Assembly: GCA_041623215.1 (NCBI GenBank)
Contig: JBFJXH010000002.1
Coordinates: 1-45,052, forward strand
Reading direction: 5' to 3'
Source: Thermoplasmatota archaeon
Lineage (GTDB): Archaea > Thermoplasmatota > E2 > JACPAO01 > JAHFTW01
DNA length: 45,052 nucleotides
Below, in pieces: positions 1 to 45,052 of this stretch (within the stretch, counting starts at the first letter, position 1; each line of letters starts with the position of its first letter). The notes below the pieces were generated by a model. That model did not search any database, was not told where the DNA came from, and saw nothing but the letters and a program-made list of their open reading frames with translations. The translations under genes and the position numbers were made by a program.

Positions 1-14
1 CTGCCCTCGTCATC

Positions 15-1832
15 ATGCCAGCAGGCGCCCATGAAGAAGAGCCGGAACCGGTGACGCCGCAACAATTGGCCGACCGCTTTACGCCGCGGGCGCCGGGCGT
101 TGAACGAGAGATGACCTTCTTCTATGGCCCCTTCACGATTCCGCCAGGGCAGGACATCAACCGCGTGACCGCCGATGTCCCGGTCCAAGGCGGATTCCTG
201 ACGGATGTTCAGGCGAATCTCTATGACGTGGAGACTGGCGCCCGCCCCAGCAATCAGGACATGCATATCCATCACGCGCACTGGTTCCGCACCAGCGAAG
301 ACCCCAACGATGCGTATTACGTGAGCGACCCCTCGGAAAATGTCGGCATTGCCTGGGTCTTTGGAACCGGCGAGGAGCGGACGCGTGGCAACCTCAACGG
401 GCGAACCGCGGCTGAGTCTCAGGACATTTCTTACGGTATCTTCGTGGAGCCCGGCCAGCCGCAGGCGCTCATCTACATGCTCCACAACAAGAACGCCGTG
501 ACGCGCCACATCTATGTCGCTCTCGATGTGACCTTCGTCTATGGCAGCGCCGACGAGATTGCCGCTGCCGATGACTGCGGCCTGTTGCCGTTACAAGAAG
601 GCGAAGTGTGCCGCGCCGGCGAAGACTTCCATCATTTGCACGGCACCCTTTGGGGCAACACGTTCGACGTGCCGCGAAACTTCGACGCATGGAACCTTGG
701 CCAACCTTCGACCTACATTCGCGGACCTAGCATCGTTGCAGTAGCGGAGCGCCCTGTTGCCGAGTACTACGGTGCCAGTTCATCCATGGCCTTCGAGGCG
801 CCCACAGACGGCGTCAGTATCGGGACGGCCGGCCACTTACATCCCAATGGACGCGAAGTGAGAATTGCCAATTTGGGCTCCGAGGCGCAGCCTTGCGGCG
901 ACCTTGACAACGATGGATTCCCCGGCATTACCATTGCCCGCAGCGTCAAGATCGAGCAGGTTGCGGGCGCCTTCCCGTACTCGGAGGAGTTCCAAATGGG
1001 CGCCACCAAAGATGCCTGGCGCGCTCCCGTCCGCGAGGGCGATCGCATCGTCCAATTCGGCATCTACTCCAATGACCGCTACGCGTCCTACGAAGCCATG
1101 AGCTTTGCCGGCATCTACGTGGACCGGCAACAGGAAGTGGCGCCTCGCGGCACGGCGGGTTGCACCATGGAAAACACGGCGGCGTACTTGTTGGATGCAC
1201 CTGCCGCCACCTGGAGCGAGGTCACGGAAACCACCATCAACGATGATTGGGACGGCCGCGTCAGCCACGGCCACTGCGGTCTTGCCGCTGATGACTTGTC
1301 AACCGACCATGACGACGAGAGTCGGCCATGTCATGATGCCTCCAAGCCGGTTCCAAGCATCGGCACCGGGAAGCCCGCACCAGAGAATACGGTCCACATC
1401 GCCAATTTCCTGAACATTCCCGGTGACCAAAGTCTCAGCGGCGACTTGGGCGCCCCGGTGGCAGTCACGAAGGGCGATGTGCTACGGTTTGTGAATGAGG
1501 ATGTGGCCATTGGTGTGCGCCATACGATTACCAGCTGCGAAATGCCATGCAACGGTCAATACGTGGCCAACTATCCGCAGCCAGACGGCCACTTTGATTC
1601 GGATAAGATGGCGAATCTCGACTACATTGACGGCGGGCTTGCCGACCCCTCGGGCGACCACAGTGTTGCCCGCATTGAGGGCACGGAGTACAGCGGGCCT
1701 GGTATTGACGACGCGGCGTACCCGCACTGGGACTTGGAAACCGCAGACCTTGATGCCGGCCTCTACAGCTACTATTGCCGCATCCACCCGTGGATGCGCG
1801 GCTGGGTCGAAGTGGTGGAACCCACTGCCTAG
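15..1832 (+). CDS. Secreted copper protein with a C-terminal amicyanin-like cupredoxin domain. The 5' end is probably cut by the window edge.
   Basis: The 605-aa ORF stays open to the window start (ALVI precedes Met15). The C-terminus VRHTITSC...YYCRIHPWMRGWVEVVE fits the type-1 Cu ligand pattern H...C-x2-H-x2-M, as in amicyanin (YHCTPHPFMRGKVVVE, from memory). His clusters lie upstream (HIHHAHW, FHHLHG, GHLHPNG). Confidence 0.7.
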   Translation: MPAGAHEEEPEPVTPQQLADRFTPRAPGVEREMTFFYGPFTIPPGQDINRVTADVPVQGGFLTDVQANLYDVETGARPSNQDMHIHHAHWFRTSEDPNDAYYVSDPSENVGIAWVFGTGEERTRGNLNGRTAAESQDISYGIFVEPGQPQALIYMLHNKNAVTRHIYVALDVTFVYGSADEIAAADDCGLLPLQEGEVCRAGEDFHHLHGTLWGNTFDVPRNFDAWNLGQPSTYIRGPSIVAVAERPVAEYYGASSSMAFEAPTDGVSIGTAGHLHPNGREVRIANLGSEAQPCGDLDNDGFPGITIARSVKIEQVAGAFPYSEEFQMGATKDAWRAPVREGDRIVQFGIYSNDRYASYEAMSFAGIYVDRQQEVAPRGTAGCTMENTAAYLLDAPAATWSEVTETTINDDWDGRVSHGHCGLAADDLSTDHDDESRPCHDASKPVPSIGTGKPAPENTVHIANFLNIPGDQSLSGDLGAPVAVTKGDVLRFVNEDVAIGVRHTITSCEMPCNGQYVANYPQPDGHFDSDKMANLDYIDGGLADPSGDHSVARIEGTEYSGPGIDDAAYPHWDLETADLDAGLYSYYCRIHPWMRGWVEVVEPTA

Positions 1833-1850
1833 AGCCGTCGCCCACTACTG

Positions 1851-1883
1851 CCTCACCCCCTCTTCCTTTCCCCTTCTTGCCTC
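1851..1883 (+). terminator. C/T-rich tract downstream of the cupredoxin gene; possible archaeal termination region
   Basis: cctcaccccctcttcctttccccttcttgcctc starts about 20 nt after the stop at 1832. There is no long oligo-T run, so support is weak. Confidence 0.25.
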
Positions 1884-1894
1884 AATACTGGAGA

Positions 1895-3058
1895 TCAGCG
1901 ACTGGCTGCGATGCGCTCAAGGCCGGTTTGAATTCGTTCGCGGCTTGTAGCATAACTGAACCGGAGGTGCCCGCGGCCCATGGCGCCGAAGGCCGAGCCC
2001 GGTGTTCCGGCCACGCCTGCCTCGATGAAGCGCTTGCACAGGGCATCATCGTCGGCTGTGCTCCACACATCGGGGTCGAAGTGCGGGAAGACATAGAACG
2101 CTCCTTTAGGCTCGGGGCAGGTGACGCCGGGCATGGCGCGAAGCCCCTCCACCATGAGTTGCCGCCTGGCAGCAAATTCACGTCGCATAGCCTCCACCTC
2201 GTCCCACGGGCCATTGAGCGCGGCAACCGCGCCGTGCTGGGCAAAGGCAGTGCAGCACGTGACGCTATGGGACTGTAGTTTGTTGATTTGCTTGAACGCC
2301 GGCTCGGGCGCCACCAGCCAGCCAATTCGCCAACCAGTCATGGCAAAGGACTTCGACAGGCCATCTAGCGTAATCGTGCGCTCGAAGGCACCCTCAACGC
2401 TGGCCGGAGACAGATGCGGCGCATCATCATAGCGAATTTCCTGGTAGATTTCGTCGCTAACAATCCACAGATCATGGTCAATGGCCAGCTCCACGATGCC
2501 ACGGACATCCTCAGGCGTGTTGATGCCGCCCGTGGGGTTGCTGGGACTGTTCATCAACACCACCTTGGTCCGCGGCGTAATCCGTTCGGCGACGGCTTCT
2601 GGCGTCATGCGAAAGCCTTCGTCCGCCGTGGTGGGTACGGGCACCGGCGTCGCATGGGCCCATTGCGTGATGGGGTCATACGATACCCAGGCGGGATCAG
2701 GCAGCAAGACTTCATCGCCTTGGTCCACCAGGGCTAGAAGCGTCATGGCAACCGCTTGCTTGGTTGGGCTTACGAGCACATTCGACGACGAGCACGGGAT
2801 GTTGTTGCTGCGCGTGTGGTAGTCTGCCACCGCCTGGCGAAGCGCCGGAATACCGGGGCCAGGCGTGTACTTCGTTTCACCCGCATCAAGAGCGGCTTTG
2901 GCCGCCTCCCGGACGTGGGCTGGCGTGGTGAAATCAGGTTCGCCGACGCTGAAGCTCACCATATCGACGCCTTGCGCCTTCTTTTCGGCCACGAGGTTGG
3001 CAATGGCAACGGTGGCACTTCCAATGACGCGGTCCATACGGGGTGCAAATCCAGGCAC
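1895..3058 (-). CDS. aspC: Class I PLP-dependent (aspartate-type) aminotransferase
   Basis: 387 aa. Motifs: GEPDFTTP near the N-terminus, NSPSNPTG, SKSFAMTGWRIGW (Schiff-base Lys motif), and a C-terminal FSY/R region. The start could also be the Met at 3037. Confidence 0.88.
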   Translation of the reverse strand: MPGFAPRMDRVIGSATVAIANLVAEKKAQGVDMVSFSVGEPDFTTPAHVREAAKAALDAGETKYTPGPGIPALRQAVADYHTRSNNIPCSSSNVLVSPTKQAVAMTLLALVDQGDEVLLPDPAWVSYDPITQWAHATPVPVPTTADEGFRMTPEAVAERITPRTKVVLMNSPSNPTGGINTPEDVRGIVELAIDHDLWIVSDEIYQEIRYDDAPHLSPASVEGAFERTITLDGLSKSFAMTGWRIGWLVAPEPAFKQINKLQSHSVTCCTAFAQHGAVAALNGPWDEVEAMRREFAARRQLMVEGLRAMPGVTCPEPKGAFYVFPHFDPDVWSTADDDALCKRFIEAGVAGTPGSAFGAMGRGHLRFSYATSRERIQTGLERIAASR

Positions 3059-3132
3059 GCTTCCGCCACCCGCGCGCTCCTTATGGCGTCACCGACGCAA
3101 AACCCCAAGAGCATCGTCCTCCACGGAGGCAT

Positions 3133-3495
3133 GTGGCCCACACCTTCACCGTCGTCAAGACCGAGACTTGCCCGTTTTGCATTCAGGCCATGGCTTTCCT
3201 GAAAGCGCTGCATGAAGCTCGTGGCGATTTCACTGTCAAAGTCATCGACGCCAACGCGAACCCGAAGAAGGCGCGCGCCGTCTTCGAACGCGTAGGCCGC
3301 AACACAGTACCGCAGATCTTCATCAACGACCAATACGTGGGTGGATGGTCCGAATTGAGCCGCGCCGCCGGGTCGGGCAAATTGGATGCCTTCCTGGATG
3401 GCGCCGAATGGAAGGAACCAGAACGCCCACCCAAGACCAGCGCTTGGAAGCGAATCTTTGGCAAGCGTGCAAGGGCTGAGTCAACCAGCGGTTAG
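3133..3495 (+). CDS. Glutaredoxin-family thiol-disulfide oxidoreductase with a basic C-terminal tail
   Basis: CPFC active site (VVKTETCPFC), TVPQIFINDQYVGG and the GG..EL motif. The longest-ORF start (3043) overlaps the divergent aspC start, so the in-frame GTG at 3133 (AHTFTVVK...) is preferred. Confidence 0.8.
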   Translation: MAHTFTVVKTETCPFCIQAMAFLKALHEARGDFTVKVIDANANPKKARAVFERVGRNTVPQIFINDQYVGGWSELSRAAGSGKLDAFLDGAEWKEPERPPKTSAWKRIFGKRARAESTSG

Positions 3496-3541
3496 CAAGC
3501 AGAAAGCTTGACGAGACCAGCACACGGGCTGCGCCCACTTC

Positions 3542-3571
3542 AAAAGAGGGAAAGAGAGGGAAAGGGAGAGG
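3542..3571 (-). terminator. Polypyrimidine (C/T) tract just downstream of the hppA stop; possible terminator
   Basis: The minus strand reads CTCTCCCTTTCCCTCTCTTTCCCTCTTTTG, starting about 14 nt after the stop at 3585. Confidence 0.3.
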
Positions 3572-3584
3572 TTTCAGGCTGTGC

Positions 3585-5708
<2,124 letters not shown>

Positions 5709-5755
5709 GATGTTTCCTCTGTTCGTACAGGAGTGAATGCAAAGTGGCGCAGGGC

Positions 5756-6412
5756 CTACAAGTCAGCCTCGAAGTCGTCCACTTCCATGGTGAACGCTTC
5801 CCGGTTGGCTAGCGTGCCACGGGCCATCAGCGTCTCGCGGGTCAGCAGCCAGTAGAGAAGAGCTAGGCTGCGGCGACCCTTGTTGTTGCCGGGGACGACC
5901 ATGTTGAGACCCTTGGTCTCGTTGTTGGAGTCGCAGAAGGCGATGATGGGAATGCCAATGTTGGCCGCTTCGCGAAGTGCCTGGGCATCGCCGAGGGGGT
6001 CCGTGGCGACGATGATTTCAGGTTCCATGAAGTTCGGCGTCACCGGGTTGGTCAGGGTGCCGGGCGTGAAGCGGCCGGCGATGGCCGTGGCGCCGAGCGC
6101 CTTGGCGCATTCCTTGACGGGGGTCTGGCCATATTGGCGCTGGCTGACGAAGAGGACGCGCTTGGGGTCGTAGCGCTTCAGCTTCTCGGCGGCCGTGCGG
6201 ATGGCGGCGTCGGTCTTGGCGACGTCCAGCACGTAGAGGCCGTCATTGCGCACACGGAAGATGTACGGCTTCATGTCGGCGTTCTTGTGCTGCGTGCCAA
6301 TGTGCACGCCGCTCGTCAGGTATTCTTCCTCGGCCACCAGGAGCTCGGTGTCACCGGCGCTCGACTGTTGGTCGGCTTGCGTCAGAAGGGATTCTTCGCT
6401 CATGCTGTTCAC
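5756..6412 (-). CDS. rps2: 30S ribosomal protein uS2 (archaeal/eukaryotic SA type)
   Basis: 218 aa. [36 protein letters not shown]..., plus the C-terminal acidic tail typical of archaeal S2. The ATG abuts the rpoK stop. Confidence 0.93.
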
Positions 6413-6592
6413 CTAGGCTGTGGTGGTCCGTTTGACCGTGATGGGCACTGCGCCCGCATCGTATTCTTGGATGGCCACTTGCACCGGGTCGCGCATGTCT
6501 TCGGGAACTTCGATGAGCACCGGAGCGCCCATGCTCAGTTGCAACGCACGCGCACCGATGATGCGGGCCTTCTCGAACCGTGTGTGTTCCAA
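6413..6592 (-). CDS. rpoK: DNA-directed RNA polymerase subunit K (Rpo6)
   Basis: The conserved core [21 protein letters not shown] sits only at the C-terminal end of the 136-aa track ORF. The in-frame TTG at 6592 is preceded by AGGTGAT (SD-like). The upstream part of the ORF is Arg/Pro-rich nonsense. Confidence 0.8.
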
Positions 6593-6606
6593 GGGATCAC
6601 CTGGGA

Positions 6607-6624
6607 GGCGACTTTGCAGTCGCC
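6607..6624 (-). promoter_or_regulatory. Stem-loop in the putative rpoK 5' leader
   Basis: GGCGAC-(6 nt)-GTCGCC is a perfect 6-bp stem, 15-30 nt upstream of the TTG start. A TATA-like CTTTATGA lies at about 6652-6660. Confidence 0.35.
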
Positions 6625-6857
6625 GGTTGGGTCGCGGCCACGTGGAGGGGGTCATAAAGGCTTGGACGGGGAGGCCGACCGCTGTCTCTGCAAAATGGAG
6701 TCGTTCCCGCCCGTGAGGGCCGGCATCCCGCCTGCGTGGGATCTGCTCCGTAGCGAGACGGAAATTGCTGCCCCATTTGAGCGCTGCGGCGGGTGGCCGC
6801 CGGGAACATCGGAGCCGCCACAAGCCCTGGTAGGCGGGGCTGGCCGAGCAACCGCGC

Positions 6858-7208
6858 CTACGGGTCTAGCAGGATGTGGAGCGCGTCGGGCCCAGGCCGG
6901 CCGACGGCCGCCTCGTCGCCGCGAATCAAGATGGGTCGCTCCATGAGAATCGGGTGCTGGGCCATGGCTTGTAGCAGCTCCAAGGGCGGAGCCTGCCGGT
7001 CCAAGCCGTGCGCTTCGTCTTGGCCCCAGCGCAGCCATTCGGCGGGCGGGCGGCCGAGGCGCGCCTTGAGAATACGCAACTCGTCCAAACTGAGGGGTTG
7101 CTTGAGGTACTCTCGAACCTCGTGGTCTACACCCCGCTGCTGCAACAGCGCCAAGGCGGCCCTGCTCTTGCTACAGCGGGGGTTGTGTAGAAGGATGAAG
7201 TCGGCCAT
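6858..7208 (-). CDS. ArsC/Spx-family protein (YfgD-like arsenate reductase family)
   Basis: 116 aa. The N-terminal [17 protein letters not shown] motif and overall size fit the glutaredoxin-coupled ArsC family. Confidence 0.8.
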
Positions 7209-7214
7209 GTAGGC

Positions 7215-7490
7215 TCAACTGGTGAGCAGCAGGGGTTCGAGGCCGCGAGGCACTTCGCCCTTCGACAAGGCTTCGCGCACTTCGGCGGCGTTGACGCCAG
7301 CCTGGAAGAAGCGCTTGGGCGACTGGTAGTCCAGGGCCCCGCAGCGGCGAAGGTAGCCGTCCAAGTGAGGAATCGCTTCGCGTTCAAGGATGACATCCAT
7401 CTCGCGGATGCTCATGGTCTTGCCCCCGTCAAAGCGCTCGGTCAGTTCGTCGATGATGCCGATGAGGCGGTCGGCGAGTTCCTTGTTCAT
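7215..7490 (-). CDS. Small hypothetical protein (helical, cytoplasmic)
   Basis: The Met at 7490 (MNKELADRLIGIIDELTERF...) gives 91 aa. The gene sits 6 nt upstream of the ArsC-family gene on the same strand. No family recognised. Confidence 0.5.
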   Translation of the reverse strand: MNKELADRLIGIIDELTERFDGGKTMSIREMDVILEREAIPHLDGYLRRCGALDYQSPKRFFQAGVNAAEVREALSKGEVPRGLEPLLLTS

Positions 7491-7621
7491 GGCGTTCGCC
7501 ACGCGCGACCCGTATAAAAACCTCCAGCGGGAAAAAGGTACCAAATCCAAGTCAAATCTACCAGAAGGATTTGAGAAAACCCAAAGAAGGACCTACCTTG
7601 GCAAGCGTCGGAGCTTGCGCT

Positions 7622-9793
7622 ATGAACCGTCGAATCGCCACCGTGATGGTCGCCATCTTGTCCCTGTACCTCGTTCCCCTGTCGTCGGCAGGGACCCAGG
7701 GCGCCCCCGAAGTCACGGACCCGATGGGCGACCAAACCATTGAGGACGACACCCCTGGTGGCTTTGAACAAATTAGCGGCAACGTCAACGAGTACCCCTT
7801 TGACGAAGTGGATTTGCTGGCCGGATGGATGACGGATAACGGCAGCCACCTGCAGATTCACGTCGAAACCAACGCGTCCATCTCGGGCGCTGACACCAAC
7901 ACCTTGCTGGAAGCGTCGTTCCTCGTAGAGAAGGGACCAACCAGCGTCTTCGGCTCCACCGCCAACGGCGTCCAATGGACGCTGGTTACCGACAGTAACT
8001 TCACCACGGGTGGCGCCGACAACCTGAGCGTAACCTATGACGGTGTGATTACGACGTTCCACGTTCCGCTGGCCGACCTTGGCGCAAGCGGCGGGGACCT
8101 CATTACGAACCTGCGGCTCCAGACGGTGGCCAGCCATCCCGTCCAGGCACCAGCCGACCCCTTCGTGGGCACGCAGTCCCCCTTCACGGTCCAGGAAGTC
8201 TACGACAACCTGACCACCTTGAAGGCGACCGACATCGCCCCCAACAATGGCACCGCCGACAATTACACGTTGAGCCGATTCCCCATTGTTCCTGCGGTGG
8301 CTCTGCGCGTCGAAGGCGAGGCTCACCGGGTGACTGCTGACCCTGAACACGCAGCCGCGTTCATCGTCAACATTACCAACACCGGTACCGACGTAGATGG
8401 GTTCAACCTCACCCTCACAAGCCCCGCAGCCGGAGTCAACGCCGACTTGCAACCGATGCGCTTCATGCTGGACCCCGGCCAAACCGGCCGCGCCTTCCTG
8501 ACGGTTACGTTGAACGGAACCGCCGTGGGCACCAACCATTCCTTCGCCGTAAGCGCCATTAGTGACCGGGGTGCGACCTCGTCCACTGCGGCATCCCTCA
8601 CCCTCCGCGCCGTCGTTCCCGGCTTCGAGCTGCGCACTGATGACGCCACGCACGTCACCGAAGACCCCAACGCCACCGTGACCTTCGACCTTGACATCAC
8701 CAACACGGGCAGCGACGCCGACACCTTCTTCCTCGACACCCCCACCGTAACCGGCGCGGCGCTTGTTCGCGTCGAACCAGGCATCTTCGAATTGGACCCT
8801 GGCGCCTCCGCCAGCGCCACCGTGACCGTGGAACTGCAAGACGCTGCTGACGGCGATGTCTCCGTCCGCATCTCCGGCACCAGCGACAACGGTGCCACTG
8901 CCGCAACAACGCTCACCGTCACCGTAGACCGGCCTTTCGTCATCATCCCCCCCAAGGACGATGTGCGAGACCCCGTACTTGCCAGCCCCGCCTGGCTGGT
9001 TGACCTGGCCGAAGCGCTGGGCTTTGACTCCGTCTTCGGAGACTGGGCCGAACTGGTCCTCCTCGGGCTCATCTTGCTGCTGCTGATTCTACTCATCTTC
9101 CTCATCATTCTCCTCATCCGCCCTCGCTGGGTGGACGTGGAAGTCGATGAGCGCAAGGCCACCGGACGCCCCGGTTCGCAAGCGGAATTCCACGTCACCA
9201 TTGACAACCGCAAGAGTCGCCACCGCCGTGTCAAGGCGCGCCTGACGGGTGCCGAGCCTGGCTGGCTTACGCAACTGCAACTGCACCAGGAAGGCGCCGA
9301 CGGCGACACTCACAAGGTCAGCGACGACGGCGAACTCGAGTTCGACCTCGCCGCGCGCAACAATGTGGCAGGCCGGTTGGAAGGCATTGTCCGCGTGGAT
9401 ATCCCCGACCACGCCGAAGACAAGGACTTGACGCGCCTCGCCTTGGATGTCGTGCCACTCGATGACGCTGGTGTGGAGCGCCCCAAGAAGGGCAAGACCA
9501 CCAACCTAACGGTACAAGCGGACACCGCCATCTACGGCGAGCCCATTACCCTGGGTGAGGTGATGCACGACCCCGCCGAACCGGAAGAAGGCCAAGCGGT
9601 CACCACGACGGCCACCATCGAAAACCACAGCGACGAAGCGTGGGACCTCGACATCCACTTGGAAGTGGACGGCGACCTCGCGGACCAGACCGCTCTGCAC
9701 GTTCCCCCTTACAGCACGGCCACGGCGACCTTCCATTGGACCGCCGACCGCGGCAACAACAAGGTCTCCGTGCAGGTTTACCCCGGTTCATAG
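7622..9793 (+). CDS. Large surface (glyco)protein with a signal peptide, repeated CARDB/NEW3-like beta-sandwich modules and one internal Leu/Ile-rich TM helix
   Basis: MNRRIATVMVAILSLYLVPLSSAGTQG is the signal peptide. Repeated modules include FIVNITNTGTDVDGFNLTLTSP, FDLDITNTGSDADTFFLDTP and TATIENHSDEAWDLDIHLEVDG. There are many N-x-S/T sequons. The TM helix is LVLLGLILLLLILLIFLIILLI. Confidence 0.8.
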   Translation: MNRRIATVMVAILSLYLVPLSSAGTQGAPEVTDPMGDQTIEDDTPGGFEQISGNVNEYPFDEVDLLAGWMTDNGSHLQIHVETNASISGADTNTLLEASFLVEKGPTSVFGSTANGVQWTLVTDSNFTTGGADNLSVTYDGVITTFHVPLADLGASGGDLITNLRLQTVASHPVQAPADPFVGTQSPFTVQEVYDNLTTLKATDIAPNNGTADNYTLSRFPIVPAVALRVEGEAHRVTADPEHAAAFIVNITNTGTDVDGFNLTLTSPAAGVNADLQPMRFMLDPGQTGRAFLTVTLNGTAVGTNHSFAVSAISDRGATSSTAASLTLRAVVPGFELRTDDATHVTEDPNATVTFDLDITNTGSDADTFFLDTPTVTGAALVRVEPGIFELDPGASASATVTVELQDAADGDVSVRISGTSDNGATAATTLTVTVDRPFVIIPPKDDVRDPVLASPAWLVDLAEALGFDSVFGDWAELVLLGLILLLLILLIFLIILLIRPRWVDVEVDERKATGRPGSQAEFHVTIDNRKSRHRRVKARLTGAEPGWLTQLQLHQEGADGDTHKVSDDGELEFDLAARNNVAGRLEGIVRVDIPDHAEDKDLTRLALDVVPLDDAGVERPKKGKTTNLTVQADTAIYGEPITLGEVMHDPAEPEEGQAVTTTATIENHSDEAWDLDIHLEVDGDLADQTALHVPPYSTATATFHWTADRGNNKVSVQVYPGS

Positions 9794-9889
9794 GCGGGGT
9801 GACACTCGGCGAGGGCGCTGACGCGCTGGCAAGCTGAGCGGGAGCCCTACGGCGCGATGGCGCCAACGACGACGCCTCGCTTACGCTAA

Positions 9890-9914
9890 CGGGAAAGACA
9901 AGAGACTGTTCCCG
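9890..9914 (-). terminator. Hairpin downstream of the aEF-1beta stop
   Basis: CGGGAA-(13 nt)-TTCCCG is a 6-bp stem, 14 nt after the stop codon at 9928, in the convergent intergenic region. Confidence 0.35.
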
Positions 9915-9927
9915 GTCGTACCGCCAG

Positions 9928-10194
9928 CTACAGCCGGCCCATTTCGACCAGTTCGACGCCCTGGACGTTGTCGAGACCCATGAGGGCAGCTTCGACCAGG
10001 TCGTTGTTGCCTTCTTCGTCTTCGACGACGATGGCCGCCTCGAGCACCTTGAGGCCGAAGGCAAACGGCTTGGCTTCGCAGGCCTGAATGGTTGCGCAGG
10101 CAGGCAGGGCCGCCTTCATGGCAGCCTGGAGGCCGTCAAGATCCACATCGGGACTTTCGGGCATGACACGGTAGCGGATGAACACTTCACCCAT
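9928..10194 (-). CDS. ef1b: Translation elongation factor aEF-1 beta
   Basis: 88 aa. MGEVFIRYRVMPESPDVDLDGL...FGLKVLEAAIVVEDEEG...VELVEMGRL matches the size and pattern of archaeal EF-1beta. Confidence 0.9.
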   Translation of the reverse strand: MGEVFIRYRVMPESPDVDLDGLQAAMKAALPACATIQACEAKPFAFGLKVLEAAIVVEDEEGNNDLVEAALMGLDNVQGVELVEMGRL

Positions 10195-10272
10195 GAGGCG
10201 CGCCGACTTAGGTCCCCTATATCACCGTTCGGGACCCACAAGCCTTTGATGCGCGGGGCCGTCGAACGGGTC

Positions 10273-10578
10273 ATGCCCTTCTGTGGAGACTGCAAAGCCA
10301 TGGTGTACCCCGTAGGTGGCAAGCTGACCTGCAAACGCTGCGGCTGGAGCGATTCGAAGGCGGCCGAATCCAAGATTGTCGACGTCAACAAGGCCAGCGG
10401 CCAGGCCGTCGTCGTACACGAGGAGAAGCAGGAAGCGCGCCCGATTCAGGACGCTGAATGCCCCAAGTGCGGCCACGAGAAAGCGTACTTCCATTTGATG
10501 CAGACGCGGCGCAGCGACGAACCGCCGACCGAAATCAACGAGTGCGTCAAGTGCGGCCACTCGTGGCGCGAGTATTGA
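10273..10578 (+). CDS. tfs: Transcription factor S (TFS, RpoM-like)
   Basis: Has an N-terminal Zn ribbon (FCGDC...CKRCG) and a C-terminal TFIIS-type ribbon (CPKCGHEKAYFHLMQTRRSDEPPTEINECVKCGHSW) with the acidic SDE hairpin. The Met at 10273 is preferred. Confidence 0.9.
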   Translation: MPFCGDCKAMVYPVGGKLTCKRCGWSDSKAAESKIVDVNKASGQAVVVHEEKQEARPIQDAECPKCGHEKAYFHLMQTRRSDEPPTEINECVKCGHSWREY

Positions 10579-10665
10579 GCCCAGCCCCCGCTTGAGCCAG
10601 GAAGCCGAGTGGTGTTCCGGTGCGGTTAAAGTCGAAACGCCAGTGGCCGCGCCCTAGGATTGACC

Positions 10666-11403
10666 ATGTTCAAAGCGACCGTGAAGGCGGAGACGCTCAA
10701 GACCGTGCTCGACGCGGTCCACACCCTTGTTGACGAGGCGAAGATTCACATCACGCCCGAAGGGCTCAGCCTGAAGGCCGTGGACCCCGCCCATGTCGCC
10801 ATGGTGGACCTGTCGCTGGGCAAGGGGGCCTTTGTCTCCTACGGCGCCGATGACATGGAGTTGGGCATGGACCTTGACAAACTCAAGGACATTCTGAAGT
10901 TGGCCGGTAGCGGCGACGAAATCGGCCTCGAATACAAGGAAGACAGCCACAGACTGGTGTTCAAGATTGGTCACTTGACGCGCCGCATGGCCCTGGTGGA
11001 CACGACCAACATGAGCGATCCCAAAGTGCCCAATTTGAACCTCCCCAACCGGGTCACCATGAAGGCGGGCGAATTGCAGCATGGCATCAAGGCAGCCGAG
11101 TCGGTGAGCGACCACATTGCGTTGGTGGCCCACGGCGATTCCTTCCAACTCAGCGCCGACGGCGACACGGACCAGGTCAACCTGGCCCTGTCGGGCGAGG
11201 ACATCATCAAGATTGAGGCGCCCGAGGAGTCGCGGAGTTTGTTCAGCCTGGACTACTTCAGCAACATGGCCAAGGCGGTCCGCAGCAGCGAGGCGGTGAC
11301 GCTGCACTTGGGCACCGATTACCCCGTGAAGATGGAATTCGACATAGCCGACGGCGGCGGTCACATCATGTACCTCCTGGCGCCGCGCATCGAGTCCGAA
11401 TAA
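10666..11403 (+). CDS. pcn: DNA polymerase sliding clamp PCNA
   Basis: About 245 aa. MFKATVKAETLKTVLDAV...ITPEGLSLKAVDPAHVAMVDLSL...YLLAPRIESE follows the archaeal PCNA pattern. The antisense 278-aa ORF was rejected. Confidence 0.92.
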   Translation: MFKATVKAETLKTVLDAVHTLVDEAKIHITPEGLSLKAVDPAHVAMVDLSLGKGAFVSYGADDMELGMDLDKLKDILKLAGSGDEIGLEYKEDSHRLVFKIGHLTRRMALVDTTNMSDPKVPNLNLPNRVTMKAGELQHGIKAAESVSDHIALVAHGDSFQLSADGDTDQVNLALSGEDIIKIEAPEESRSLFSLDYFSNMAKAVRSSEAVTLHLGTDYPVKMEFDIADGGGHIMYLLAPRIESE

Positions 11404-11480
11404 TCGCGCACTCCACCGCGGTGGGGCTGCTACGCCAGCGTGGCGCCAACGTTCATATTGCCGCAGGCGGCGTGCTTGGT

Positions 11481-11834
11481 ATGGCTGCACGTTTTGCCAT
11501 GCTTGCGTTCCTGATTGTTTCCTTGCTGATGGCGGGGTGCACTGCCAGTGGCGGATCGGCCGCGGTTGCCTTCCAAGGTGCCGGAGCCAGCGACCGCACG
11601 GCGACGACCGATTGTGATGACACCGGCTCCGTTGCAGTCGGAACCCAAGGCGCTGGAAGCGTCACGGTGACCGTCACCGACGGCAAAGGAGCGGTGGTCT
11701 TTGAACGCACCTTCCAAGGCGGTGGCCAAGAGGGCCGCGTAGATGACATCAAGGGAGAGCCCGGTGAATGGATGCTCCGAGCGCGCAGTGCTAGCGGTTT
11801 TTCGGGCCAATATGGCATTACGCTGTCGTGCTGA
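11481..11834 (+). CDS. Small lipoprotein or secreted protein of unknown function
   Basis: MAARFAMLAFLIVSLLMAGC has a lipobox-like LMAGC, followed by a Gly/Thr-rich beta-type domain of about 95 aa. It sits between pcn and priL. Confidence 0.55.
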   Translation: MAARFAMLAFLIVSLLMAGCTASGGSAAVAFQGAGASDRTATTDCDDTGSVAVGTQGAGSVTVTVTDGKGAVVFERTFQGGGQEGRVDDIKGEPGEWMLRARSASGFSGQYGITLSC

Positions 11835-11863
11835 CTTGAAGTAGCACGCCCCACTGCCGCAGC

Positions 11864-13027
11864 GTGGCCGACCTCGTCCGCCTTGCCTGCTATCCATTCT
11901 TGCCCGGCGTCCGCGATGCCGTGCGGGAGGAAGGGCCGGACCTGACGGAGTTGCTCACTTCGCCCATGCTGGAGGGGACACGGCGCCGCGGCGTCAAGCG
12001 TGTCATGGGCGCAATCGCCGGCGAGCCTCCCGAGCCAGGATTCGCCACCGATGAGCGCGGCGCCCTTACGGACTTAGTTTCGTACGGCTTTGCCAAAATG
12101 CTCCTGACTGTGGTTCGCGACCGCCATTTGCTTCGGCGCTACTGCCACCGCGAGGCCGCCCGCGTCGCCGCGCTTCTCAAGGATGACGTGGACGAATCCT
12201 TGAATGCCGCCTCTGATGCTCTCCAAGTTGGCCTAGATGGCCCGGTTCGAAGCGAGGCCCGGCAGGCCGGTGTGAGCGGCGGCGTGGAGAGCCATGTCGA
12301 ACAGTATTGGCGCATCCACTTTGCCGATTACATCCGCCACGCGCCAGGCGACGCCGGCTGGAAACTGGTGGAACGAAGCCTCGACGCCGGTTGGCTCACG
12401 CTGACGCGGCCCGACGCGATTCGCCTGGTGGAAAACGCGTGGGCCAAGCACCTTGAAACCGACATTGGTGTCGGACTCGACGCGCCCGCCCCGGAAGACC
12501 TCGTCGCCGCCCTGCATGGATACGTAGCTGATATCCAACCGCTTCTGGAAGAGGCGCGAGAGTCCTGGAGCACGGGCGACTTTGGCCCCGTCAAGCGTGA
12601 GTTGTTCCCGCCCTGTATCACGGAGCTCTTTGCCGCCATGGTGCGCGGCGAAATGGTCCCTCATCACGGACGCTTTGCCATGGCAAGCTTCCTTGCAACC
12701 ATCGGCATGACGAGCGACGACATCATGCAGTATTTCCGCGAGATTCCCAATTTTGATCCGGACAAATCTCGGTACCAAATCACCCACGTCGCGGGCGAAC
12801 AGGCGGTGGAAAAATACACCCCCCCTGGCTGCTCATGGATGCAAACCAACGGTGTTTGCCCGCTCGAAAAGCGCGATGGCTTGTGCTTCAAGATCAAGCA
12901 CCCACTATCCTACTATCGCGCCCGAATTCGCTTCCAAGAAGATGACAAGAAGGAAGCGGGCAAAGTGCTGGCCACCAAGGAAATGGGCAAGACGCACGCC
13001 AAGGTGGCCCGGGAGCGCGGAGCATGA
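11864..13027 (+). CDS. priL: DNA primase large (regulatory) subunit PriL
   Basis: 387 aa. The Fe-S cluster cysteines are PPCITELF and CSWMQTNGVCPLEKRDGLC. The stop overlaps the priS ATG (ATGA at 13024-13027). Confidence 0.88.
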   Translation: MADLVRLACYPFLPGVRDAVREEGPDLTELLTSPMLEGTRRRGVKRVMGAIAGEPPEPGFATDERGALTDLVSYGFAKMLLTVVRDRHLLRRYCHREAARVAALLKDDVDESLNAASDALQVGLDGPVRSEARQAGVSGGVESHVEQYWRIHFADYIRHAPGDAGWKLVERSLDAGWLTLTRPDAIRLVENAWAKHLETDIGVGLDAPAPEDLVAALHGYVADIQPLLEEARESWSTGDFGPVKRELFPPCITELFAAMVRGEMVPHHGRFAMASFLATIGMTSDDIMQYFREIPNFDPDKSRYQITHVAGEQAVEKYTPPGCSWMQTNGVCPLEKRDGLCFKIKHPLSYYRARIRFQEDDKKEAGKVLATKEMGKTHAKVARERGA

Positions 13028-14385
13028 GCCAAGCCGGGCAAGCGGACAAATCAGCCGCAACGGCTTCCACCGCCGCACCAGGGCCAGCAGTCACCAACAA
13101 ACCCACCAAACCCGAAGCCCCAGCCTCGTTCCCACCACCGGTTCGTAGCACCATTCATTGGCTGCAGGACCGCTTCCGACAATACTACCGCGAGCAGCCA
13201 CCGGAGCCTCCCGAACGCGCAACCCGGCGCGAATACGGCTACATTTTGTGGCCCAAGCGACCGGGACCGCCGCCCTTCGTCCGCCACAAGGCGTACCGTG
13301 ACGGCGCGGCCCTGCAGGCTGATTTAGCACGCACCGGCCCCCACTCGGCCTACTACTCCACTGCCTATTACCGCCGCCCGGGCGAACTGAAAATGGCCGA
13401 CAAGGGCTGGCTTGGTGCCGAGCTCATCTTCGACTTGGATGCCGACCACTTAGACGAAGTGGAGGCGGCCAAGGACGCCGGCAGCGAAGTCCCTGTTGCC
13501 CGCCAATTGGCGCTGGTCAAGGAACAATTCAAGCGCCTCCTGGACGAGTTTCTGCTCGGCGATTTTGGCCTCTCCGAGCGTGACTTGTTCATTACGTTCA
13601 GTGGCGGCCGCGGGTACCACTGTCACGTTACTCAGCCCCGTCTGCAAAGCATTGATGCCCGAGCGAGACGGGAAATCGTCGATTACGTCACTGGCAAGGT
13701 GCCAGCGAAGCGAGGGACCAATGAGCCGGACCTGTCCGCCTTCCTGCGGCCTCGGGTCGTCGGCGTCGAAGGCCGCGGCCGCTTCGCCAAGAAGCAGACC
13801 ACGTACGACCTAGCACCATCCGATGCTCCTGGGTGGCCCGGGCGCCTGACCCGTGGCCTGGTGCAGGCACTGCGAACGAACGTCTTGCAAGCCGAAGACC
13901 CCGCCGTTGCCAAGGCGTGGCTAACCGCCCTGGACGGGATTGGCGACAAAAGCGCCGATGAATTCCTGCGCCGCCTTGACGAGCCAACGCTGGAGCGCAT
14001 TGCACAAGGGCATGCATTCCAAGGGCCTGTGGTGCTCCGCATCTGCCGCCAAGTGCTGGGCCAGGCAGCGCTGACATTGGCCAAAGGCGAAACAGACGAG
14101 CCTGTCACAGCCGATGTCAAGCGCCTCATCCGGTTACCGGGCAGCCTGCACGGCAAGACGGGGCTGAGGGTGGTCAGCTTGAATCGGGACGAATTGGACG
14201 ACTTCGACCCGTTGCGGGACGCCGTGGCCTTGGGGATGGAGCCGGTATCCATCACGCCGCGATTTGATGACGCCATGACGCTTGGCGGCGAGACGGTCCA
14301 CGTGACCGCTGGTGAAGCAACGGAAGTACCGACGGCGCATGCCGTGTGGTGGTGTGCTCGCCAGGCCGGGACCATCATTCGTTGA
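13024..14385 (+). CDS. priS: DNA primase small (catalytic) subunit PriS with a low-complexity N-terminal extension
   Basis: AEP motifs: ELIFDLDADH, FSGGRGYHCHV, IRLPGSLHGKTGL. About 40 aa of Ala/Pro/Thr-rich N-terminus. Confidence 0.9.
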   Translation: MSQAGQADKSAATASTAAPGPAVTNKPTKPEAPASFPPPVRSTIHWLQDRFRQYYREQPPEPPERATRREYGYILWPKRPGPPPFVRHKAYRDGAALQADLARTGPHSAYYSTAYYRRPGELKMADKGWLGAELIFDLDADHLDEVEAAKDAGSEVPVARQLALVKEQFKRLLDEFLLGDFGLSERDLFITFSGGRGYHCHVTQPRLQSIDARARREIVDYVTGKVPAKRGTNEPDLSAFLRPRVVGVEGRGRFAKKQTTYDLAPSDAPGWPGRLTRGLVQALRTNVLQAEDPAVAKAWLTALDGIGDKSADEFLRRLDEPTLERIAQGHAFQGPVVLRICRQVLGQAALTLAKGETDEPVTADVKRLIRLPGSLHGKTGLRVVSLNRDELDDFDPLRDAVALGMEPVSITPRFDDAMTLGGETVHVTAGEATEVPTAHAVWWCARQAGTIIR

Positions 14386-14436
14386 TGGAGCCGCCGCGCC
14401 ACCAACCGTTAAGCGGGTCGCCCACGTCGCCAACCC

Positions 14437-15252
14437 GTGGTCGATGGCCCGGTGACTTACGACGTCGTGCAGGACCTGTTACGGTCCGAGCGACGAAGCA
14501 ACCGCCTAGTCACCGTACCGCCGCGATTTTGGCGCGATGTGCGGCAACTGCTCACCGACTTGGAAACCGCGTTTCGAGAGGGCCAGGAGAAAGATCCGTT
14601 CAGCCGGCGCGTCATTCGACTCACGGACGAAGTCAAGAATGCCCGCAACGCAGCCGAAGGCTTGTGGGCGCTTCGTGAGCGAAAGCTGGCGTTGCATGCG
14701 TTGGCCTCTGAGCCCAAGCCCCCAGAAGGCATCACGGGTTCAGAGCAAGCGCTGTTCGACCAATTGGTGAAGGCGTTTGCCGATAGCCGGGCAACCGTCT
14801 TTGAAGGCACATCGGCGGAGGCCGTCGCGGCTGCTAAACCTCCCGCCACGGCGAGCCCCCCATCCTCAGCGCCCACCCAACCAAGCCCATCGCTACCCGG
14901 TGCATCGGCGGCCCCGCCTGCGACGCCGAGCACGTCTGCAACGGCCACTCCGGTCAAGGCCGCCGCAGCAAAACAGGAAGCCCCTCCCGCAGCCAAGGCC
15001 GAGCCCCCTGCGGGCGAGGCCACCCCCGCCGGTGAGCCCGCACCCGCTTCCCCGGCGCCGGTCGTTACCGTCCCGCCCGACACCCCCGGCGATGACAGCG
15101 TGTTGGTGCGAGCGCTGCAAGATTTGCCGCCCTTCGTAGGCCCGGACATGGTTACCTACGAACTCATGGAAGGTGACGTGGCCAGTGTTCCGGGACGGAT
15201 TGCCGCTCTCCTGATTCGAGGAAATCGAGCCGCCGTTGTGGACGCAGCCTAG
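14437..15252 (+). CDS. gins51: GINS subunit (Gins51/Gins15 type) with a Pro/Ala-rich linker of about 110 aa
   Basis: The A-domain pattern is TYDVVQDLLRSERRSNRLVTVPPRFWRDVRQLL...EVKNARNAAEGLWALRERKLALHAL. The B-domain pattern is VLVRALQDLPPFVGPDMVTYELMEGDVASVPGRIAALLIRGNRA. It lies directly downstream of priS. Confidence 0.7.
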   Translation: MVDGPVTYDVVQDLLRSERRSNRLVTVPPRFWRDVRQLLTDLETAFREGQEKDPFSRRVIRLTDEVKNARNAAEGLWALRERKLALHALASEPKPPEGITGSEQALFDQLVKAFADSRATVFEGTSAEAVAAAKPPATASPPSSAPTQPSPSLPGASAAPPATPSTSATATPVKAAAAKQEAPPAAKAEPPAGEATPAGEPAPASPAPVVTVPPDTPGDDSVLVRALQDLPPFVGPDMVTYELMEGDVASVPGRIAALLIRGNRAAVVDAA

Positions 15253-15312
15253 GCGCACAACCGGTACGGTGCCAGCACGCCTCTTAAGAAGAGGACCCAA
15301 GTCGGCCCAACC

Positions 15313-15816
15313 ATGGCGGCCCTCACCATCCGTCGCTTCACCGAGGATGACATCGACGGCATCAGCGAATTGTGGGAACAATTTGCCAGCCTCCGCGAGG
15401 GCATGACCCAGGCGCAAATCCTCAATGAGAATGCGTCCGATTACTTCTACGGCTATGCGACGGGCTTGCTCAACCGCAAGGACACCCTGACGCTCGTGGC
15501 CGACGCCGGCGACGGCGAGCTGGCCGGATACTTGATTGCCAGCAAGCAGCGCAAGCCCCCCATTTACAGTCACACACGCATCGCCTACCTGAGCGATGTC
15601 TTCGTGCGCGAAGACTTCCGCCGGCAAGGCATCCTGAAAGAATTCGTGGACGAACTGAAAGCTTGGTGCGACCGCGAAGGCATCACCGCCATTGATGTGA
15701 TGTTGTTCACCAGTAACCAGGTCGCTCGCGATATTTACGCGGCCATGGGCTTCGAGGATTACCGCATTGTCATGCGGCAAACCTTGAGCGACCCTGCCAT
15801 CAGCGATGAAACGTAA
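15313..15816 (+). CDS. GNAT-family N-acetyltransferase
   Basis: 167 aa. The acetyl-CoA motif A is VFVREDFRRQGILKEF, with a C-terminal ...YAAMGFEDY. Confidence 0.85.
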   Translation: MAALTIRRFTEDDIDGISELWEQFASLREGMTQAQILNENASDYFYGYATGLLNRKDTLTLVADAGDGELAGYLIASKQRKPPIYSHTRIAYLSDVFVREDFRRQGILKEFVDELKAWCDREGITAIDVMLFTSNQVARDIYAAMGFEDYRIVMRQTLSDPAISDET

Positions 15817-15849
15817 TCCGTTTCCCCGCCGCGTCCAACCCGAGCCGAC

Positions 15850-16272
15850 CTAGGCCACGTCAGCGGGAGCGTCCACTGCTTCATTGGCGGCAGCGTCCGC
15901 TTCACCGTTCTCTTCGCGCGGAATCCACACCGTGTCGATTCCCTCGGGGAAACTTTTGATCATACCCCGACACGCCCGAAACACTTGCTGCAAGTTGGCG
16001 GCTTTGACGCGGTAGCGGCCTTCGAATTGCCGAATCACCAATTGCGAATCGCCGCGCACCGTGACACCCTTGGCGCCCCACGCGGCGGCTTGTTGGAGCC
16101 CCAGGTAAAGCGCGTGCCATTCGGCCTCGTTGTTGGTTGCGCGGCCCAGGCGCTTTCGAAGCACCATGCGCTTGTCGCCCATGGTGACGATTGCACCGGC
16201 GCCAGCCGGACCAGGATTGCCTTTGCTGGCGCCGTCAAACCAGACGACTGCTTGTTGTGGGTCGGTTGCCAT
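15850..16272 (-). CDS. rnhA: Ribonuclease HI (type 1 RNase H)
   Basis: DEDD residues are in context: WFDGASKGNPGPAGAG, TNNEAEWHAL, GDSQLVI, VWIPREENGEADAAAN. The Met at 16272 lies 1 nt after the uvrB stop, so it is preferred over the overlapping Met at 16299. Confidence 0.88.
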   Translation of the reverse strand: MATDPQQAVVWFDGASKGNPGPAGAGAIVTMGDKRMVLRKRLGRATNNEAEWHALYLGLQQAAAWGAKGVTVRGDSQLVIRQFEGRYRVKAANLQQVFRACRGMIKSFPEGIDTVWIPREENGEADAAANEAVDAPADVA

Positions 16273-16273
16273 G

Positions 16274-18304
16274 TCACTGGGTTGGCTTGCTCTTGCCAAG
16301 ACCCTTTCGCTTGCCCGGCGTGGTTACTTTGGCTTCTCCCGTCTTCAGTTCGATGATGAGGTCGCGTAATTCGGCAGCACGCTCAAAGTCCCACGACTTG
16401 GCCGCCTCGGCCATTTCCTTCTCCAATCCCTTGATGACACGATCTTTCTCCTGCTTGTCCAACAGGCCAAGACTTTCCTTACTGACTTTGGGTTCGGCGG
16501 CCCCTACGCGCTTGCCATCGATTTCAATGCCCTTGATGCTACGCTTGACGTTCTTCGGCGTAATGCCATGCTCCTCATTGTACGCCTGCTGCTTAGCCCG
16601 GCGAGCAGCGGTCAATTCAATGGCTTCCGTCATCGCGTCCGACATCTTGTCCGCATACATGATGACGCGCCCGTTCACATTGCGGGCGGCGCGACCAATG
16701 GTTTGAATGAGGCTGGTTGAGCTGCGAAGGAAGCCAATCTTGTCAGCATCGAAAATAGCTACCAGACTGACTTCCGGCAAGTCCAAGCCTTCACGCAGCA
16801 GGTTGATGCCAACCAAGACATCAAACACCCCGGAACGAAGTTGCTCAAGGATGATGACCCGGTCCAGCGTTTCCACATCTGAATGAAGGTAGGCGACCTT
16901 CAACCCGAGGCCCTGGTAATAGGTGGTTAGCTCCTCGGCCATGCGCTTGGTGAGGGTGGTGACGAGGATGCGTTCGCCCCGCGCCGCAACCTTTTGGATT
17001 TCGCCGTACAAATCGTCCACTTGGCCCATGACGGGACGGACCTCCACCTGTGGATCCAGGAGGCCGGTCGGTCGCACCACGGCTTCGATGGTGCGTGTGC
17101 TGTGTTCCCGTTCGTGCGGTCCTGGCGTTGCACTTGTGAAAATGATGGGGCCTACCTTGCGTTCAAACTCGGGAAACTTGAGCGGCCGATTGTCCAGCGC
17201 CGATGGCAGGCGGAAGCCAAAATCTACCAACGTTTGTTTGCGTTGGCGATCACCATTGTACATTCCACGAATCTGTGACACCGTGACGTGGGACTCGTCG
17301 ATGATGGTCAGAAAATCCTCGGGGAAATAATCCAGCAGACACCAGCCAGGGTCGCCGCGTTTGCGACCCGAAAGGGGCTGACTGTAGTTCTCGATGCCTG
17401 AACAGTAGCCAATCTCGCTCAGCATTTCCAAGTCGTAACGAGTTCGCTGTTCAAGTCGTGCCGCCTCGAGAATCTTACCGTCACCTCGTAGTTCGCGAAG
17501 CCGTTCGTCAAGCTGCGCTTCAATCCGTGCAATAGCACCGGCCATTTGCTCAGGCGGCACAACCCAATGTTTAGCGGGGAAGATTGTGAGTTGTTCGTGG
17601 GCGCGAAGAACGGCACCCGTGACGGGATGAATACGGCGAATCGCCTCGATTTCATCACCCCACAATTCGACGCGAATGGGTTCCTCGTCGCCGGGCGGCA
17701 AGATATCGACCGTGTCGCCGCGGACCCTGAAAGTGCCGTGCTTGAGGTCTGCGTCGTTTCGTTCGTAGTAAATGTCCACAAGTTGCCCGAGCAGGTCGCG
17801 GCGTTGCACCTCTTGCCCGACTTTGAGCCAAACATGGCCAGACCGATAATCCTCGGGCGACCCTAGGCCGTAGATACAGGACACGCTGGCAACCACAACG
17901 ACATCGTCTCGGCTCATCAGCGCCTGCGTGGCTGCGTGCCTAAGTTTCTCCACCTCTTGGTTGACGTCGGATTCTTTGGCAATGTAGGTGTCCGATTGGG
18001 GCACGTAGGCCTCAGGCTGGTAGTAATCATAATAGGAGACGAAATAATGCACTTCGTTGTCGGGAAAGAAGGCCTTCATCTCTTCGTAGATTTGCGCGGC
18101 TAGGGTCTTGTTGTGACTGATGATGATGGCGGGCTTCTTGCCCGCTTCAATCGCTTTGGCCATCAGGAAGGTCTTGCCAACGCCGGTTACGCCTTCCAGC
18201 GTCACCCGTCGCTCCCCAGCAGCCAGAGCCTGCATCAGCGCCTCAATGGCGGGGCCCTGGTCGCCAGCCGGCTCATAGGGGGCATGGACGCGAAGCTCAG
18301 CCAC
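16274..18304 (-). CDS. uvrB: Excinuclease ABC subunit B (bacterial-type NER helicase)
   Basis: Motifs: YEPAGDQGPAIEAL, the Walker A LEGVTGVGKTF, IIDESHVT, SATPG, GRAARN, and a C-terminal UVR domain (EMAEAAKSWDFERAAELRDLIIELK). The GTG at 18304 matches the usual N-terminus. The longest ORF starts at 18406. Confidence 0.93.
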   Translation of the reverse strand: MAELRVHAPYEPAGDQGPAIEALMQALAAGERRVTLEGVTGVGKTFLMAKAIEAGKKPAIIISHNKTLAAQIYEEMKAFFPDNEVHYFVSYYDYYQPEAYVPQSDTYIAKESDVNQEVEKLRHAATQALMSRDDVVVVASVSCIYGLGSPEDYRSGHVWLKVGQEVQRRDLLGQLVDIYYERNDADLKHGTFRVRGDTVDILPPGDEEPIRVELWGDEIEAIRRIHPVTGAVLRAHEQLTIFPAKHWVVPPEQMAGAIARIEAQLDERLRELRGDGKILEAARLEQRTRYDLEMLSEIGYCSGIENYSQPLSGRKRGDPGWCLLDYFPEDFLTIIDESHVTVSQIRGMYNGDRQRKQTLVDFGFRLPSALDNRPLKFPEFERKVGPIIFTSATPGPHEREHSTRTIEAVVRPTGLLDPQVEVRPVMGQVDDLYGEIQKVAARGERILVTTLTKRMAEELTTYYQGLGLKVAYLHSDVETLDRVIILEQLRSGVFDVLVGINLLREGLDLPEVSLVAIFDADKIGFLRSSTSLIQTIGRAARNVNGRVIMYADKMSDAMTEAIELTAARRAKQQAYNEEHGITPKNVKRSIKGIEIDGKRVGAAEPKVSKESLGLLDKQEKDRVIKGLEKEMAEAAKSWDFERAAELRDLIIELKTGEAKVTTPGKRKGLGKSKPTQ

Positions 18305-18415
18305 GACCCGCCAGCCGGGCACGGGTCCAAGAGGCTTGGGGCCAGGGGGGTGAGACCACCAAGTCGCTTCGGCAGTTGGCAGTTTCACCGCCGAGCCGCA
18401 GGCCAACGCCGGCGC

Positions 18416-19357
18416 CTATTCAAGACCGGCTGGGCCAATGCGAAACCGCGCCTGGCGACCATCGGGAATGCTTCGATGCTTGAGAATCGTCGCGCGGCGG
18501 CTGCCGTCGGGCCTTTTTTCGAACCGCACCATGGCTTTCACCAGATGCTCCATCGTACGGCGGGCAAACGGCATCGTGCCGTCCTCTCCGTCATAGACTT
18601 GCCCGGTGACGAGCACCGGCACATGGTGTCGGCGGGCGAAGCCCATTAGATGATGCAACTGCCGCAGAAGCCGGCGCGTCGCCTCCCGTTCGCCTTCGCG
18701 TCCGTCCATGACCATGCGATAGTGGAGATTAATGGAGTCTACCACCACGAGCCCCAAGGAGGGCATTCTCGTTGCCTTCTCAACCAGCTGCTCCTGCTCG
18801 GAGAAGTCATACGGCGTGATGAAGCGAAGCGCCTTGGAAAGCTCCTCCATGGATCGCCCGGGGTCTTCGTCGAGGGCGGCCGAGAAGATTTGCTGCAGGC
18901 GGACAGGACTTACCCCTTCCGTGTCAACGAAGGCGACCGTGTGGTCCTCCAGAATGGCTTGCAACGCGCACTGCAACGCGAGGTTGGTTTTGCCGCTGCC
19001 GCCTTCCCCAAACACCAGCGTCACGGCGTCTCGCTCAAGGCCACCATCCAGCAGCCGGTCCACGGCGTCACAGCGCGTTGATAAGGTAAGAAGTGGAGCC
19101 TCCAGCGGCGACGCGACCTCCTCGCTCGCCTCGCCAAGATTCGCGGGCCTTGCCCCCTCGTCCTGCGAAGCGGGCTCTGGGTCCACAGGTGGCGCCGGCA
19201 AATCCTGGGTCTCGTTGGCTGGCCGAATTTCCGAGCCTTCCGTCGAGTCCGGTTCCTCGACGGGCTCCTGGTGTACTGGCTGCTTTGTTGTCGCTAGTTG
19301 ACTGGCTGCCACGAAATCCGCATCGCCCTCTGGCTCGTCACCGTCGCCGGCGTCCAT
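18416..19357 (-). CDS. radB: RadB (archaeal RadA/Rad51 paralogue) with an acidic N-terminal extension
   Basis: Collinear with Pyrococcus RadB from memory: LLDGGLERDAVTLVFGEGGSGKTNLALQ, VAFVDTEG-SPVRLQQI, LVVVDSINLHYR, HHVPVLVTGQVY, ATILKHRSIPDGRQARFRIGPAGLE. The Met at 19357 lies 2 nt after the upstream stop. Confidence 0.88.
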   Translation of the reverse strand: MDAGDGDEPEGDADFVAASQLATTKQPVHQEPVEEPDSTEGSEIRPANETQDLPAPPVDPEPASQDEGARPANLGEASEEVASPLEAPLLTLSTRCDAVDRLLDGGLERDAVTLVFGEGGSGKTNLALQCALQAILEDHTVAFVDTEGVSPVRLQQIFSAALDEDPGRSMEELSKALRFITPYDFSEQEQLVEKATRMPSLGLVVVDSINLHYRMVMDGREGEREATRRLLRQLHHLMGFARRHHVPVLVTGQVYDGEDGTMPFARRTMEHLVKAMVRFEKRPDGSRRATILKHRSIPDGRQARFRIGPAGLE

Positions 19358-19359
19358 GG

Positions 19360-21072
19360 TCACAAGCGCAAGTGCCCAAGGTCGCGTGACGGGACCCACT
19401 TGACTTTGGTCGCCAAGAGTCTGTCTTGGGCGTCGGCATCAGCCTCATCGCAGACAACCAATCCTAGATCTGCATCCAATGCATTGGCGGTGGCCACAAA
19501 CGAATCGGCTAGCCCAGCATCCAAGCGCATGGGCAGGATGGCGATGAGTCGCTCGGGGAATCCTTCTGGTCGTTCCGCTGCTACTTCCACGTGGTGGCCA
19601 GGCACGTTGGGGTTTTCCAGCAGGTCGTAGCCAGCTTCCTCAAGGCGCTCCAACAAGCGGGCACGCCCGGGGGATGGAAGCATGGTCGAGGTGGCTTGGC
19701 CCGCCACGCCGGCCGTAGCTTGGTGGGCTCCGCGCGTCACTACGGTGGTATCAGCCTGGGCAAGCGGGCGCGGCGGCAACCGGCTGGCTTCCATATCTTG
19801 TGCCCGCGCAACCACAGAACCGGCGTCGCGCTCGGCGCCCGGCATGTGCCCGGATGGCGTAATGCCGCGCGTCGCGGCTTCGCCTCCCAGCATCGCAGGC
19901 TCGTAGCCCGGCTGGGCAGCAAAGCGCCGCGCTCGCTCTTCGGCCTCGGGGTCAACGTAGCGCATGCCCGGCTGCTGGCTTGCCCCTTTCGCCGCCGTGC
20001 GATCTACATTGCCAAGAATCGGTGCTGCTGCCGCTCGGCTGCGAGCTTCACCGCCAATGATGCGGTCGATGTCTCGCGCTTCGCGCTCCCAGTCCGGGTC
20101 CCGTTCAGCACGCGAAAGATGGGTGGGTCGCACCGTTTCGTGCCCAACGCGGGAGCCAGGTGGACCCTCCTGCGCGGCGGCGCCGGGGGAAAATCCGGCC
20201 TGGGCGCCAAGCCCGCCGGCCGCGCTGCCTGCTAGTCCATACAATGCCCCTTGGCTGCCAGTCAAGCCGGCGCCCAGGGCTGCGCCTGCCGTTTGGCGGC
20301 GCAGGCCGTGTCGGGTTTCAAGGTCCTTGAGAAGGTTACGTCGCTCGGACGCCTTGATGCGTTGGATGCGTTGGCGCTCTTCGGCTTCGCGCGCCAAAAA
20401 TGCCGCCGATTGCCAACGGCCGAGCACTTGTTCAAGAAACTCGTCGGCCCGCATCCGGACATCGTCGCCGCGGCTCACAAGATAGACGCAGGAGATATCC
20501 ACGAACCGTCCTGCTTCGGCATCGGGGCCCAGCATCTTGGCCATGGTATCCAGGGCACCATCGTCCAACTCCGCCAATCGATCAACGGGCGCAAAGACGG
20601 CGAGGCGAAGGTTCCGCCGTGCGTCACCGCGGGCCCGGAAGGCTCGGTAGCACCAGGCGTGGCCACTGCCAAAGCCGTCGTCGCCTTGCCGGCCAATCGT
20701 CGTGCCAAGACCTGTGCCCTTGCCCCCGCCTCCTCCGCCCAAGTCCTGGCGGATTGCGCGACATTGGGCCTTGTCGAAGGCGACGCGATCCGCCATCAGG
20801 TCCCTAAAGGGCTGGACGGGCACTACGTGGTCAACACGGTCGCCCATCAGAATGGCACTGTCAATGTTGTCCACGTCGCCGGGGCTAATGGCCTCAACGG
20901 CGGCCTCGACGTCGTTGACGATATCTGGGGCATCCTTGGGCACGCGGACAAGGAGAATCCTGGTATGACCATGCTCCCAGACCACGGCCCCATGGTCGCG
21001 GGCCAGCTCGTAGCGGTACGCCTCCAATTGGTCCCTGGAAATAGGAATCTCCGTCATGCGGCGTGCACCCAT
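19360..21072 (-). CDS. Uncharacterised 570-aa protein; first gene of the radB-uvrB-rnhA operon
   Basis: It has protein-like N- and C-terminal domains separated by Gly/Ala-rich, disordered-looking segments (GGGGGGKGTGLG; AGAALGAGLTGSQGALYGLAGSAAGG). The C-terminal 100 aa (LLERLEEAGYDLLENPNVPGHHVEVAAERPEG..RLIAILPMR...GLVVCDE) vaguely follow the Mrr/restriction-endonuclease-fold layout without the catalytic D/E-K. No P-loop. Confidence 0.7.
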   Translation of the reverse strand: MGARRMTEIPISRDQLEAYRYELARDHGAVVWEHGHTRILLVRVPKDAPDIVNDVEAAVEAISPGDVDNIDSAILMGDRVDHVVPVQPFRDLMADRVAFDKAQCRAIRQDLGGGGGGKGTGLGTTIGRQGDDGFGSGHAWCYRAFRARGDARRNLRLAVFAPVDRLAELDDGALDTMAKMLGPDAEAGRFVDISCVYLVSRGDDVRMRADEFLEQVLGRWQSAAFLAREAEERQRIQRIKASERRNLLKDLETRHGLRRQTAGAALGAGLTGSQGALYGLAGSAAGGLGAQAGFSPGAAAQEGPPGSRVGHETVRPTHLSRAERDPDWEREARDIDRIIGGEARSRAAAAPILGNVDRTAAKGASQQPGMRYVDPEAEERARRFAAQPGYEPAMLGGEAATRGITPSGHMPGAERDAGSVVARAQDMEASRLPPRPLAQADTTVVTRGAHQATAGVAGQATSTMLPSPGRARLLERLEEAGYDLLENPNVPGHHVEVAAERPEGFPERLIAILPMRLDAGLADSFVATANALDADLGLVVCDEADADAQDRLLATKVKWVPSRDLGHLRL

Positions 21073-21310
21073 GGTATCGGCTACGAAACGTGACCGGATA
21101 ATCGTTCCTTTCTCCTGTTGGGCCTACCCGGGGCAAGAAAGCAGTGTTTGTGGTTAGACGATGGAAATCATGGCCAAGTCTTCTTGCAGCGGCTTGGGGG
21201 AGGCCGTCAGAAGAGAGACTGGGGCCGTTTCTGGAAATCGATGAGCGGGCCTCCGTCCATCTACCAGATGAATGGATGAGGAAAACCTGAAAGAGCAAAT
21301 GTTGACGGGA

Positions 21311-21526
21311 TGGGGGAGACCCCTTGATTGCCTGTAGAACACCGAAAAGGACTGGCGGACGGGAATAGACGTGAGAAGAACAGACAAGCTGTTGATTCGT
21401 GAGGAAGAACAGACCCTGGTTGTCTAGCGAGCCTTTTGACATAACACTACGGACGCCGCACTTGCGGCTTTTTCCCCTCGGCCACTCCCTATATTCACTC
21501 CAGGCGCAATCAAGGGGTCTCCCCCA
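21311..21526. repeat. 216-bp imperfect palindrome bounded by perfect 21-bp inverted repeats; candidate MITE or long hairpin RNA
   Basis: TGGGGGAGACCCCTTGATTGC (21311-21331) is the exact reverse complement of 21506-21526. An inner arm 21349-21365 pairs with 21472-21488 (14 of 17 positions) about the same centre (21418.5). The + strand is purine-rich left of the centre and pyrimidine-rich right of it. GCAAATG occurs 9 nt outside the left arm and 10 nt outside the right arm. Confidence 0.9.
21370..21414. repeat. Direct repeat CGTGAG(G)AAGAACAGAC x2 near the palindrome apex
   Basis: The copies are at 21370-21385 and 21398-21414. They are identical apart from one extra G and are separated by 12 nt. 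Confidence 0.85.
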
Positions 21527-21543
21527 GCAACAGGTTGCAAATG

Positions 21544-21574
21544 GTCCCAACCAAGTCCCAACCTCTGCCCAACG
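21544..21574. repeat. Three CCCAAC (GTTGGG on the minus strand) motifs phased at exactly 11 nt
   Basis: CCCAAC occurs at 21546, 21557 and 21568. The first two units are GTCCCAACC. The array is followed by GGGGCCGTTTC, which also occurs at 21221-21231. Confidence 0.8.
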
Positions 21575-21630
21575 GGGCCGTTTCGATTTGTGCCTACGTA
21601 GCGCCGAATTCTCCTGGTGACCAAGCGTAA

Positions 21631-23418
21631 TCAGCGTTCTTCGTGCCTTAGGATTCCGTCGCTCCAGGTTGCAAGGATTGACCACTCCGAGGGATGGGAA
21701 TCCGGGTCGTGGAGTCTGCCGGTACTCAGCAGCACCAAATCAGCGCATTTGCCTACTTCGAGGGTGCCCACGTCGTCTTCCCAATGTAGACTCCATGCGG
21801 CCTGATGGGTGTAGTGCCAGATGGCCGTGGCCGCATCGAGGGCTTGGCCAGGCACCGGATGGTCAACGGCGGCAGCGATTCCGACCAGGGGACCAAAGGG
21901 CATGCCATCGCTGCCAAAGGCAAGCGGGACGCCCGCGGCACGTAACCGGCCGAAGGGATTGTTGTGTATGATTCGCTCCGGCCCCAAGCGTTTGGCGTAC
22001 ATGCTCACATCGTCCGGGTCCTCGTCGGGGCCAGGCGGCCGGCTCCATTCCCCCACAAAATTCGGTTGGCTGCTAGCGACTGCCCCACTAGTGACGTGCT
22101 TAGCGATGAGGTCAGCTGGCAGGATTTCGTCATGCTCGATGCGGTGACGAAGTTGCGTGCGGCGGCGCTGGTCCAGTGCTTGGATGGCATCGAGCGCCGC
22201 TTCGACGGCGGCATCACCGATGGCGTGTAGGTGCAGCTGAATCCCGGCTGCATGGGCCTTCGTCGTCAGGCTGTCAATGTCCTGTTGGCTCCAATTCGGT
22301 ACGCCAGTGGGGTGCGGGTGGTCGGGCGGTAGGTCGGCGTAGGGCTCGCGCATCCAAGCTGTATGGGCTCCGAGACTACCATCAAGGAAGATCTTCAGGC
22401 CCCCATCTTGGAGCCACCTGCCGGCCGCTGCGCTTGGGCTGGCTGGAGCGACCTCCGCATTGCCAAGGTCATGGCGTCGTCCAGTTTGGAAGCCAGCCGC
22501 AATTTCAGCCTCCAACTGTTGAACGTAGACGCTGCTGGATGTGCGCACGGTTAGGCGACCAGCAGTTGCGGCCCGTTGCAGGGCGCGTCGGTAGGGTGCT
22601 TGGGAATAGTCGCCGACGGTTGTTACCCCGCGTCGGTGGGCTACATCACAGGCCTTCTGCAAGGCGTAGTCCAGGTCCGCGTCGCTGGTTGGCATCACTT
22701 CGTTGAGGTAGAGGCTGGCATCTTCGTCGAGGCGACCGGTATCGAGGTTGACGAGCCGGTCGGTGTCCCAATGTCGTCGCACCAGATTCAGGGCAGCGGT
22801 GTTGGCGTAGGCAACATGGCCGCAAATGCGTCGAAAAACGAGTGGCCGCCCCGTGGTGGCGGTCACCTCGTCCAACTCTTGGATGGTCGGCGGTCGGCGG
22901 TCGTCCACGGGCCAGTCCGCCTCGTCCCAGCCTTCGCCGATGACGCCACCTCCTGCCCCCGCGGCGTCAGAGTCCGCTTCGGCGGGGTGCTCGTGCAGCC
23001 ATTGGCGGATGGCGGCTAGGCAGGCTTGGCGGCTTGTCAGACCTCGAAGGTCAGGACGGAGCCGCTTCACGCCGACATGTAGGAAGTGGGTGTGGGCATC
23101 GACGAAGCCGGGGATGACCACTTGCTGGCGCGCGTCGATGGGCTTGATGCCGGCGGCCGCAGCGGCAGCTGCCACCTCGGCGGTGGAGCCCACGAGGGCG
23201 ATGCGCCCATGTTTCCAAAGGAGGGCTTCGGCTTTCTGGGTTGGGTCCACCATGGTATGGACCACGGCATTGATGATGGCGCCGTGCCGGGCCTCGTCGG
23301 GGGTGGTGGGTGAGGCGACGATGTCTGGCTCACGTCGAGGGTTGCGGGCGGCCACGGTGGGCACCGGCTCCTGGTCCTCATGACGCTTGCCAACTGCGGC
23401 GCCAGCAGGCCAAAACAA
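21631..23418 (-). CDS. Metal-dependent amidohydrolase (YtcJ-like, Amidohydro_3 type)
   Basis: 595 aa. Motifs: VIPGFVDAHTHFLHVG, QLHLHAIGDAAV, RIEHDEIL, AFGSDGMPFGP. The N-terminal 40 aa are uncertain. Confidence 0.85.
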   Translation of the reverse strand: MFWPAGAAVGKRHEDQEPVPTVAARNPRREPDIVASPTTPDEARHGAIINAVVHTMVDPTQKAEALLWKHGRIALVGSTAEVAAAAAAAGIKPIDARQQVVIPGFVDAHTHFLHVGVKRLRPDLRGLTSRQACLAAIRQWLHEHPAEADSDAAGAGGGVIGEGWDEADWPVDDRRPPTIQELDEVTATTGRPLVFRRICGHVAYANTAALNLVRRHWDTDRLVNLDTGRLDEDASLYLNEVMPTSDADLDYALQKACDVAHRRGVTTVGDYSQAPYRRALQRAATAGRLTVRTSSSVYVQQLEAEIAAGFQTGRRHDLGNAEVAPASPSAAAGRWLQDGGLKIFLDGSLGAHTAWMREPYADLPPDHPHPTGVPNWSQQDIDSLTTKAHAAGIQLHLHAIGDAAVEAALDAIQALDQRRRTQLRHRIEHDEILPADLIAKHVTSGAVASSQPNFVGEWSRPPGPDEDPDDVSMYAKRLGPERIIHNNPFGRLRAAGVPLAFGSDGMPFGPLVGIAAAVDHPVPGQALDAATAIWHYTHQAAWSLHWEDDVGTLEVGKCADLVLLSTGRLHDPDSHPSEWSILATWSDGILRHEER

Positions 23419-23742
23419 TGCAGCTTCCGACGGCTGTGTCCGTTACTGTACAAACTTGTGCAAACCGAAGGCGACGAACAGGAGATTTGTTACCAATTCC
23501 GGGGCCGCTACGACCGGCTCCAACGGGCCCACAGGAACCATCACCGGCTATCTGTTACCAAAGCGCACTAAATCCCCCTGCCTCGTCTCCCACCTCCCCG
23601 CTGCGGCCTGGTGCTGCGGCGGGTCCGGTGGCCTCCAAACACCGGGATGGGATGCACAGGGCGAATGACGTGGCCCGACCGCTACCGACGCCTTGCACCC
23701 CACCCCCTGGCCCCACTTCTGCATTCCACCCGAGGGGATATC

Positions 23743-26700
23743 ATGAGTCACGACACAATACCAGATGGCACCCAAAGCGCCCTTTTGGACCACGAGGCCA
23801 CGCGCGCCGAGGACAGCCCCGACACAACGATTACCATGACTCCAGACGGATCTCCACCCCAAGCCGCCTCCCCGAGTCCGGCCGCGGACAGCAGCGCGGA
23901 CGTTGTCACGGCTGCGCCGCTTCCTGGTGCGGACGCTGGACAAACTCCTCCGGCCGCTACCGGCGGCGTGGACGAAGCTCCCGCTGGTCGAGGCCTCACC
24001 GTGGCCCGCCGGTTCACTGAGGTCGGTGACGACCCCTTCAAGACGCTAGAATGGACGACACGCCGCAGTGTCATTAGCAACCCCGATGGCAGTGTCGTGT
24101 TCGAGGCGGAAGCGGCCGAAGTCCCAGCCGACTGGTCCCAGTTGGCCACCGACATCATTGTCTCCAAATACTTCCGCAAGGCAGGCGTGCCGCAACCGGA
24201 CGGGACCACGGGCGCAGAAACCAGCGCCGCCCAGGTGTGCCACCGCATCGCTAACACGGTGCGCTGGTACGGCGAAAAGCAGGGCTATTTTGCGTCGAAG
24301 GAAGACGCGGACACGTTCGAGGATGAACTAAAGTGGCTGCTGATTACACAGCGCGGCGCCTTCAATAGCCCGGTGTGGTTCAATTGTGGCCACGAACATG
24401 TGTACGGAATCACGGGTAGCGGCGGCAACTGGGCCTGGGACCACGAGGCCAAGGAAGTCCGCCAGGTCGAGAATAACTACGCCCGGCCTCAGTGCAGCGC
24501 CTGCTTCATCCAGAAGGTCGAGGACAACCTGATTGACTCCAAGGGTATTTTCGAACTCCTGCAAGCCGAGGCGCGTTTGTTCAAGTACGGCAGCGGCACC
24601 GGCAGCAACTTCTCGCAGATTCGCAGCCGCTATGAGAATCTCAGCGGCGGTGGCACCAGCAGCGGCCTGATGAGCTTCCTCAAGGTGTTGGATGCCGGCG
24701 CCGGGGCAACCAAGAGTGGTGGAACAACCCGCCGCGCCGCCAAGATGGTGACGCTGGACATGGACCACCCTGAAATTCTGGACTTCATTACTTGGAAGGT
24801 CCGTGAGGAGGACAAGGCGCTCATGTTGATTCGCGCCGGCATGGACGCGGACTTCAATGGCGAAGCCTACGCGACCGTGAGCGGCCAGAACTCCAACAAC
24901 TCGGTGCGCGTAACGGACACCTTCATGCAGGCGGTGGAAGCCGACGGTGAATGGCAAACCGTGATGCGCACGACGGGCGAGGTCCATGAAACCTACAAGG
25001 CGCGTGAGATGTGGAACCAGGTCGCAGATGCGGCGTGGCGCTGCGCCGATCCTGGCCTGCAATACGACACCACCATCAACACATGGCACACCTGCAAGGT
25101 GACCGACCGCATCAACGGTTCCAACCCCTGCAGCGAATACATGTTCCTCGACGACTCGGCCTGTAACCTGGCAAGTCTCAACCTGCTGAAGTTCCTAGAC
25201 GCGGAAGGCAACTTCGACGTGGAGGGCTATCGCCACGCCATCCGTGTTTTCTTCATTGCGCAGGAAATTTTCGTCGATCTATCCTCCTACCCAACAGAGG
25301 ACATTGCCCGCAACTCCCACGACTACCGGCCGCTAGGTCTTGGCTATGCCAACCTGGGGGCCTTGCTGATGGTGAAGGGTTTCGCTTACGATTCACCTGA
25401 GGGACGAGCCGTGGCTGGCGCCCTGACGGGCATTCTTTGCGGTCATGCGTACAAGGTTAGCGCCGAGATGGCCGCCGTCAAGGGTCCGTTTGTGGGCCTG
25501 AATGTGGAGGACGAAACGGGCCAAAGCAACTGGGACACCATGGCAGAAGTCATTGGTATGCACCTTGACGCCGCAAAGCGTCTGCGCGATACCGGCAGCC
25601 CGCTGGAACAAATGGAGGGCTGCGACATGGCGACGCCCGCCATCGCCAACGGCCCCTTCGCTAGCATTTTCGATGCCGCAGTCCAAGATTGGGATGCCGC
25701 GCTGGAACAAGGCCGTGTAGATGGCTGGCGCAACGCTCAAGCGACCGTGCTTGCCCCCACGGGCACCATTGGTCTTCTCATGGATTGTGACACCACCGGT
25801 GTCGAGCCCGATTTCTCGCTTGTCAAGTTCAAGAAGCTGGCCGGTGGCGGCTACTTCAAGATCATTAACCAGTCCGTGCCGGCAGCGCTCCGGAATCTTG
25901 GCTACTCGGAAGAGGAAATCCGCCTGGTCGAGCAATTCGCTATCGGTCACGGAACGTTGGAAGGTGGCCCCGTGGACAAGGCCATGTTCCTGGACAAGGG
26001 CTTCACCGAAGACCAATATCAGGAAGCGTACGACGCTGTGGTGCGCGAGAAGGCCTTCAATGAGTACACGCCAGGCATCAGTCCGGCTGCCATGCGCAAG
26101 GCCGGCTTCAGCCGCCAGGCGGTACGGGAGCTACAAGCGTACGTGGAAGGCCACCAAACCATCGAAGGCAGCCTCGTTCGCGAGGAGCACTTGCCCATCT
26201 TTGATTGCGCCAACAAGTGTGGCGATGGCCAACGATTCATTCACCACACGGGGCACATCCGGATGATGGCGGCAACCCAGCCCTTCTTGTCGGGTGCCAT
26301 TAGCAAGACCATCAACATGCCCAACGAGGTCACCGTCGAGGATGTGGCAGAGGCGTACATGATGGGCTGGAAGTTGAACCTCAAGGCGGTCGCCCTGTAC
26401 CGTGATGGCTCCAAGCACAGCCAGGTCCTGAGCAGTGGCGGGAAGGACGACGAAGAAGGCGAGGAAGCAACCGTCCAAGTGGTCGTGAAAGAACCAGCCG
26501 GCCCCAAGCACGGTGAAATTGAACGGCCGCCCCGCGACAATGACCAAGGCTTCAAGCGCACCGTGACCATTTACACGGCGCATGGCCCCGAAAAGGTCGA
26601 CATTCACGTCTGGGAATACAATGACGGGCGCCCCTGTGAAGTGTTCGTTTCCGCTCGCAAGTCCGGTACTTTGACGGACAACTTCCTCAAGGAAGTGGGC

Positions 26701-27198
26701 AAGAACTACTCGCGCACCCTGCAACTTGGCATGAGCCTGGATGAGCTCACCAAGAAGATGGTGAACGAGCACGGGCCTCTGGCCGGTCAAACGGACCACC
26801 GCTACATCAAGAGCTGCCTGGGCATCCAGGATCTCATTGGCAAGCTGCTACGCTACGAATACTTCGGCGAGAACCAGTTCCTCAGCGTCCAACCCGACCC
26901 CGAGGCACCTGACTACGTTCCCACCCGCCGCGAAGTGCTCGAGGCCCTGCGCCTGGCTCGCCAACGCCCCCGCAACGAAAAGGCGCTCACTGACTTTGCG
27001 CCAGCTGAGGAAGCGGAGGAAGACGAGGGTGAACACAGCTTCGACAAGGCGCTTGGCAAGACCAGCGACGACCCGAACGACTTGCTCAAGAGTATGGGCG
27101 GCGACGCGCCGAGTTGCGATTCTTGCGGCCACACGACCGTTCGCAACGGTGCTTGCTACAAGTGTCTGAATTGCGGCAATTCGATGGGTTGCTCCTGA
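23743..27198 (+). CDS. nrdJ: Class II (adenosylcobalamin-dependent) ribonucleotide reductase with a TSCPD domain and a C-terminal Zn ribbon
   Basis: Motifs: NPCSEYMFLDDSACNLASLNL, VLAPTGTIGLLMDCDTTGVEPDF, GAISKTINMP, the TSCPD-like region ...RPCEVFVSARKSG...YIKSCLGIQD, and the terminal CDSCGH...CYKCLNCGNSMGC. The Met at 23743 is preceded by GAGGGG. The first ~90 aa are low complexity. Confidence 0.93.
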   Translation: MSHDTIPDGTQSALLDHEATRAEDSPDTTITMTPDGSPPQAASPSPAADSSADVVTAAPLPGADAGQTPPAATGGVDEAPAGRGLTVARRFTEVGDDPFKTLEWTTRRSVISNPDGSVVFEAEAAEVPADWSQLATDIIVSKYFRKAGVPQPDGTTGAETSAAQVCHRIANTVRWYGEKQGYFASKEDADTFEDELKWLLITQRGAFNSPVWFNCGHEHVYGITGSGGNWAWDHEAKEVRQVENNYARPQCSACFIQKVEDNLIDSKGIFELLQAEARLFKYGSGTGSNFSQIRSRYENLSGGGTSSGLMSFLKVLDAGAGATKSGGTTRRAAKMVTLDMDHPEILDFITWKVREEDKALMLIRAGMDADFNGEAYATVSGQNSNNSVRVTDTFMQAVEADGEWQTVMRTTGEVHETYKAREMWNQVADAAWRCADPGLQYDTTINTWHTCKVTDRINGSNPCSEYMFLDDSACNLASLNLLKFLDAEGNFDVEGYRHAIRVFFIAQEIFVDLSSYPTEDIARNSHDYRPLGLGYANLGALLMVKGFAYDSPEGRAVAGALTGILCGHAYKVSAEMAAVKGPFVGLNVEDETGQSNWDTMAEVIGMHLDAAKRLRDTGSPLEQMEGCDMATPAIANGPFASIFDAAVQDWDAALEQGRVDGWRNAQATVLAPTGTIGLLMDCDTTGVEPDFSLVKFKKLAGGGYFKIINQSVPAALRNLGYSEEEIRLVEQFAIGHGTLEGGPVDKAMFLDKGFTEDQYQEAYDAVVREKAFNEYTPGISPAAMRKAGFSRQAVRELQAYVEGHQTIEGSLVREEHLPIFDCANKCGDGQRFIHHTGHIRMMAATQPFLSGAISKTINMPNEVTVEDVAEAYMMGWKLNLKAVALYRDGSKHSQVLSSGGKDDEEGEEATVQVVVKEPAGPKHGEIERPPRDNDQGFKRTVTIYTAHGPEKVDIHVWEYNDGRPCEVFVSARKSGTLTDNFLKEVGKNYSRTLQLGMSLDELTKKMVNEHGPLAGQTDHRYIKSCLGIQDLIGKLLRYEYFGENQFLSVQPDPEAPDYVPTRREVLEALRLARQRPRNEKALTDFAPAEEAEEDEGEHSFDKALGKTSDDPNDLLKSMGGDAPSCDSCGHTTVRNGACYKCLNCGNSMGCS

Positions 27199-27246
27199 GG
27201 CGGCCTGGCCGACCACTCCTTAATCCAGCCCACCCATAGAGACAGC

Positions 27247-28590
27247 GTGGACCTCGCCCCGGGCCCCGCCCCGCAGATTTCCGTTGAAGGCTTCGCGGCT
27301 CGCCGCCGGCGCGTCGCAGCTGACTTGCCGGAGGGCGGCTTGTTGGTCGTGGCCACCCATCCAGAGGCGGTGTTCAGCAATGATGTTCATCACCGGTTCC
27401 GGCCCCAATCCGACTTTTGGTATCTGACGGGCTTTCAGGAGCCAGGTGGCATTCTGGCCCTAGAAGCAAGCGGTGAGAGCCACCTATTTCTTCGGCCGCG
27501 TAAACCAGAGGCCGAAGTGTGGGATGGTCGGCGCCTTGGCATTGAACGCGCGGCCGAGGCGCTGGATGTGGATTTTGCTCATGACCGCGACGACTTCTCT
27601 CGTTGGCTGCGCGAGCGCCTAGCCCCTTTGCAGGGAAGCGGGCGTCGGCGCACCGGCAAGGCCGCGTCGCCTCAGGCTACGCCCGTTCTTGCCATCACGG
27701 AGCATGACCCGTGGGTCCATCGCCGCTTGCGAAACGCCTGCGAACCAGCGGATGGTCGGCCACTTCTGGCCAAGCATCGCGTCATCAAAGATGCCCGAGA
27801 AATCAAGCTCATCCAGCGCGCCATTGATGTGTCCGTCGAGGCCCACGAAGCGGCTCGCGAAGTGGTTCGGCCAGGATGCAAAGAATACCAAATCGAAGCC
27901 GCGCTCCTGGCCAGCTTCCGCAGCGCCGGCTCCACGGGTCCGGGCTACCCGCCGATTGTTGGCGCTGGGGATAATGCCAGTATCTTACACTACATCAGCA
28001 ACCAGGACCGGGTTGGCACGTCCCAGACGGTCTTGATTGATGCCGGCTGCGAGTGGGGATACTACAATGCGGACATTACACGCACGTGGGCAAGCAGTCC
28101 CCTATCTGATACGGCAGCGCGCCTTCATGACGTCGTGGTTGAGGCGCAACGCGCGGCTGTTGCAGCCGTAGCTCCAGGGGTGCGCATCCGCGAGGTGCAC
28201 GAGGTAGCGTGCCGGGTCCTGGTGGAGGGGCTACAAGCCGAGGGGGTGTTGGATCCAAGCGAGGACGCATCCACCTTAGTGGCAAGCGGCGCGCACCGGC
28301 CGTACTACATGCACGGCACCAGTCACTACTTGGGCCTCGATGTGCATGATGCCGGTGACTACCGCGATCCAACGGACGGAGGCGGCCACGACGCTGAGCG
28401 TGGACCCAAGAGCCGCCGCCTCGAGCCCGGCATGGTCATCACGGTGGAACCAGGCCTCTACTTCAACCCAGATTTTGCGCCCGCGTCGCCTCGTCAGATG
28501 CGAGGGCTGGGCGTACGTATTGAGGATGATATCTTGGTCACCGAGAGCGGCCGACGAAACCTTTCTCGCGCCTTATCCGTGGACGCTTAG
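27247..28590 (+). CDS. pepP: Xaa-Pro aminopeptidase (M24B, PepP-like)
   Basis: Motifs: FRPQSDFWYLTGFQEP, DAGCEWGYYNADITRTW, HGTSHYLGLDVHD, ITVEPGLY, GVRIEDDILVT. Confidence 0.9.
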   Translation: MDLAPGPAPQISVEGFAARRRRVAADLPEGGLLVVATHPEAVFSNDVHHRFRPQSDFWYLTGFQEPGGILALEASGESHLFLRPRKPEAEVWDGRRLGIERAAEALDVDFAHDRDDFSRWLRERLAPLQGSGRRRTGKAASPQATPVLAITEHDPWVHRRLRNACEPADGRPLLAKHRVIKDAREIKLIQRAIDVSVEAHEAAREVVRPGCKEYQIEAALLASFRSAGSTGPGYPPIVGAGDNASILHYISNQDRVGTSQTVLIDAGCEWGYYNADITRTWASSPLSDTAARLHDVVVEAQRAAVAAVAPGVRIREVHEVACRVLVEGLQAEGVLDPSEDASTLVASGAHRPYYMHGTSHYLGLDVHDAGDYRDPTDGGGHDAERGPKSRRLEPGMVITVEPGLYFNPDFAPASPRQMRGLGVRIEDDILVTESGRRNLSRALSVDA

Positions 28591-28719
28591 CGCTCACCAG
28601 AGGGCTGGATGCCAGGTGTCGGCGCTTGGTCACGTCGAGTGAATCGTTGCAGCCGTTACTTCTTCCTGTTGCGTGAAGGAAGGAACCAAAACCCTAATCC
28701 CTGTGACGGCGACGAAGAC

Positions 28720-30219
28720 ATGATGCGCCGAACGCTGGTAGCGCCGCTGATGGCCCTCATTGCCATCACCTCGCTAGCGACGGCGCTACCGTCGGCCTCG
28801 GCGGCCATCAATGACGAGCATCCCTACCAGGATGTGGTTCCGTTCTCACGGGGCCTTGATGACGTTCAGACCTTCTTGTCCGGTCAAGTGACCGGCACCT
28901 TCCAAGCGGCTGATGCCACGCTGGGCTTCATTGAGTCGCGCGATTTAGCGGTCGTCGGCCTAACACGGGCCTGCTGGCAAGAGCCTGGCCTGGGCAACCG
29001 ATGTGAAGAAGGCGACGAGGTCCGTGTCGAGGTTGCTGATAGCGGCTCCATTGGCATTGCGACCGAGGGCTCTTCCTCGCTTCGCGTGGAAGCGGACCAC
29101 GCCCTCAGCTTGCTGGTCGACTTGGGTAGTCGGCAGGATTTGGGCGGCCTCGATGTGGGGCCTTCCCTCGTCTCCAGTAACATCAATGGGCGTGTCTCGC
29201 AGGTCCGCCTGCCACCGGCGGACGGCATGCCGATTGCCTCGCTGTCCGAGAGCACCACGATACACATCATCGTTGATGACCGTGTAGTCTCGACGCTTGA
29301 GGGCAAACGTGCCGTGATTGTGGATGGCGACCCGCTCATCGGGGCCTTCCGTTCGGCCGTAACAGTCCTTCCGCTGGGCACCGGCTCCCAGGTCTTGTTG
29401 GAACCGGCCGACCCGCAACTCGTCGCCGACGGTTTGGACCCGCTGCGCATGACGCGGCTGATGGAATCTCTCAACTCCGCGTCAGCGGGCGAGCCAAGTG
29501 ACAACGGCGACGTGCAGTTGCCGGATGAGCTTCGAGAGCTGATGGCCGAGGTCTTCGATGGCGCCCTTCTGCGGGTGGACCTAGAGGGCGAGGGCGGCAA
29601 CGACTTACTCTCTGATTTGACGCTGGTTCGCTTTAGCACCCTGCAGATTCGTCCCGACGGAACTGGCAAAGTGCTTGTCCGGGGTCCAAGTCCGCTGCAA
29701 GTGGAGGGCGGTGAAGTGGCGGGCGCCTCAGCAACCCTAGGTGTTGGCTTGATTCAGTTTCCGTGGTGGAGTTGGGTCTTGCTTGCGCTGGGTGTGGCCC
29801 TTTGGGTGGTGGCCCTCACCACGCGTGCGCCCAAGCAAAACGAGCAATGGGACCGCTTCCGCTTCGTCGGCTGGATTAGCGCGCCGCTGGCCCTCATCCT
29901 GGTTTTCATCCTCTGGGACCGCGAGGTGGAGGCGGTGTGGGGAACGAGTCTCATGACCAGCGGTGGCAACGGCGACCTCGTCCTAGCCGGCGGCCTGGTG
30001 ATTCTTCAGTTGGGTTCCCTCATCTATCTCATCCTGGCCGTCGTCTGGCCCCTACAAATGGTGCTTCGTAACGGCCTGCGTCTTGCCCGCCAAGGGACGT
30101 TCATGGGCCTCTATCGGCCCATTGGCATGGTGCTTGGCTTCCTGATTGGTGCACCCCTTTTGCTGGTGTTCCTGGAATTGGTACTTGGTCGGCTTGTGGA
30201 GCAACTTGCCGGCGCGTGA
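28720..30219 (+). CDS. Membrane protein of unknown function, with a signal peptide, an exported domain of about 340 aa and a C-terminal multi-TM domain
   Basis: MMRRTLVAPLMALIAITSLATALPSASA is the signal peptide. The C-terminal third has 4-5 hydrophobic helices (WWSWVLLALGVALWVVAL, ISAPLALILVFILW, LVLAGGLVILQLGSLIYLILAVVW, IGMVLGFLIGAPLLLVFLELVL). Confidence 0.65.
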   Translation: MMRRTLVAPLMALIAITSLATALPSASAAINDEHPYQDVVPFSRGLDDVQTFLSGQVTGTFQAADATLGFIESRDLAVVGLTRACWQEPGLGNRCEEGDEVRVEVADSGSIGIATEGSSSLRVEADHALSLLVDLGSRQDLGGLDVGPSLVSSNINGRVSQVRLPPADGMPIASLSESTTIHIIVDDRVVSTLEGKRAVIVDGDPLIGAFRSAVTVLPLGTGSQVLLEPADPQLVADGLDPLRMTRLMESLNSASAGEPSDNGDVQLPDELRELMAEVFDGALLRVDLEGEGGNDLLSDLTLVRFSTLQIRPDGTGKVLVRGPSPLQVEGGEVAGASATLGVGLIQFPWWSWVLLALGVALWVVALTTRAPKQNEQWDRFRFVGWISAPLALILVFILWDREVEAVWGTSLMTSGGNGDLVLAGGLVILQLGSLIYLILAVVWPLQMVLRNGLRLARQGTFMGLYRPIGMVLGFLIGAPLLLVFLELVLGRLVEQLAGA

Positions 30220-30247
30220 ATCTGCGGCTGCGAGCCACTGGTCTGAT

Positions 30248-33145
30248 GTGCATCCCCAGTTGCGTGGTCTGCTGGAAGCTGATGGCTGGACGGGGCTAAC
30301 TCGCGCGCAAGAAGCTGCCTGGCCAACCATCGCCCGCGGGGCGCATACGCTCTTGGTGGCACCGACGGGCCACGGCAAGACGGAGGCGGCAGTGCTACCC
30401 GTGCTGAATCGCCTCCTTGCGGAGCGTGAGGCGCTAGACGATTGGCCGCTCGGCTTCAAGGTCCTGTACATCACCCCCCTTCGCGCGCTCAACCGAGACT
30501 TGCTTGGCCGCTTGGAGGCCTGGTGCAAGGCGCTGAACTTGCGCGTCGGTGTGCGCCATGGCGACACATCGCAGTCCGAACGGAGTCGGCAATCGCGGCA
30601 GCCACCGGACCTTCTCATTACAACGCCTGAAACCTTGCAACTGCTCCTCTATGGCGATCGGCTCAGGAGCCACCTGGCCACAGTGCGCTTTGTGATTGTT
30701 GACGAAGTGCACGATTTGGCCGCTAGTGAACGGGGAGCCCAGTTGTCCGTGGCCTTGGAACGCCTGGAGGAAGTGATTGCGACCGCTGCGGGGATGCAGG
30801 GCCAAGTGATTCCGGCGAAGGAGCGGGTGTGTCCCGCCTCGCCCTCGGCCCGGCCGGCAGGGGGCTTTGTTCGCATCGGCTTGTCGGCGACCGTGGCTGA
30901 CCCACCGGCGGTGGGCCGTTTCTTGGCGGGCTCCGAACGTCCCGTTGCTATCCCGGTCGTCGAGGCTGCGAAGGATTACCGCATCCAAGTGGTCGCCCCA
31001 GCAGCAACGGCGGCTGATGCCACCACGGCCGGCGACCTAGCCATCGACCCCGATGCAGCGGCAGAACTGCGAACCGTGCGCCATCTGGTCCAGCAGAGCA
31101 CCAGGGCATTGGTCTTCGTCAATACACGTGATGGCGCCGAACTGCTAGTTAGTCGCAGCCATGGACTGGACGATGATGGCTCTGAGGCGCTGCTGGAGTT
31201 GCATCACGGTTCGCTGGACGCTGACCACCGCCGTGACGTTGAGCTTCGCTTCAAGGCCGGCGAGATTCGTGGTTTGGTTGCCACAAGCAGTCTCGAGTTG
31301 GGCATTGACGTTGGGGCCATTGACCACGTTGTGCAACGGCACTCTCCACGAAGCGTTGCACGGCTGGTGCAGCGGCTCGGGCGCGCCGGGCACCGTGTGG
31401 GCGCCACGAGCCATGGGACCTTGGTGGCAGATGGGCCTGAAGACGCCATGGAATGTGCCGCCGTGGCGCGTATGGCAGCGGAGGGGCGGCTGGAAGCCAT
31501 TCGGGGCCGCGAAGCACCGTTGTCCGTGTTAGCGAATCAAATCGTGGCGCTGGCCAATGAATACCAAGATTTGGATCCTGAATGGACACGACAGCTGGTG
31601 GAGCGAGCCGCGCCCTTCGCGGAGCTGGACGCCGCTTTGTTTCACGCCACGTGGGAGGCGCTACTTGATGCAAAGACGCTGTTTCCTTCCGAAAAGTCCG
31701 CCCACCGCCTGGCTCGTGGCGGCCGTGCCCGCCGCCATTTTCTGAATCACGTCAGTCTCATTCCTGATGTCAAGACCTACCGTGTCATTGACGAAGCAAC
31801 CAAGCGCGGCATCGGCTCCGTTGACGATGCCTTTGCGGCGGCCAGCCTTCATCCCGGTGCGGTTTTTGTGATGGCCGGACGGGCCTGGAGGGTGCTTGAA
31901 ATTGAGGCGGATGAAGATGCACGGCGGGTACGCGTTGCTGGTGTGCGGGATGTCGGCGCGGTGCCCCATTGGTCCGGCAGCGATTTGCCGGTAAGCTGGC
32001 AGGTGGCCCAGGAAGTTGCCAAGCTGCGCGGCGCGTTGGCTGCTGATGACCGCCGGGCGCTGGCACATTATCCGCTGGACGACGCAGCTTGGCGCATCGC
32101 CCGGGGGCCCATCGAAGCCCATCTACGCGCTGGCTTGGCGGTCCCGACCGACCGATTAGTTACCATTGAGGAGGGCGGCGGAGGAACGGTGGTGACCGTC
32201 AATGTGGCGCTGGGCACACGGGGCAACGAAGCGCTCGGCCGCGTGACCTCGGCCTTGCTGCATCAACGCCTTGGCGCGCCCGTACCTTGCGACTGGGACG
32301 CGTACCGAATCCACTTTCGCCCGCCGCGGGGAACGCAGCTGGACTTGGTCAATTTGTGGGATGACATTGACCCGGAGGCCCTCGAGGTCCTGGTGGGATA
32401 CTTGCTGCAGCAGGACGGGGCCGCGAAGTCGCACCTGGTCCAAGTGGCCAAACAGTTTGGTGCCCTGCCGGACGACCTAGACCCGAACCGTTTTGGTCGC
32501 GCCAAGGCGCAGGCGCTCATGGCCCAGCAGGCTCTGCAAGAAGAAACACTGGCACGCTTGCTCCATGAACGCCTGGACCTGGAAGCTGTGGCAGACTTTC
32601 TTCGCGCCCGTGAGGCGGGCACCGTTCGCTGTGTTCGTCAAGCCCGCGGTCCCATCAGCACCCTGGCCGAAGAAAGGCGGCGGCGCTACCTGGCTCCGCC
32701 GAGGGCCAACAAGAAACTGCTGCAAGAAGTACGGCGCCGCATTGAGGGAACGGACGCTTGGCTGGTCTGCGTGGCCTGCACACACACATGGCAATCGACC
32801 GTCGGCGACTTGCCGCCCCGGCTCCATTGCCGTCGCTGTGGCAGCAACCAAATCGCCTGCACAGGCCCTTGGGCCAAGCCCCTGCTACCGCTGCTACGCC
32901 CCGGCGGCCTAGACAAGGCGAATGCCGACGAGAAGCGAGAGGCGGCGCGGCTGCGGCGAAACGCAGCCACGGTCAGCGGCTTTGGCCGGACCGCTTGTTT
33001 GGCCCTGGCAGCCCGTGGCATTGGCCCTGATGGTGCTGGCCGCCTGTTGCAAAAGTGCGCCGACCCGGAGTCGGACCAATTTTGGCGCGAACTCTTGGTC
33101 ATGGAGTTGGAGTTTGCCCGGACGAATGCCTTCTGGCGGCGTTGA
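30248..33145 (+). CDS. lhr: Lhr-type superfamily 2 (DEAD/DEAH) ATP-dependent helicase with a C-terminal Zn ribbon
   Basis: Motifs: LVAPTGHGKTEAA, VIVDEVHDL, GLSATV, ATSSLELGIDVG, QRLGRAGHR, plus a long Lhr-like C-terminal region with CVACTH...CRRCGS. The GTG at 30248 avoids overlap with the upstream gene. Confidence 0.88.
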   Translation: MHPQLRGLLEADGWTGLTRAQEAAWPTIARGAHTLLVAPTGHGKTEAAVLPVLNRLLAEREALDDWPLGFKVLYITPLRALNRDLLGRLEAWCKALNLRVGVRHGDTSQSERSRQSRQPPDLLITTPETLQLLLYGDRLRSHLATVRFVIVDEVHDLAASERGAQLSVALERLEEVIATAAGMQGQVIPAKERVCPASPSARPAGGFVRIGLSATVADPPAVGRFLAGSERPVAIPVVEAAKDYRIQVVAPAATAADATTAGDLAIDPDAAAELRTVRHLVQQSTRALVFVNTRDGAELLVSRSHGLDDDGSEALLELHHGSLDADHRRDVELRFKAGEIRGLVATSSLELGIDVGAIDHVVQRHSPRSVARLVQRLGRAGHRVGATSHGTLVADGPEDAMECAAVARMAAEGRLEAIRGREAPLSVLANQIVALANEYQDLDPEWTRQLVERAAPFAELDAALFHATWEALLDAKTLFPSEKSAHRLARGGRARRHFLNHVSLIPDVKTYRVIDEATKRGIGSVDDAFAAASLHPGAVFVMAGRAWRVLEIEADEDARRVRVAGVRDVGAVPHWSGSDLPVSWQVAQEVAKLRGALAADDRRALAHYPLDDAAWRIARGPIEAHLRAGLAVPTDRLVTIEEGGGGTVVTVNVALGTRGNEALGRVTSALLHQRLGAPVPCDWDAYRIHFRPPRGTQLDLVNLWDDIDPEALEVLVGYLLQQDGAAKSHLVQVAKQFGALPDDLDPNRFGRAKAQALMAQQALQEETLARLLHERLDLEAVADFLRAREAGTVRCVRQARGPISTLAEERRRRYLAPPRANKKLLQEVRRRIEGTDAWLVCVACTHTWQSTVGDLPPRLHCRRCGSNQIACTGPWAKPLLPLLRPGGLDKANADEKREAARLRRNAATVSGFGRTACLALAARGIGPDGAGRLLQKCADPESDQFWRELLVMELEFARTNAFWRR

Positions 33146-33192
33146 CCAATTCGTCCCACAACCCTCAAACGGAGAGGACCCAAGCCCGGTCC

Positions 33193-34368
33193 GTGGCCCT
33201 TGGACCATTGCAGGCGTTTGTGGATAGTGACGCGGGCGGCGTCTTCCTGTCATTCCTTCACACCGCTGGCGCCATCCTCTACCTCGGCGGCATCCTTGCC
33301 TATGGCATCTGGCTGTCCAACGCACGTGCTGGCTCCGATGACCGACGCGTCCGCGTCGGCGCCACTGTTGCCGTGTATTTGGCGATCCTCATGAACCTGC
33401 TAGGGGGCATTGGCCGCACCTATCAAACAGGCCACCCCGGTTTGGCTGACGTGGCACATTCGCCGTGGGTCCAGATCATGTTGGTCAAGCATATCGTGCT
33501 GCTGTTTGGCATGTTTGTGGCGGTGTGGCTCTTGGAGCGCCTGGCGCCCCGCATGTTGCGACACATCAAGGGCCGCGGCGACGGGGCCATTAAACAAACG
33601 CATCGCACGGCGCTATGGTTGGTCGTTGTGACCATCTTTGTTTCGGCCGCGCTGGGAGCCGCCAGCACCACGGCCACACTGGACACCCGCCAGAGCAACG
33701 ACGACGATGATGCGGCGGGCCGCGGCGATGACGCGCAGCCGGGCGCGACGCTAGCTCCGGGGGACCGCCATTACGCCTTCTCGGGCAGCTTGACGACGCA
33801 CCCTGCGGCACCCCGGTCGGCCACCGGGACATTTGACGTGTTGACTGGTACCAGCGAGCTAGCTGCTCGGCTTGCCAGCGAATCGCCGACGCCACTCACC
33901 CTTACCCTCATCGACCCGTCGGGCAATGCAACCACGGGCAATGAGCAAAGCGTCCCCGCGCCATTGGCGGGAACCTGGACCTTCGAAGTGGCCGCCGAAG
34001 CCGCCTTCGATGCGGTTTGGGAAGTGACGGTTGACCTTGGCGGGCCCCGCGAGAACCTGCTATCGGGTTCCGTTACCTTGGCGCCCAACTTGTTCTTCGA
34101 AGTCAACACCGACATGGTGACGGACCAGACAATTCATTGGACCTGGCGGACACAAGATGGCTCGGACGTTGACTTCAACTTGCACACGCACGACGATGCG
34201 GGCAATGTGGAATACCCGGTCGAGTTGACTGCGTCGCGGCACGCCGGCAATCACACGGCGACCTACGATGCCGGTTACTCACTCATGTGGACCAATCCCA
34301 ACCCGGTGCCGGTTACCGTGAGCTGGACAGCCTGGGGCGAATACACCTTCCACTCCTACACGCCGTGA
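33193..34368 (+). CDS. Membrane protein with a CopD-like helical N-terminal domain and an extracytoplasmic beta-rich C-terminal domain
   Basis: It has four or five TM helices (FLHTAGAILYLGGILAYGIWL, VAVYLAILMNLLGGI, IMLVKHIVLLFGMFVAVWLL, ALWLVVVTIFVSAALGAA) followed by a soluble domain of about 230 aa. The GTG at 33193 is chosen to clear the lhr 3' end. The family call is tentative. Confidence 0.55.
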   Translation: MALGPLQAFVDSDAGGVFLSFLHTAGAILYLGGILAYGIWLSNARAGSDDRRVRVGATVAVYLAILMNLLGGIGRTYQTGHPGLADVAHSPWVQIMLVKHIVLLFGMFVAVWLLERLAPRMLRHIKGRGDGAIKQTHRTALWLVVVTIFVSAALGAASTTATLDTRQSNDDDDAAGRGDDAQPGATLAPGDRHYAFSGSLTTHPAAPRSATGTFDVLTGTSELAARLASESPTPLTLTLIDPSGNATTGNEQSVPAPLAGTWTFEVAAEAAFDAVWEVTVDLGGPRENLLSGSVTLAPNLFFEVNTDMVTDQTIHWTWRTQDGSDVDFNLHTHDDAGNVEYPVELTASRHAGNHTATYDAGYSLMWTNPNPVPVTVSWTAWGEYTFHSYTP

Positions 34369-35006
34369 AGCTGTAGAATCGCGTCGCGGATGGCGCCAAA
34401 GTTCGCGGGTTGACCCACATCCACTGTGGCCTGGGACGCCACATCCGGCTCGGCAAAGACGGCGACGCCAGCGCCAACCTGCTGCCAGACCTCAGCGTCG
34501 TTGGCGCCGTTTCCGACGTGACAGACGGCGGCGGGTTCAATGCCCCAGGACTGCAGGCGCGTGCGAAGATTGGCCCATTTATCGAACCGGGCATCAATGT
34601 CCACGATCACGCCGTCTTCGGTTGCGACCGGGCTACAAATGGCGGCGTCGAGACCCCAGCGGGCGGCGAAATCGGCAGCCAAGTCTGGCTGGTCGGTGAG
34701 GATTGCTACGTGTCCAATGCCGGCTGCACGTAGGTCCGCCACGCCAGCCTCAATGCCGGGCAGCCAAGGCGCGCGGCCGAGCGCCCGGCTAATGGCCTGG
34801 GGAGATAACCGCGCAACTTCGCCCCACTGCTCCCAGAAGCACGCTTCAAGGCTGATTTGACCACTGAAGAATCGCGCATCGGACTGGGCGACGAAGTCCG
34901 ACTTGCCGTGGGCGCGGAGAATGGCTTCAAAGGCGGTTGTGCCAGGAAGCAGCGTTCCGTCGAGGTCAAGCGTGACGACTTCGAAGGGCGTGTGGGGAGG
35001 GGTCAT
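34356..35006 (-). CDS. HAD-superfamily hydrolase (HAD-IB / phosphoserine-phosphatase-like)
   Basis: Motifs: VVTLDLDGTLL (DxDxT), AILTDQP, GNGANDAEVW. The ATG overlaps the trm5 stop (ATGA). Confidence 0.82.
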   Translation of the reverse strand: MTPPHTPFEVVTLDLDGTLLPGTTAFEAILRAHGKSDFVAQSDARFFSGQISLEACFWEQWGEVARLSPQAISRALGRAPWLPGIEAGVADLRAAGIGHVAILTDQPDLAADFAARWGLDAAICSPVATEDGVIVDIDARFDKWANLRTRLQSWGIEPAAVCHVGNGANDAEVWQQVGAGVAVFAEPDVASQATVDVGQPANFGAIRDAILQLHGV

Positions 35007-36016
35007 GCCGGAGTCCCCCGCCGGAGGTCGAGTGCATAATGCCCCGTTCCCGGAGCGTAGGTGCGTACATGGCGGGCCGTTTCCACGTGCCAGGGACCAT
35101 GGGTGCGCTGGGCCAACTGCTGCACCAACTCGCCTTGGCGAGCTTCCAATTCCCCATCATCCATGATTTCGTGATAATGGAGACGCCCTCCGGCCGCCAC
35201 CAAGGGAGCTGCCGCGTCAACAAACTCCATGGCCCCATGGGGTAGGTTCATGACAACGTGGTCGGCGCTTTTGCCGGAGGCGGCTAGGTCGGCGGCAAAT
35301 ACTCGGGCATCGGCGCACGAGATGGTTGCGGTCACATCGTTGGCGGCTAGATTCTGCTTGGCTAGTTGCACCGCAGCAGGGTTCAGGTCGCACGCGGTCA
35401 CGTGGGCACCGGCTCGGGCGGCTTGTACCACGAGCGGCCCAATGCCGCAAAACAAGTCGATGACCGAAGCACCCGCTGCGAGTTGATTGAGGAGGCGTTG
35501 GCGCTCTGTTGCTAGTCGTGGCGAATAGTACGCCTTGGTTACGTCAATCACTAGCTGCGCGCCGTTTTCGACGACCGTCGTTTCTGCTGTGCCGGTGCCC
35601 GCCAGGCGTTCCAAGTCACGGCAGCGATATTCGCCCTTCACGCCATGGTCGTGGAAGACGGCGCGAGCCGACGTAAACTGGGCCAAAGCATCGCCAACGT
35701 CGGCGCGGCGTTGCCACAGGTCCGGCGGAATCTTGATGATGCAGATGTCGCCCAATTGTTCGAAGGCACGTGGCGCCTGGTCCCGGTCTGCCTCGGACCA
35801 TCCTTCCAGGTAGCCCGTGTAATCCACCGGCCGGACATCGCGAGCCACAAACGCGTAGGTGCCATCGGCGGCTTCCTTGGTGGTGACTGGGAAAACGACG
35901 CGATTGCCGTCGCGTGCCACTGCCAAATCGCGCCGCAAGGATCCTTCGGCAGCCAATCGTCGCCGGACGGCCTCAGCGTCGGCGGCTGGAACGGCGAGGC
36001 CGGGAGCTTCAGGCAC
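35003..36016 (-). CDS. trm5: tRNA (guanine37-N1)-methyltransferase Trm5 / Met-10+ family
   Basis: Motifs: the SAM motif VIDLFCGIGPLVV, ACDLNPAAV, VVMNLPHGA, and the D1-like N-terminus. The GTG at 36016 ((M)PEAPGLAVPAADAEAVRRRL) fits the family N-terminus better than the longest ORF (36172). Confidence 0.85.
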   Translation of the reverse strand: MPEAPGLAVPAADAEAVRRRLAAEGSLRRDLAVARDGNRVVFPVTTKEAADGTYAFVARDVRPVDYTGYLEGWSEADRDQAPRAFEQLGDICIIKIPPDLWQRRADVGDALAQFTSARAVFHDHGVKGEYRCRDLERLAGTGTAETTVVENGAQLVIDVTKAYYSPRLATERQRLLNQLAAGASVIDLFCGIGPLVVQAARAGAHVTACDLNPAAVQLAKQNLAANDVTATISCADARVFAADLAASGKSADHVVMNLPHGAMEFVDAAAPLVAAGGRLHYHEIMDDGELEARQGELVQQLAQRTHGPWHVETARHVRTYAPGTGHYALDLRRGTPA

Positions 36017-36113
36017 GTTGGTGGGCAGGGGGATGCCGGTGATGAAGGCGGCGGGCGGGCGGCAGGGGACCAGAGACGCCAACAACCAAGTGGACGGCGG
36101 CCTTTGGTCTCGC

Positions 36114-36539
36114 GTGGACTTTCGCCTGGCCCTTGCAGCGCTGGCTGCTCCGTTGGTTGCGATGCTTGCCATTTACCCAGCAAGCTTGTTCGGGATGCCG
36201 TCCTTCGATGGCCACATGGCGGGCATTGAATACGTGGCCGTGGCTCTGGTCGCGGGCCCCATTATGGCCGCCGTAGTTCTGGCCGCGCTGGTGGCGGCCG
36301 CAGCGCCCGCGTCATGGCACCCTAGTGCGGCACGTGTCGCCTTCTGGGTGAGCATCACCGCTGCGGCGGGATGGGCAGCGCTTGTGCTGGGGGCCATGTT
36401 TGTGGACTGGGTGGAGGACGGGAGCCTGGGTTGGTATGGGATGTTCATCGCGTTCAATCTCTTTGTTGCAGCAAGCTTTGCGCTGCCGGCCTGGCCAGCC
36501 GCCAGACTTAGACGAGAGGCGGCATCGCAGGCCACGTGA
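36114..36539 (+). CDS. Small polytopic membrane protein; its stop overlaps the dph5 start
   Basis: The hydrophobic helices are LALAALAAPLVAMLAIY, YVAVALVAGPIMAAVVLAALVAAAA, VAFWVSITAAAGWAALVLGAMFV and YGMFIAFNLFVAASFAL. There is a GTGA overlap at 36536-39. The start is either the GTG at 36114 or the ATG at 36162. Confidence 0.5.
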   Translation: MDFRLALAALAAPLVAMLAIYPASLFGMPSFDGHMAGIEYVAVALVAGPIMAAVVLAALVAAAAPASWHPSAARVAFWVSITAAAGWAALVLGAMFVDWVEDGSLGWYGMFIAFNLFVAASFALPAWPAARLRREAASQAT

Positions 36540-37309
36540 CCCTGCACCTAGTGGGCCTTGGCCTGCACGACTGTCGCGATATTACGGTCAAGGGACTGGA
36601 CGAGGTCCGGGCCGCCGACATGGTGGTCGCGGAGTTCTATACCGCCATTTTGGCTGGCACGAATCACGCCGAGCTGGAGGAATTTGTGGGCCGCCCCATC
36701 GAGGTGCTACCTCGGGAAGGCGTTGAAGCAGGCGGGCGGGACCTGGTGACGGCTGCGGCGGATTCCGATGTGGTGCTGCTGACGGCGGGCGACCCGTTGT
36801 CCGCCACGACGCACACGGAATTGGTTCTCCGGGCACGCGAGGCCGGTGTCCCGGTACATGTGGTGCACGCGCCTAGCATCTTCACTGCGGCACCTGGGCT
36901 TCTGGGCTTGCAACATTACAAGTTCGGACGGACCACAACCTTGGTGCGCCCCGAGCCCAACTGGCTACCCACGAGCCCGTTTGACGCCGTGCAGGAAAAT
37001 CATGAGGCGGGGCTGCACACGCTGGTCCTCTTGGACATCAAGGCACATGAAGAATACTTCATGACCGCTAACGAGGGCCTTGAGTTGCTCCTTCGCCTTG
37101 CCAAGGAAACGGGAGCGCACTGGTTCAACGAGGACACCCCAATCGGCATCGTAGCGCGTGCAGGCGCCCGTGAACCATGCGTGGTCACCGGCTCGGTTGC
37201 GGCGCTTCGCGCCGTTGATGTTGGCCCGCCCCTGCATTGCCTGGTGGTTCCGGGTGACTTGCAAGTGGTTGAGGAAGAGGCGTGGGCAAGTCTAGCCGTC
37301 AAGGCCTGA
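36536..37309 (+). CDS. dph5: Diphthine synthase
   Basis: 257 aa. MTLHLVGLGL...DITVKGL...FYT...LLTAGDPLSATTHTELVLRAREAGVPVHVVHAPS follows the tetrapyrrole-methylase-fold Dph5 pattern, an archaeal/eukaryotic marker. Confidence 0.92.
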   Translation: MTLHLVGLGLHDCRDITVKGLDEVRAADMVVAEFYTAILAGTNHAELEEFVGRPIEVLPREGVEAGGRDLVTAAADSDVVLLTAGDPLSATTHTELVLRAREAGVPVHVVHAPSIFTAAPGLLGLQHYKFGRTTTLVRPEPNWLPTSPFDAVQENHEAGLHTLVLLDIKAHEEYFMTANEGLELLLRLAKETGAHWFNEDTPIGIVARAGAREPCVVTGSVAALRAVDVGPPLHCLVVPGDLQVVEEEAWASLAVKA

Positions 37310-37399
37310 CGGCACGAAGGACGGCGTAATCCGACTCGGTGGCCGTGCTTGCATCGCCAGCTCCATTAGGGCGCGCGGACCTCGGCTGCCGTGCGCGGC

Positions 37400-37696
37400 A
37401 TGGTGATTGCAGGACTCGTCGGATTGGCGGTCCTTTTGGCCATGCTGGGTCGGGCGGCGGAGCTTCGGGGGCTGTCGTTTGCGGCGGGCCTTGCCCTGCT
37501 CGCGGTGGTGGTCGTTGTCGTCTGGCCGCGTTTGGCCGGTCGGCCGATGAGTGGATTGTTCCCCGGCGGAGCACCCGGACAAGCGTGGTGTAACGGATGC
37601 GGCACATGGCAGGAAAAGACGAGCCAAATGTGTCCTGCCTGTGGTGAAAAGCGCCCGCCGCGGCGAGTCTGGCGGCCCAAGTCCAAACGCTCATAA
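37400..37696 (+). CDS. Small membrane protein (2 TM helices) with a C-terminal zinc ribbon
   Basis: MVIAGLVGLAVLLAML and LSFAAGLALLAVVVVVVW are followed by CNGCGTWQEKTSQMCPACG and a basic tail. Confidence 0.55.
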   Translation: MVIAGLVGLAVLLAMLGRAAELRGLSFAAGLALLAVVVVVVWPRLAGRPMSGLFPGGAPGQAWCNGCGTWQEKTSQMCPACGEKRPPRRVWRPKSKRS

Positions 37697-37723
37697 CCTC
37701 CTGGCGCCGTTTTCGTCGTGGGG

Positions 37724-38725
37724 ATGCACAGCGCCGCGCTCCGGCAGGTCGATGACCGCCGAACACACCTCATCACACGCGGCAATGTGGACGGCATCGT
37801 TAGTGCCGCCATGTTCTTGGCCAGGAGGCCCGACACTCGCGTTTCCTTTGTCGCAAGTGGCGACTTGGCGGTGGATGTTCTACGGAAGGACATTGGCAGC
37901 CACGACTTCTTCTTGGTGGACCTGGGGCTGACGCCACGCCTCACAAAGACGCTCAACCAGAAGGCCAAGACGCTGCAACAAATTACCTACTTGGATCATC
38001 ACCAGCAGTCCTACGATCATTGGCGTGAATTGGACCATCGTATTGGCGGTGTGGTCAAGCAAGGCATCAGTGCTGCAGGCGTTGCCTACGACTACCTCGG
38101 CCTCAATGGTCAGCATCGTCACCTAGCTGCCTTGGCTGACCTGGTAGAGTATTGCCACACGGACCGCCTGGCGGAATTGATGCGTGAGCACGGGGAACCT
38201 CGCATGACGGAGGAAGCACGCATGCTGGACTTTTCGTGGCGCTGCCAAGTGGATGACGACCGGTTCCGCTACCATGCTGCACGACAATTAGCGGGTGGAC
38301 GCTGGCCCAGTGAAGTGGACATCATCAAGCGCCGCTACTTGCAAGTGGTCAACGAAGGCCGCTGGGAGAAGGCGCTTGCTCGGGTGCGAGAACGCGTCGA
38401 ACTGCAGCACAACGTCGCCATGCTCCGTTTTGGTCGCCGCAAACCCAGCCTGTTTGGCTTTGGCTCGCGCGCGCTAACGGCGGTGGCGAAAGAATACGGT
38501 GCGGGCGTCGCGGTCCTACTCAATCGACGCAAGGAACTGTCGAGCCTGAGTCTGCGCCGGACTACCAGCCGCCCCTTGCCGGGCGCCCTCAATCTCGGCC
38601 GCTTTGTCGAAGATTTCACGCTCCAACATGGCATCGTTGGTGGTGGCCACCCGATGAGCGCCGGTGCCAAGATTCCAACCCGTTCTGTTCCTCAATTCCT
38701 GAAGGAGGTGGTCTGCCTTGCCTGA
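37724..38725 (+). CDS. DHH/DHHA1-family phosphoesterase (RecJ/NrnA-like fold) with a degenerate motif I
   Basis: Motifs: ITRGNVDGIVSAAMF (motif I region), FFLVDLG (II), YLDHHQQ (III, DHH), and GGGHPMSAGA (DHHA1 GGGH). Confidence 0.72.
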   Translation: MHSAALRQVDDRRTHLITRGNVDGIVSAAMFLARRPDTRVSFVASGDLAVDVLRKDIGSHDFFLVDLGLTPRLTKTLNQKAKTLQQITYLDHHQQSYDHWRELDHRIGGVVKQGISAAGVAYDYLGLNGQHRHLAALADLVEYCHTDRLAELMREHGEPRMTEEARMLDFSWRCQVDDDRFRYHAARQLAGGRWPSEVDIIKRRYLQVVNEGRWEKALARVRERVELQHNVAMLRFGRRKPSLFGFGSRALTAVAKEYGAGVAVLLNRRKELSSLSLRRTTSRPLPGALNLGRFVEDFTLQHGIVGGGHPMSAGAKIPTRSVPQFLKEVVCLA

Positions 38726-38836
38726 CCCCGATACCGAACTAGAAGCCATCATGCAGCAACTTGGCGCCGCAGCAGCGGCGTAGGTCCCCAGACGGACCTT
38801 GTGACCAATGCGGTCGCGGCGCAACAGGCGGAGCCG

Positions 38837-39046
38837 TCACGTTTCGGCGCGCCTTCGATTCATGGCGATGAAGATGGGAATGGCCAGGGCGGCCAGAAGC
38901 AAGTTGCCCGCCAAGGCAATGTAAACCCGGGTCCGGTTCTCTGGCGGCACCAGTTGGGCAAAGCCGAGCAGACTCACGGCGGTGGCGACGGCGAGCGCAA
39001 TGAACAGGAGTACAATGGTGCGGCGGCCAGAGGCGGTGGCGCTCAT
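38837..39046 (-). CDS. Small 2-TM membrane protein downstream of rpl11
   Basis: MSATASGRRTIVLLFIALAVATAVSLLGF...VYIALAGNLLLAALAIPIFIAM, 69 aa, same strand, 58 nt after the L11 stop. Confidence 0.4.
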   Translation of the reverse strand: MSATASGRRTIVLLFIALAVATAVSLLGFAQLVPPENRTRVYIALAGNLLLAALAIPIFIAMNRRRAET

Positions 39047-39104
39047 ACTACAAACAGGGGAAGACCGGCGAAGGAAGAAGGAAGAAGAATGCCTGACGGC
39101 TTGT

Positions 39105-39581
39105 TCAACTTTCAAAGACGTTGTCGTACTCGCCGGCGATGAGCTTCTTGCTCACTTCGCGGGGGTTGACGCCTTCGATTGTGACGCCCATGCTGGTGCA
39201 GGTGCCGACGATTTCGTTGGACTTGGTCTTCAGGCTGGCACCCTGCAAATCGTCGCCCTTCATGCGCGCGATTTTCTTCACTTGGTCCCATGACAGGTCG
39301 GCGACAAAGGTGTCGGCGGCGCTGCCGGAGCCGCTCTTGATGCCGGCTTGCTCCTTGATGAGGGCGGATGCGGGTGGCGTTCCGACCTTAATCTCGAAGT
39401 TCTTCTTGTCATCAATGATGACCTTCACCGGCACTTTCATGCCGTTGAATTCCGCGGTCTTCTCGTTGATGGCGGCGATGACCTGGCCGATGTTCACACC
39501 GGCTGGGCCAAGGGCTGGTCCGAGCGGCGGCCCGGCGCTGGCTTTGCCACCGTCAACGATGGCTTCAATGGTTTCTCCCAT
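39105..39581 (-). CDS. rpl11: 50S ribosomal protein uL11
   Basis: 158 aa. VDGGKASAGPPLGPALGPAGVNIGQVIAAINEKT...VKVIIDDKKNFEIKVGTPPASALIKE. Confidence 0.93.
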   Translation of the reverse strand: MGETIEAIVDGGKASAGPPLGPALGPAGVNIGQVIAAINEKTAEFNGMKVPVKVIIDDKKNFEIKVGTPPASALIKEQAGIKSGSGSAADTFVADLSWDQVKKIARMKGDDLQGASLKTKSNEIVGTCTSMGVTIEGVNPREVSKKLIAGEYDNVFES

Positions 39582-39604
39582 AGTTTGGTTCTCCTACCCG
39601 TCTT

Positions 39605-39620
39605 GCCGGCCGAAGCCGAC
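39605..39620 (-). promoter_or_regulatory. UUCG-capped hairpin in the rpl11 5' leader
   Basis: The minus strand reads GUCGGC-UUCG-GCCGGC (6-bp stem including one G-U) within ...ACGGGAGUCGGCUUCGGCCGGCAAGACGGGUAGGAG..., 24-39 nt upstream of the ATG. A TATA-like CATATAGAA lies about 100 nt upstream. Confidence 0.45.
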
Positions 39621-39749
39621 TCCCGTGTTAGGCGTCCAGAGGGGCGCCAGGGATGGAGGGCAAGCTCCGGTGAGAACAGGTTCTATATGAACAGAGAGGG
39701 CCGTGGCGATGTGGGGGCAGCCACGGACGCTTGGTGGGCAGGTGTTTCC

Positions 39750-40229
39750 TCAGGCGTGTTCGTGGCCGTCGTCGGCTTCTTCGTCATGCGGCATGAAGTC
39801 GATGGTCCATTGGGTGTGCCAGGTGCCGGCTGCACATCCGCTGGAAGGCCGGTAGCCGACGCTGTAGCTGCCTGGGGCCGGGTTGGCAATCTTGCGCTCT
39901 TCGTTGATGTTGAGGGCAATGGCGTTGCCGTTGGGGTCCAACAGGTCCACAATCATGGGGCACGGTCCAACGGCGTCCATGCCGGCCGTGACGTACAGGT
40001 GCGTGGCATTGCTGGGCACGCGGAAATCGTGGTTGATGTTGTAGTCGCCGCCGGTGAATTGGGTGTTGATGACGGCGGCAAACGGTGTGGAGTCGCTGCC
40101 AGTGATGGGCTCAGGGATGGTTTCGGGTTCGGCCATTTCGACTTCGTCGAGAGGTTGGTTGTCGGCGTCGTCGCCGAGGCAGCCGGCGAAGGAGATTAGC
40201 AACAGGGTTAGTACAAGGGACCAGCGCAT
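39750..40229 (-). CDS. Lipoprotein of unknown function with an acidic, His-rich C-terminus
   Basis: MRWSLVLTLLLISFAGC has the lipobox, followed by a beta-rich domain and the C-terminal HDEEADDGHEHA. Confidence 0.65.
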   Translation of the reverse strand: MRWSLVLTLLLISFAGCLGDDADNQPLDEVEMAEPETIPEPITGSDSTPFAAVINTQFTGGDYNINHDFRVPSNATHLYVTAGMDAVGPCPMIVDLLDPNGNAIALNINEERKIANPAPGSYSVGYRPSSGCAAGTWHTQWTIDFMPHDEEADDGHEHA

Positions 40230-40275
40230 GATTGGCGCCAGTGGCCGTGTGTTTTAGCTTCACCGCTGTGGGGAG

Positions 40276-40749
40276 CTAGAAGTCGGGGTGGATGTCGCCC
40301 CACGGCGCATGGGGTGGCGCTTGGTCGGCCGGGCAGGCGACTTCACTGTAGTACACGTCGTCGCCGTCTTCTCCATTGATGTCGATGATGATGTAGCATC
40401 CATCCTTCCAGCCCGGCATGTCGTCCGCTTCGTACCAGTGCACCGTGGCGCTCGCGGCGTCGTGTTCCACGTCGGCAAAGACGCCGCGCACGTCGCCGTT
40501 GAACCACCACATCTGGTAGCATCCTTCGTAGCCACCGGTGGCAGCGTCAAGGCCTGTCATGTCGTCTTCGGCTCGGACGATGTTGCTGCCGGCGTAGGAT
40601 GGGTCATCGTTGCAGTGATGATGGTCCTCGTCGCCGCTGGATTGTTGGTAGCAGGTATCTTCCGATTCATCCGTGCAGGTCTGGGTATCTGAGCTGACGG
40701 GCCAAGCGACCAAGAGCATGGCCGTTGCAAGAGCAACGATGAGGCGCAT
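40276..40749 (-). CDS. Secreted acidic Cys-rich protein of unknown function
   Basis: The signal peptide is MRLIVALATAMLLVAWPVSS. The mature part contains 7 Cys, a DEDHHHC cluster and is strongly acidic. Confidence 0.6.
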   Translation of the reverse strand: MRLIVALATAMLLVAWPVSSDTQTCTDESEDTCYQQSSGDEDHHHCNDDPSYAGSNIVRAEDDMTGLDAATGGYEGCYQMWWFNGDVRGVFADVEHDAASATVHWYEADDMPGWKDGCYIIIDINGEDGDDVYYSEVACPADQAPPHAPWGDIHPDF

Positions 40750-40785
40750 GGATTGCTCACGAAGGCGGAGGTTCTTGAGGCTTAG

Positions 40786-41697
40786 CTATGGGGTGAAGGT
40801 GTGCTTGAGAGCCGCCGTTTGGGTTGGGGTGGTGCCACAGCAGGAGCCGACGATGCCGGCGCCGGCCGCGACCCATTCCCGTGCGGCTTCCACATACTCT
40901 TCGACCGACACGTCCCGCCCCTGCTCCCAACCCATCACAGGGTCAGCGGTGCCGATGTTGGCGTAGGCTCCCCAGGGGCCATACCAGTTCTCGGCGATAA
41001 TGGGGGCGGCGCGGGTGACGGCGCCGATGGGGCAACAATTGACCAAGAGCGCGTCGGGCCGGGCGTCGCCGAGGTCGCGCATGGCTTGGATGGCCTCGGG
41101 CAGGGGGGTGCCATCCAGCAGGTCACCACTCGCATCCAGCACAAGGCTCGTCCATACCTCCAAGCCAGTCGCGGAAGCTGCACGCGTGGCGGCCACCGCT
41201 TCGCGGATGGTGTTCATGGTTTCCACCAGCAGCAAATCAACGCCCGCTTCCACCATCCACGCGGCGTGCATGGCATGTTCCTCCTGCAACGCGCCATCGC
41301 CAGGAACCAGGTCAGGCCGGTAACAATCGGCCACCGGTGCGAGGCTGCCGGCGACGCGCACCATGTGCGAGGCATCGTTTGCCGCGGCCTTGGCGGCCTG
41401 AACGGCGGCGGCGACCATGGCGGGGCCATGTTGGAGGAGCCCGGCCTGACGGAGGGTGCTCGGATTGGTGCGAAACGTGTTGGCGGTCAGCACCTGCGCG
41501 CCGGCGGCGACGTAGTCCCGGTGGATGTTCTCGAGCAAATCGGTCGCGTCGAGGTTGGCCCCGGCAGACCACAAGGGCAGGCGCGTTTCGTAACCGCGGC
41601 GATGTAGCTCCGTGCCGGTGGGCCCGTCGAGAAGAAGGGGGCGGCCGTTTGCCAAGGGCGTCAGCACGTCCACGTTTGGCCATGGTTTGGAGGCCAA
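40786..41697 (-). CDS. mmuM: Homocysteine S-methyltransferase family protein (MmuM/BHMT-type Zn enzyme)
   Basis: Motifs: LLLDGPTGTEL, a mid-protein VNCC, and the C-terminal GSCCGTTP zinc-ligand motif. The longest ORF (to 42027) has an Arg-rich nonsense N-terminus, so the TTG at 41697 or the GTG at 41673 is a plausible start. Confidence 0.85.
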   Translation of the reverse strand: MASKPWPNVDVLTPLANGRPLLLDGPTGTELHRRGYETRLPLWSAGANLDATDLLENIHRDYVAAGAQVLTANTFRTNPSTLRQAGLLQHGPAMVAAAVQAAKAAANDASHMVRVAGSLAPVADCYRPDLVPGDGALQEEHAMHAAWMVEAGVDLLLVETMNTIREAVAATRAASATGLEVWTSLVLDASGDLLDGTPLPEAIQAMRDLGDARPDALLVNCCPIGAVTRAAPIIAENWYGPWGAYANIGTADPVMGWEQGRDVSVEEYVEAAREWVAAGAGIVGSCCGTTPTQTAALKHTFTP

Positions 41698-41999
41698 GAA
41701 CCCTGCTGCGGTTGCCTTACAGGTCCGTGCCTCGGTGGCGAGGATGACGATGCCGCCGCTGCACCGGCGCCAAGGATGCGGCCGGCGAGCGGCCCCGCGA
41801 CGGGCACGCTGTATGCGGCGCGTGTTTCGACGAAATGCAGGACCAAGTCGTCTTTTCGAAGTTCGATGGTGTTGCCTGCTACTGGGCCAGCAAGGGTAAT
41901 GCCTGCGCCCTAGAAGATGACGGCGTCGTTGGGTGCGTAGACGTTGCCTGCGTGCCACAGGCTCCATGGCCCATGCTTGCGACCAACGTAGAAAGTCAC
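41661..41999 (-). pseudogene. Protein-like reading frame interrupted by one in-frame TAG (41910-41912); candidate pseudogene or recoded small gene
   Basis: The same minus frame reads (V)TFYVGRKHGPWSLWHAGNVYAPNDAVIF-TAG-GAGITLAGPVAGNTIELRKDDLVLHFVETRAAYSVPVAGPLAGRILGAG... Codon third positions are GC-biased like neighbouring genes. No family recognised. Confidence 0.25.
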
Positions 42000-42039
42000 A
42001 CGAAACGGCCACTTGCGGGCGATGCAAACGCCGACAGCC

Positions 42040-42522
42040 TCAGGGCGAGGCTTGCGCAATCGTGAGTGTCTCAACCACGGTTGAGCCTGTGCCGTGGACA
42101 CGCCATTCAAGCACGCGGGCATTGGGCAATTGCGAGCGTTCCCCTGCAAAATCCACGACTAAATCTCGGCCGAAAATCTCCTTCGAGGCCAACTGCAACG
42201 AATATTCGTCAAACACCCGGTCGATTACCCATTGCACCGAGCCATTGTCCATGACAATGTCGGCTGACAAGATGGGGACATCGCGCCAACCCTCGACGCG
42301 CAATGTGTCCGGTCGCGGCCCCACCTGCCCCGGTGCTGCCGGGTCGACGACTCCTGGCGGTTGGGTGCTGCTTGTGTCTTCGCTCGGCGCTTCGCCCGGG
42401 TCTGGCAGGTCTTCATCACTTGAATCGGAATCGCGTTCTGGGCGGGCGACCGGATCGGGTTCAGGCTCAACCAGGCACCCAATCAGCAAGAAGGGAATGA
42501 GGAAAGGGGCAAGCCGCATCAT
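42040..42522 (-). CDS. Lipoprotein of unknown function, translationally coupled to the Hcp-like gene
   Basis: MMRLAPFLIPFLLIGC has the lipobox, followed by an acidic Pro/Asp/Ser-rich linker and a folded C-terminal domain of about 90 aa. The ATG overlaps the upstream stop (ATGA at 42519-42522). Confidence 0.7.
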   Translation of the reverse strand: MMRLAPFLIPFLLIGCLVEPEPDPVARPERDSDSSDEDLPDPGEAPSEDTSSTQPPGVVDPAAPGQVGPRPDTLRVEGWRDVPILSADIVMDNGSVQWVIDRVFDEYSLQLASKEIFGRDLVVDFAGERSQLPNARVLEWRVHGTGSTVVETLTIAQASP

Positions 42523-43016
42523 TCCAACCCAGTAAAGACGATGGTCGTGTCAGCACGCTGGTCCTGGGTTGGGCGATATTCAAACGAGATTTTGTTGTAG
42601 TAAAAGGCGACTTCTTCGGTTGGCCGGTCGTCGGCATCACTCGCGGAGGAACTGGACAAATGGTAACTGCTCACAAGGGCATCCTCCATGCGAATCACAA
42701 GGTAGGCTTCGCCGTAGCGGTCGGTTGTGCCAAGCTCCACGCTACCCAGCGATTCTCCAGTGGCCATGCTCTGCATTAGTTTCGGTGATGCGTGGTCCAT
42801 TTGTCGTACCACGACGATGTCACTGACGCGGTTACGGCCATCTCGATCTTGCGTCGCCGTGAACGACCACGACGCGACATCATCGGAAATCGACGCTCCG
42901 CCATCGGTGCGGTCCACTGCCTCCCCCTTGATGTCGCCGATTTTCATGTACGCTGCGCCGCTAACTTGTGGCAGCACCAAGGCAAAGGCGACGATGCATA
43001 GCATGAGTACGCGCAT
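42519..43016 (-). CDS. hcp: Hcp-family protein (type VI secretion tube protein fold) with a predicted N-terminal signal peptide
   Basis: YMKIGDIKGEAVD, ASWSF, VVRQMDHASPKLMQSMATGE, AYLVIRMEDALVSSY and EEVAFYYNKISFEY are collinear with Hcp1-type sequences. The Met at 43016 adds MRVLMLCIVAFALVLPQVSGA. Alternative starts are 43073 (longest ORF) and 42947 (no signal peptide). Confidence 0.85.
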   Translation of the reverse strand: MRVLMLCIVAFALVLPQVSGAAYMKIGDIKGEAVDRTDGGASISDDVASWSFTATQDRDGRNRVSDIVVVRQMDHASPKLMQSMATGESLGSVELGTTDRYGEAYLVIRMEDALVSSYHLSSSSASDADDRPTEEVAFYYNKISFEYRPTQDQRADTTIVFTGLE

Positions 43017-43144
43017 GAAGGGATGGTTGGCGAGGGTTCGGGGTAAGGGTTTGCCGATGGTGGTTCGGCCCATGGTCCAAGGGCCCGGTGACTGCCGTAA
43101 GGCGCGTCAGTGGGCGGCAGGGGGTTCGAAAAATCAGCAGGTGC

Positions 43145-43162
43145 TATCGAACCAGTTCGATA
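43145..43162. promoter_or_regulatory. Perfect 8-bp inverted repeat (TATCGAAC-CA-GTTCGATA) in the divergent hcp / E1-alpha intergenic region; candidate operator
   Basis: Seen directly in the sequence. It lies about 15 nt upstream of a TATA-like CTTAAGAA (43178-43186) and 33-50 nt upstream of the E1-alpha start candidates (43195 and 43213). Confidence 0.4.
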
Positions 43163-43194
43163 ACATTGGCCATGGTCCTTAAGAAGGGGCCTCG

Positions 43195-44376
43195 GTGGCC
43201 CGGTTCGACACCATGCCCGTGACTGTAGCGTACCAGCCGCCAGCCATCGAGCACCTGAGCATCCTCGACGAGCACGGCAACGTAGACTCGAAGTTGGAGC
43301 CAGACGTTCCGGAGGAAGACCTTGTAGAACTCTACGAGACCATGGTCCTGTCGCGTGAACACGACCTGCGCCGCTTGAAGCTACAGCGCCAAGGCCGCAT
43401 CGGCACCTTCGCCCCGGCCCACGGCCAAGAAGCCGCCCAGGCCGGCACCATTTACGCCGTGCGCGACGACGACTGGTTCTGCCCCGCCTTCCGCGAATCG
43501 GTGTGCTACCTGTGGCGCGGCATGGACATCGCAGACGACCTGCTGTACTGTGCCGGCTTCGAGGAAGGCATGAACATCCCCGACGGCGCGCACACCTTGC
43601 CCATCTGCATCCCCATCGGCACCCAATACACGCACGCGCTCGGCGTCGCGTGGGCTGAAGTGCTACAAGGCAGCGACCGCGTCGCCATCACGTACGGTGG
43701 CGACGGCAGCACCAGCGAAGGCGACTTCCACGAAGCCATCAACATGGCCGCCGTGCAAAACATCCCCGTCGTCTTCGTCATCCAAAACAACCAATGGGCC
43801 ATCAGTGTCCCGCGGGAAAAACAAACCAAGAGCGAAACCATTGCCCAGAAAGCCATCGCGTACGGCATCCCCTGCATGCAAGTGGACGGCAACGACATCC
43901 TGGCCGTCATCACGGCTGCCCGAAAAGCGGTCGAACACGCCCGCAGCGGCAACGGTCCCTTCCTCATCGAAGCCGTAACGTTCCGCATGAACGTCCACAC
44001 CACGGCCGACGACCCGCGCAAATACCGCAGCCCCGACGAGGAAAAATCGTGGGAACCCAAAGATCCCCTCATCCGTTTCCGAACCTACCTTGAAGGCAAG
44101 GGCCTATGGGACGAGGACAAGGAGAAGCGCCTTCGCAAGGCCATCAAGAGCCGCCTTGACGACGCCGTCGAACGCTTCGAGGCTCGCAAAAAGGAACTCG
44201 AACACGACTATGATGCCATGTTCAACTACGCCTACATTGACGAGCCGCCGTACCTAACAAAGCAACGTCGGGAAATGGCCGAACACTTCGAATCCGTCGG
44301 CGGCGCCAAGACCGAACACGACTTGCACGACGCGCCGCACGACTTGCAACGCCACTTGTCGGGAGGTAGCAACTAA
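43195..44376 (+). CDS. pdhA: 2-oxoacid (pyruvate/branched-chain) dehydrogenase E1 component, alpha subunit
   Basis: The TPP motif is YGGDGSTSEGDFHEAINMAAV...VVFVIQNNQWAIS, with DGNDILAV. The start is either the GTG at 43195 or the ATG at 43213. Confidence 0.9.
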   Translation: MARFDTMPVTVAYQPPAIEHLSILDEHGNVDSKLEPDVPEEDLVELYETMVLSREHDLRRLKLQRQGRIGTFAPAHGQEAAQAGTIYAVRDDDWFCPAFRESVCYLWRGMDIADDLLYCAGFEEGMNIPDGAHTLPICIPIGTQYTHALGVAWAEVLQGSDRVAITYGGDGSTSEGDFHEAINMAAVQNIPVVFVIQNNQWAISVPREKQTKSETIAQKAIAYGIPCMQVDGNDILAVITAARKAVEHARSGNGPFLIEAVTFRMNVHTTADDPRKYRSPDEEKSWEPKDPLIRFRTYLEGKGLWDEDKEKRLRKAIKSRLDDAVERFEARKKELEHDYDAMFNYAYIDEPPYLTKQRREMAEHFESVGGAKTEHDLHDAPHDLQRHLSGGSN

Positions 44377-45052
44377 TGGCCCGCGGCAACACCAAATTCG
44401 CCACCAAGCACGTGACACGGCCCAAGGATCCCCTGAAGCCACTGCACGACAAACCCCTCCACAAAATCAACGAGGCAGGCAACTACAACCTCAACCTCAT
44501 CGAGGCCATGAACCTCGCCTTCGACGAAGAAATGGCACGCGACGAACGCGTCATGATTCTCGGCGAAGACGTAGGCCGTGACGGCGGCATCTTCCGGCTG
44601 ACCGACAACCTCATGGACAAGTACGGCGAGTCGCGCGTCGTTGACACCCCCATCGCCGAAATGGGTATCGCCGGCGCCGCCACCGGCTTGGCCATGGCTG
44701 GCATGCGACCCATTGGCGAAATGCAATTCTCCGGGTTCAGCTACCAAGCACACCACCACTACGAATCCCACATGGCGCGCATGCTCAAGCGCACCAACGG
44801 CCGATTCAAACTGCCCATGGTCATCCACATGCCCTACGGCGCCGGTGTACACGCACTCGAACACCACTCTGAATCGCGGGAAATGTACTGGGTCCACACG
44901 CCCGGTCTCACGGTCGTCATGCCCTCCACGCCCCGCAATGCCCGCGCCCTATTGCGGGCCAGTATTCGCAGCGACGAACCCGTCATTTTCATGGAACCAA
45001 AGTACCTGTACCGAAAGTACCGCGAAGAGTTCCCCGCAGATGACGACATTGC
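44376..45052 (+). CDS. pdhB: 2-oxoacid dehydrogenase E1 component, beta subunit (3' end beyond the window)
   Basis: This gene is not in the ORF track because it has no stop in the window. My translation is MARGNTKF...NLIEAMNLAFDEEMARDERVMILGEDVGRDGGIFRLTDNLMDKYGESRVVDTPIAEMGIAGAATGLAMAGMRPIGEMQF. GGGAGGT lies 9 nt upstream, and the ATG overlaps the E1-alpha TAA (TAATG). Confidence 0.88.
   Translation, partial: MARGNTKFATKHVTRPKDPLKPLHDKPLHKINEAGNYNLNLIEAMNLAFDEEMARDERVMILGEDVGRDGGIFRLTDNLMDKYGESRVVDTPIAEMGIAGAATGLAMAGMRPIGEMQFSGFSYQAHHHYESHMARMLKRTNGRFKLPMVIHMPYGAGVHALEHHSESREMYWVHTPGLTVVMPSTPRNARALLRASIRSDEPVIFMEPKYLYRKYREEFPADDDI

Follow-up and report, generated by a model that had tools for sequence, protein, structure and literature searches.

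A conserved pair of inverted origin recognition boxes as a candidate Orc1/Cdc6-type replication origin in an uncultured Thermoplasmatota archaeon

Archaeal origins and the setting of the gap

In archaea, Orc1/Cdc6 proteins bind origin recognition boxes (ORBs), which are sites of 22-23 nt, and an initiator gene usually, though not universally, adjoins the chromosomal origin (oriC). Sulfolobus oriC1 and Pyrococcus oriC have been demonstrated experimentally, and in both cases the initiator gene is linked to the origin. In these origins, inverted ORBs lie around an unwinding element, the mini-ORB core TCCAnnnGAAA is followed by a G-string, and replication and repair genes cluster close by. Replication islands close to origins have in fact already been described (PMC2643942). 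Haloferax volcanii oriC1, in whose prediction GC skew was used and which was verified by an autonomous-replication assay, likewise has G-string ORBs surrounding an unwinding element, and is adjoined by orc1 and by the repair genes uvrC and hef (PMC1868953); the euryarchaeal ORB consensus is GTTCCAGTGGAAAC-AAA----GGGGG (PMC1868953). From the same phylum as the archaeon studied here, predicted origins are on record for the Methanomassiliicoccales (PMC4153887, Table 2). Their ORBs are a 22-nt variant, one base under the general archaeal consensus (CTTCCAGTGGAAACGAAAGGGGT), with the consensus GTTCCAGTGGAAATGG-AGGGGT(A) and an optional GGGGGT extension on some boxes; inverted ORB pairs stand 39-256 bp apart and adjoin orc1/cdc6.1, and ORBs also occur outside origins, as do ORB3 and ORB4 of M. 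intestinalis (PMC4153887). Finally, a preprint describes the layout ORB(-)/DUE/ORB(+), in which DUE is the duplex unwinding element, as the minimal functional archaeal oriC and finds it in 67% of predicted Cdc6-type origins (10.64898/2026.08.15.744077). Hyperthermus butylicus oriC, compared here only through its description in that preprint, is given the same layout with no adjacent initiator gene, in another phylum (Thermoproteota; 10.64898/2026.08.15.744077).

The locus considered here lies in a contig of a Thermoplasmatota archaeon, the whole 45,052 bp of which constitute the window. Assembled contigs at 5-8x depth carry the window DNA in four marine metagenomes, all from one study, and the lineage is one without a close sequenced relative (best protein identity ~50%). 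Between the stop codon of an amidohydrolase gene and the ATG of a gene encoding a 570-aa protein, both on the minus strand, there is a gene-free gap of 558 bp (21073-21630; Table 1). The sequence-only reading had singled out this gap for its lack of a credible ORF and its lower GC, and both points held: short ORFs within the gap had no significant Pfam match (best E 0.024, under the curated cut-off), and its GC is 0.543 compared with 0.622 for the window. No tRNA or tmRNA was found, and a scan for bacterial promoters and terminators gave nothing meaningful, the organism being archaeal. The 570-aa gene is followed by radB (TIGR02237, E 1.7e-53) and then uvrB, nrdJ diverges at 23611, and radB, uvrB, nrdJ, Lhr and a DHHA1-domain protein occur within 17 kb (Pfam, NCBIfam). 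Judging from the motifs and layout described below, the gap probably contains an Orc1/Cdc6-type oriC, either the chromosomal origin or one of several, of this uncultured archaeon.

Table 1. Features of the gap and of the genes that border it (window coordinates).
Feature	Sequence	Position	Strand	Remarks
570-aa gene		19360-21072	-	N-terminal domain of unknown fold, C-terminal domain NucS/EndoMS-like; radB and uvrB come next
Promoter-like box	GGAACGATTATCC	21096-21108	-	TATA-like ATTAT; precedes the 570-aa gene's ATG by 26-30 nt
Left arm, perfect 21-bp inverted repeat		21311-21331		Consists of the G-string half of ORB-left and a 7-nt outward extension (TGGGGGA, plus strand)
ORB-left	GTTCTACAGGCAATCAAGGGGTC	21318-21340	-	Full box by motif, TTCnA end toward the spacer; 28.3 bits, best in 45 kb
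Spacer, candidate duplex unwinding element		21341-21496		156 bp; GC 0.526 vs. 0.622 for the window
Inner inverted repeat, left copy	GGACTGGCGGACGGGAA	21349-21365		Pairs with 21472-21488
Direct repeat near the apex, two copies	GAAGAACAGAC	21375-21385, 21404-21414		11 nt exact; purine/pyrimidine tract of the spacer
Mini-ORB-like box	CTTCCTCACGAATC	21394-21407	-	In the spacer, at the position of the relatives' conserved motif; 10.5 bits, weak counterpart
Inner inverted repeat, right copy	TTCCCCTCGGCCACTCC	21472-21488		Pairs with 21349-21365
ORB-right	ACTCCAGGCGCAATCAAGGGGTC	21497-21519	+	Full box by motif, inverted relative to ORB-left; 26.2 bits, second in 45 kb
Right arm, perfect 21-bp inverted repeat		21506-21526		G-string half of ORB-right plus outward extension (TCCCCCA)
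Three CCCAAC motifs (GTTGGG on minus)		21546, 21557, 21568 (21546-21573)		11 nt apart, outside ORB-right
Amidohydrolase gene (Amidohydro_3)		21631-23418	-	On the other side of the candidate origin from the 570-aa gene

Inverted boxes, spacer and conservation in relatives

The perfect 21-bp inverted repeat noticed in the earlier reading was confirmed, and 100 shuffles of the window produced no match of this kind. To judge by their sequence, its two arms are ORBs. When the window was ranked with a matrix built from 12 relatives only, the window itself being excluded, the two boxes took first and second place, and the third-best match in the 45 kb scored 14.7 bits. Of the 22 positions compared with the published ORB consensus, ORB-left agrees at 16 (counted by eye), and all 26 arms of 13 loci, oriented outward, fit GTTCCAnnnGAAAYnAnGGGGTC. 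Applied to ten published Methanomassiliicoccales ORBs, the arms' matrix gave scores of 18.6-26.5 bits with one outlier at 7.2 bits (M. luminyensis ORB1); its own arms score 16-29 bits, and the best of 200,000 random 22-mers reached 15.0 bits. Since both boxes keep the conserved half GCAATCAAGGGGTC, and since the extension has been homogenised in this lineage, the two sites together form a perfect palindrome of 21-bp arms.

Relatives were found via the flanking genes, and all are labelled as Thermoplasmatota or Thermoplasmata MAGs. Synteny is kept in loci L001-L008, L010, L012, L046, L081-L092, L094 and L095, in the order nrdJ (or FEN-1), amidohydrolase, a gap of 266-850 bp, a gene homologous to that of the 570-aa protein and, in most cases, radB. 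The comparison of the amidohydrolase/radB junction that the sequence-only reading had suggested showed that all 20 syntenic loci with a homologue of the 570-aa gene have the two-arm module, and have it in the same place. Locus L093, in which the arms are absent, has no such homologue; there, another gene lies 82 bp beyond that for the amidohydrolase. Among 968 kb of retrieved DNA, boxes fitting a strict ORB pattern were found almost solely in the syntenic loci. Lone ORBs are present in the gap between nrdJ and amidohydrolase of seven relatives (L002, L008, L009, L010, L012, L046, and L081); since the boxes thus also occur singly, they fit a protein-binding site, not an RNA helix.

The order ORB(-)/spacer/ORB(+) is common to all 13 aligned loci, and in all but one of them the boxes are separated by 144-158 bp. 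Spacer GC lies 10-25 points under locus GC in nearly all of 20 relatives, some of whose pairs were picked imperfectly by the pattern (e.g., 0.36 vs. 0.60 and 0.41 vs. 0.67), the exception being L004 (0.67 vs. 0.69). The window's own spacer is only modestly AT-enriched (0.53 vs. 0.62), which we counted against oriC, and the unwinding elements of Sulfolobus oriC1 and Pyrococcus oriC are far more AT-rich. Spacers carry purine/pyrimidine tracts and, in most relatives, an oriented conserved motif (GGGTCTGAyGAATCCAGtAGAAG) with a TATA-like TATAAC ahead of it; the TCCAnnnGAAG within this motif resembles a mini-ORB. Using matrix positions 1-14 only, three mini-ORB-type matches were obtained in the gap of the window vs. 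0.3 expected. In all, this gap holds two full ORBs and the one weak mini-ORB-like box listed in Table 1. If the next intergenic region is included, four ORBs were counted in L008 and three each in L010 and L046. For origins with no adjacent initiator gene, the rule of Ori-Finder-Arch asks for at least three ORBs in the intergenic region (10.64898/2026.08.15.744077).

Set beside the described origins, the module resembles that of the Methanomassiliicoccales, with which it shares the phylum, the 22-nt form of the box, the inverted pairing and the optional GGGGGT extension, here on boxes of L008, L010, L082, L083, and L086 (PMC4153887). It differs in that its neighbours are the amidohydrolase gene on one side and, on the other, a nuclease-like gene with radB, whereas those pairs adjoin orc1/cdc6.1, and in that most boxes here run on into a C-run, GGGGTCCCCC, by which the box end becomes partly self-complementary. 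With Sulfolobus oriC1 and Pyrococcus oriC it has in common that inverted ORBs lie on either side of the (here candidate) unwinding element, that a mini-ORB core is followed by a G-string, and that replication and repair genes are close by; those two origins differ in being experimentally shown and initiator-linked. Haloferax volcanii oriC1 is similar in its G-string ORBs around an unwinding element, its adjoining repair genes and the use of GC skew in its prediction, but it is orc1-adjacent, its G-string is of the extended halophile form, its repeats are far more numerous, and it was verified by assay (PMC1868953). The element, then, would be an ORB-type origin of a known kind, uncommon only in that its neighbourhood is conserved and yet lacks an initiator gene. 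Of the functions suggested by the sequence-only reading, that of a regulatory or replication-related binding array was supported, and could be narrowed to ORBs in the ORB(-)/DUE/ORB(+) layout.

RNA and transposon readings of the palindrome

The arms were first read as the closing helix of a conserved RNA, and a structured ncRNA or 3'UTR, as well as the folding of the whole element into one long hairpin, had also been proposed from the sequence alone. Such an RNA or UTR element of ~215 nt would share its transcription with the genes on either side, and a long helix would close its ends. The predicted fold is indeed more stable than that of shuffled sequences (z = -4.5, -5.3), the arms are complementary in all relatives with some two-sided changes (9 pairs), and a five-pair inner helix shows G-U 8 vs. 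A-C 1. However, the stability of the hairpin is due to the arms, since the inner flanks pair no better than shuffles (z = -1.2), and inside the arms there is no conserved complementarity (mean z = -0.85; in-register P > 0.2 in 12 of 12 relatives). We also examined pairing on a hand-written 25-pair structure, shuffling the 3' partners within columns. Paired cells amounted to 78.2% compared with 75.7% in the column shuffles, a level reached by 27 of 500, and the covariation score was reached by 58 of 500. Considering that pairing is barely above the column shuffles, the complementarity of the arms comes from conserved columns. At variable positions a pair is formed in no more than about half of the sequences, the overall G-U count of 24 vs. 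A-C 19 gives no strand signal, and RNAalifold kept 11 core pairs only. Furthermore, no Rfam match was obtained at the gathering threshold in the window or 11 relatives, the gap at E ≤ 10 yielding only chance-level hits; the stretch is absent from RNA sequencing runs; and the strands of the supposed helix are the ORBs, which are found singly nearby as well. The Rfam, column-shuffle, G-U/A-C, and inner-flank tests give no support to the closing helix of a conserved RNA, and we regard a structured RNA at this site as very improbable.

Other repeats of the gap behaved as follows. The inner pair lies on exactly the same axis as the arms, as had been noted, and is 14/17 complementary (P ~0.002 vs. 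shuffles); it is specific to this lineage (in-register matches P > 0.2 in 12 of 12 relatives), and a C>T variant at 21479, in its right copy, occurs in three metagenomes. The purine/pyrimidine flip described at the axis is likewise real, the purine content of the gene-sense strand changing from 0.64 to 0.31 at the spacer midpoint. The direct repeat near the apex, claimed as 16/17 nt at 21370 and 21398, exists but is exact over only 11 nt, and relatives L008 and L010 have direct repeats of their own, different ones, at the apex position. The 11-nt direct repeat GGGGCCGTTTC has two copies, as stated. So, too, the three GTTGGG motifs phased at 11 nt are present; Tandem Repeats Finder did not call the array, and its copy number varies in the population, with one unit (11 nt at 21557) deleted in metagenome run X4. 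GGAAATC occurs at 21163 and 21233, but the supposed inverted copy at 21581 is only GATTT.

Perfect terminal inverted repeats, together with GCAAATG on both sides (21295-21301 and 21537-21543), are also what would be seen in a MITE-like non-autonomous element whose 21-bp terminal inverted repeats were accompanied by a 7-bp target-site duplication, and the sequence-only reading had raised this explanation. The 7-mers do stand there, yet they are 9 and 10 nt off the repeat ends rather than adjacent to them, and a 7-mer direct repeat in the 40-nt flanks was seen in 2 of 21 loci, which is within chance and does not bear out a target-site duplication. A search for copies, as had been recommended, found the element once in the window, no exact match of the arms in 185,579 species genomes, and one locus in the four metagenomes, with no alternative flanks. 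Since it is single-copy in these searches and keeps a fixed syntenic site in relatives with only 43-50% identity of the flanking protein, it cannot be a mobile MITE, and we reject this reading as having next to no probability. Where an intergenic gap of an archaeon contains a long perfect palindrome, initiator boxes should be considered ahead of transposons or RNAs.

Proposed initiation, strand composition and neighbouring genes

With the arms taken as ORBs, we infer a course of initiation that would comprise Orc1/Cdc6 binding, MCM loading and actual firing. The two boxes, full by motif, are inverted and 156 bp apart, with the TTCCA ends inward and the GGGG ends outward. Each box would be bound by one initiator molecule in fixed polarity, and through this pair the MCM helicase would be loaded onto the AT-richer spacer with its purine/pyrimidine tracts; the spacer would then melt and replication depart both ways.

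Cumulative GC skew, a check that had been suggested for an origin, has its minimum for the window at 21129, within the gap. The left side has a GC skew of -0.020 and the right side one of +0.024; by block permutation, the left/right difference had P ~0.01 and the depth of the V had P ~0.04, and in a regression with gene strand a side effect of +0.029 remained (t = 2.6). The relatives, over 2-10 kb either side, do not reproduce this: single-gene composition dominates there, and none except L008 shows a skew V. Because of this, the skew switch of the window is suggestive only as evidence for an origin.

No orc1/cdc6 or AAA+ initiator gene was found among the ORFs of the 45-kb window, nor any orc1/cdc6 within 10 kb either side in relatives L094 and L095. 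Since there is no orc1/cdc6 nearby, a site bound by Orc1 but without origin function stays a rival, and since ORBs away from origins exist, as the orphan ORBs away from orc1 in Methanomassiliicoccales illustrate (PMC4153887), a site that does not fire is the main one. It would be a satellite or dormant origin, or would serve initiator control of the downstream repair operon (the nuclease-like gene, radB, and uvrB). That the ORBs are genuine while an initiator gene is absent nearby, that the downstream operon is one of DNA repair, and that the relatives do not repeat the skew signal are all consistent with this alternative. A full inverted pair around a length-constrained, AT-enriched spacer is, however, the layout of an origin and not of a single operator, and the skew minimum of the window falls within the gap. 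In addition, Hyperthermus butylicus oriC is on record, as far as its description in the preprint goes, as an origin with no adjacent initiator gene (10.64898/2026.08.15.744077). The position of the promoter also speaks against the non-firing site. The promoter-like box of relatives, GGAACCGTTTTCC, keeps the same fixed distance of 22-35 nt from the start codon, whereas the ORB pair stands anywhere between ~40 and ~380 nt ahead of that codon (read from gap coordinates); a variable ORB distance combined with a fixed promoter box argues against a simple operator role. On balance, we consider a non-firing Orc1/Cdc6-binding site rather unlikely, and an oriC the probable function of the gap.

The gene downstream of the candidate origin encodes a protein with no Pfam or NCBIfam match. 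Its N-terminal domain of ~200 aa has a confidently predicted fold (pLDDT 85) to which no solved structure was matched, while the C-terminal 100 aa (pLDDT 96) match the NucS/EndoMS nuclease domain (2vld_A, E 4.2e-5, TM 0.68; also 5gke_A), and on this structural model the domain is NucS/EndoMS-like and the protein a putative nuclease. A word-index homologue search returned only the 570-aa protein itself; its family was found by tblastn on the relatives' loci and by profile search, and a metagenome scan with the N-domain alignment added one extra locus. The family is small, since a full profile search of 1.84 billion proteins yielded 141 clusters at 50% identity, and the N-domain is always at the N-terminus. 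Always adjoining the ORB module, this uncharacterised family is a candidate for study. One might go further and propose a new kind of origin module, in which an ancestral ORB origin became unlinked from orc1/cdc6 and tied to a lineage-restricted pair, the 570-aa gene and radB, whose products would be origin-associated factors; we think this doubtful, less probable even than a non-firing site. If true, the 570-aa protein and RadB would not be mere neighbours, and might link the start of replication with recombination or with the processing of origin DNA.

Since the module is conserved without an adjacent initiator gene, pipelines that rely on adjacency to orc1/cdc6 would miss or underrank such origins. 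For this uncultured lineage, the probable origin gives a landmark that may serve to orient genomes, to estimate growth rates from read depth, and to compare origins across the Thermoplasmatota.

Conserved and variable sequences within and beside the spacer

In related Thermoplasmatota, the spacer between the two inverted origin recognition boxes (ORBs) of the candidate origin carries an oriented, non-palindromic and conserved motif, in which a TATAAC-like element is followed, after ~6 nt, by GGGTCTGAyGAATCCAGtAGAAG. This motif was found in loci L004, L005, L006, L007, L082-L086 and L090-L092 (alignment A3 of the relatives' spacers, columns ~205-270), and its degree of conservation roughly equals that of the ORBs themselves. 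It may represent a promoter plus a mini-ORB (a shorter ORB core), or a second factor may bind there. The short direct repeats located in one half of the spacer, either the pyrimidine-rich or the purine-rich one, are lineage-specific (L008, L010 and the window; see table below). Copy number of the CCCAAC array varies in the population, since in a contig of metagenome run X4 a single 11-nt unit is precisely deleted (at 21557).

Features of the candidate origin region and of related loci
Feature	Locus	Position	Strand	Remark
Replication/repair gene stretches	window	10660-15252, 15850-19399, 23611-27198, 30146-33145, 37718-38725		
570-aa protein gene	window	19360-21072	-	adjoins candidate origin
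Promoter-like box GGAACGATTATCC	window	21096-21108	-	counterpart of relatives' GGAACCGTTTTCC
Spacer direct repeat GAAGAACAGAC x2	window	21375-21414		
CCCAAC x3	window	21546-21573		11-nt period
Spacer direct repeat TTCTTCCTCCTCTA x2	L008			
Spacer direct repeat GTTTCGTCCTACTC x2	L010			
Additional full ORB(s), nrdJ-amidohydrolase intergenic region	L002	2721-2740		
same	L008	5666-5685, 5901-5920		
same	L009	647-666		
same	L010	5904-5923		
same	L012	1581-1600, 1816-1835		
same	L046	5745-5764		
same	L081	43-62		

The adjoining 570-aa gene

The GGAACCGTTTTCC box is conserved in relatives, where it precedes the start codon of the 570-aa gene homologue by 22-35 nt, and its distance from that codon is fixed in the window and relatives alike; such an interval suggests that the mRNA is leaderless or has a short leader. 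In the encoded protein, a long, disordered linker rich in Gly and Ala connects two folded domains. No solved structural relative of the N-domain (pLDDT 85) was found. The modeled C-domain is similar to the nuclease domain of NucS/EndoMS (Foldseek E 4.2e-5). The family is small, with only 141 clusters at 50% identity among 1.84 billion proteins.

Gene neighborhood and additional ORBs

Replication and repair genes crowd the surroundings of the candidate origin, at distances of up to 17 kb: radB, uvrB, nrdJ, an Lhr-type helicase and a DHHA1-domain (RecJ/GAN-like) protein, together with genes that we take to be PCNA-priL-priS-gins and rnhA. In relatives L082-L084, L087-L089, L094 and L095, a FEN-1 (XPG_N/XPG_I) gene recurs no more than a few kb from the ORB pair, on either side. 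The window's nrdJ-amidohydrolase intergenic region contains no full ORB; that of relatives holds additional ones, and therefore the candidate origin zone brackets the amidohydrolase gene there.

What the first reader, a model, noticed from the sequence alone, without database searches (positions are those of the whole stretch)
42040..43073. Hcp (T6SS tube protein family) homologue with an apparent Sec signal peptide in an archaeal housekeeping context, coupled to a lipoprotein and lacking any T6SS/CIS partners nearby
- **Hcp identity:** the 42519-43073 product matches Hcp1-type proteins block by block in the right order. KIGDIKGEA corresponds to KIGDVKGES, ASWSF to LAWSWG, MDHASPKLM to IDKSTPNLM, YLVIRMEDALVSSY to YLIITLKEVLVSSV, and EEVAFYYNKISFEY to ENVTLNFAQVQVDY.
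- **Signal peptide:** canonical Hcp is cytoplasmic and leaderless. Here the in-frame Met at 43016 adds MRVLMLCIVAFALVLPQVSGA|AY, a textbook n-h-c signal peptide.
- **Coupling:** the stop overlaps (ATGA) the start of a lipobox protein (LLIGC).
- **Context:** the flanks are a 2-oxoacid dehydrogenase and a homocysteine methyltransferase. There is no TssB/C sheath, VgrG, baseplate, ClpV or phage-tail-like gene on either side: the whole upstream part of the window on one flank and the ~2 kb to the window edge on the other. The rest of the window is clearly archaeal.
- **Possible meaning:** an exported Hcp-fold ring acting with a lipoprotein at the archaeal cell surface would be a repurposing of the tube fold that I am not aware of being described.
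Basis: partly seen in the sequence, partly recalled or inferred. Interest (0 to 1): 0.72.

Follow-up and report, generated by a model that had tools for sequence, protein, structure and literature searches.

The report
Sec-exported Hcp tube-protein homologue in archaeon
An archaeon of the Thermoplasmatota carries a copy of the bacterial type VI secretion "tube" protein that has gained an ordinary export signal and has no secretion-machine genes nearby, and it belongs to a large, apparently undescribed branch of such exported copies found in three archaeal phyla and many bacteria.

Summary
ORF 42519-43073(-) is an Hcp/TssD-family protein: Pfam PF05638 E=2.7e-21, and the AlphaFold model matches only Hcp crystal structures. 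It carries a Sec-type leader, M20-A41, directly before the first beta-strand. Its stop overlaps (ATGA) the start of a lipobox ORF, 42040-42522(-). The contig is archaeal (Thermoplasmatota) and has no T6SS, CIS or phage-tail gene.

The main new result is that this is not a one-off.
- Of its 120 best homologues, 96 carry the same kind of leader.
- The junction G-A-A-Y-[ML]-K-[IL]-G-D-I-K-G-E is conserved, so the leader is coding.
- All share the C-terminal motif DADDRPTEEVAFYYNKI.
- Leaderless members in Planctomycetota lie in real T6SS clusters in 13 of 13 loci.
- Leader-bearing members never do, in 0 of 28 loci. These include Woesearchaeota, Nitrosopumilaceae, Proteobacteria and Verrucomicrobiota.
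- Leader-bearing genes are often followed by a second exported Hcp-like paralogue with a C-terminal extension.

In the window that position is held by an ORFan lipoprotein that is not conserved in the family. A related genome lacks the pair at this site, so it is accessory.

Best reading: a T6SS-independent, Sec-exported Hcp-fold protein. It probably oligomerises outside the membrane and is held there by its partner; this last step is inferred. I found no published description. It is a new variant of a known kind.

The parts
42519..43073 (-). Hcp/TssD-family ORF (longest reading 184 aa; the probable start is Met20 at 43016)
   Evidence: ORF list. Pfam PF05638 E=2.7e-21. PDB Hcp1 1y12 E=1.8e-10. 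AF2 plus Foldseek match only Hcp structures.
42951..43016 (-). Sec-type signal peptide, M20-A41: MRVLMLCIVAFALVLPQVSGAA. The predicted cleavage is next to G-A-A, just before Y42.
   Evidence: Hydrophobic core with KD 3.28 and small residues at -1/-3. 11 of 20000 shuffles pass the same test. The model shows a helix at residues 18-32. The same leader type occurs in 96 of the 120 best homologues, with the junction GAAY[ML]K[IL]GDIKGE shared with P0002, P0003, P0004 and P0011.
42522..42950 (-). Mature Hcp beta-barrel domain, Y42-E184. It is acidic (25 D+E against 14 K+R) and has no Cys.
   Evidence: The Pfam match covers residues 42-166. Predicted strands lie at 40-45, 66-91, 111-140 and 152-166, with a helix at 96-105. 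Composition.
42588..42638 (-). Family hallmark motif DADDRPTEEVAFYYNKI (residues 146-162), which forms the last strands of the barrel
   Evidence: P151, T152 and E153 are invariant, and D148 D149 R150 E154 V155 F157 Y159 are at least 90% conserved across 104 sequences. The motif is shared with T6SS-linked Planctomycetota Hcps.
42519..42522 (-). ATGA stop/start overlap between the two ORFs (operon, possible translational coupling)
   Evidence: Sequence GGAATGATGC. The identical junction occurs on two independent short contigs from other sequencing runs, L059 and L060.
42040..42522 (-). ORFan lipobox protein, 160 aa. It has a signal plus lipobox L-I-G-C (residues 13-16, 42475-42486), a 56-aa acidic and proline-rich linker (42307-42474), and an ~88-aa C-terminal globular domain (42043-42306).
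   Evidence: ORF. No Pfam or NCBIfam family. Only itself was found among 5.8 billion proteins. In the search of 1.84 billion representatives, only weak per-repeat matches were found. It is not Hcp-like. The AF2 single-sequence model is poor, pLDDT 49. Two other lipobox ORFs in the window have the same style of acidic linker.

Best explanation
The gene encodes a T6SS-independent, Sec-exported member of the Hcp (TssD) tube-protein family.

**Shown**
- It has the Hcp sequence profile and fold.
- It carries a coding, conserved Sec-type leader.
- It sits in an archaeal (Thermoplasmatota) contig with no secretion-machine genes.
- It belongs to a large clade marked by the motif DADDRPTEEVAFYYNKI. In that clade, leaderless members are the tube genes of real T6SS clusters in Planctomycetota. 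Leader-bearing members are orphans scattered through archaea and bacteria.

**Inferred**
- The clade arose from T6SS tube genes that gained a signal peptide, spread by horizontal transfer, and were repurposed.
- After Sec translocation and leader cleavage, the mature barrel oligomerises outside the cytoplasmic membrane, as Hcp does, into rings or short stacks.
- The oligomer is held at the cell surface by a co-expressed anchored partner. In this archaeon that would be the co-translated lipoprotein, with its long acidic stalk and small C-terminal domain. In other lineages it would be a second Hcp-like paralogue carrying a C-terminal extension.
- The biological role of the surface assembly (structural, adhesive or ligand-binding) is not known.
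For: **Family and fold**
-.

**Leader**
- Statistics.
- 96 of the 120 best homologues have a hydrophobic leader with small -1/-3 residues directly before strand 1, and the c-region/strand junction is conserved.

**Archaeal host and no machinery in 45 kb**
-.

**Leader presence against T6SS neighbourhood**
- 12 leaderless Planctomycetota loci plus L061 all have T6SS genes within about 10 kb: TssC, TssE, TssF, TssG, ClpV, TssA, TagJ, VgrG, PAAR or TssM (Pfam; tblastn).
- None of 28 leader-bearing loci has any.
- The annotated contexts are housekeeping or unrelated genes. This holds for Woesearchaeota, Nitrosopumilaceae, a 1.8-Mb archaeal contig, an alphaproteobacterium and others.

**Anchoring theme**
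- Tandem second Hcp-domain genes carry C-terminal extensions (Pfam; sequences).
- The extensions include a thaumarchaeal repeat module (L057, L006) and a weak, sub-threshold Big_9 Ig-domain match (L008).
- Separately, the 246-aa leader-bearing protein of L054 has only a weak, sub-threshold PEP-CTERM match at its C-terminus.

**Retained self-assembly surface (indirect)**
- The last-strand motif is nearly invariant in both T6SS-linked and exported members.

**Accessory status**
- The closest related genome (E1 protein 88% identical) loses synteny at 43149 and has no hcp/lipoprotein pair there.
- GC3 of the pair is 0.65-0.66, against 0.67-0.80 for other genes.
- The best homologue is only 37% identical.
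Against: - Nothing here shows export, leader cleavage, oligomerisation or any contact with the lipoprotein.
- The lipoprotein is an ORFan with no detectable relationship to the partners seen elsewhere. The tether role therefore rests only on the 4-nt overlap and on analogy.
- The start codon is not mapped. No clear archaeal TATA box or Shine-Dalgarno element distinguishes Met1, Met20 and Met43 (reading).
- Only about 2 kb of contig lies beyond the gene on one side, and the rest of the genome was not available.
- NCBIfam TIGR03344 is below its cutoff, 45.9 against 58.9 bits.
- The neighbour-joining tree used to relate the subgroups is rough.
Confidence: 0.6

Rival explanations
1. Exported Hcp mimic acting as an effector sponge or decoy. 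Hcp rings bind T6SS effectors in their lumen. A Sec-exported copy in the periplasm or pseudo-periplasm of organisms that live with T6SS-armed Planctomycetota could capture incoming Hcp-dependent effectors and protect the cell.
For: - The nearest leaderless relatives are bona fide T6SS Hcps.
- The most conserved surface motif is identical between the weapon and exported versions.
- Exported copies occur in many unrelated lineages that lack T6SS genes nearby. That pattern is typical of horizontally spread defence genes.
Against: - No known immunity or defence gene is adjacent, and PADLOC finds nothing.
- T6SS attack on archaea is, to my knowledge, undocumented.
- The tandem paralogues with C-terminal extensions fit a surface structure better than a soluble sponge.
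Confidence: 0.12
2. Signal-anchored rather than secreted. The hydrophobic N-terminus is not cleaved and acts as a membrane anchor that displays the Hcp domain on the outer face of the membrane.
For: - The h-region is long enough (about 15 residues) to span part of a membrane.
- AF2 models it as a helix at residues 18-32.
- Cleavage was not tested.
Against: - Small residues at -1 and -3 are placed immediately before strand 1 in 96 of 120 homologues. That pattern is what signal peptidase I recognises.
- Leader sequences are otherwise unconserved.
- A separate anchored partner would then be redundant.
Confidence: 0.1
3. Recently acquired passenger gene with no established function in this archaeon: a horizontally transferred cassette on its way to loss.
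For: - It is a singleton whose best homologue is 37% identical.
- It is absent from the syntenic site of the closest genome.
- Its GC3 is low.
- Its partner is an ORFan.
Against: - Both ORFs are intact.
- The hallmark motif and all nearly invariant family positions are retained.
- Identical sequence occurs in two further sequencing runs.
- The lipoprotein has the same lipobox plus acidic-linker style as native lipoproteins of the contig.
Confidence: 0.1
4. Ordinary orphan, leaderless hcp translated from Met43 (42947), serving a T6SS or CIS encoded elsewhere in the genome.
For: - Met43 gives MKIGDIKGE..., close to canonical leaderless starts such as MPAFVKIGDIKGE in P0048.
- The rest of the genome was not seen.
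Against: - The host is an archaeon. To my knowledge T6SS has not been described in archaea.
- The upstream 22 codons encode a canonical leader, which is rare by chance.
- The residues S-G-A-A-Y before Met43 are conserved in homologues. An untranslated region would not conserve them.
Confidence: 0.04
5. Assembly chimera or bacterial contamination: the hcp-lipoprotein segment is bacterial DNA misjoined to an archaeal contig.
For: - Its closest T6SS-linked relatives are bacterial.
- Composition is slightly lower than that of neighbouring genes.
- Homology to the sister genome stops at 43149.
Against: - The pair is internal to the contig, flanked on both sides by genes of similar GC.
- The E1 gene on the far side is 88% identical to that of the sister genome.
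- Exported Hcp genes are independently embedded in archaeal contigs of 41-215 kb and 1.8 Mb.
- The lipoprotein resembles other lipobox ORFs of the window in design.
Confidence: 0.04

Closest known systems
Hcp/TssD, the T6SS inner-tube protein (for example Hcp1 PA0085 of Pseudomonas aeruginosa, PDB 1y12)
   Same: Same Pfam family (PF05638). About 28% identity over 142-148 aligned columns. Same beta-barrel fold.
   Different: Canonical Hcp is leaderless, cytoplasmic, encoded with T6SS core genes and expelled by sheath contraction. This protein has a Sec leader, no T6SS neighbours and an archaeal host. TIGR03344 is below its cutoff.
Leaderless Hcp genes of Planctomycetota T6SS clusters (for example L012, L019, L027, L044, L047, and P0048 in L061)
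   Same: Same clade. The Pirellulales members share the hallmark motif DADDRPTEEVAFYYNKIAF, while P0048 has a diverged version (GDPLPTEEV). P0048 is 37% identical to the window protein and shares the N-terminal strand FVKIGDIKGEAT.
   Different: They start directly at strand 1 and lie beside TssC, TssE, TssF, TssG, ClpV, TssA, VgrG, PAAR or TssM. The window gene has a leader and none of these neighbours.
Leader-bearing Hcp-like genes of other archaea and bacteria (Woesearchaeota P0002, Nitrosopumilaceae P0028 and P0053, the 1.8-Mb archaeal contig P0067, alphaproteobacterium P0033, Verrucomicrobiota P0107)
   Same: Sec-type leader ending right before strand 1, the same C-terminal motif, and orphan position among unrelated genes.
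   Different: Most contain a conserved insertion, FSFGVEREMKESGEKGGTEDINIGVGELQE, that the window protein lacks. Many are followed by a second Hcp-like paralogue with a C-terminal extension. The window has an unrelated ORFan lipoprotein in that place.
Hcp proteins with C-terminal extension domains ('Hcp-ET', specialised T6SS effectors; cited from my own knowledge, not checked here)
   Same: The tandem second genes in L001, L006, L008, L057 and L062 are Hcp domains fused to C-terminal extensions.
   Different: Hcp-ET proteins are leaderless T6SS cargo with toxin domains. These have Sec leaders. Their extensions gave no toxin-domain match in Pfam and include a weak Ig-domain match and a thaumarchaeal repeat. 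The window protein itself has no extension.
Tail-tube proteins of phages and extracellular contractile injection systems
   Same: Distantly related fold. One PHROG of unknown function matches the window protein at E=2.9e-11.
   Different: No sheath, baseplate, spike or capsid gene in the window. No relative on viral contigs. Those tube proteins assemble in the cytoplasm without a signal peptide.

Membership tests
Hcp/TssD (Pfam PF05638 T6SS_HCP) | Profile match above the curated threshold over the whole domain | tested here: met
   76.6 bits against a cutoff of 23.5, residues 42-166 against profile 1-129.
Hcp/TssD | Hcp beta-barrel fold | tested here: met
   AF2 pLDDT 82. The top 50 listed Foldseek PDB hits all contain an Hcp protein, either alone, as a fusion construct or in a sheath-tube complex. 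E is about 1e-10 to 1e-6 and TM (target) 0.66-0.77 for the best free-standing Hcp chains.
Hcp/TssD | Hcp1 subfamily model TIGR03344 above its cutoff | tested here: not met
   45.9 bits against a cutoff of 58.9.
Hcp/TssD as a T6SS component | Leaderless, cytoplasmic protein | tested here: not met
   A 22-residue Sec-type leader precedes strand 1. It is conserved in homologues and rare by chance.
Hcp/TssD as a T6SS component | Encoded with, or in a genome that has, T6SS core genes (TssB/C, VgrG, TssE-G, TssK, TssM) | tested here: not met
   None in the 45-kb window by Pfam, PHROGs or tblastn. The rest of the genome could not be scanned.
Hcp/TssD | Assembly into hexameric rings or tubes | not testable with these tools
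   Only single-chain prediction was available. The conserved last-strand motif is indirect support.
Leader-bearing Hcp-like branch (defined here) | n-h-c leader ending in small residues immediately before strand 1 | tested here: met
   MRVLMLCIVAFALVLPQVSGAA|Y. The same holds in 96 of the 120 best homologues.
Leader-bearing Hcp-like branch | C-terminal motif D-A-D-D-R-P-T-E-E-V-A-F-Y-Y-N-K-I | tested here: met
   Exact match at residues 146-162.
Leader-bearing Hcp-like branch | No T6SS genes in the neighbourhood | tested here: met
   0 of 28 leader-bearing loci, including the window.
Leader-bearing Hcp-like branch | Tandem second exported Hcp-like paralogue (frequent, not universal) | tested here: not met
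   The downstream ORF is not Hcp-like (hhalign probability 0.1%). There is no Hcp remnant in 41400-43250.
Prokaryotic lipoprotein (the partner ORF) | Basic n-region, hydrophobic h-region, and lipobox [LVI][ASTVI][GAS]C within about 30 residues of the start | tested here: met
   MMR-LAPFLIPFL-LIGC, with Cys16. Two further lipobox ORFs occur in the window. Lipidation itself is not testable here.
Extracellular contractile injection system or phage tail | Tube gene accompanied by sheath, baseplate and spike genes | tested here: not met
   No such genes in the window. No viral-contig relatives.

The most novel reading that the evidence does not exclude
Exported Hcp proteins build a previously unrecognised extracytoplasmic structure: rings or tubes with the phage-tail-tube fold. 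They would assemble after Sec export and be tethered by anchored paralogues or lipoproteins. This repurposing of the T6SS tube would have spread by horizontal transfer from Planctomycetota-type T6SS genes into at least three archaeal phyla and many bacterial phyla. A variant of this reading is that the exported rings act as sponges for incoming T6SS effectors.
Probability: 0.25. Interest if true: 0.85.

Novelty: new variant of a known kind. Interest (0 to 1): 0.68.

Why it matters
- Hcp is treated as a diagnostic marker of type VI secretion and as a protein that leaves the cell only through that machine.
- A large branch of Hcp that carries ordinary Sec leaders is never next to T6SS genes. It also occurs in archaea, which are not known to have T6SS. 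The tube fold has therefore been repurposed for a job outside the cytoplasmic membrane.
- This gives a concrete, testable case of repurposing of a phage-tail/T6SS part, with the likely donor lineage identified.
- It points to a possible new surface assembly in abundant marine and sediment archaea (Nitrosopumilaceae, Thermoplasmatota, Woesearchaeota).
- It warns that 'type VI secretion system tube protein Hcp' annotations in archaeal and other genomes should not be read as evidence of a T6SS.

Tried and rejected
1. **Lipoprotein as a degenerate second Hcp.** hhalign against the family gave probability 0.1%, and BLASTP against the Woesearchaeota second gene gave E=0.69. Rejected.
2. **Lipoprotein C-terminal domain as PAS-like or Fn3-like.** The only hits among 1.84 billion representatives are a 21-PAS-repeat kinase and a repeat surface protein. 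Each repeat scores 11.7 bits or less, and the low E-values come from summing repeats. Pfam on the domain alone and PDB searches gave nothing. Not usable.
3. **AF2 of the lipoprotein without an alignment.** pLDDT 49. Not searched further.
4. **A conserved homologue of the lipoprotein beside other family members.** None found.
5. **Flanking direct or inverted repeats marking a mobile cassette.** Only short chance-level matches.
6. **Viral origin.** No relatives on IMG/VR contigs. One PHROG of unknown function matches.
7. **Defence-system membership.** No PADLOC hit.
8. **RNA features.** No tRNA and no Rfam family in the window.
9. **Start-codon discrimination by promoter or SD motifs.** Nothing decisive in 43017-43194 (reading).
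10. **Literature.** Seven full-text searches found no description of a signal-peptide-bearing or archaeal Hcp. One apparent hit concerned the unrelated Helicobacter cysteine-rich 'Hcp' proteins.
11. **A remnant second hcp in the gap downstream.** None.
Full report
**1. What is in the sequence**

Two minus-strand ORFs occupy 42040-43073: a 184-aa ORF (42519-43073) and a 160-aa ORF (42040-42522).
- The DNA reads ...GGG TTG GAA TGA TGC..., so the first stop and the second ATG overlap by four bases.
- The flanking genes are a 2-oxoacid dehydrogenase E1 component (43195-44376, +) and a homocysteine S-methyltransferase (within 40786-42027, -).

**2. Hcp identity**

- Pfam T6SS_HCP matches residues 42-166 over the whole profile, with E=2.7e-21 and 76.6 bits against a cutoff of 23.5.
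- The best solved-structure sequence match is Hcp1 PA0085 (1y12, E=1.8e-10).
- An AlphaFold2 model built on 104 homologues has mean pLDDT 82.
- Foldseek against the PDB returns only Hcp-containing entries among its top 50 listed hits (1y12, 3eaa, 8yun, 3v4h, 7fcf, 4tv4, 5xhh and others). For the best free-standing Hcp chains, E runs from about 1e-10 to 1e-6 and target-normalised TM is 0.66-0.77.
- The narrower NCBIfam Hcp1 model is below its cutoff, 45.9 against 58.9 bits.

The protein is therefore a divergent family member with the fold intact.

**3. The leader is real**

- From M20 the N-terminus reads MRVLMLCIVAFALVLPQVSGAA|YMKIGDIKGE. It has one basic residue, a strongly hydrophobic core (nine-residue Kyte-Doolittle mean 3.28), and small residues at -1 and -3.
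- A simple n-h-c test, with the cleavage site required next to the domain, is passed by 11 of 20000 dinucleotide-preserving shuffles of the upstream DNA. It is passed by 42 of 12820 arbitrary segments of the window.
- The homologues carry more weight. Of the 120 best, 96 have a hydrophobic leader with small -1/-3 residues ending at strand 1, and 13 are leaderless.
- The nearest homologues share even the junction residues: PAYGAAYLKIGDIKGEA (P0002), PALGAAYMKLGDIKGES (P0004), PGYSAAYLKLGDIKGD (P0003) and TALGAAYLKLGDIKGEA (P0011). The window has QVSGAAYMKIGDIKGEA. An untranslated leader would not conserve S/G-A-A-Y in frame.
- There is no twin-arginine motif and no class III (prepilin-type) site, so the Sec route is the simplest reading.
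- M20 gives a 22-residue leader like that of P0002. M1 would add a 19-residue extension. The start was not resolved further.

**4. Host and context**

- The window encodes PriL, PriS, Gins51, a RadA-like ATPase, archaeal-type ribosomal proteins S2 and L11, Trm5/TYW2, a TP_methylase-family protein, Lhr, H+-PPase and a class II RNR.
- The best named L11 relatives are Thermoplasmatota.
- No sheath, baseplate, spike, ClpV or tail-like gene appears in Pfam, in PHROGs scans of the unannotated ORFs, or by tblastn with eleven T6SS proteins.
- Only one Hcp-like ORF exists in the window, and there is no remnant of a second.

**5. The family**

The homology search returned 374 proteins. Most are 180-220 aa and carry leaders. 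They include proteins that NCBI names 'T6SS tube protein Hcp' from a Woesearchaeota archaeon and a Nitrosopumilus MAG.

All share a nearly invariant C-terminal motif, SGDADDRPTEEVAFYYNKIAF. P-T-E is invariant, and D-D-R and E-V-x-F-x-Y are at least 90% conserved in 104 sequences.

Scanning one genome per GTDB species for DDRPTEEV gave 51 loci. They separate cleanly.

- **Leaderless, T6SS-linked.** Members that start directly at strand 1 (M-A-I-Y-V-K-I-P-G...) are from Planctomycetota, mostly Pirellulales.
  - All 12 such loci, plus the leaderless relative P0048 (37% identical to the window protein), have T6SS genes within about 10 kb.
  - Those genes are TssC/VipB, TssE, TssF, TssG, ClpV, TssA, TagJ, VgrG, PAAR, FHA-DUF6931 or TssM-N (Pfam; tblastn).
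- **Leader-bearing, orphan.** These come from four kinds of source:
  - archaea (Woesearchaeota L001; Nitrosopumilaceae L002, L006 and L026; a 1.8-Mb archaeal contig L057; the window);
  - Alpha- and Gammaproteobacteria;
  - Verrucomicrobiota, Armatimonadota and Acidobacteriota;
  - some Planctomycetota.
  
  None of the 28 loci has a T6SS hit. The annotated neighbourhoods are housekeeping or unrelated genes.
- **Other classes.** Five leaderless loci in Actinomycetota or an unclassified bacterium lack T6SS neighbours. Several Planctomycetota copies carry an N-terminal ETLEQRQLMA-type motif instead of a leader.

A rough neighbour-joining tree interleaves leader-bearing and T6SS-linked sequences. 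This suggests more than one gain or loss of the leader. I do not rely on its details.

No relatives were found on viral contigs.

**6. Partners**

In many leader-bearing loci the gene is followed, often with overlap, by a second exported protein with a Pfam T6SS_HCP domain plus a C-terminal extension.
- L001: 184 aa followed by 256 aa.
- L006/L064: 204 aa followed by 280 aa.
- L057: 202 aa followed by 308 aa.
- L008: 186 aa followed by 444 aa, with a weak, sub-threshold Big_9 Ig-domain match.
- L062: 202 aa followed by 355 aa.
- In the Nitrosopumilaceae-type loci the extension is an acidic linker plus two copies of a VPxWVxxTAxFW...LVKxxII repeat.
- The 246-aa leader-bearing protein of L054 (Planctomycetota) ends in a weak PEP-CTERM match.

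Together these extensions suggest that one subunit is fixed to the cell surface.

In the window the same position is taken by a lipobox protein. It has MMR-LAPFLIPFL-LIGC, a 56-residue acidic and proline-rich linker, and an ~88-residue C-terminal domain. It is an ORFan.
- No Pfam, NCBIfam, PADLOC or PHROGs family matches it.
- Only itself was found in the 5.8-billion-protein search.
- Only weak per-repeat matches appeared in the exhaustive search.
- It shows no similarity to Hcp or to any partner elsewhere.

Two other lipobox ORFs in the window (39750-40229 and 11421-11834) show that lipobox leaders recur on this contig. The first of them (39750-40229) also has the same style of acidic linker after the lipobox Cys.

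**7. Accessory status**

- The same hcp-lipoprotein junction occurs, identical, on two short contigs from other runs.
- The closest related genome found has L11 96% and E1 88% identical. Its homology to the window stops at 43149, 46 nt upstream of E1. A different gene lies upstream there, and there is no hcp or lipoprotein.
- GC3 of the pair (0.66 and 0.65) is at the low end for the window, where other genes range from 0.67 to 0.80.
- No flanking repeats were found.

This fits a lineage-specific acquisition.

**8. How it most likely works**

Shown: Hcp fold; a conserved Sec-type leader; no machinery nearby; membership of a clade in which having a leader and having a T6SS neighbourhood are mutually exclusive.

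Inferred:
- The pre-protein is exported by Sec and cleaved next to G-A-A.
- The mature acidic barrel oligomerises as Hcp does. The last-strand motif is equally conserved in the T6SS-linked and exported members, which argues for a retained self-assembly surface rather than sheath contact.
- The assembly is retained at the membrane surface by the co-translated lipoprotein, by analogy with the extended paralogues elsewhere.

My confidence is about 0.9 for family and fold. It is about 0.8 for Sec export independent of any T6SS, and about 0.3 for the ring-plus-tether model. The rivals are an effector sponge, an uncleaved signal anchor, a functionless recent transfer, a leaderless orphan serving a distant locus, and a chimera. 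They are listed separately with their tests.

**9. Comparison and novelty**

The protein is a member of the Hcp family by sequence and fold. It fails two features that define Hcp as a T6SS component: it is not leaderless and it has no T6SS context.

Seven literature searches found no description of signal-peptide-bearing Hcp or of Hcp function in archaea. Public annotation simply calls these proteins T6SS tube proteins.

I therefore rate it a new variant of a known kind. The interest lies less in this single divergent gene than in the branch it reveals.

Noticed in passing
L051:3350-4486 and L020:9236-9901: These are secreted proteins that contain isolated T6SS-like motifs without a full domain. 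The L051 protein (Nitrosopumilaceae, 378 aa) combines a thaumarchaeal VPDWV...repeat, a VgrG-like GDPDRPLITGQVPN motif (tblastn VgrG E=6.7e-5) and the Hcp motif DDRPTEEVAFYYNKI. The L020 protein has GDPDRPIIIGSVPN.
   Followed up: partly
L032, L034, L035, L037 (two genes), L048: Planctomycetota Hcp-like proteins carry an N-terminal ...ETLEQRQLMA... motif followed by a spacer, in place of a Sec leader. This may be a lineage-specific export signal.
   Followed up: no
L029, L030, L039 (Acidimicrobiia), L040 (Gaiellaceae), L024: Leaderless family members with no T6SS gene detected in the fetched flanks (±10 kb except L039, whose contig is only 7 kb). Most are from monoderm Actinomycetota. They form a third class that neither context explains.
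   Followed up: partly
L012:10450-11157, L013:10575-11231, L047:10488-11186 and similar: In Pirellulales T6SS clusters the Hcp gene is followed by a second, much more divergent leaderless Hcp-like paralogue of 200-290 aa. The tandem arrangement seen in exported versions may therefore predate the gain of the leader.
   Followed up: partly
window 42522-42536 (residues 180-184) and L057:10606-11532 (residues 162-166): The window protein ends in ...TTIVFTGLE. The same FTGLE follows directly after TEEV in the second Hcp-like gene of L057, just before its acidic linker. It is found in no other family member. It may be chance or a shared joint.
   Followed up: partly
window 41650-42040: About 380 nt lie between the lipoprotein stop and the Pfam-supported part of the homocysteine S-methyltransferase, with no convincing ORF. 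The domain starts at residue 131 of the 413-aa longest ORF, whose N-terminus is Arg-rich and looks untranslated. There is no Rfam hit.
   Followed up: no
window 11421-11834(+), 39750-40229(-), 40276-40749(-): Three more small exported ORFs. Two have a lipobox, and 39750-40229 also has an acidic linker. The third has a Sec-type leader. Pfam, run on the two at 39750-40229 and 40276-40749, finds no family. This suggests a set of lineage-specific surface proteins.
   Followed up: no
window 23611-27198: The class II ribonucleotide reductase ORF is 1195 aa. Its barrel domain matches in two stretches and it has a weak TSCPD hit. This is compatible with an intein or another insertion.
   Followed up: no
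window 43149 / L063:2173: Synteny with the closest related genome (contig JBFJXU010000192.1) breaks 46 nt upstream of the E1 gene. That genome has a 510-aa gene with no family assigned and about 700 nt of unassigned sequence there instead.
   Followed up: partly
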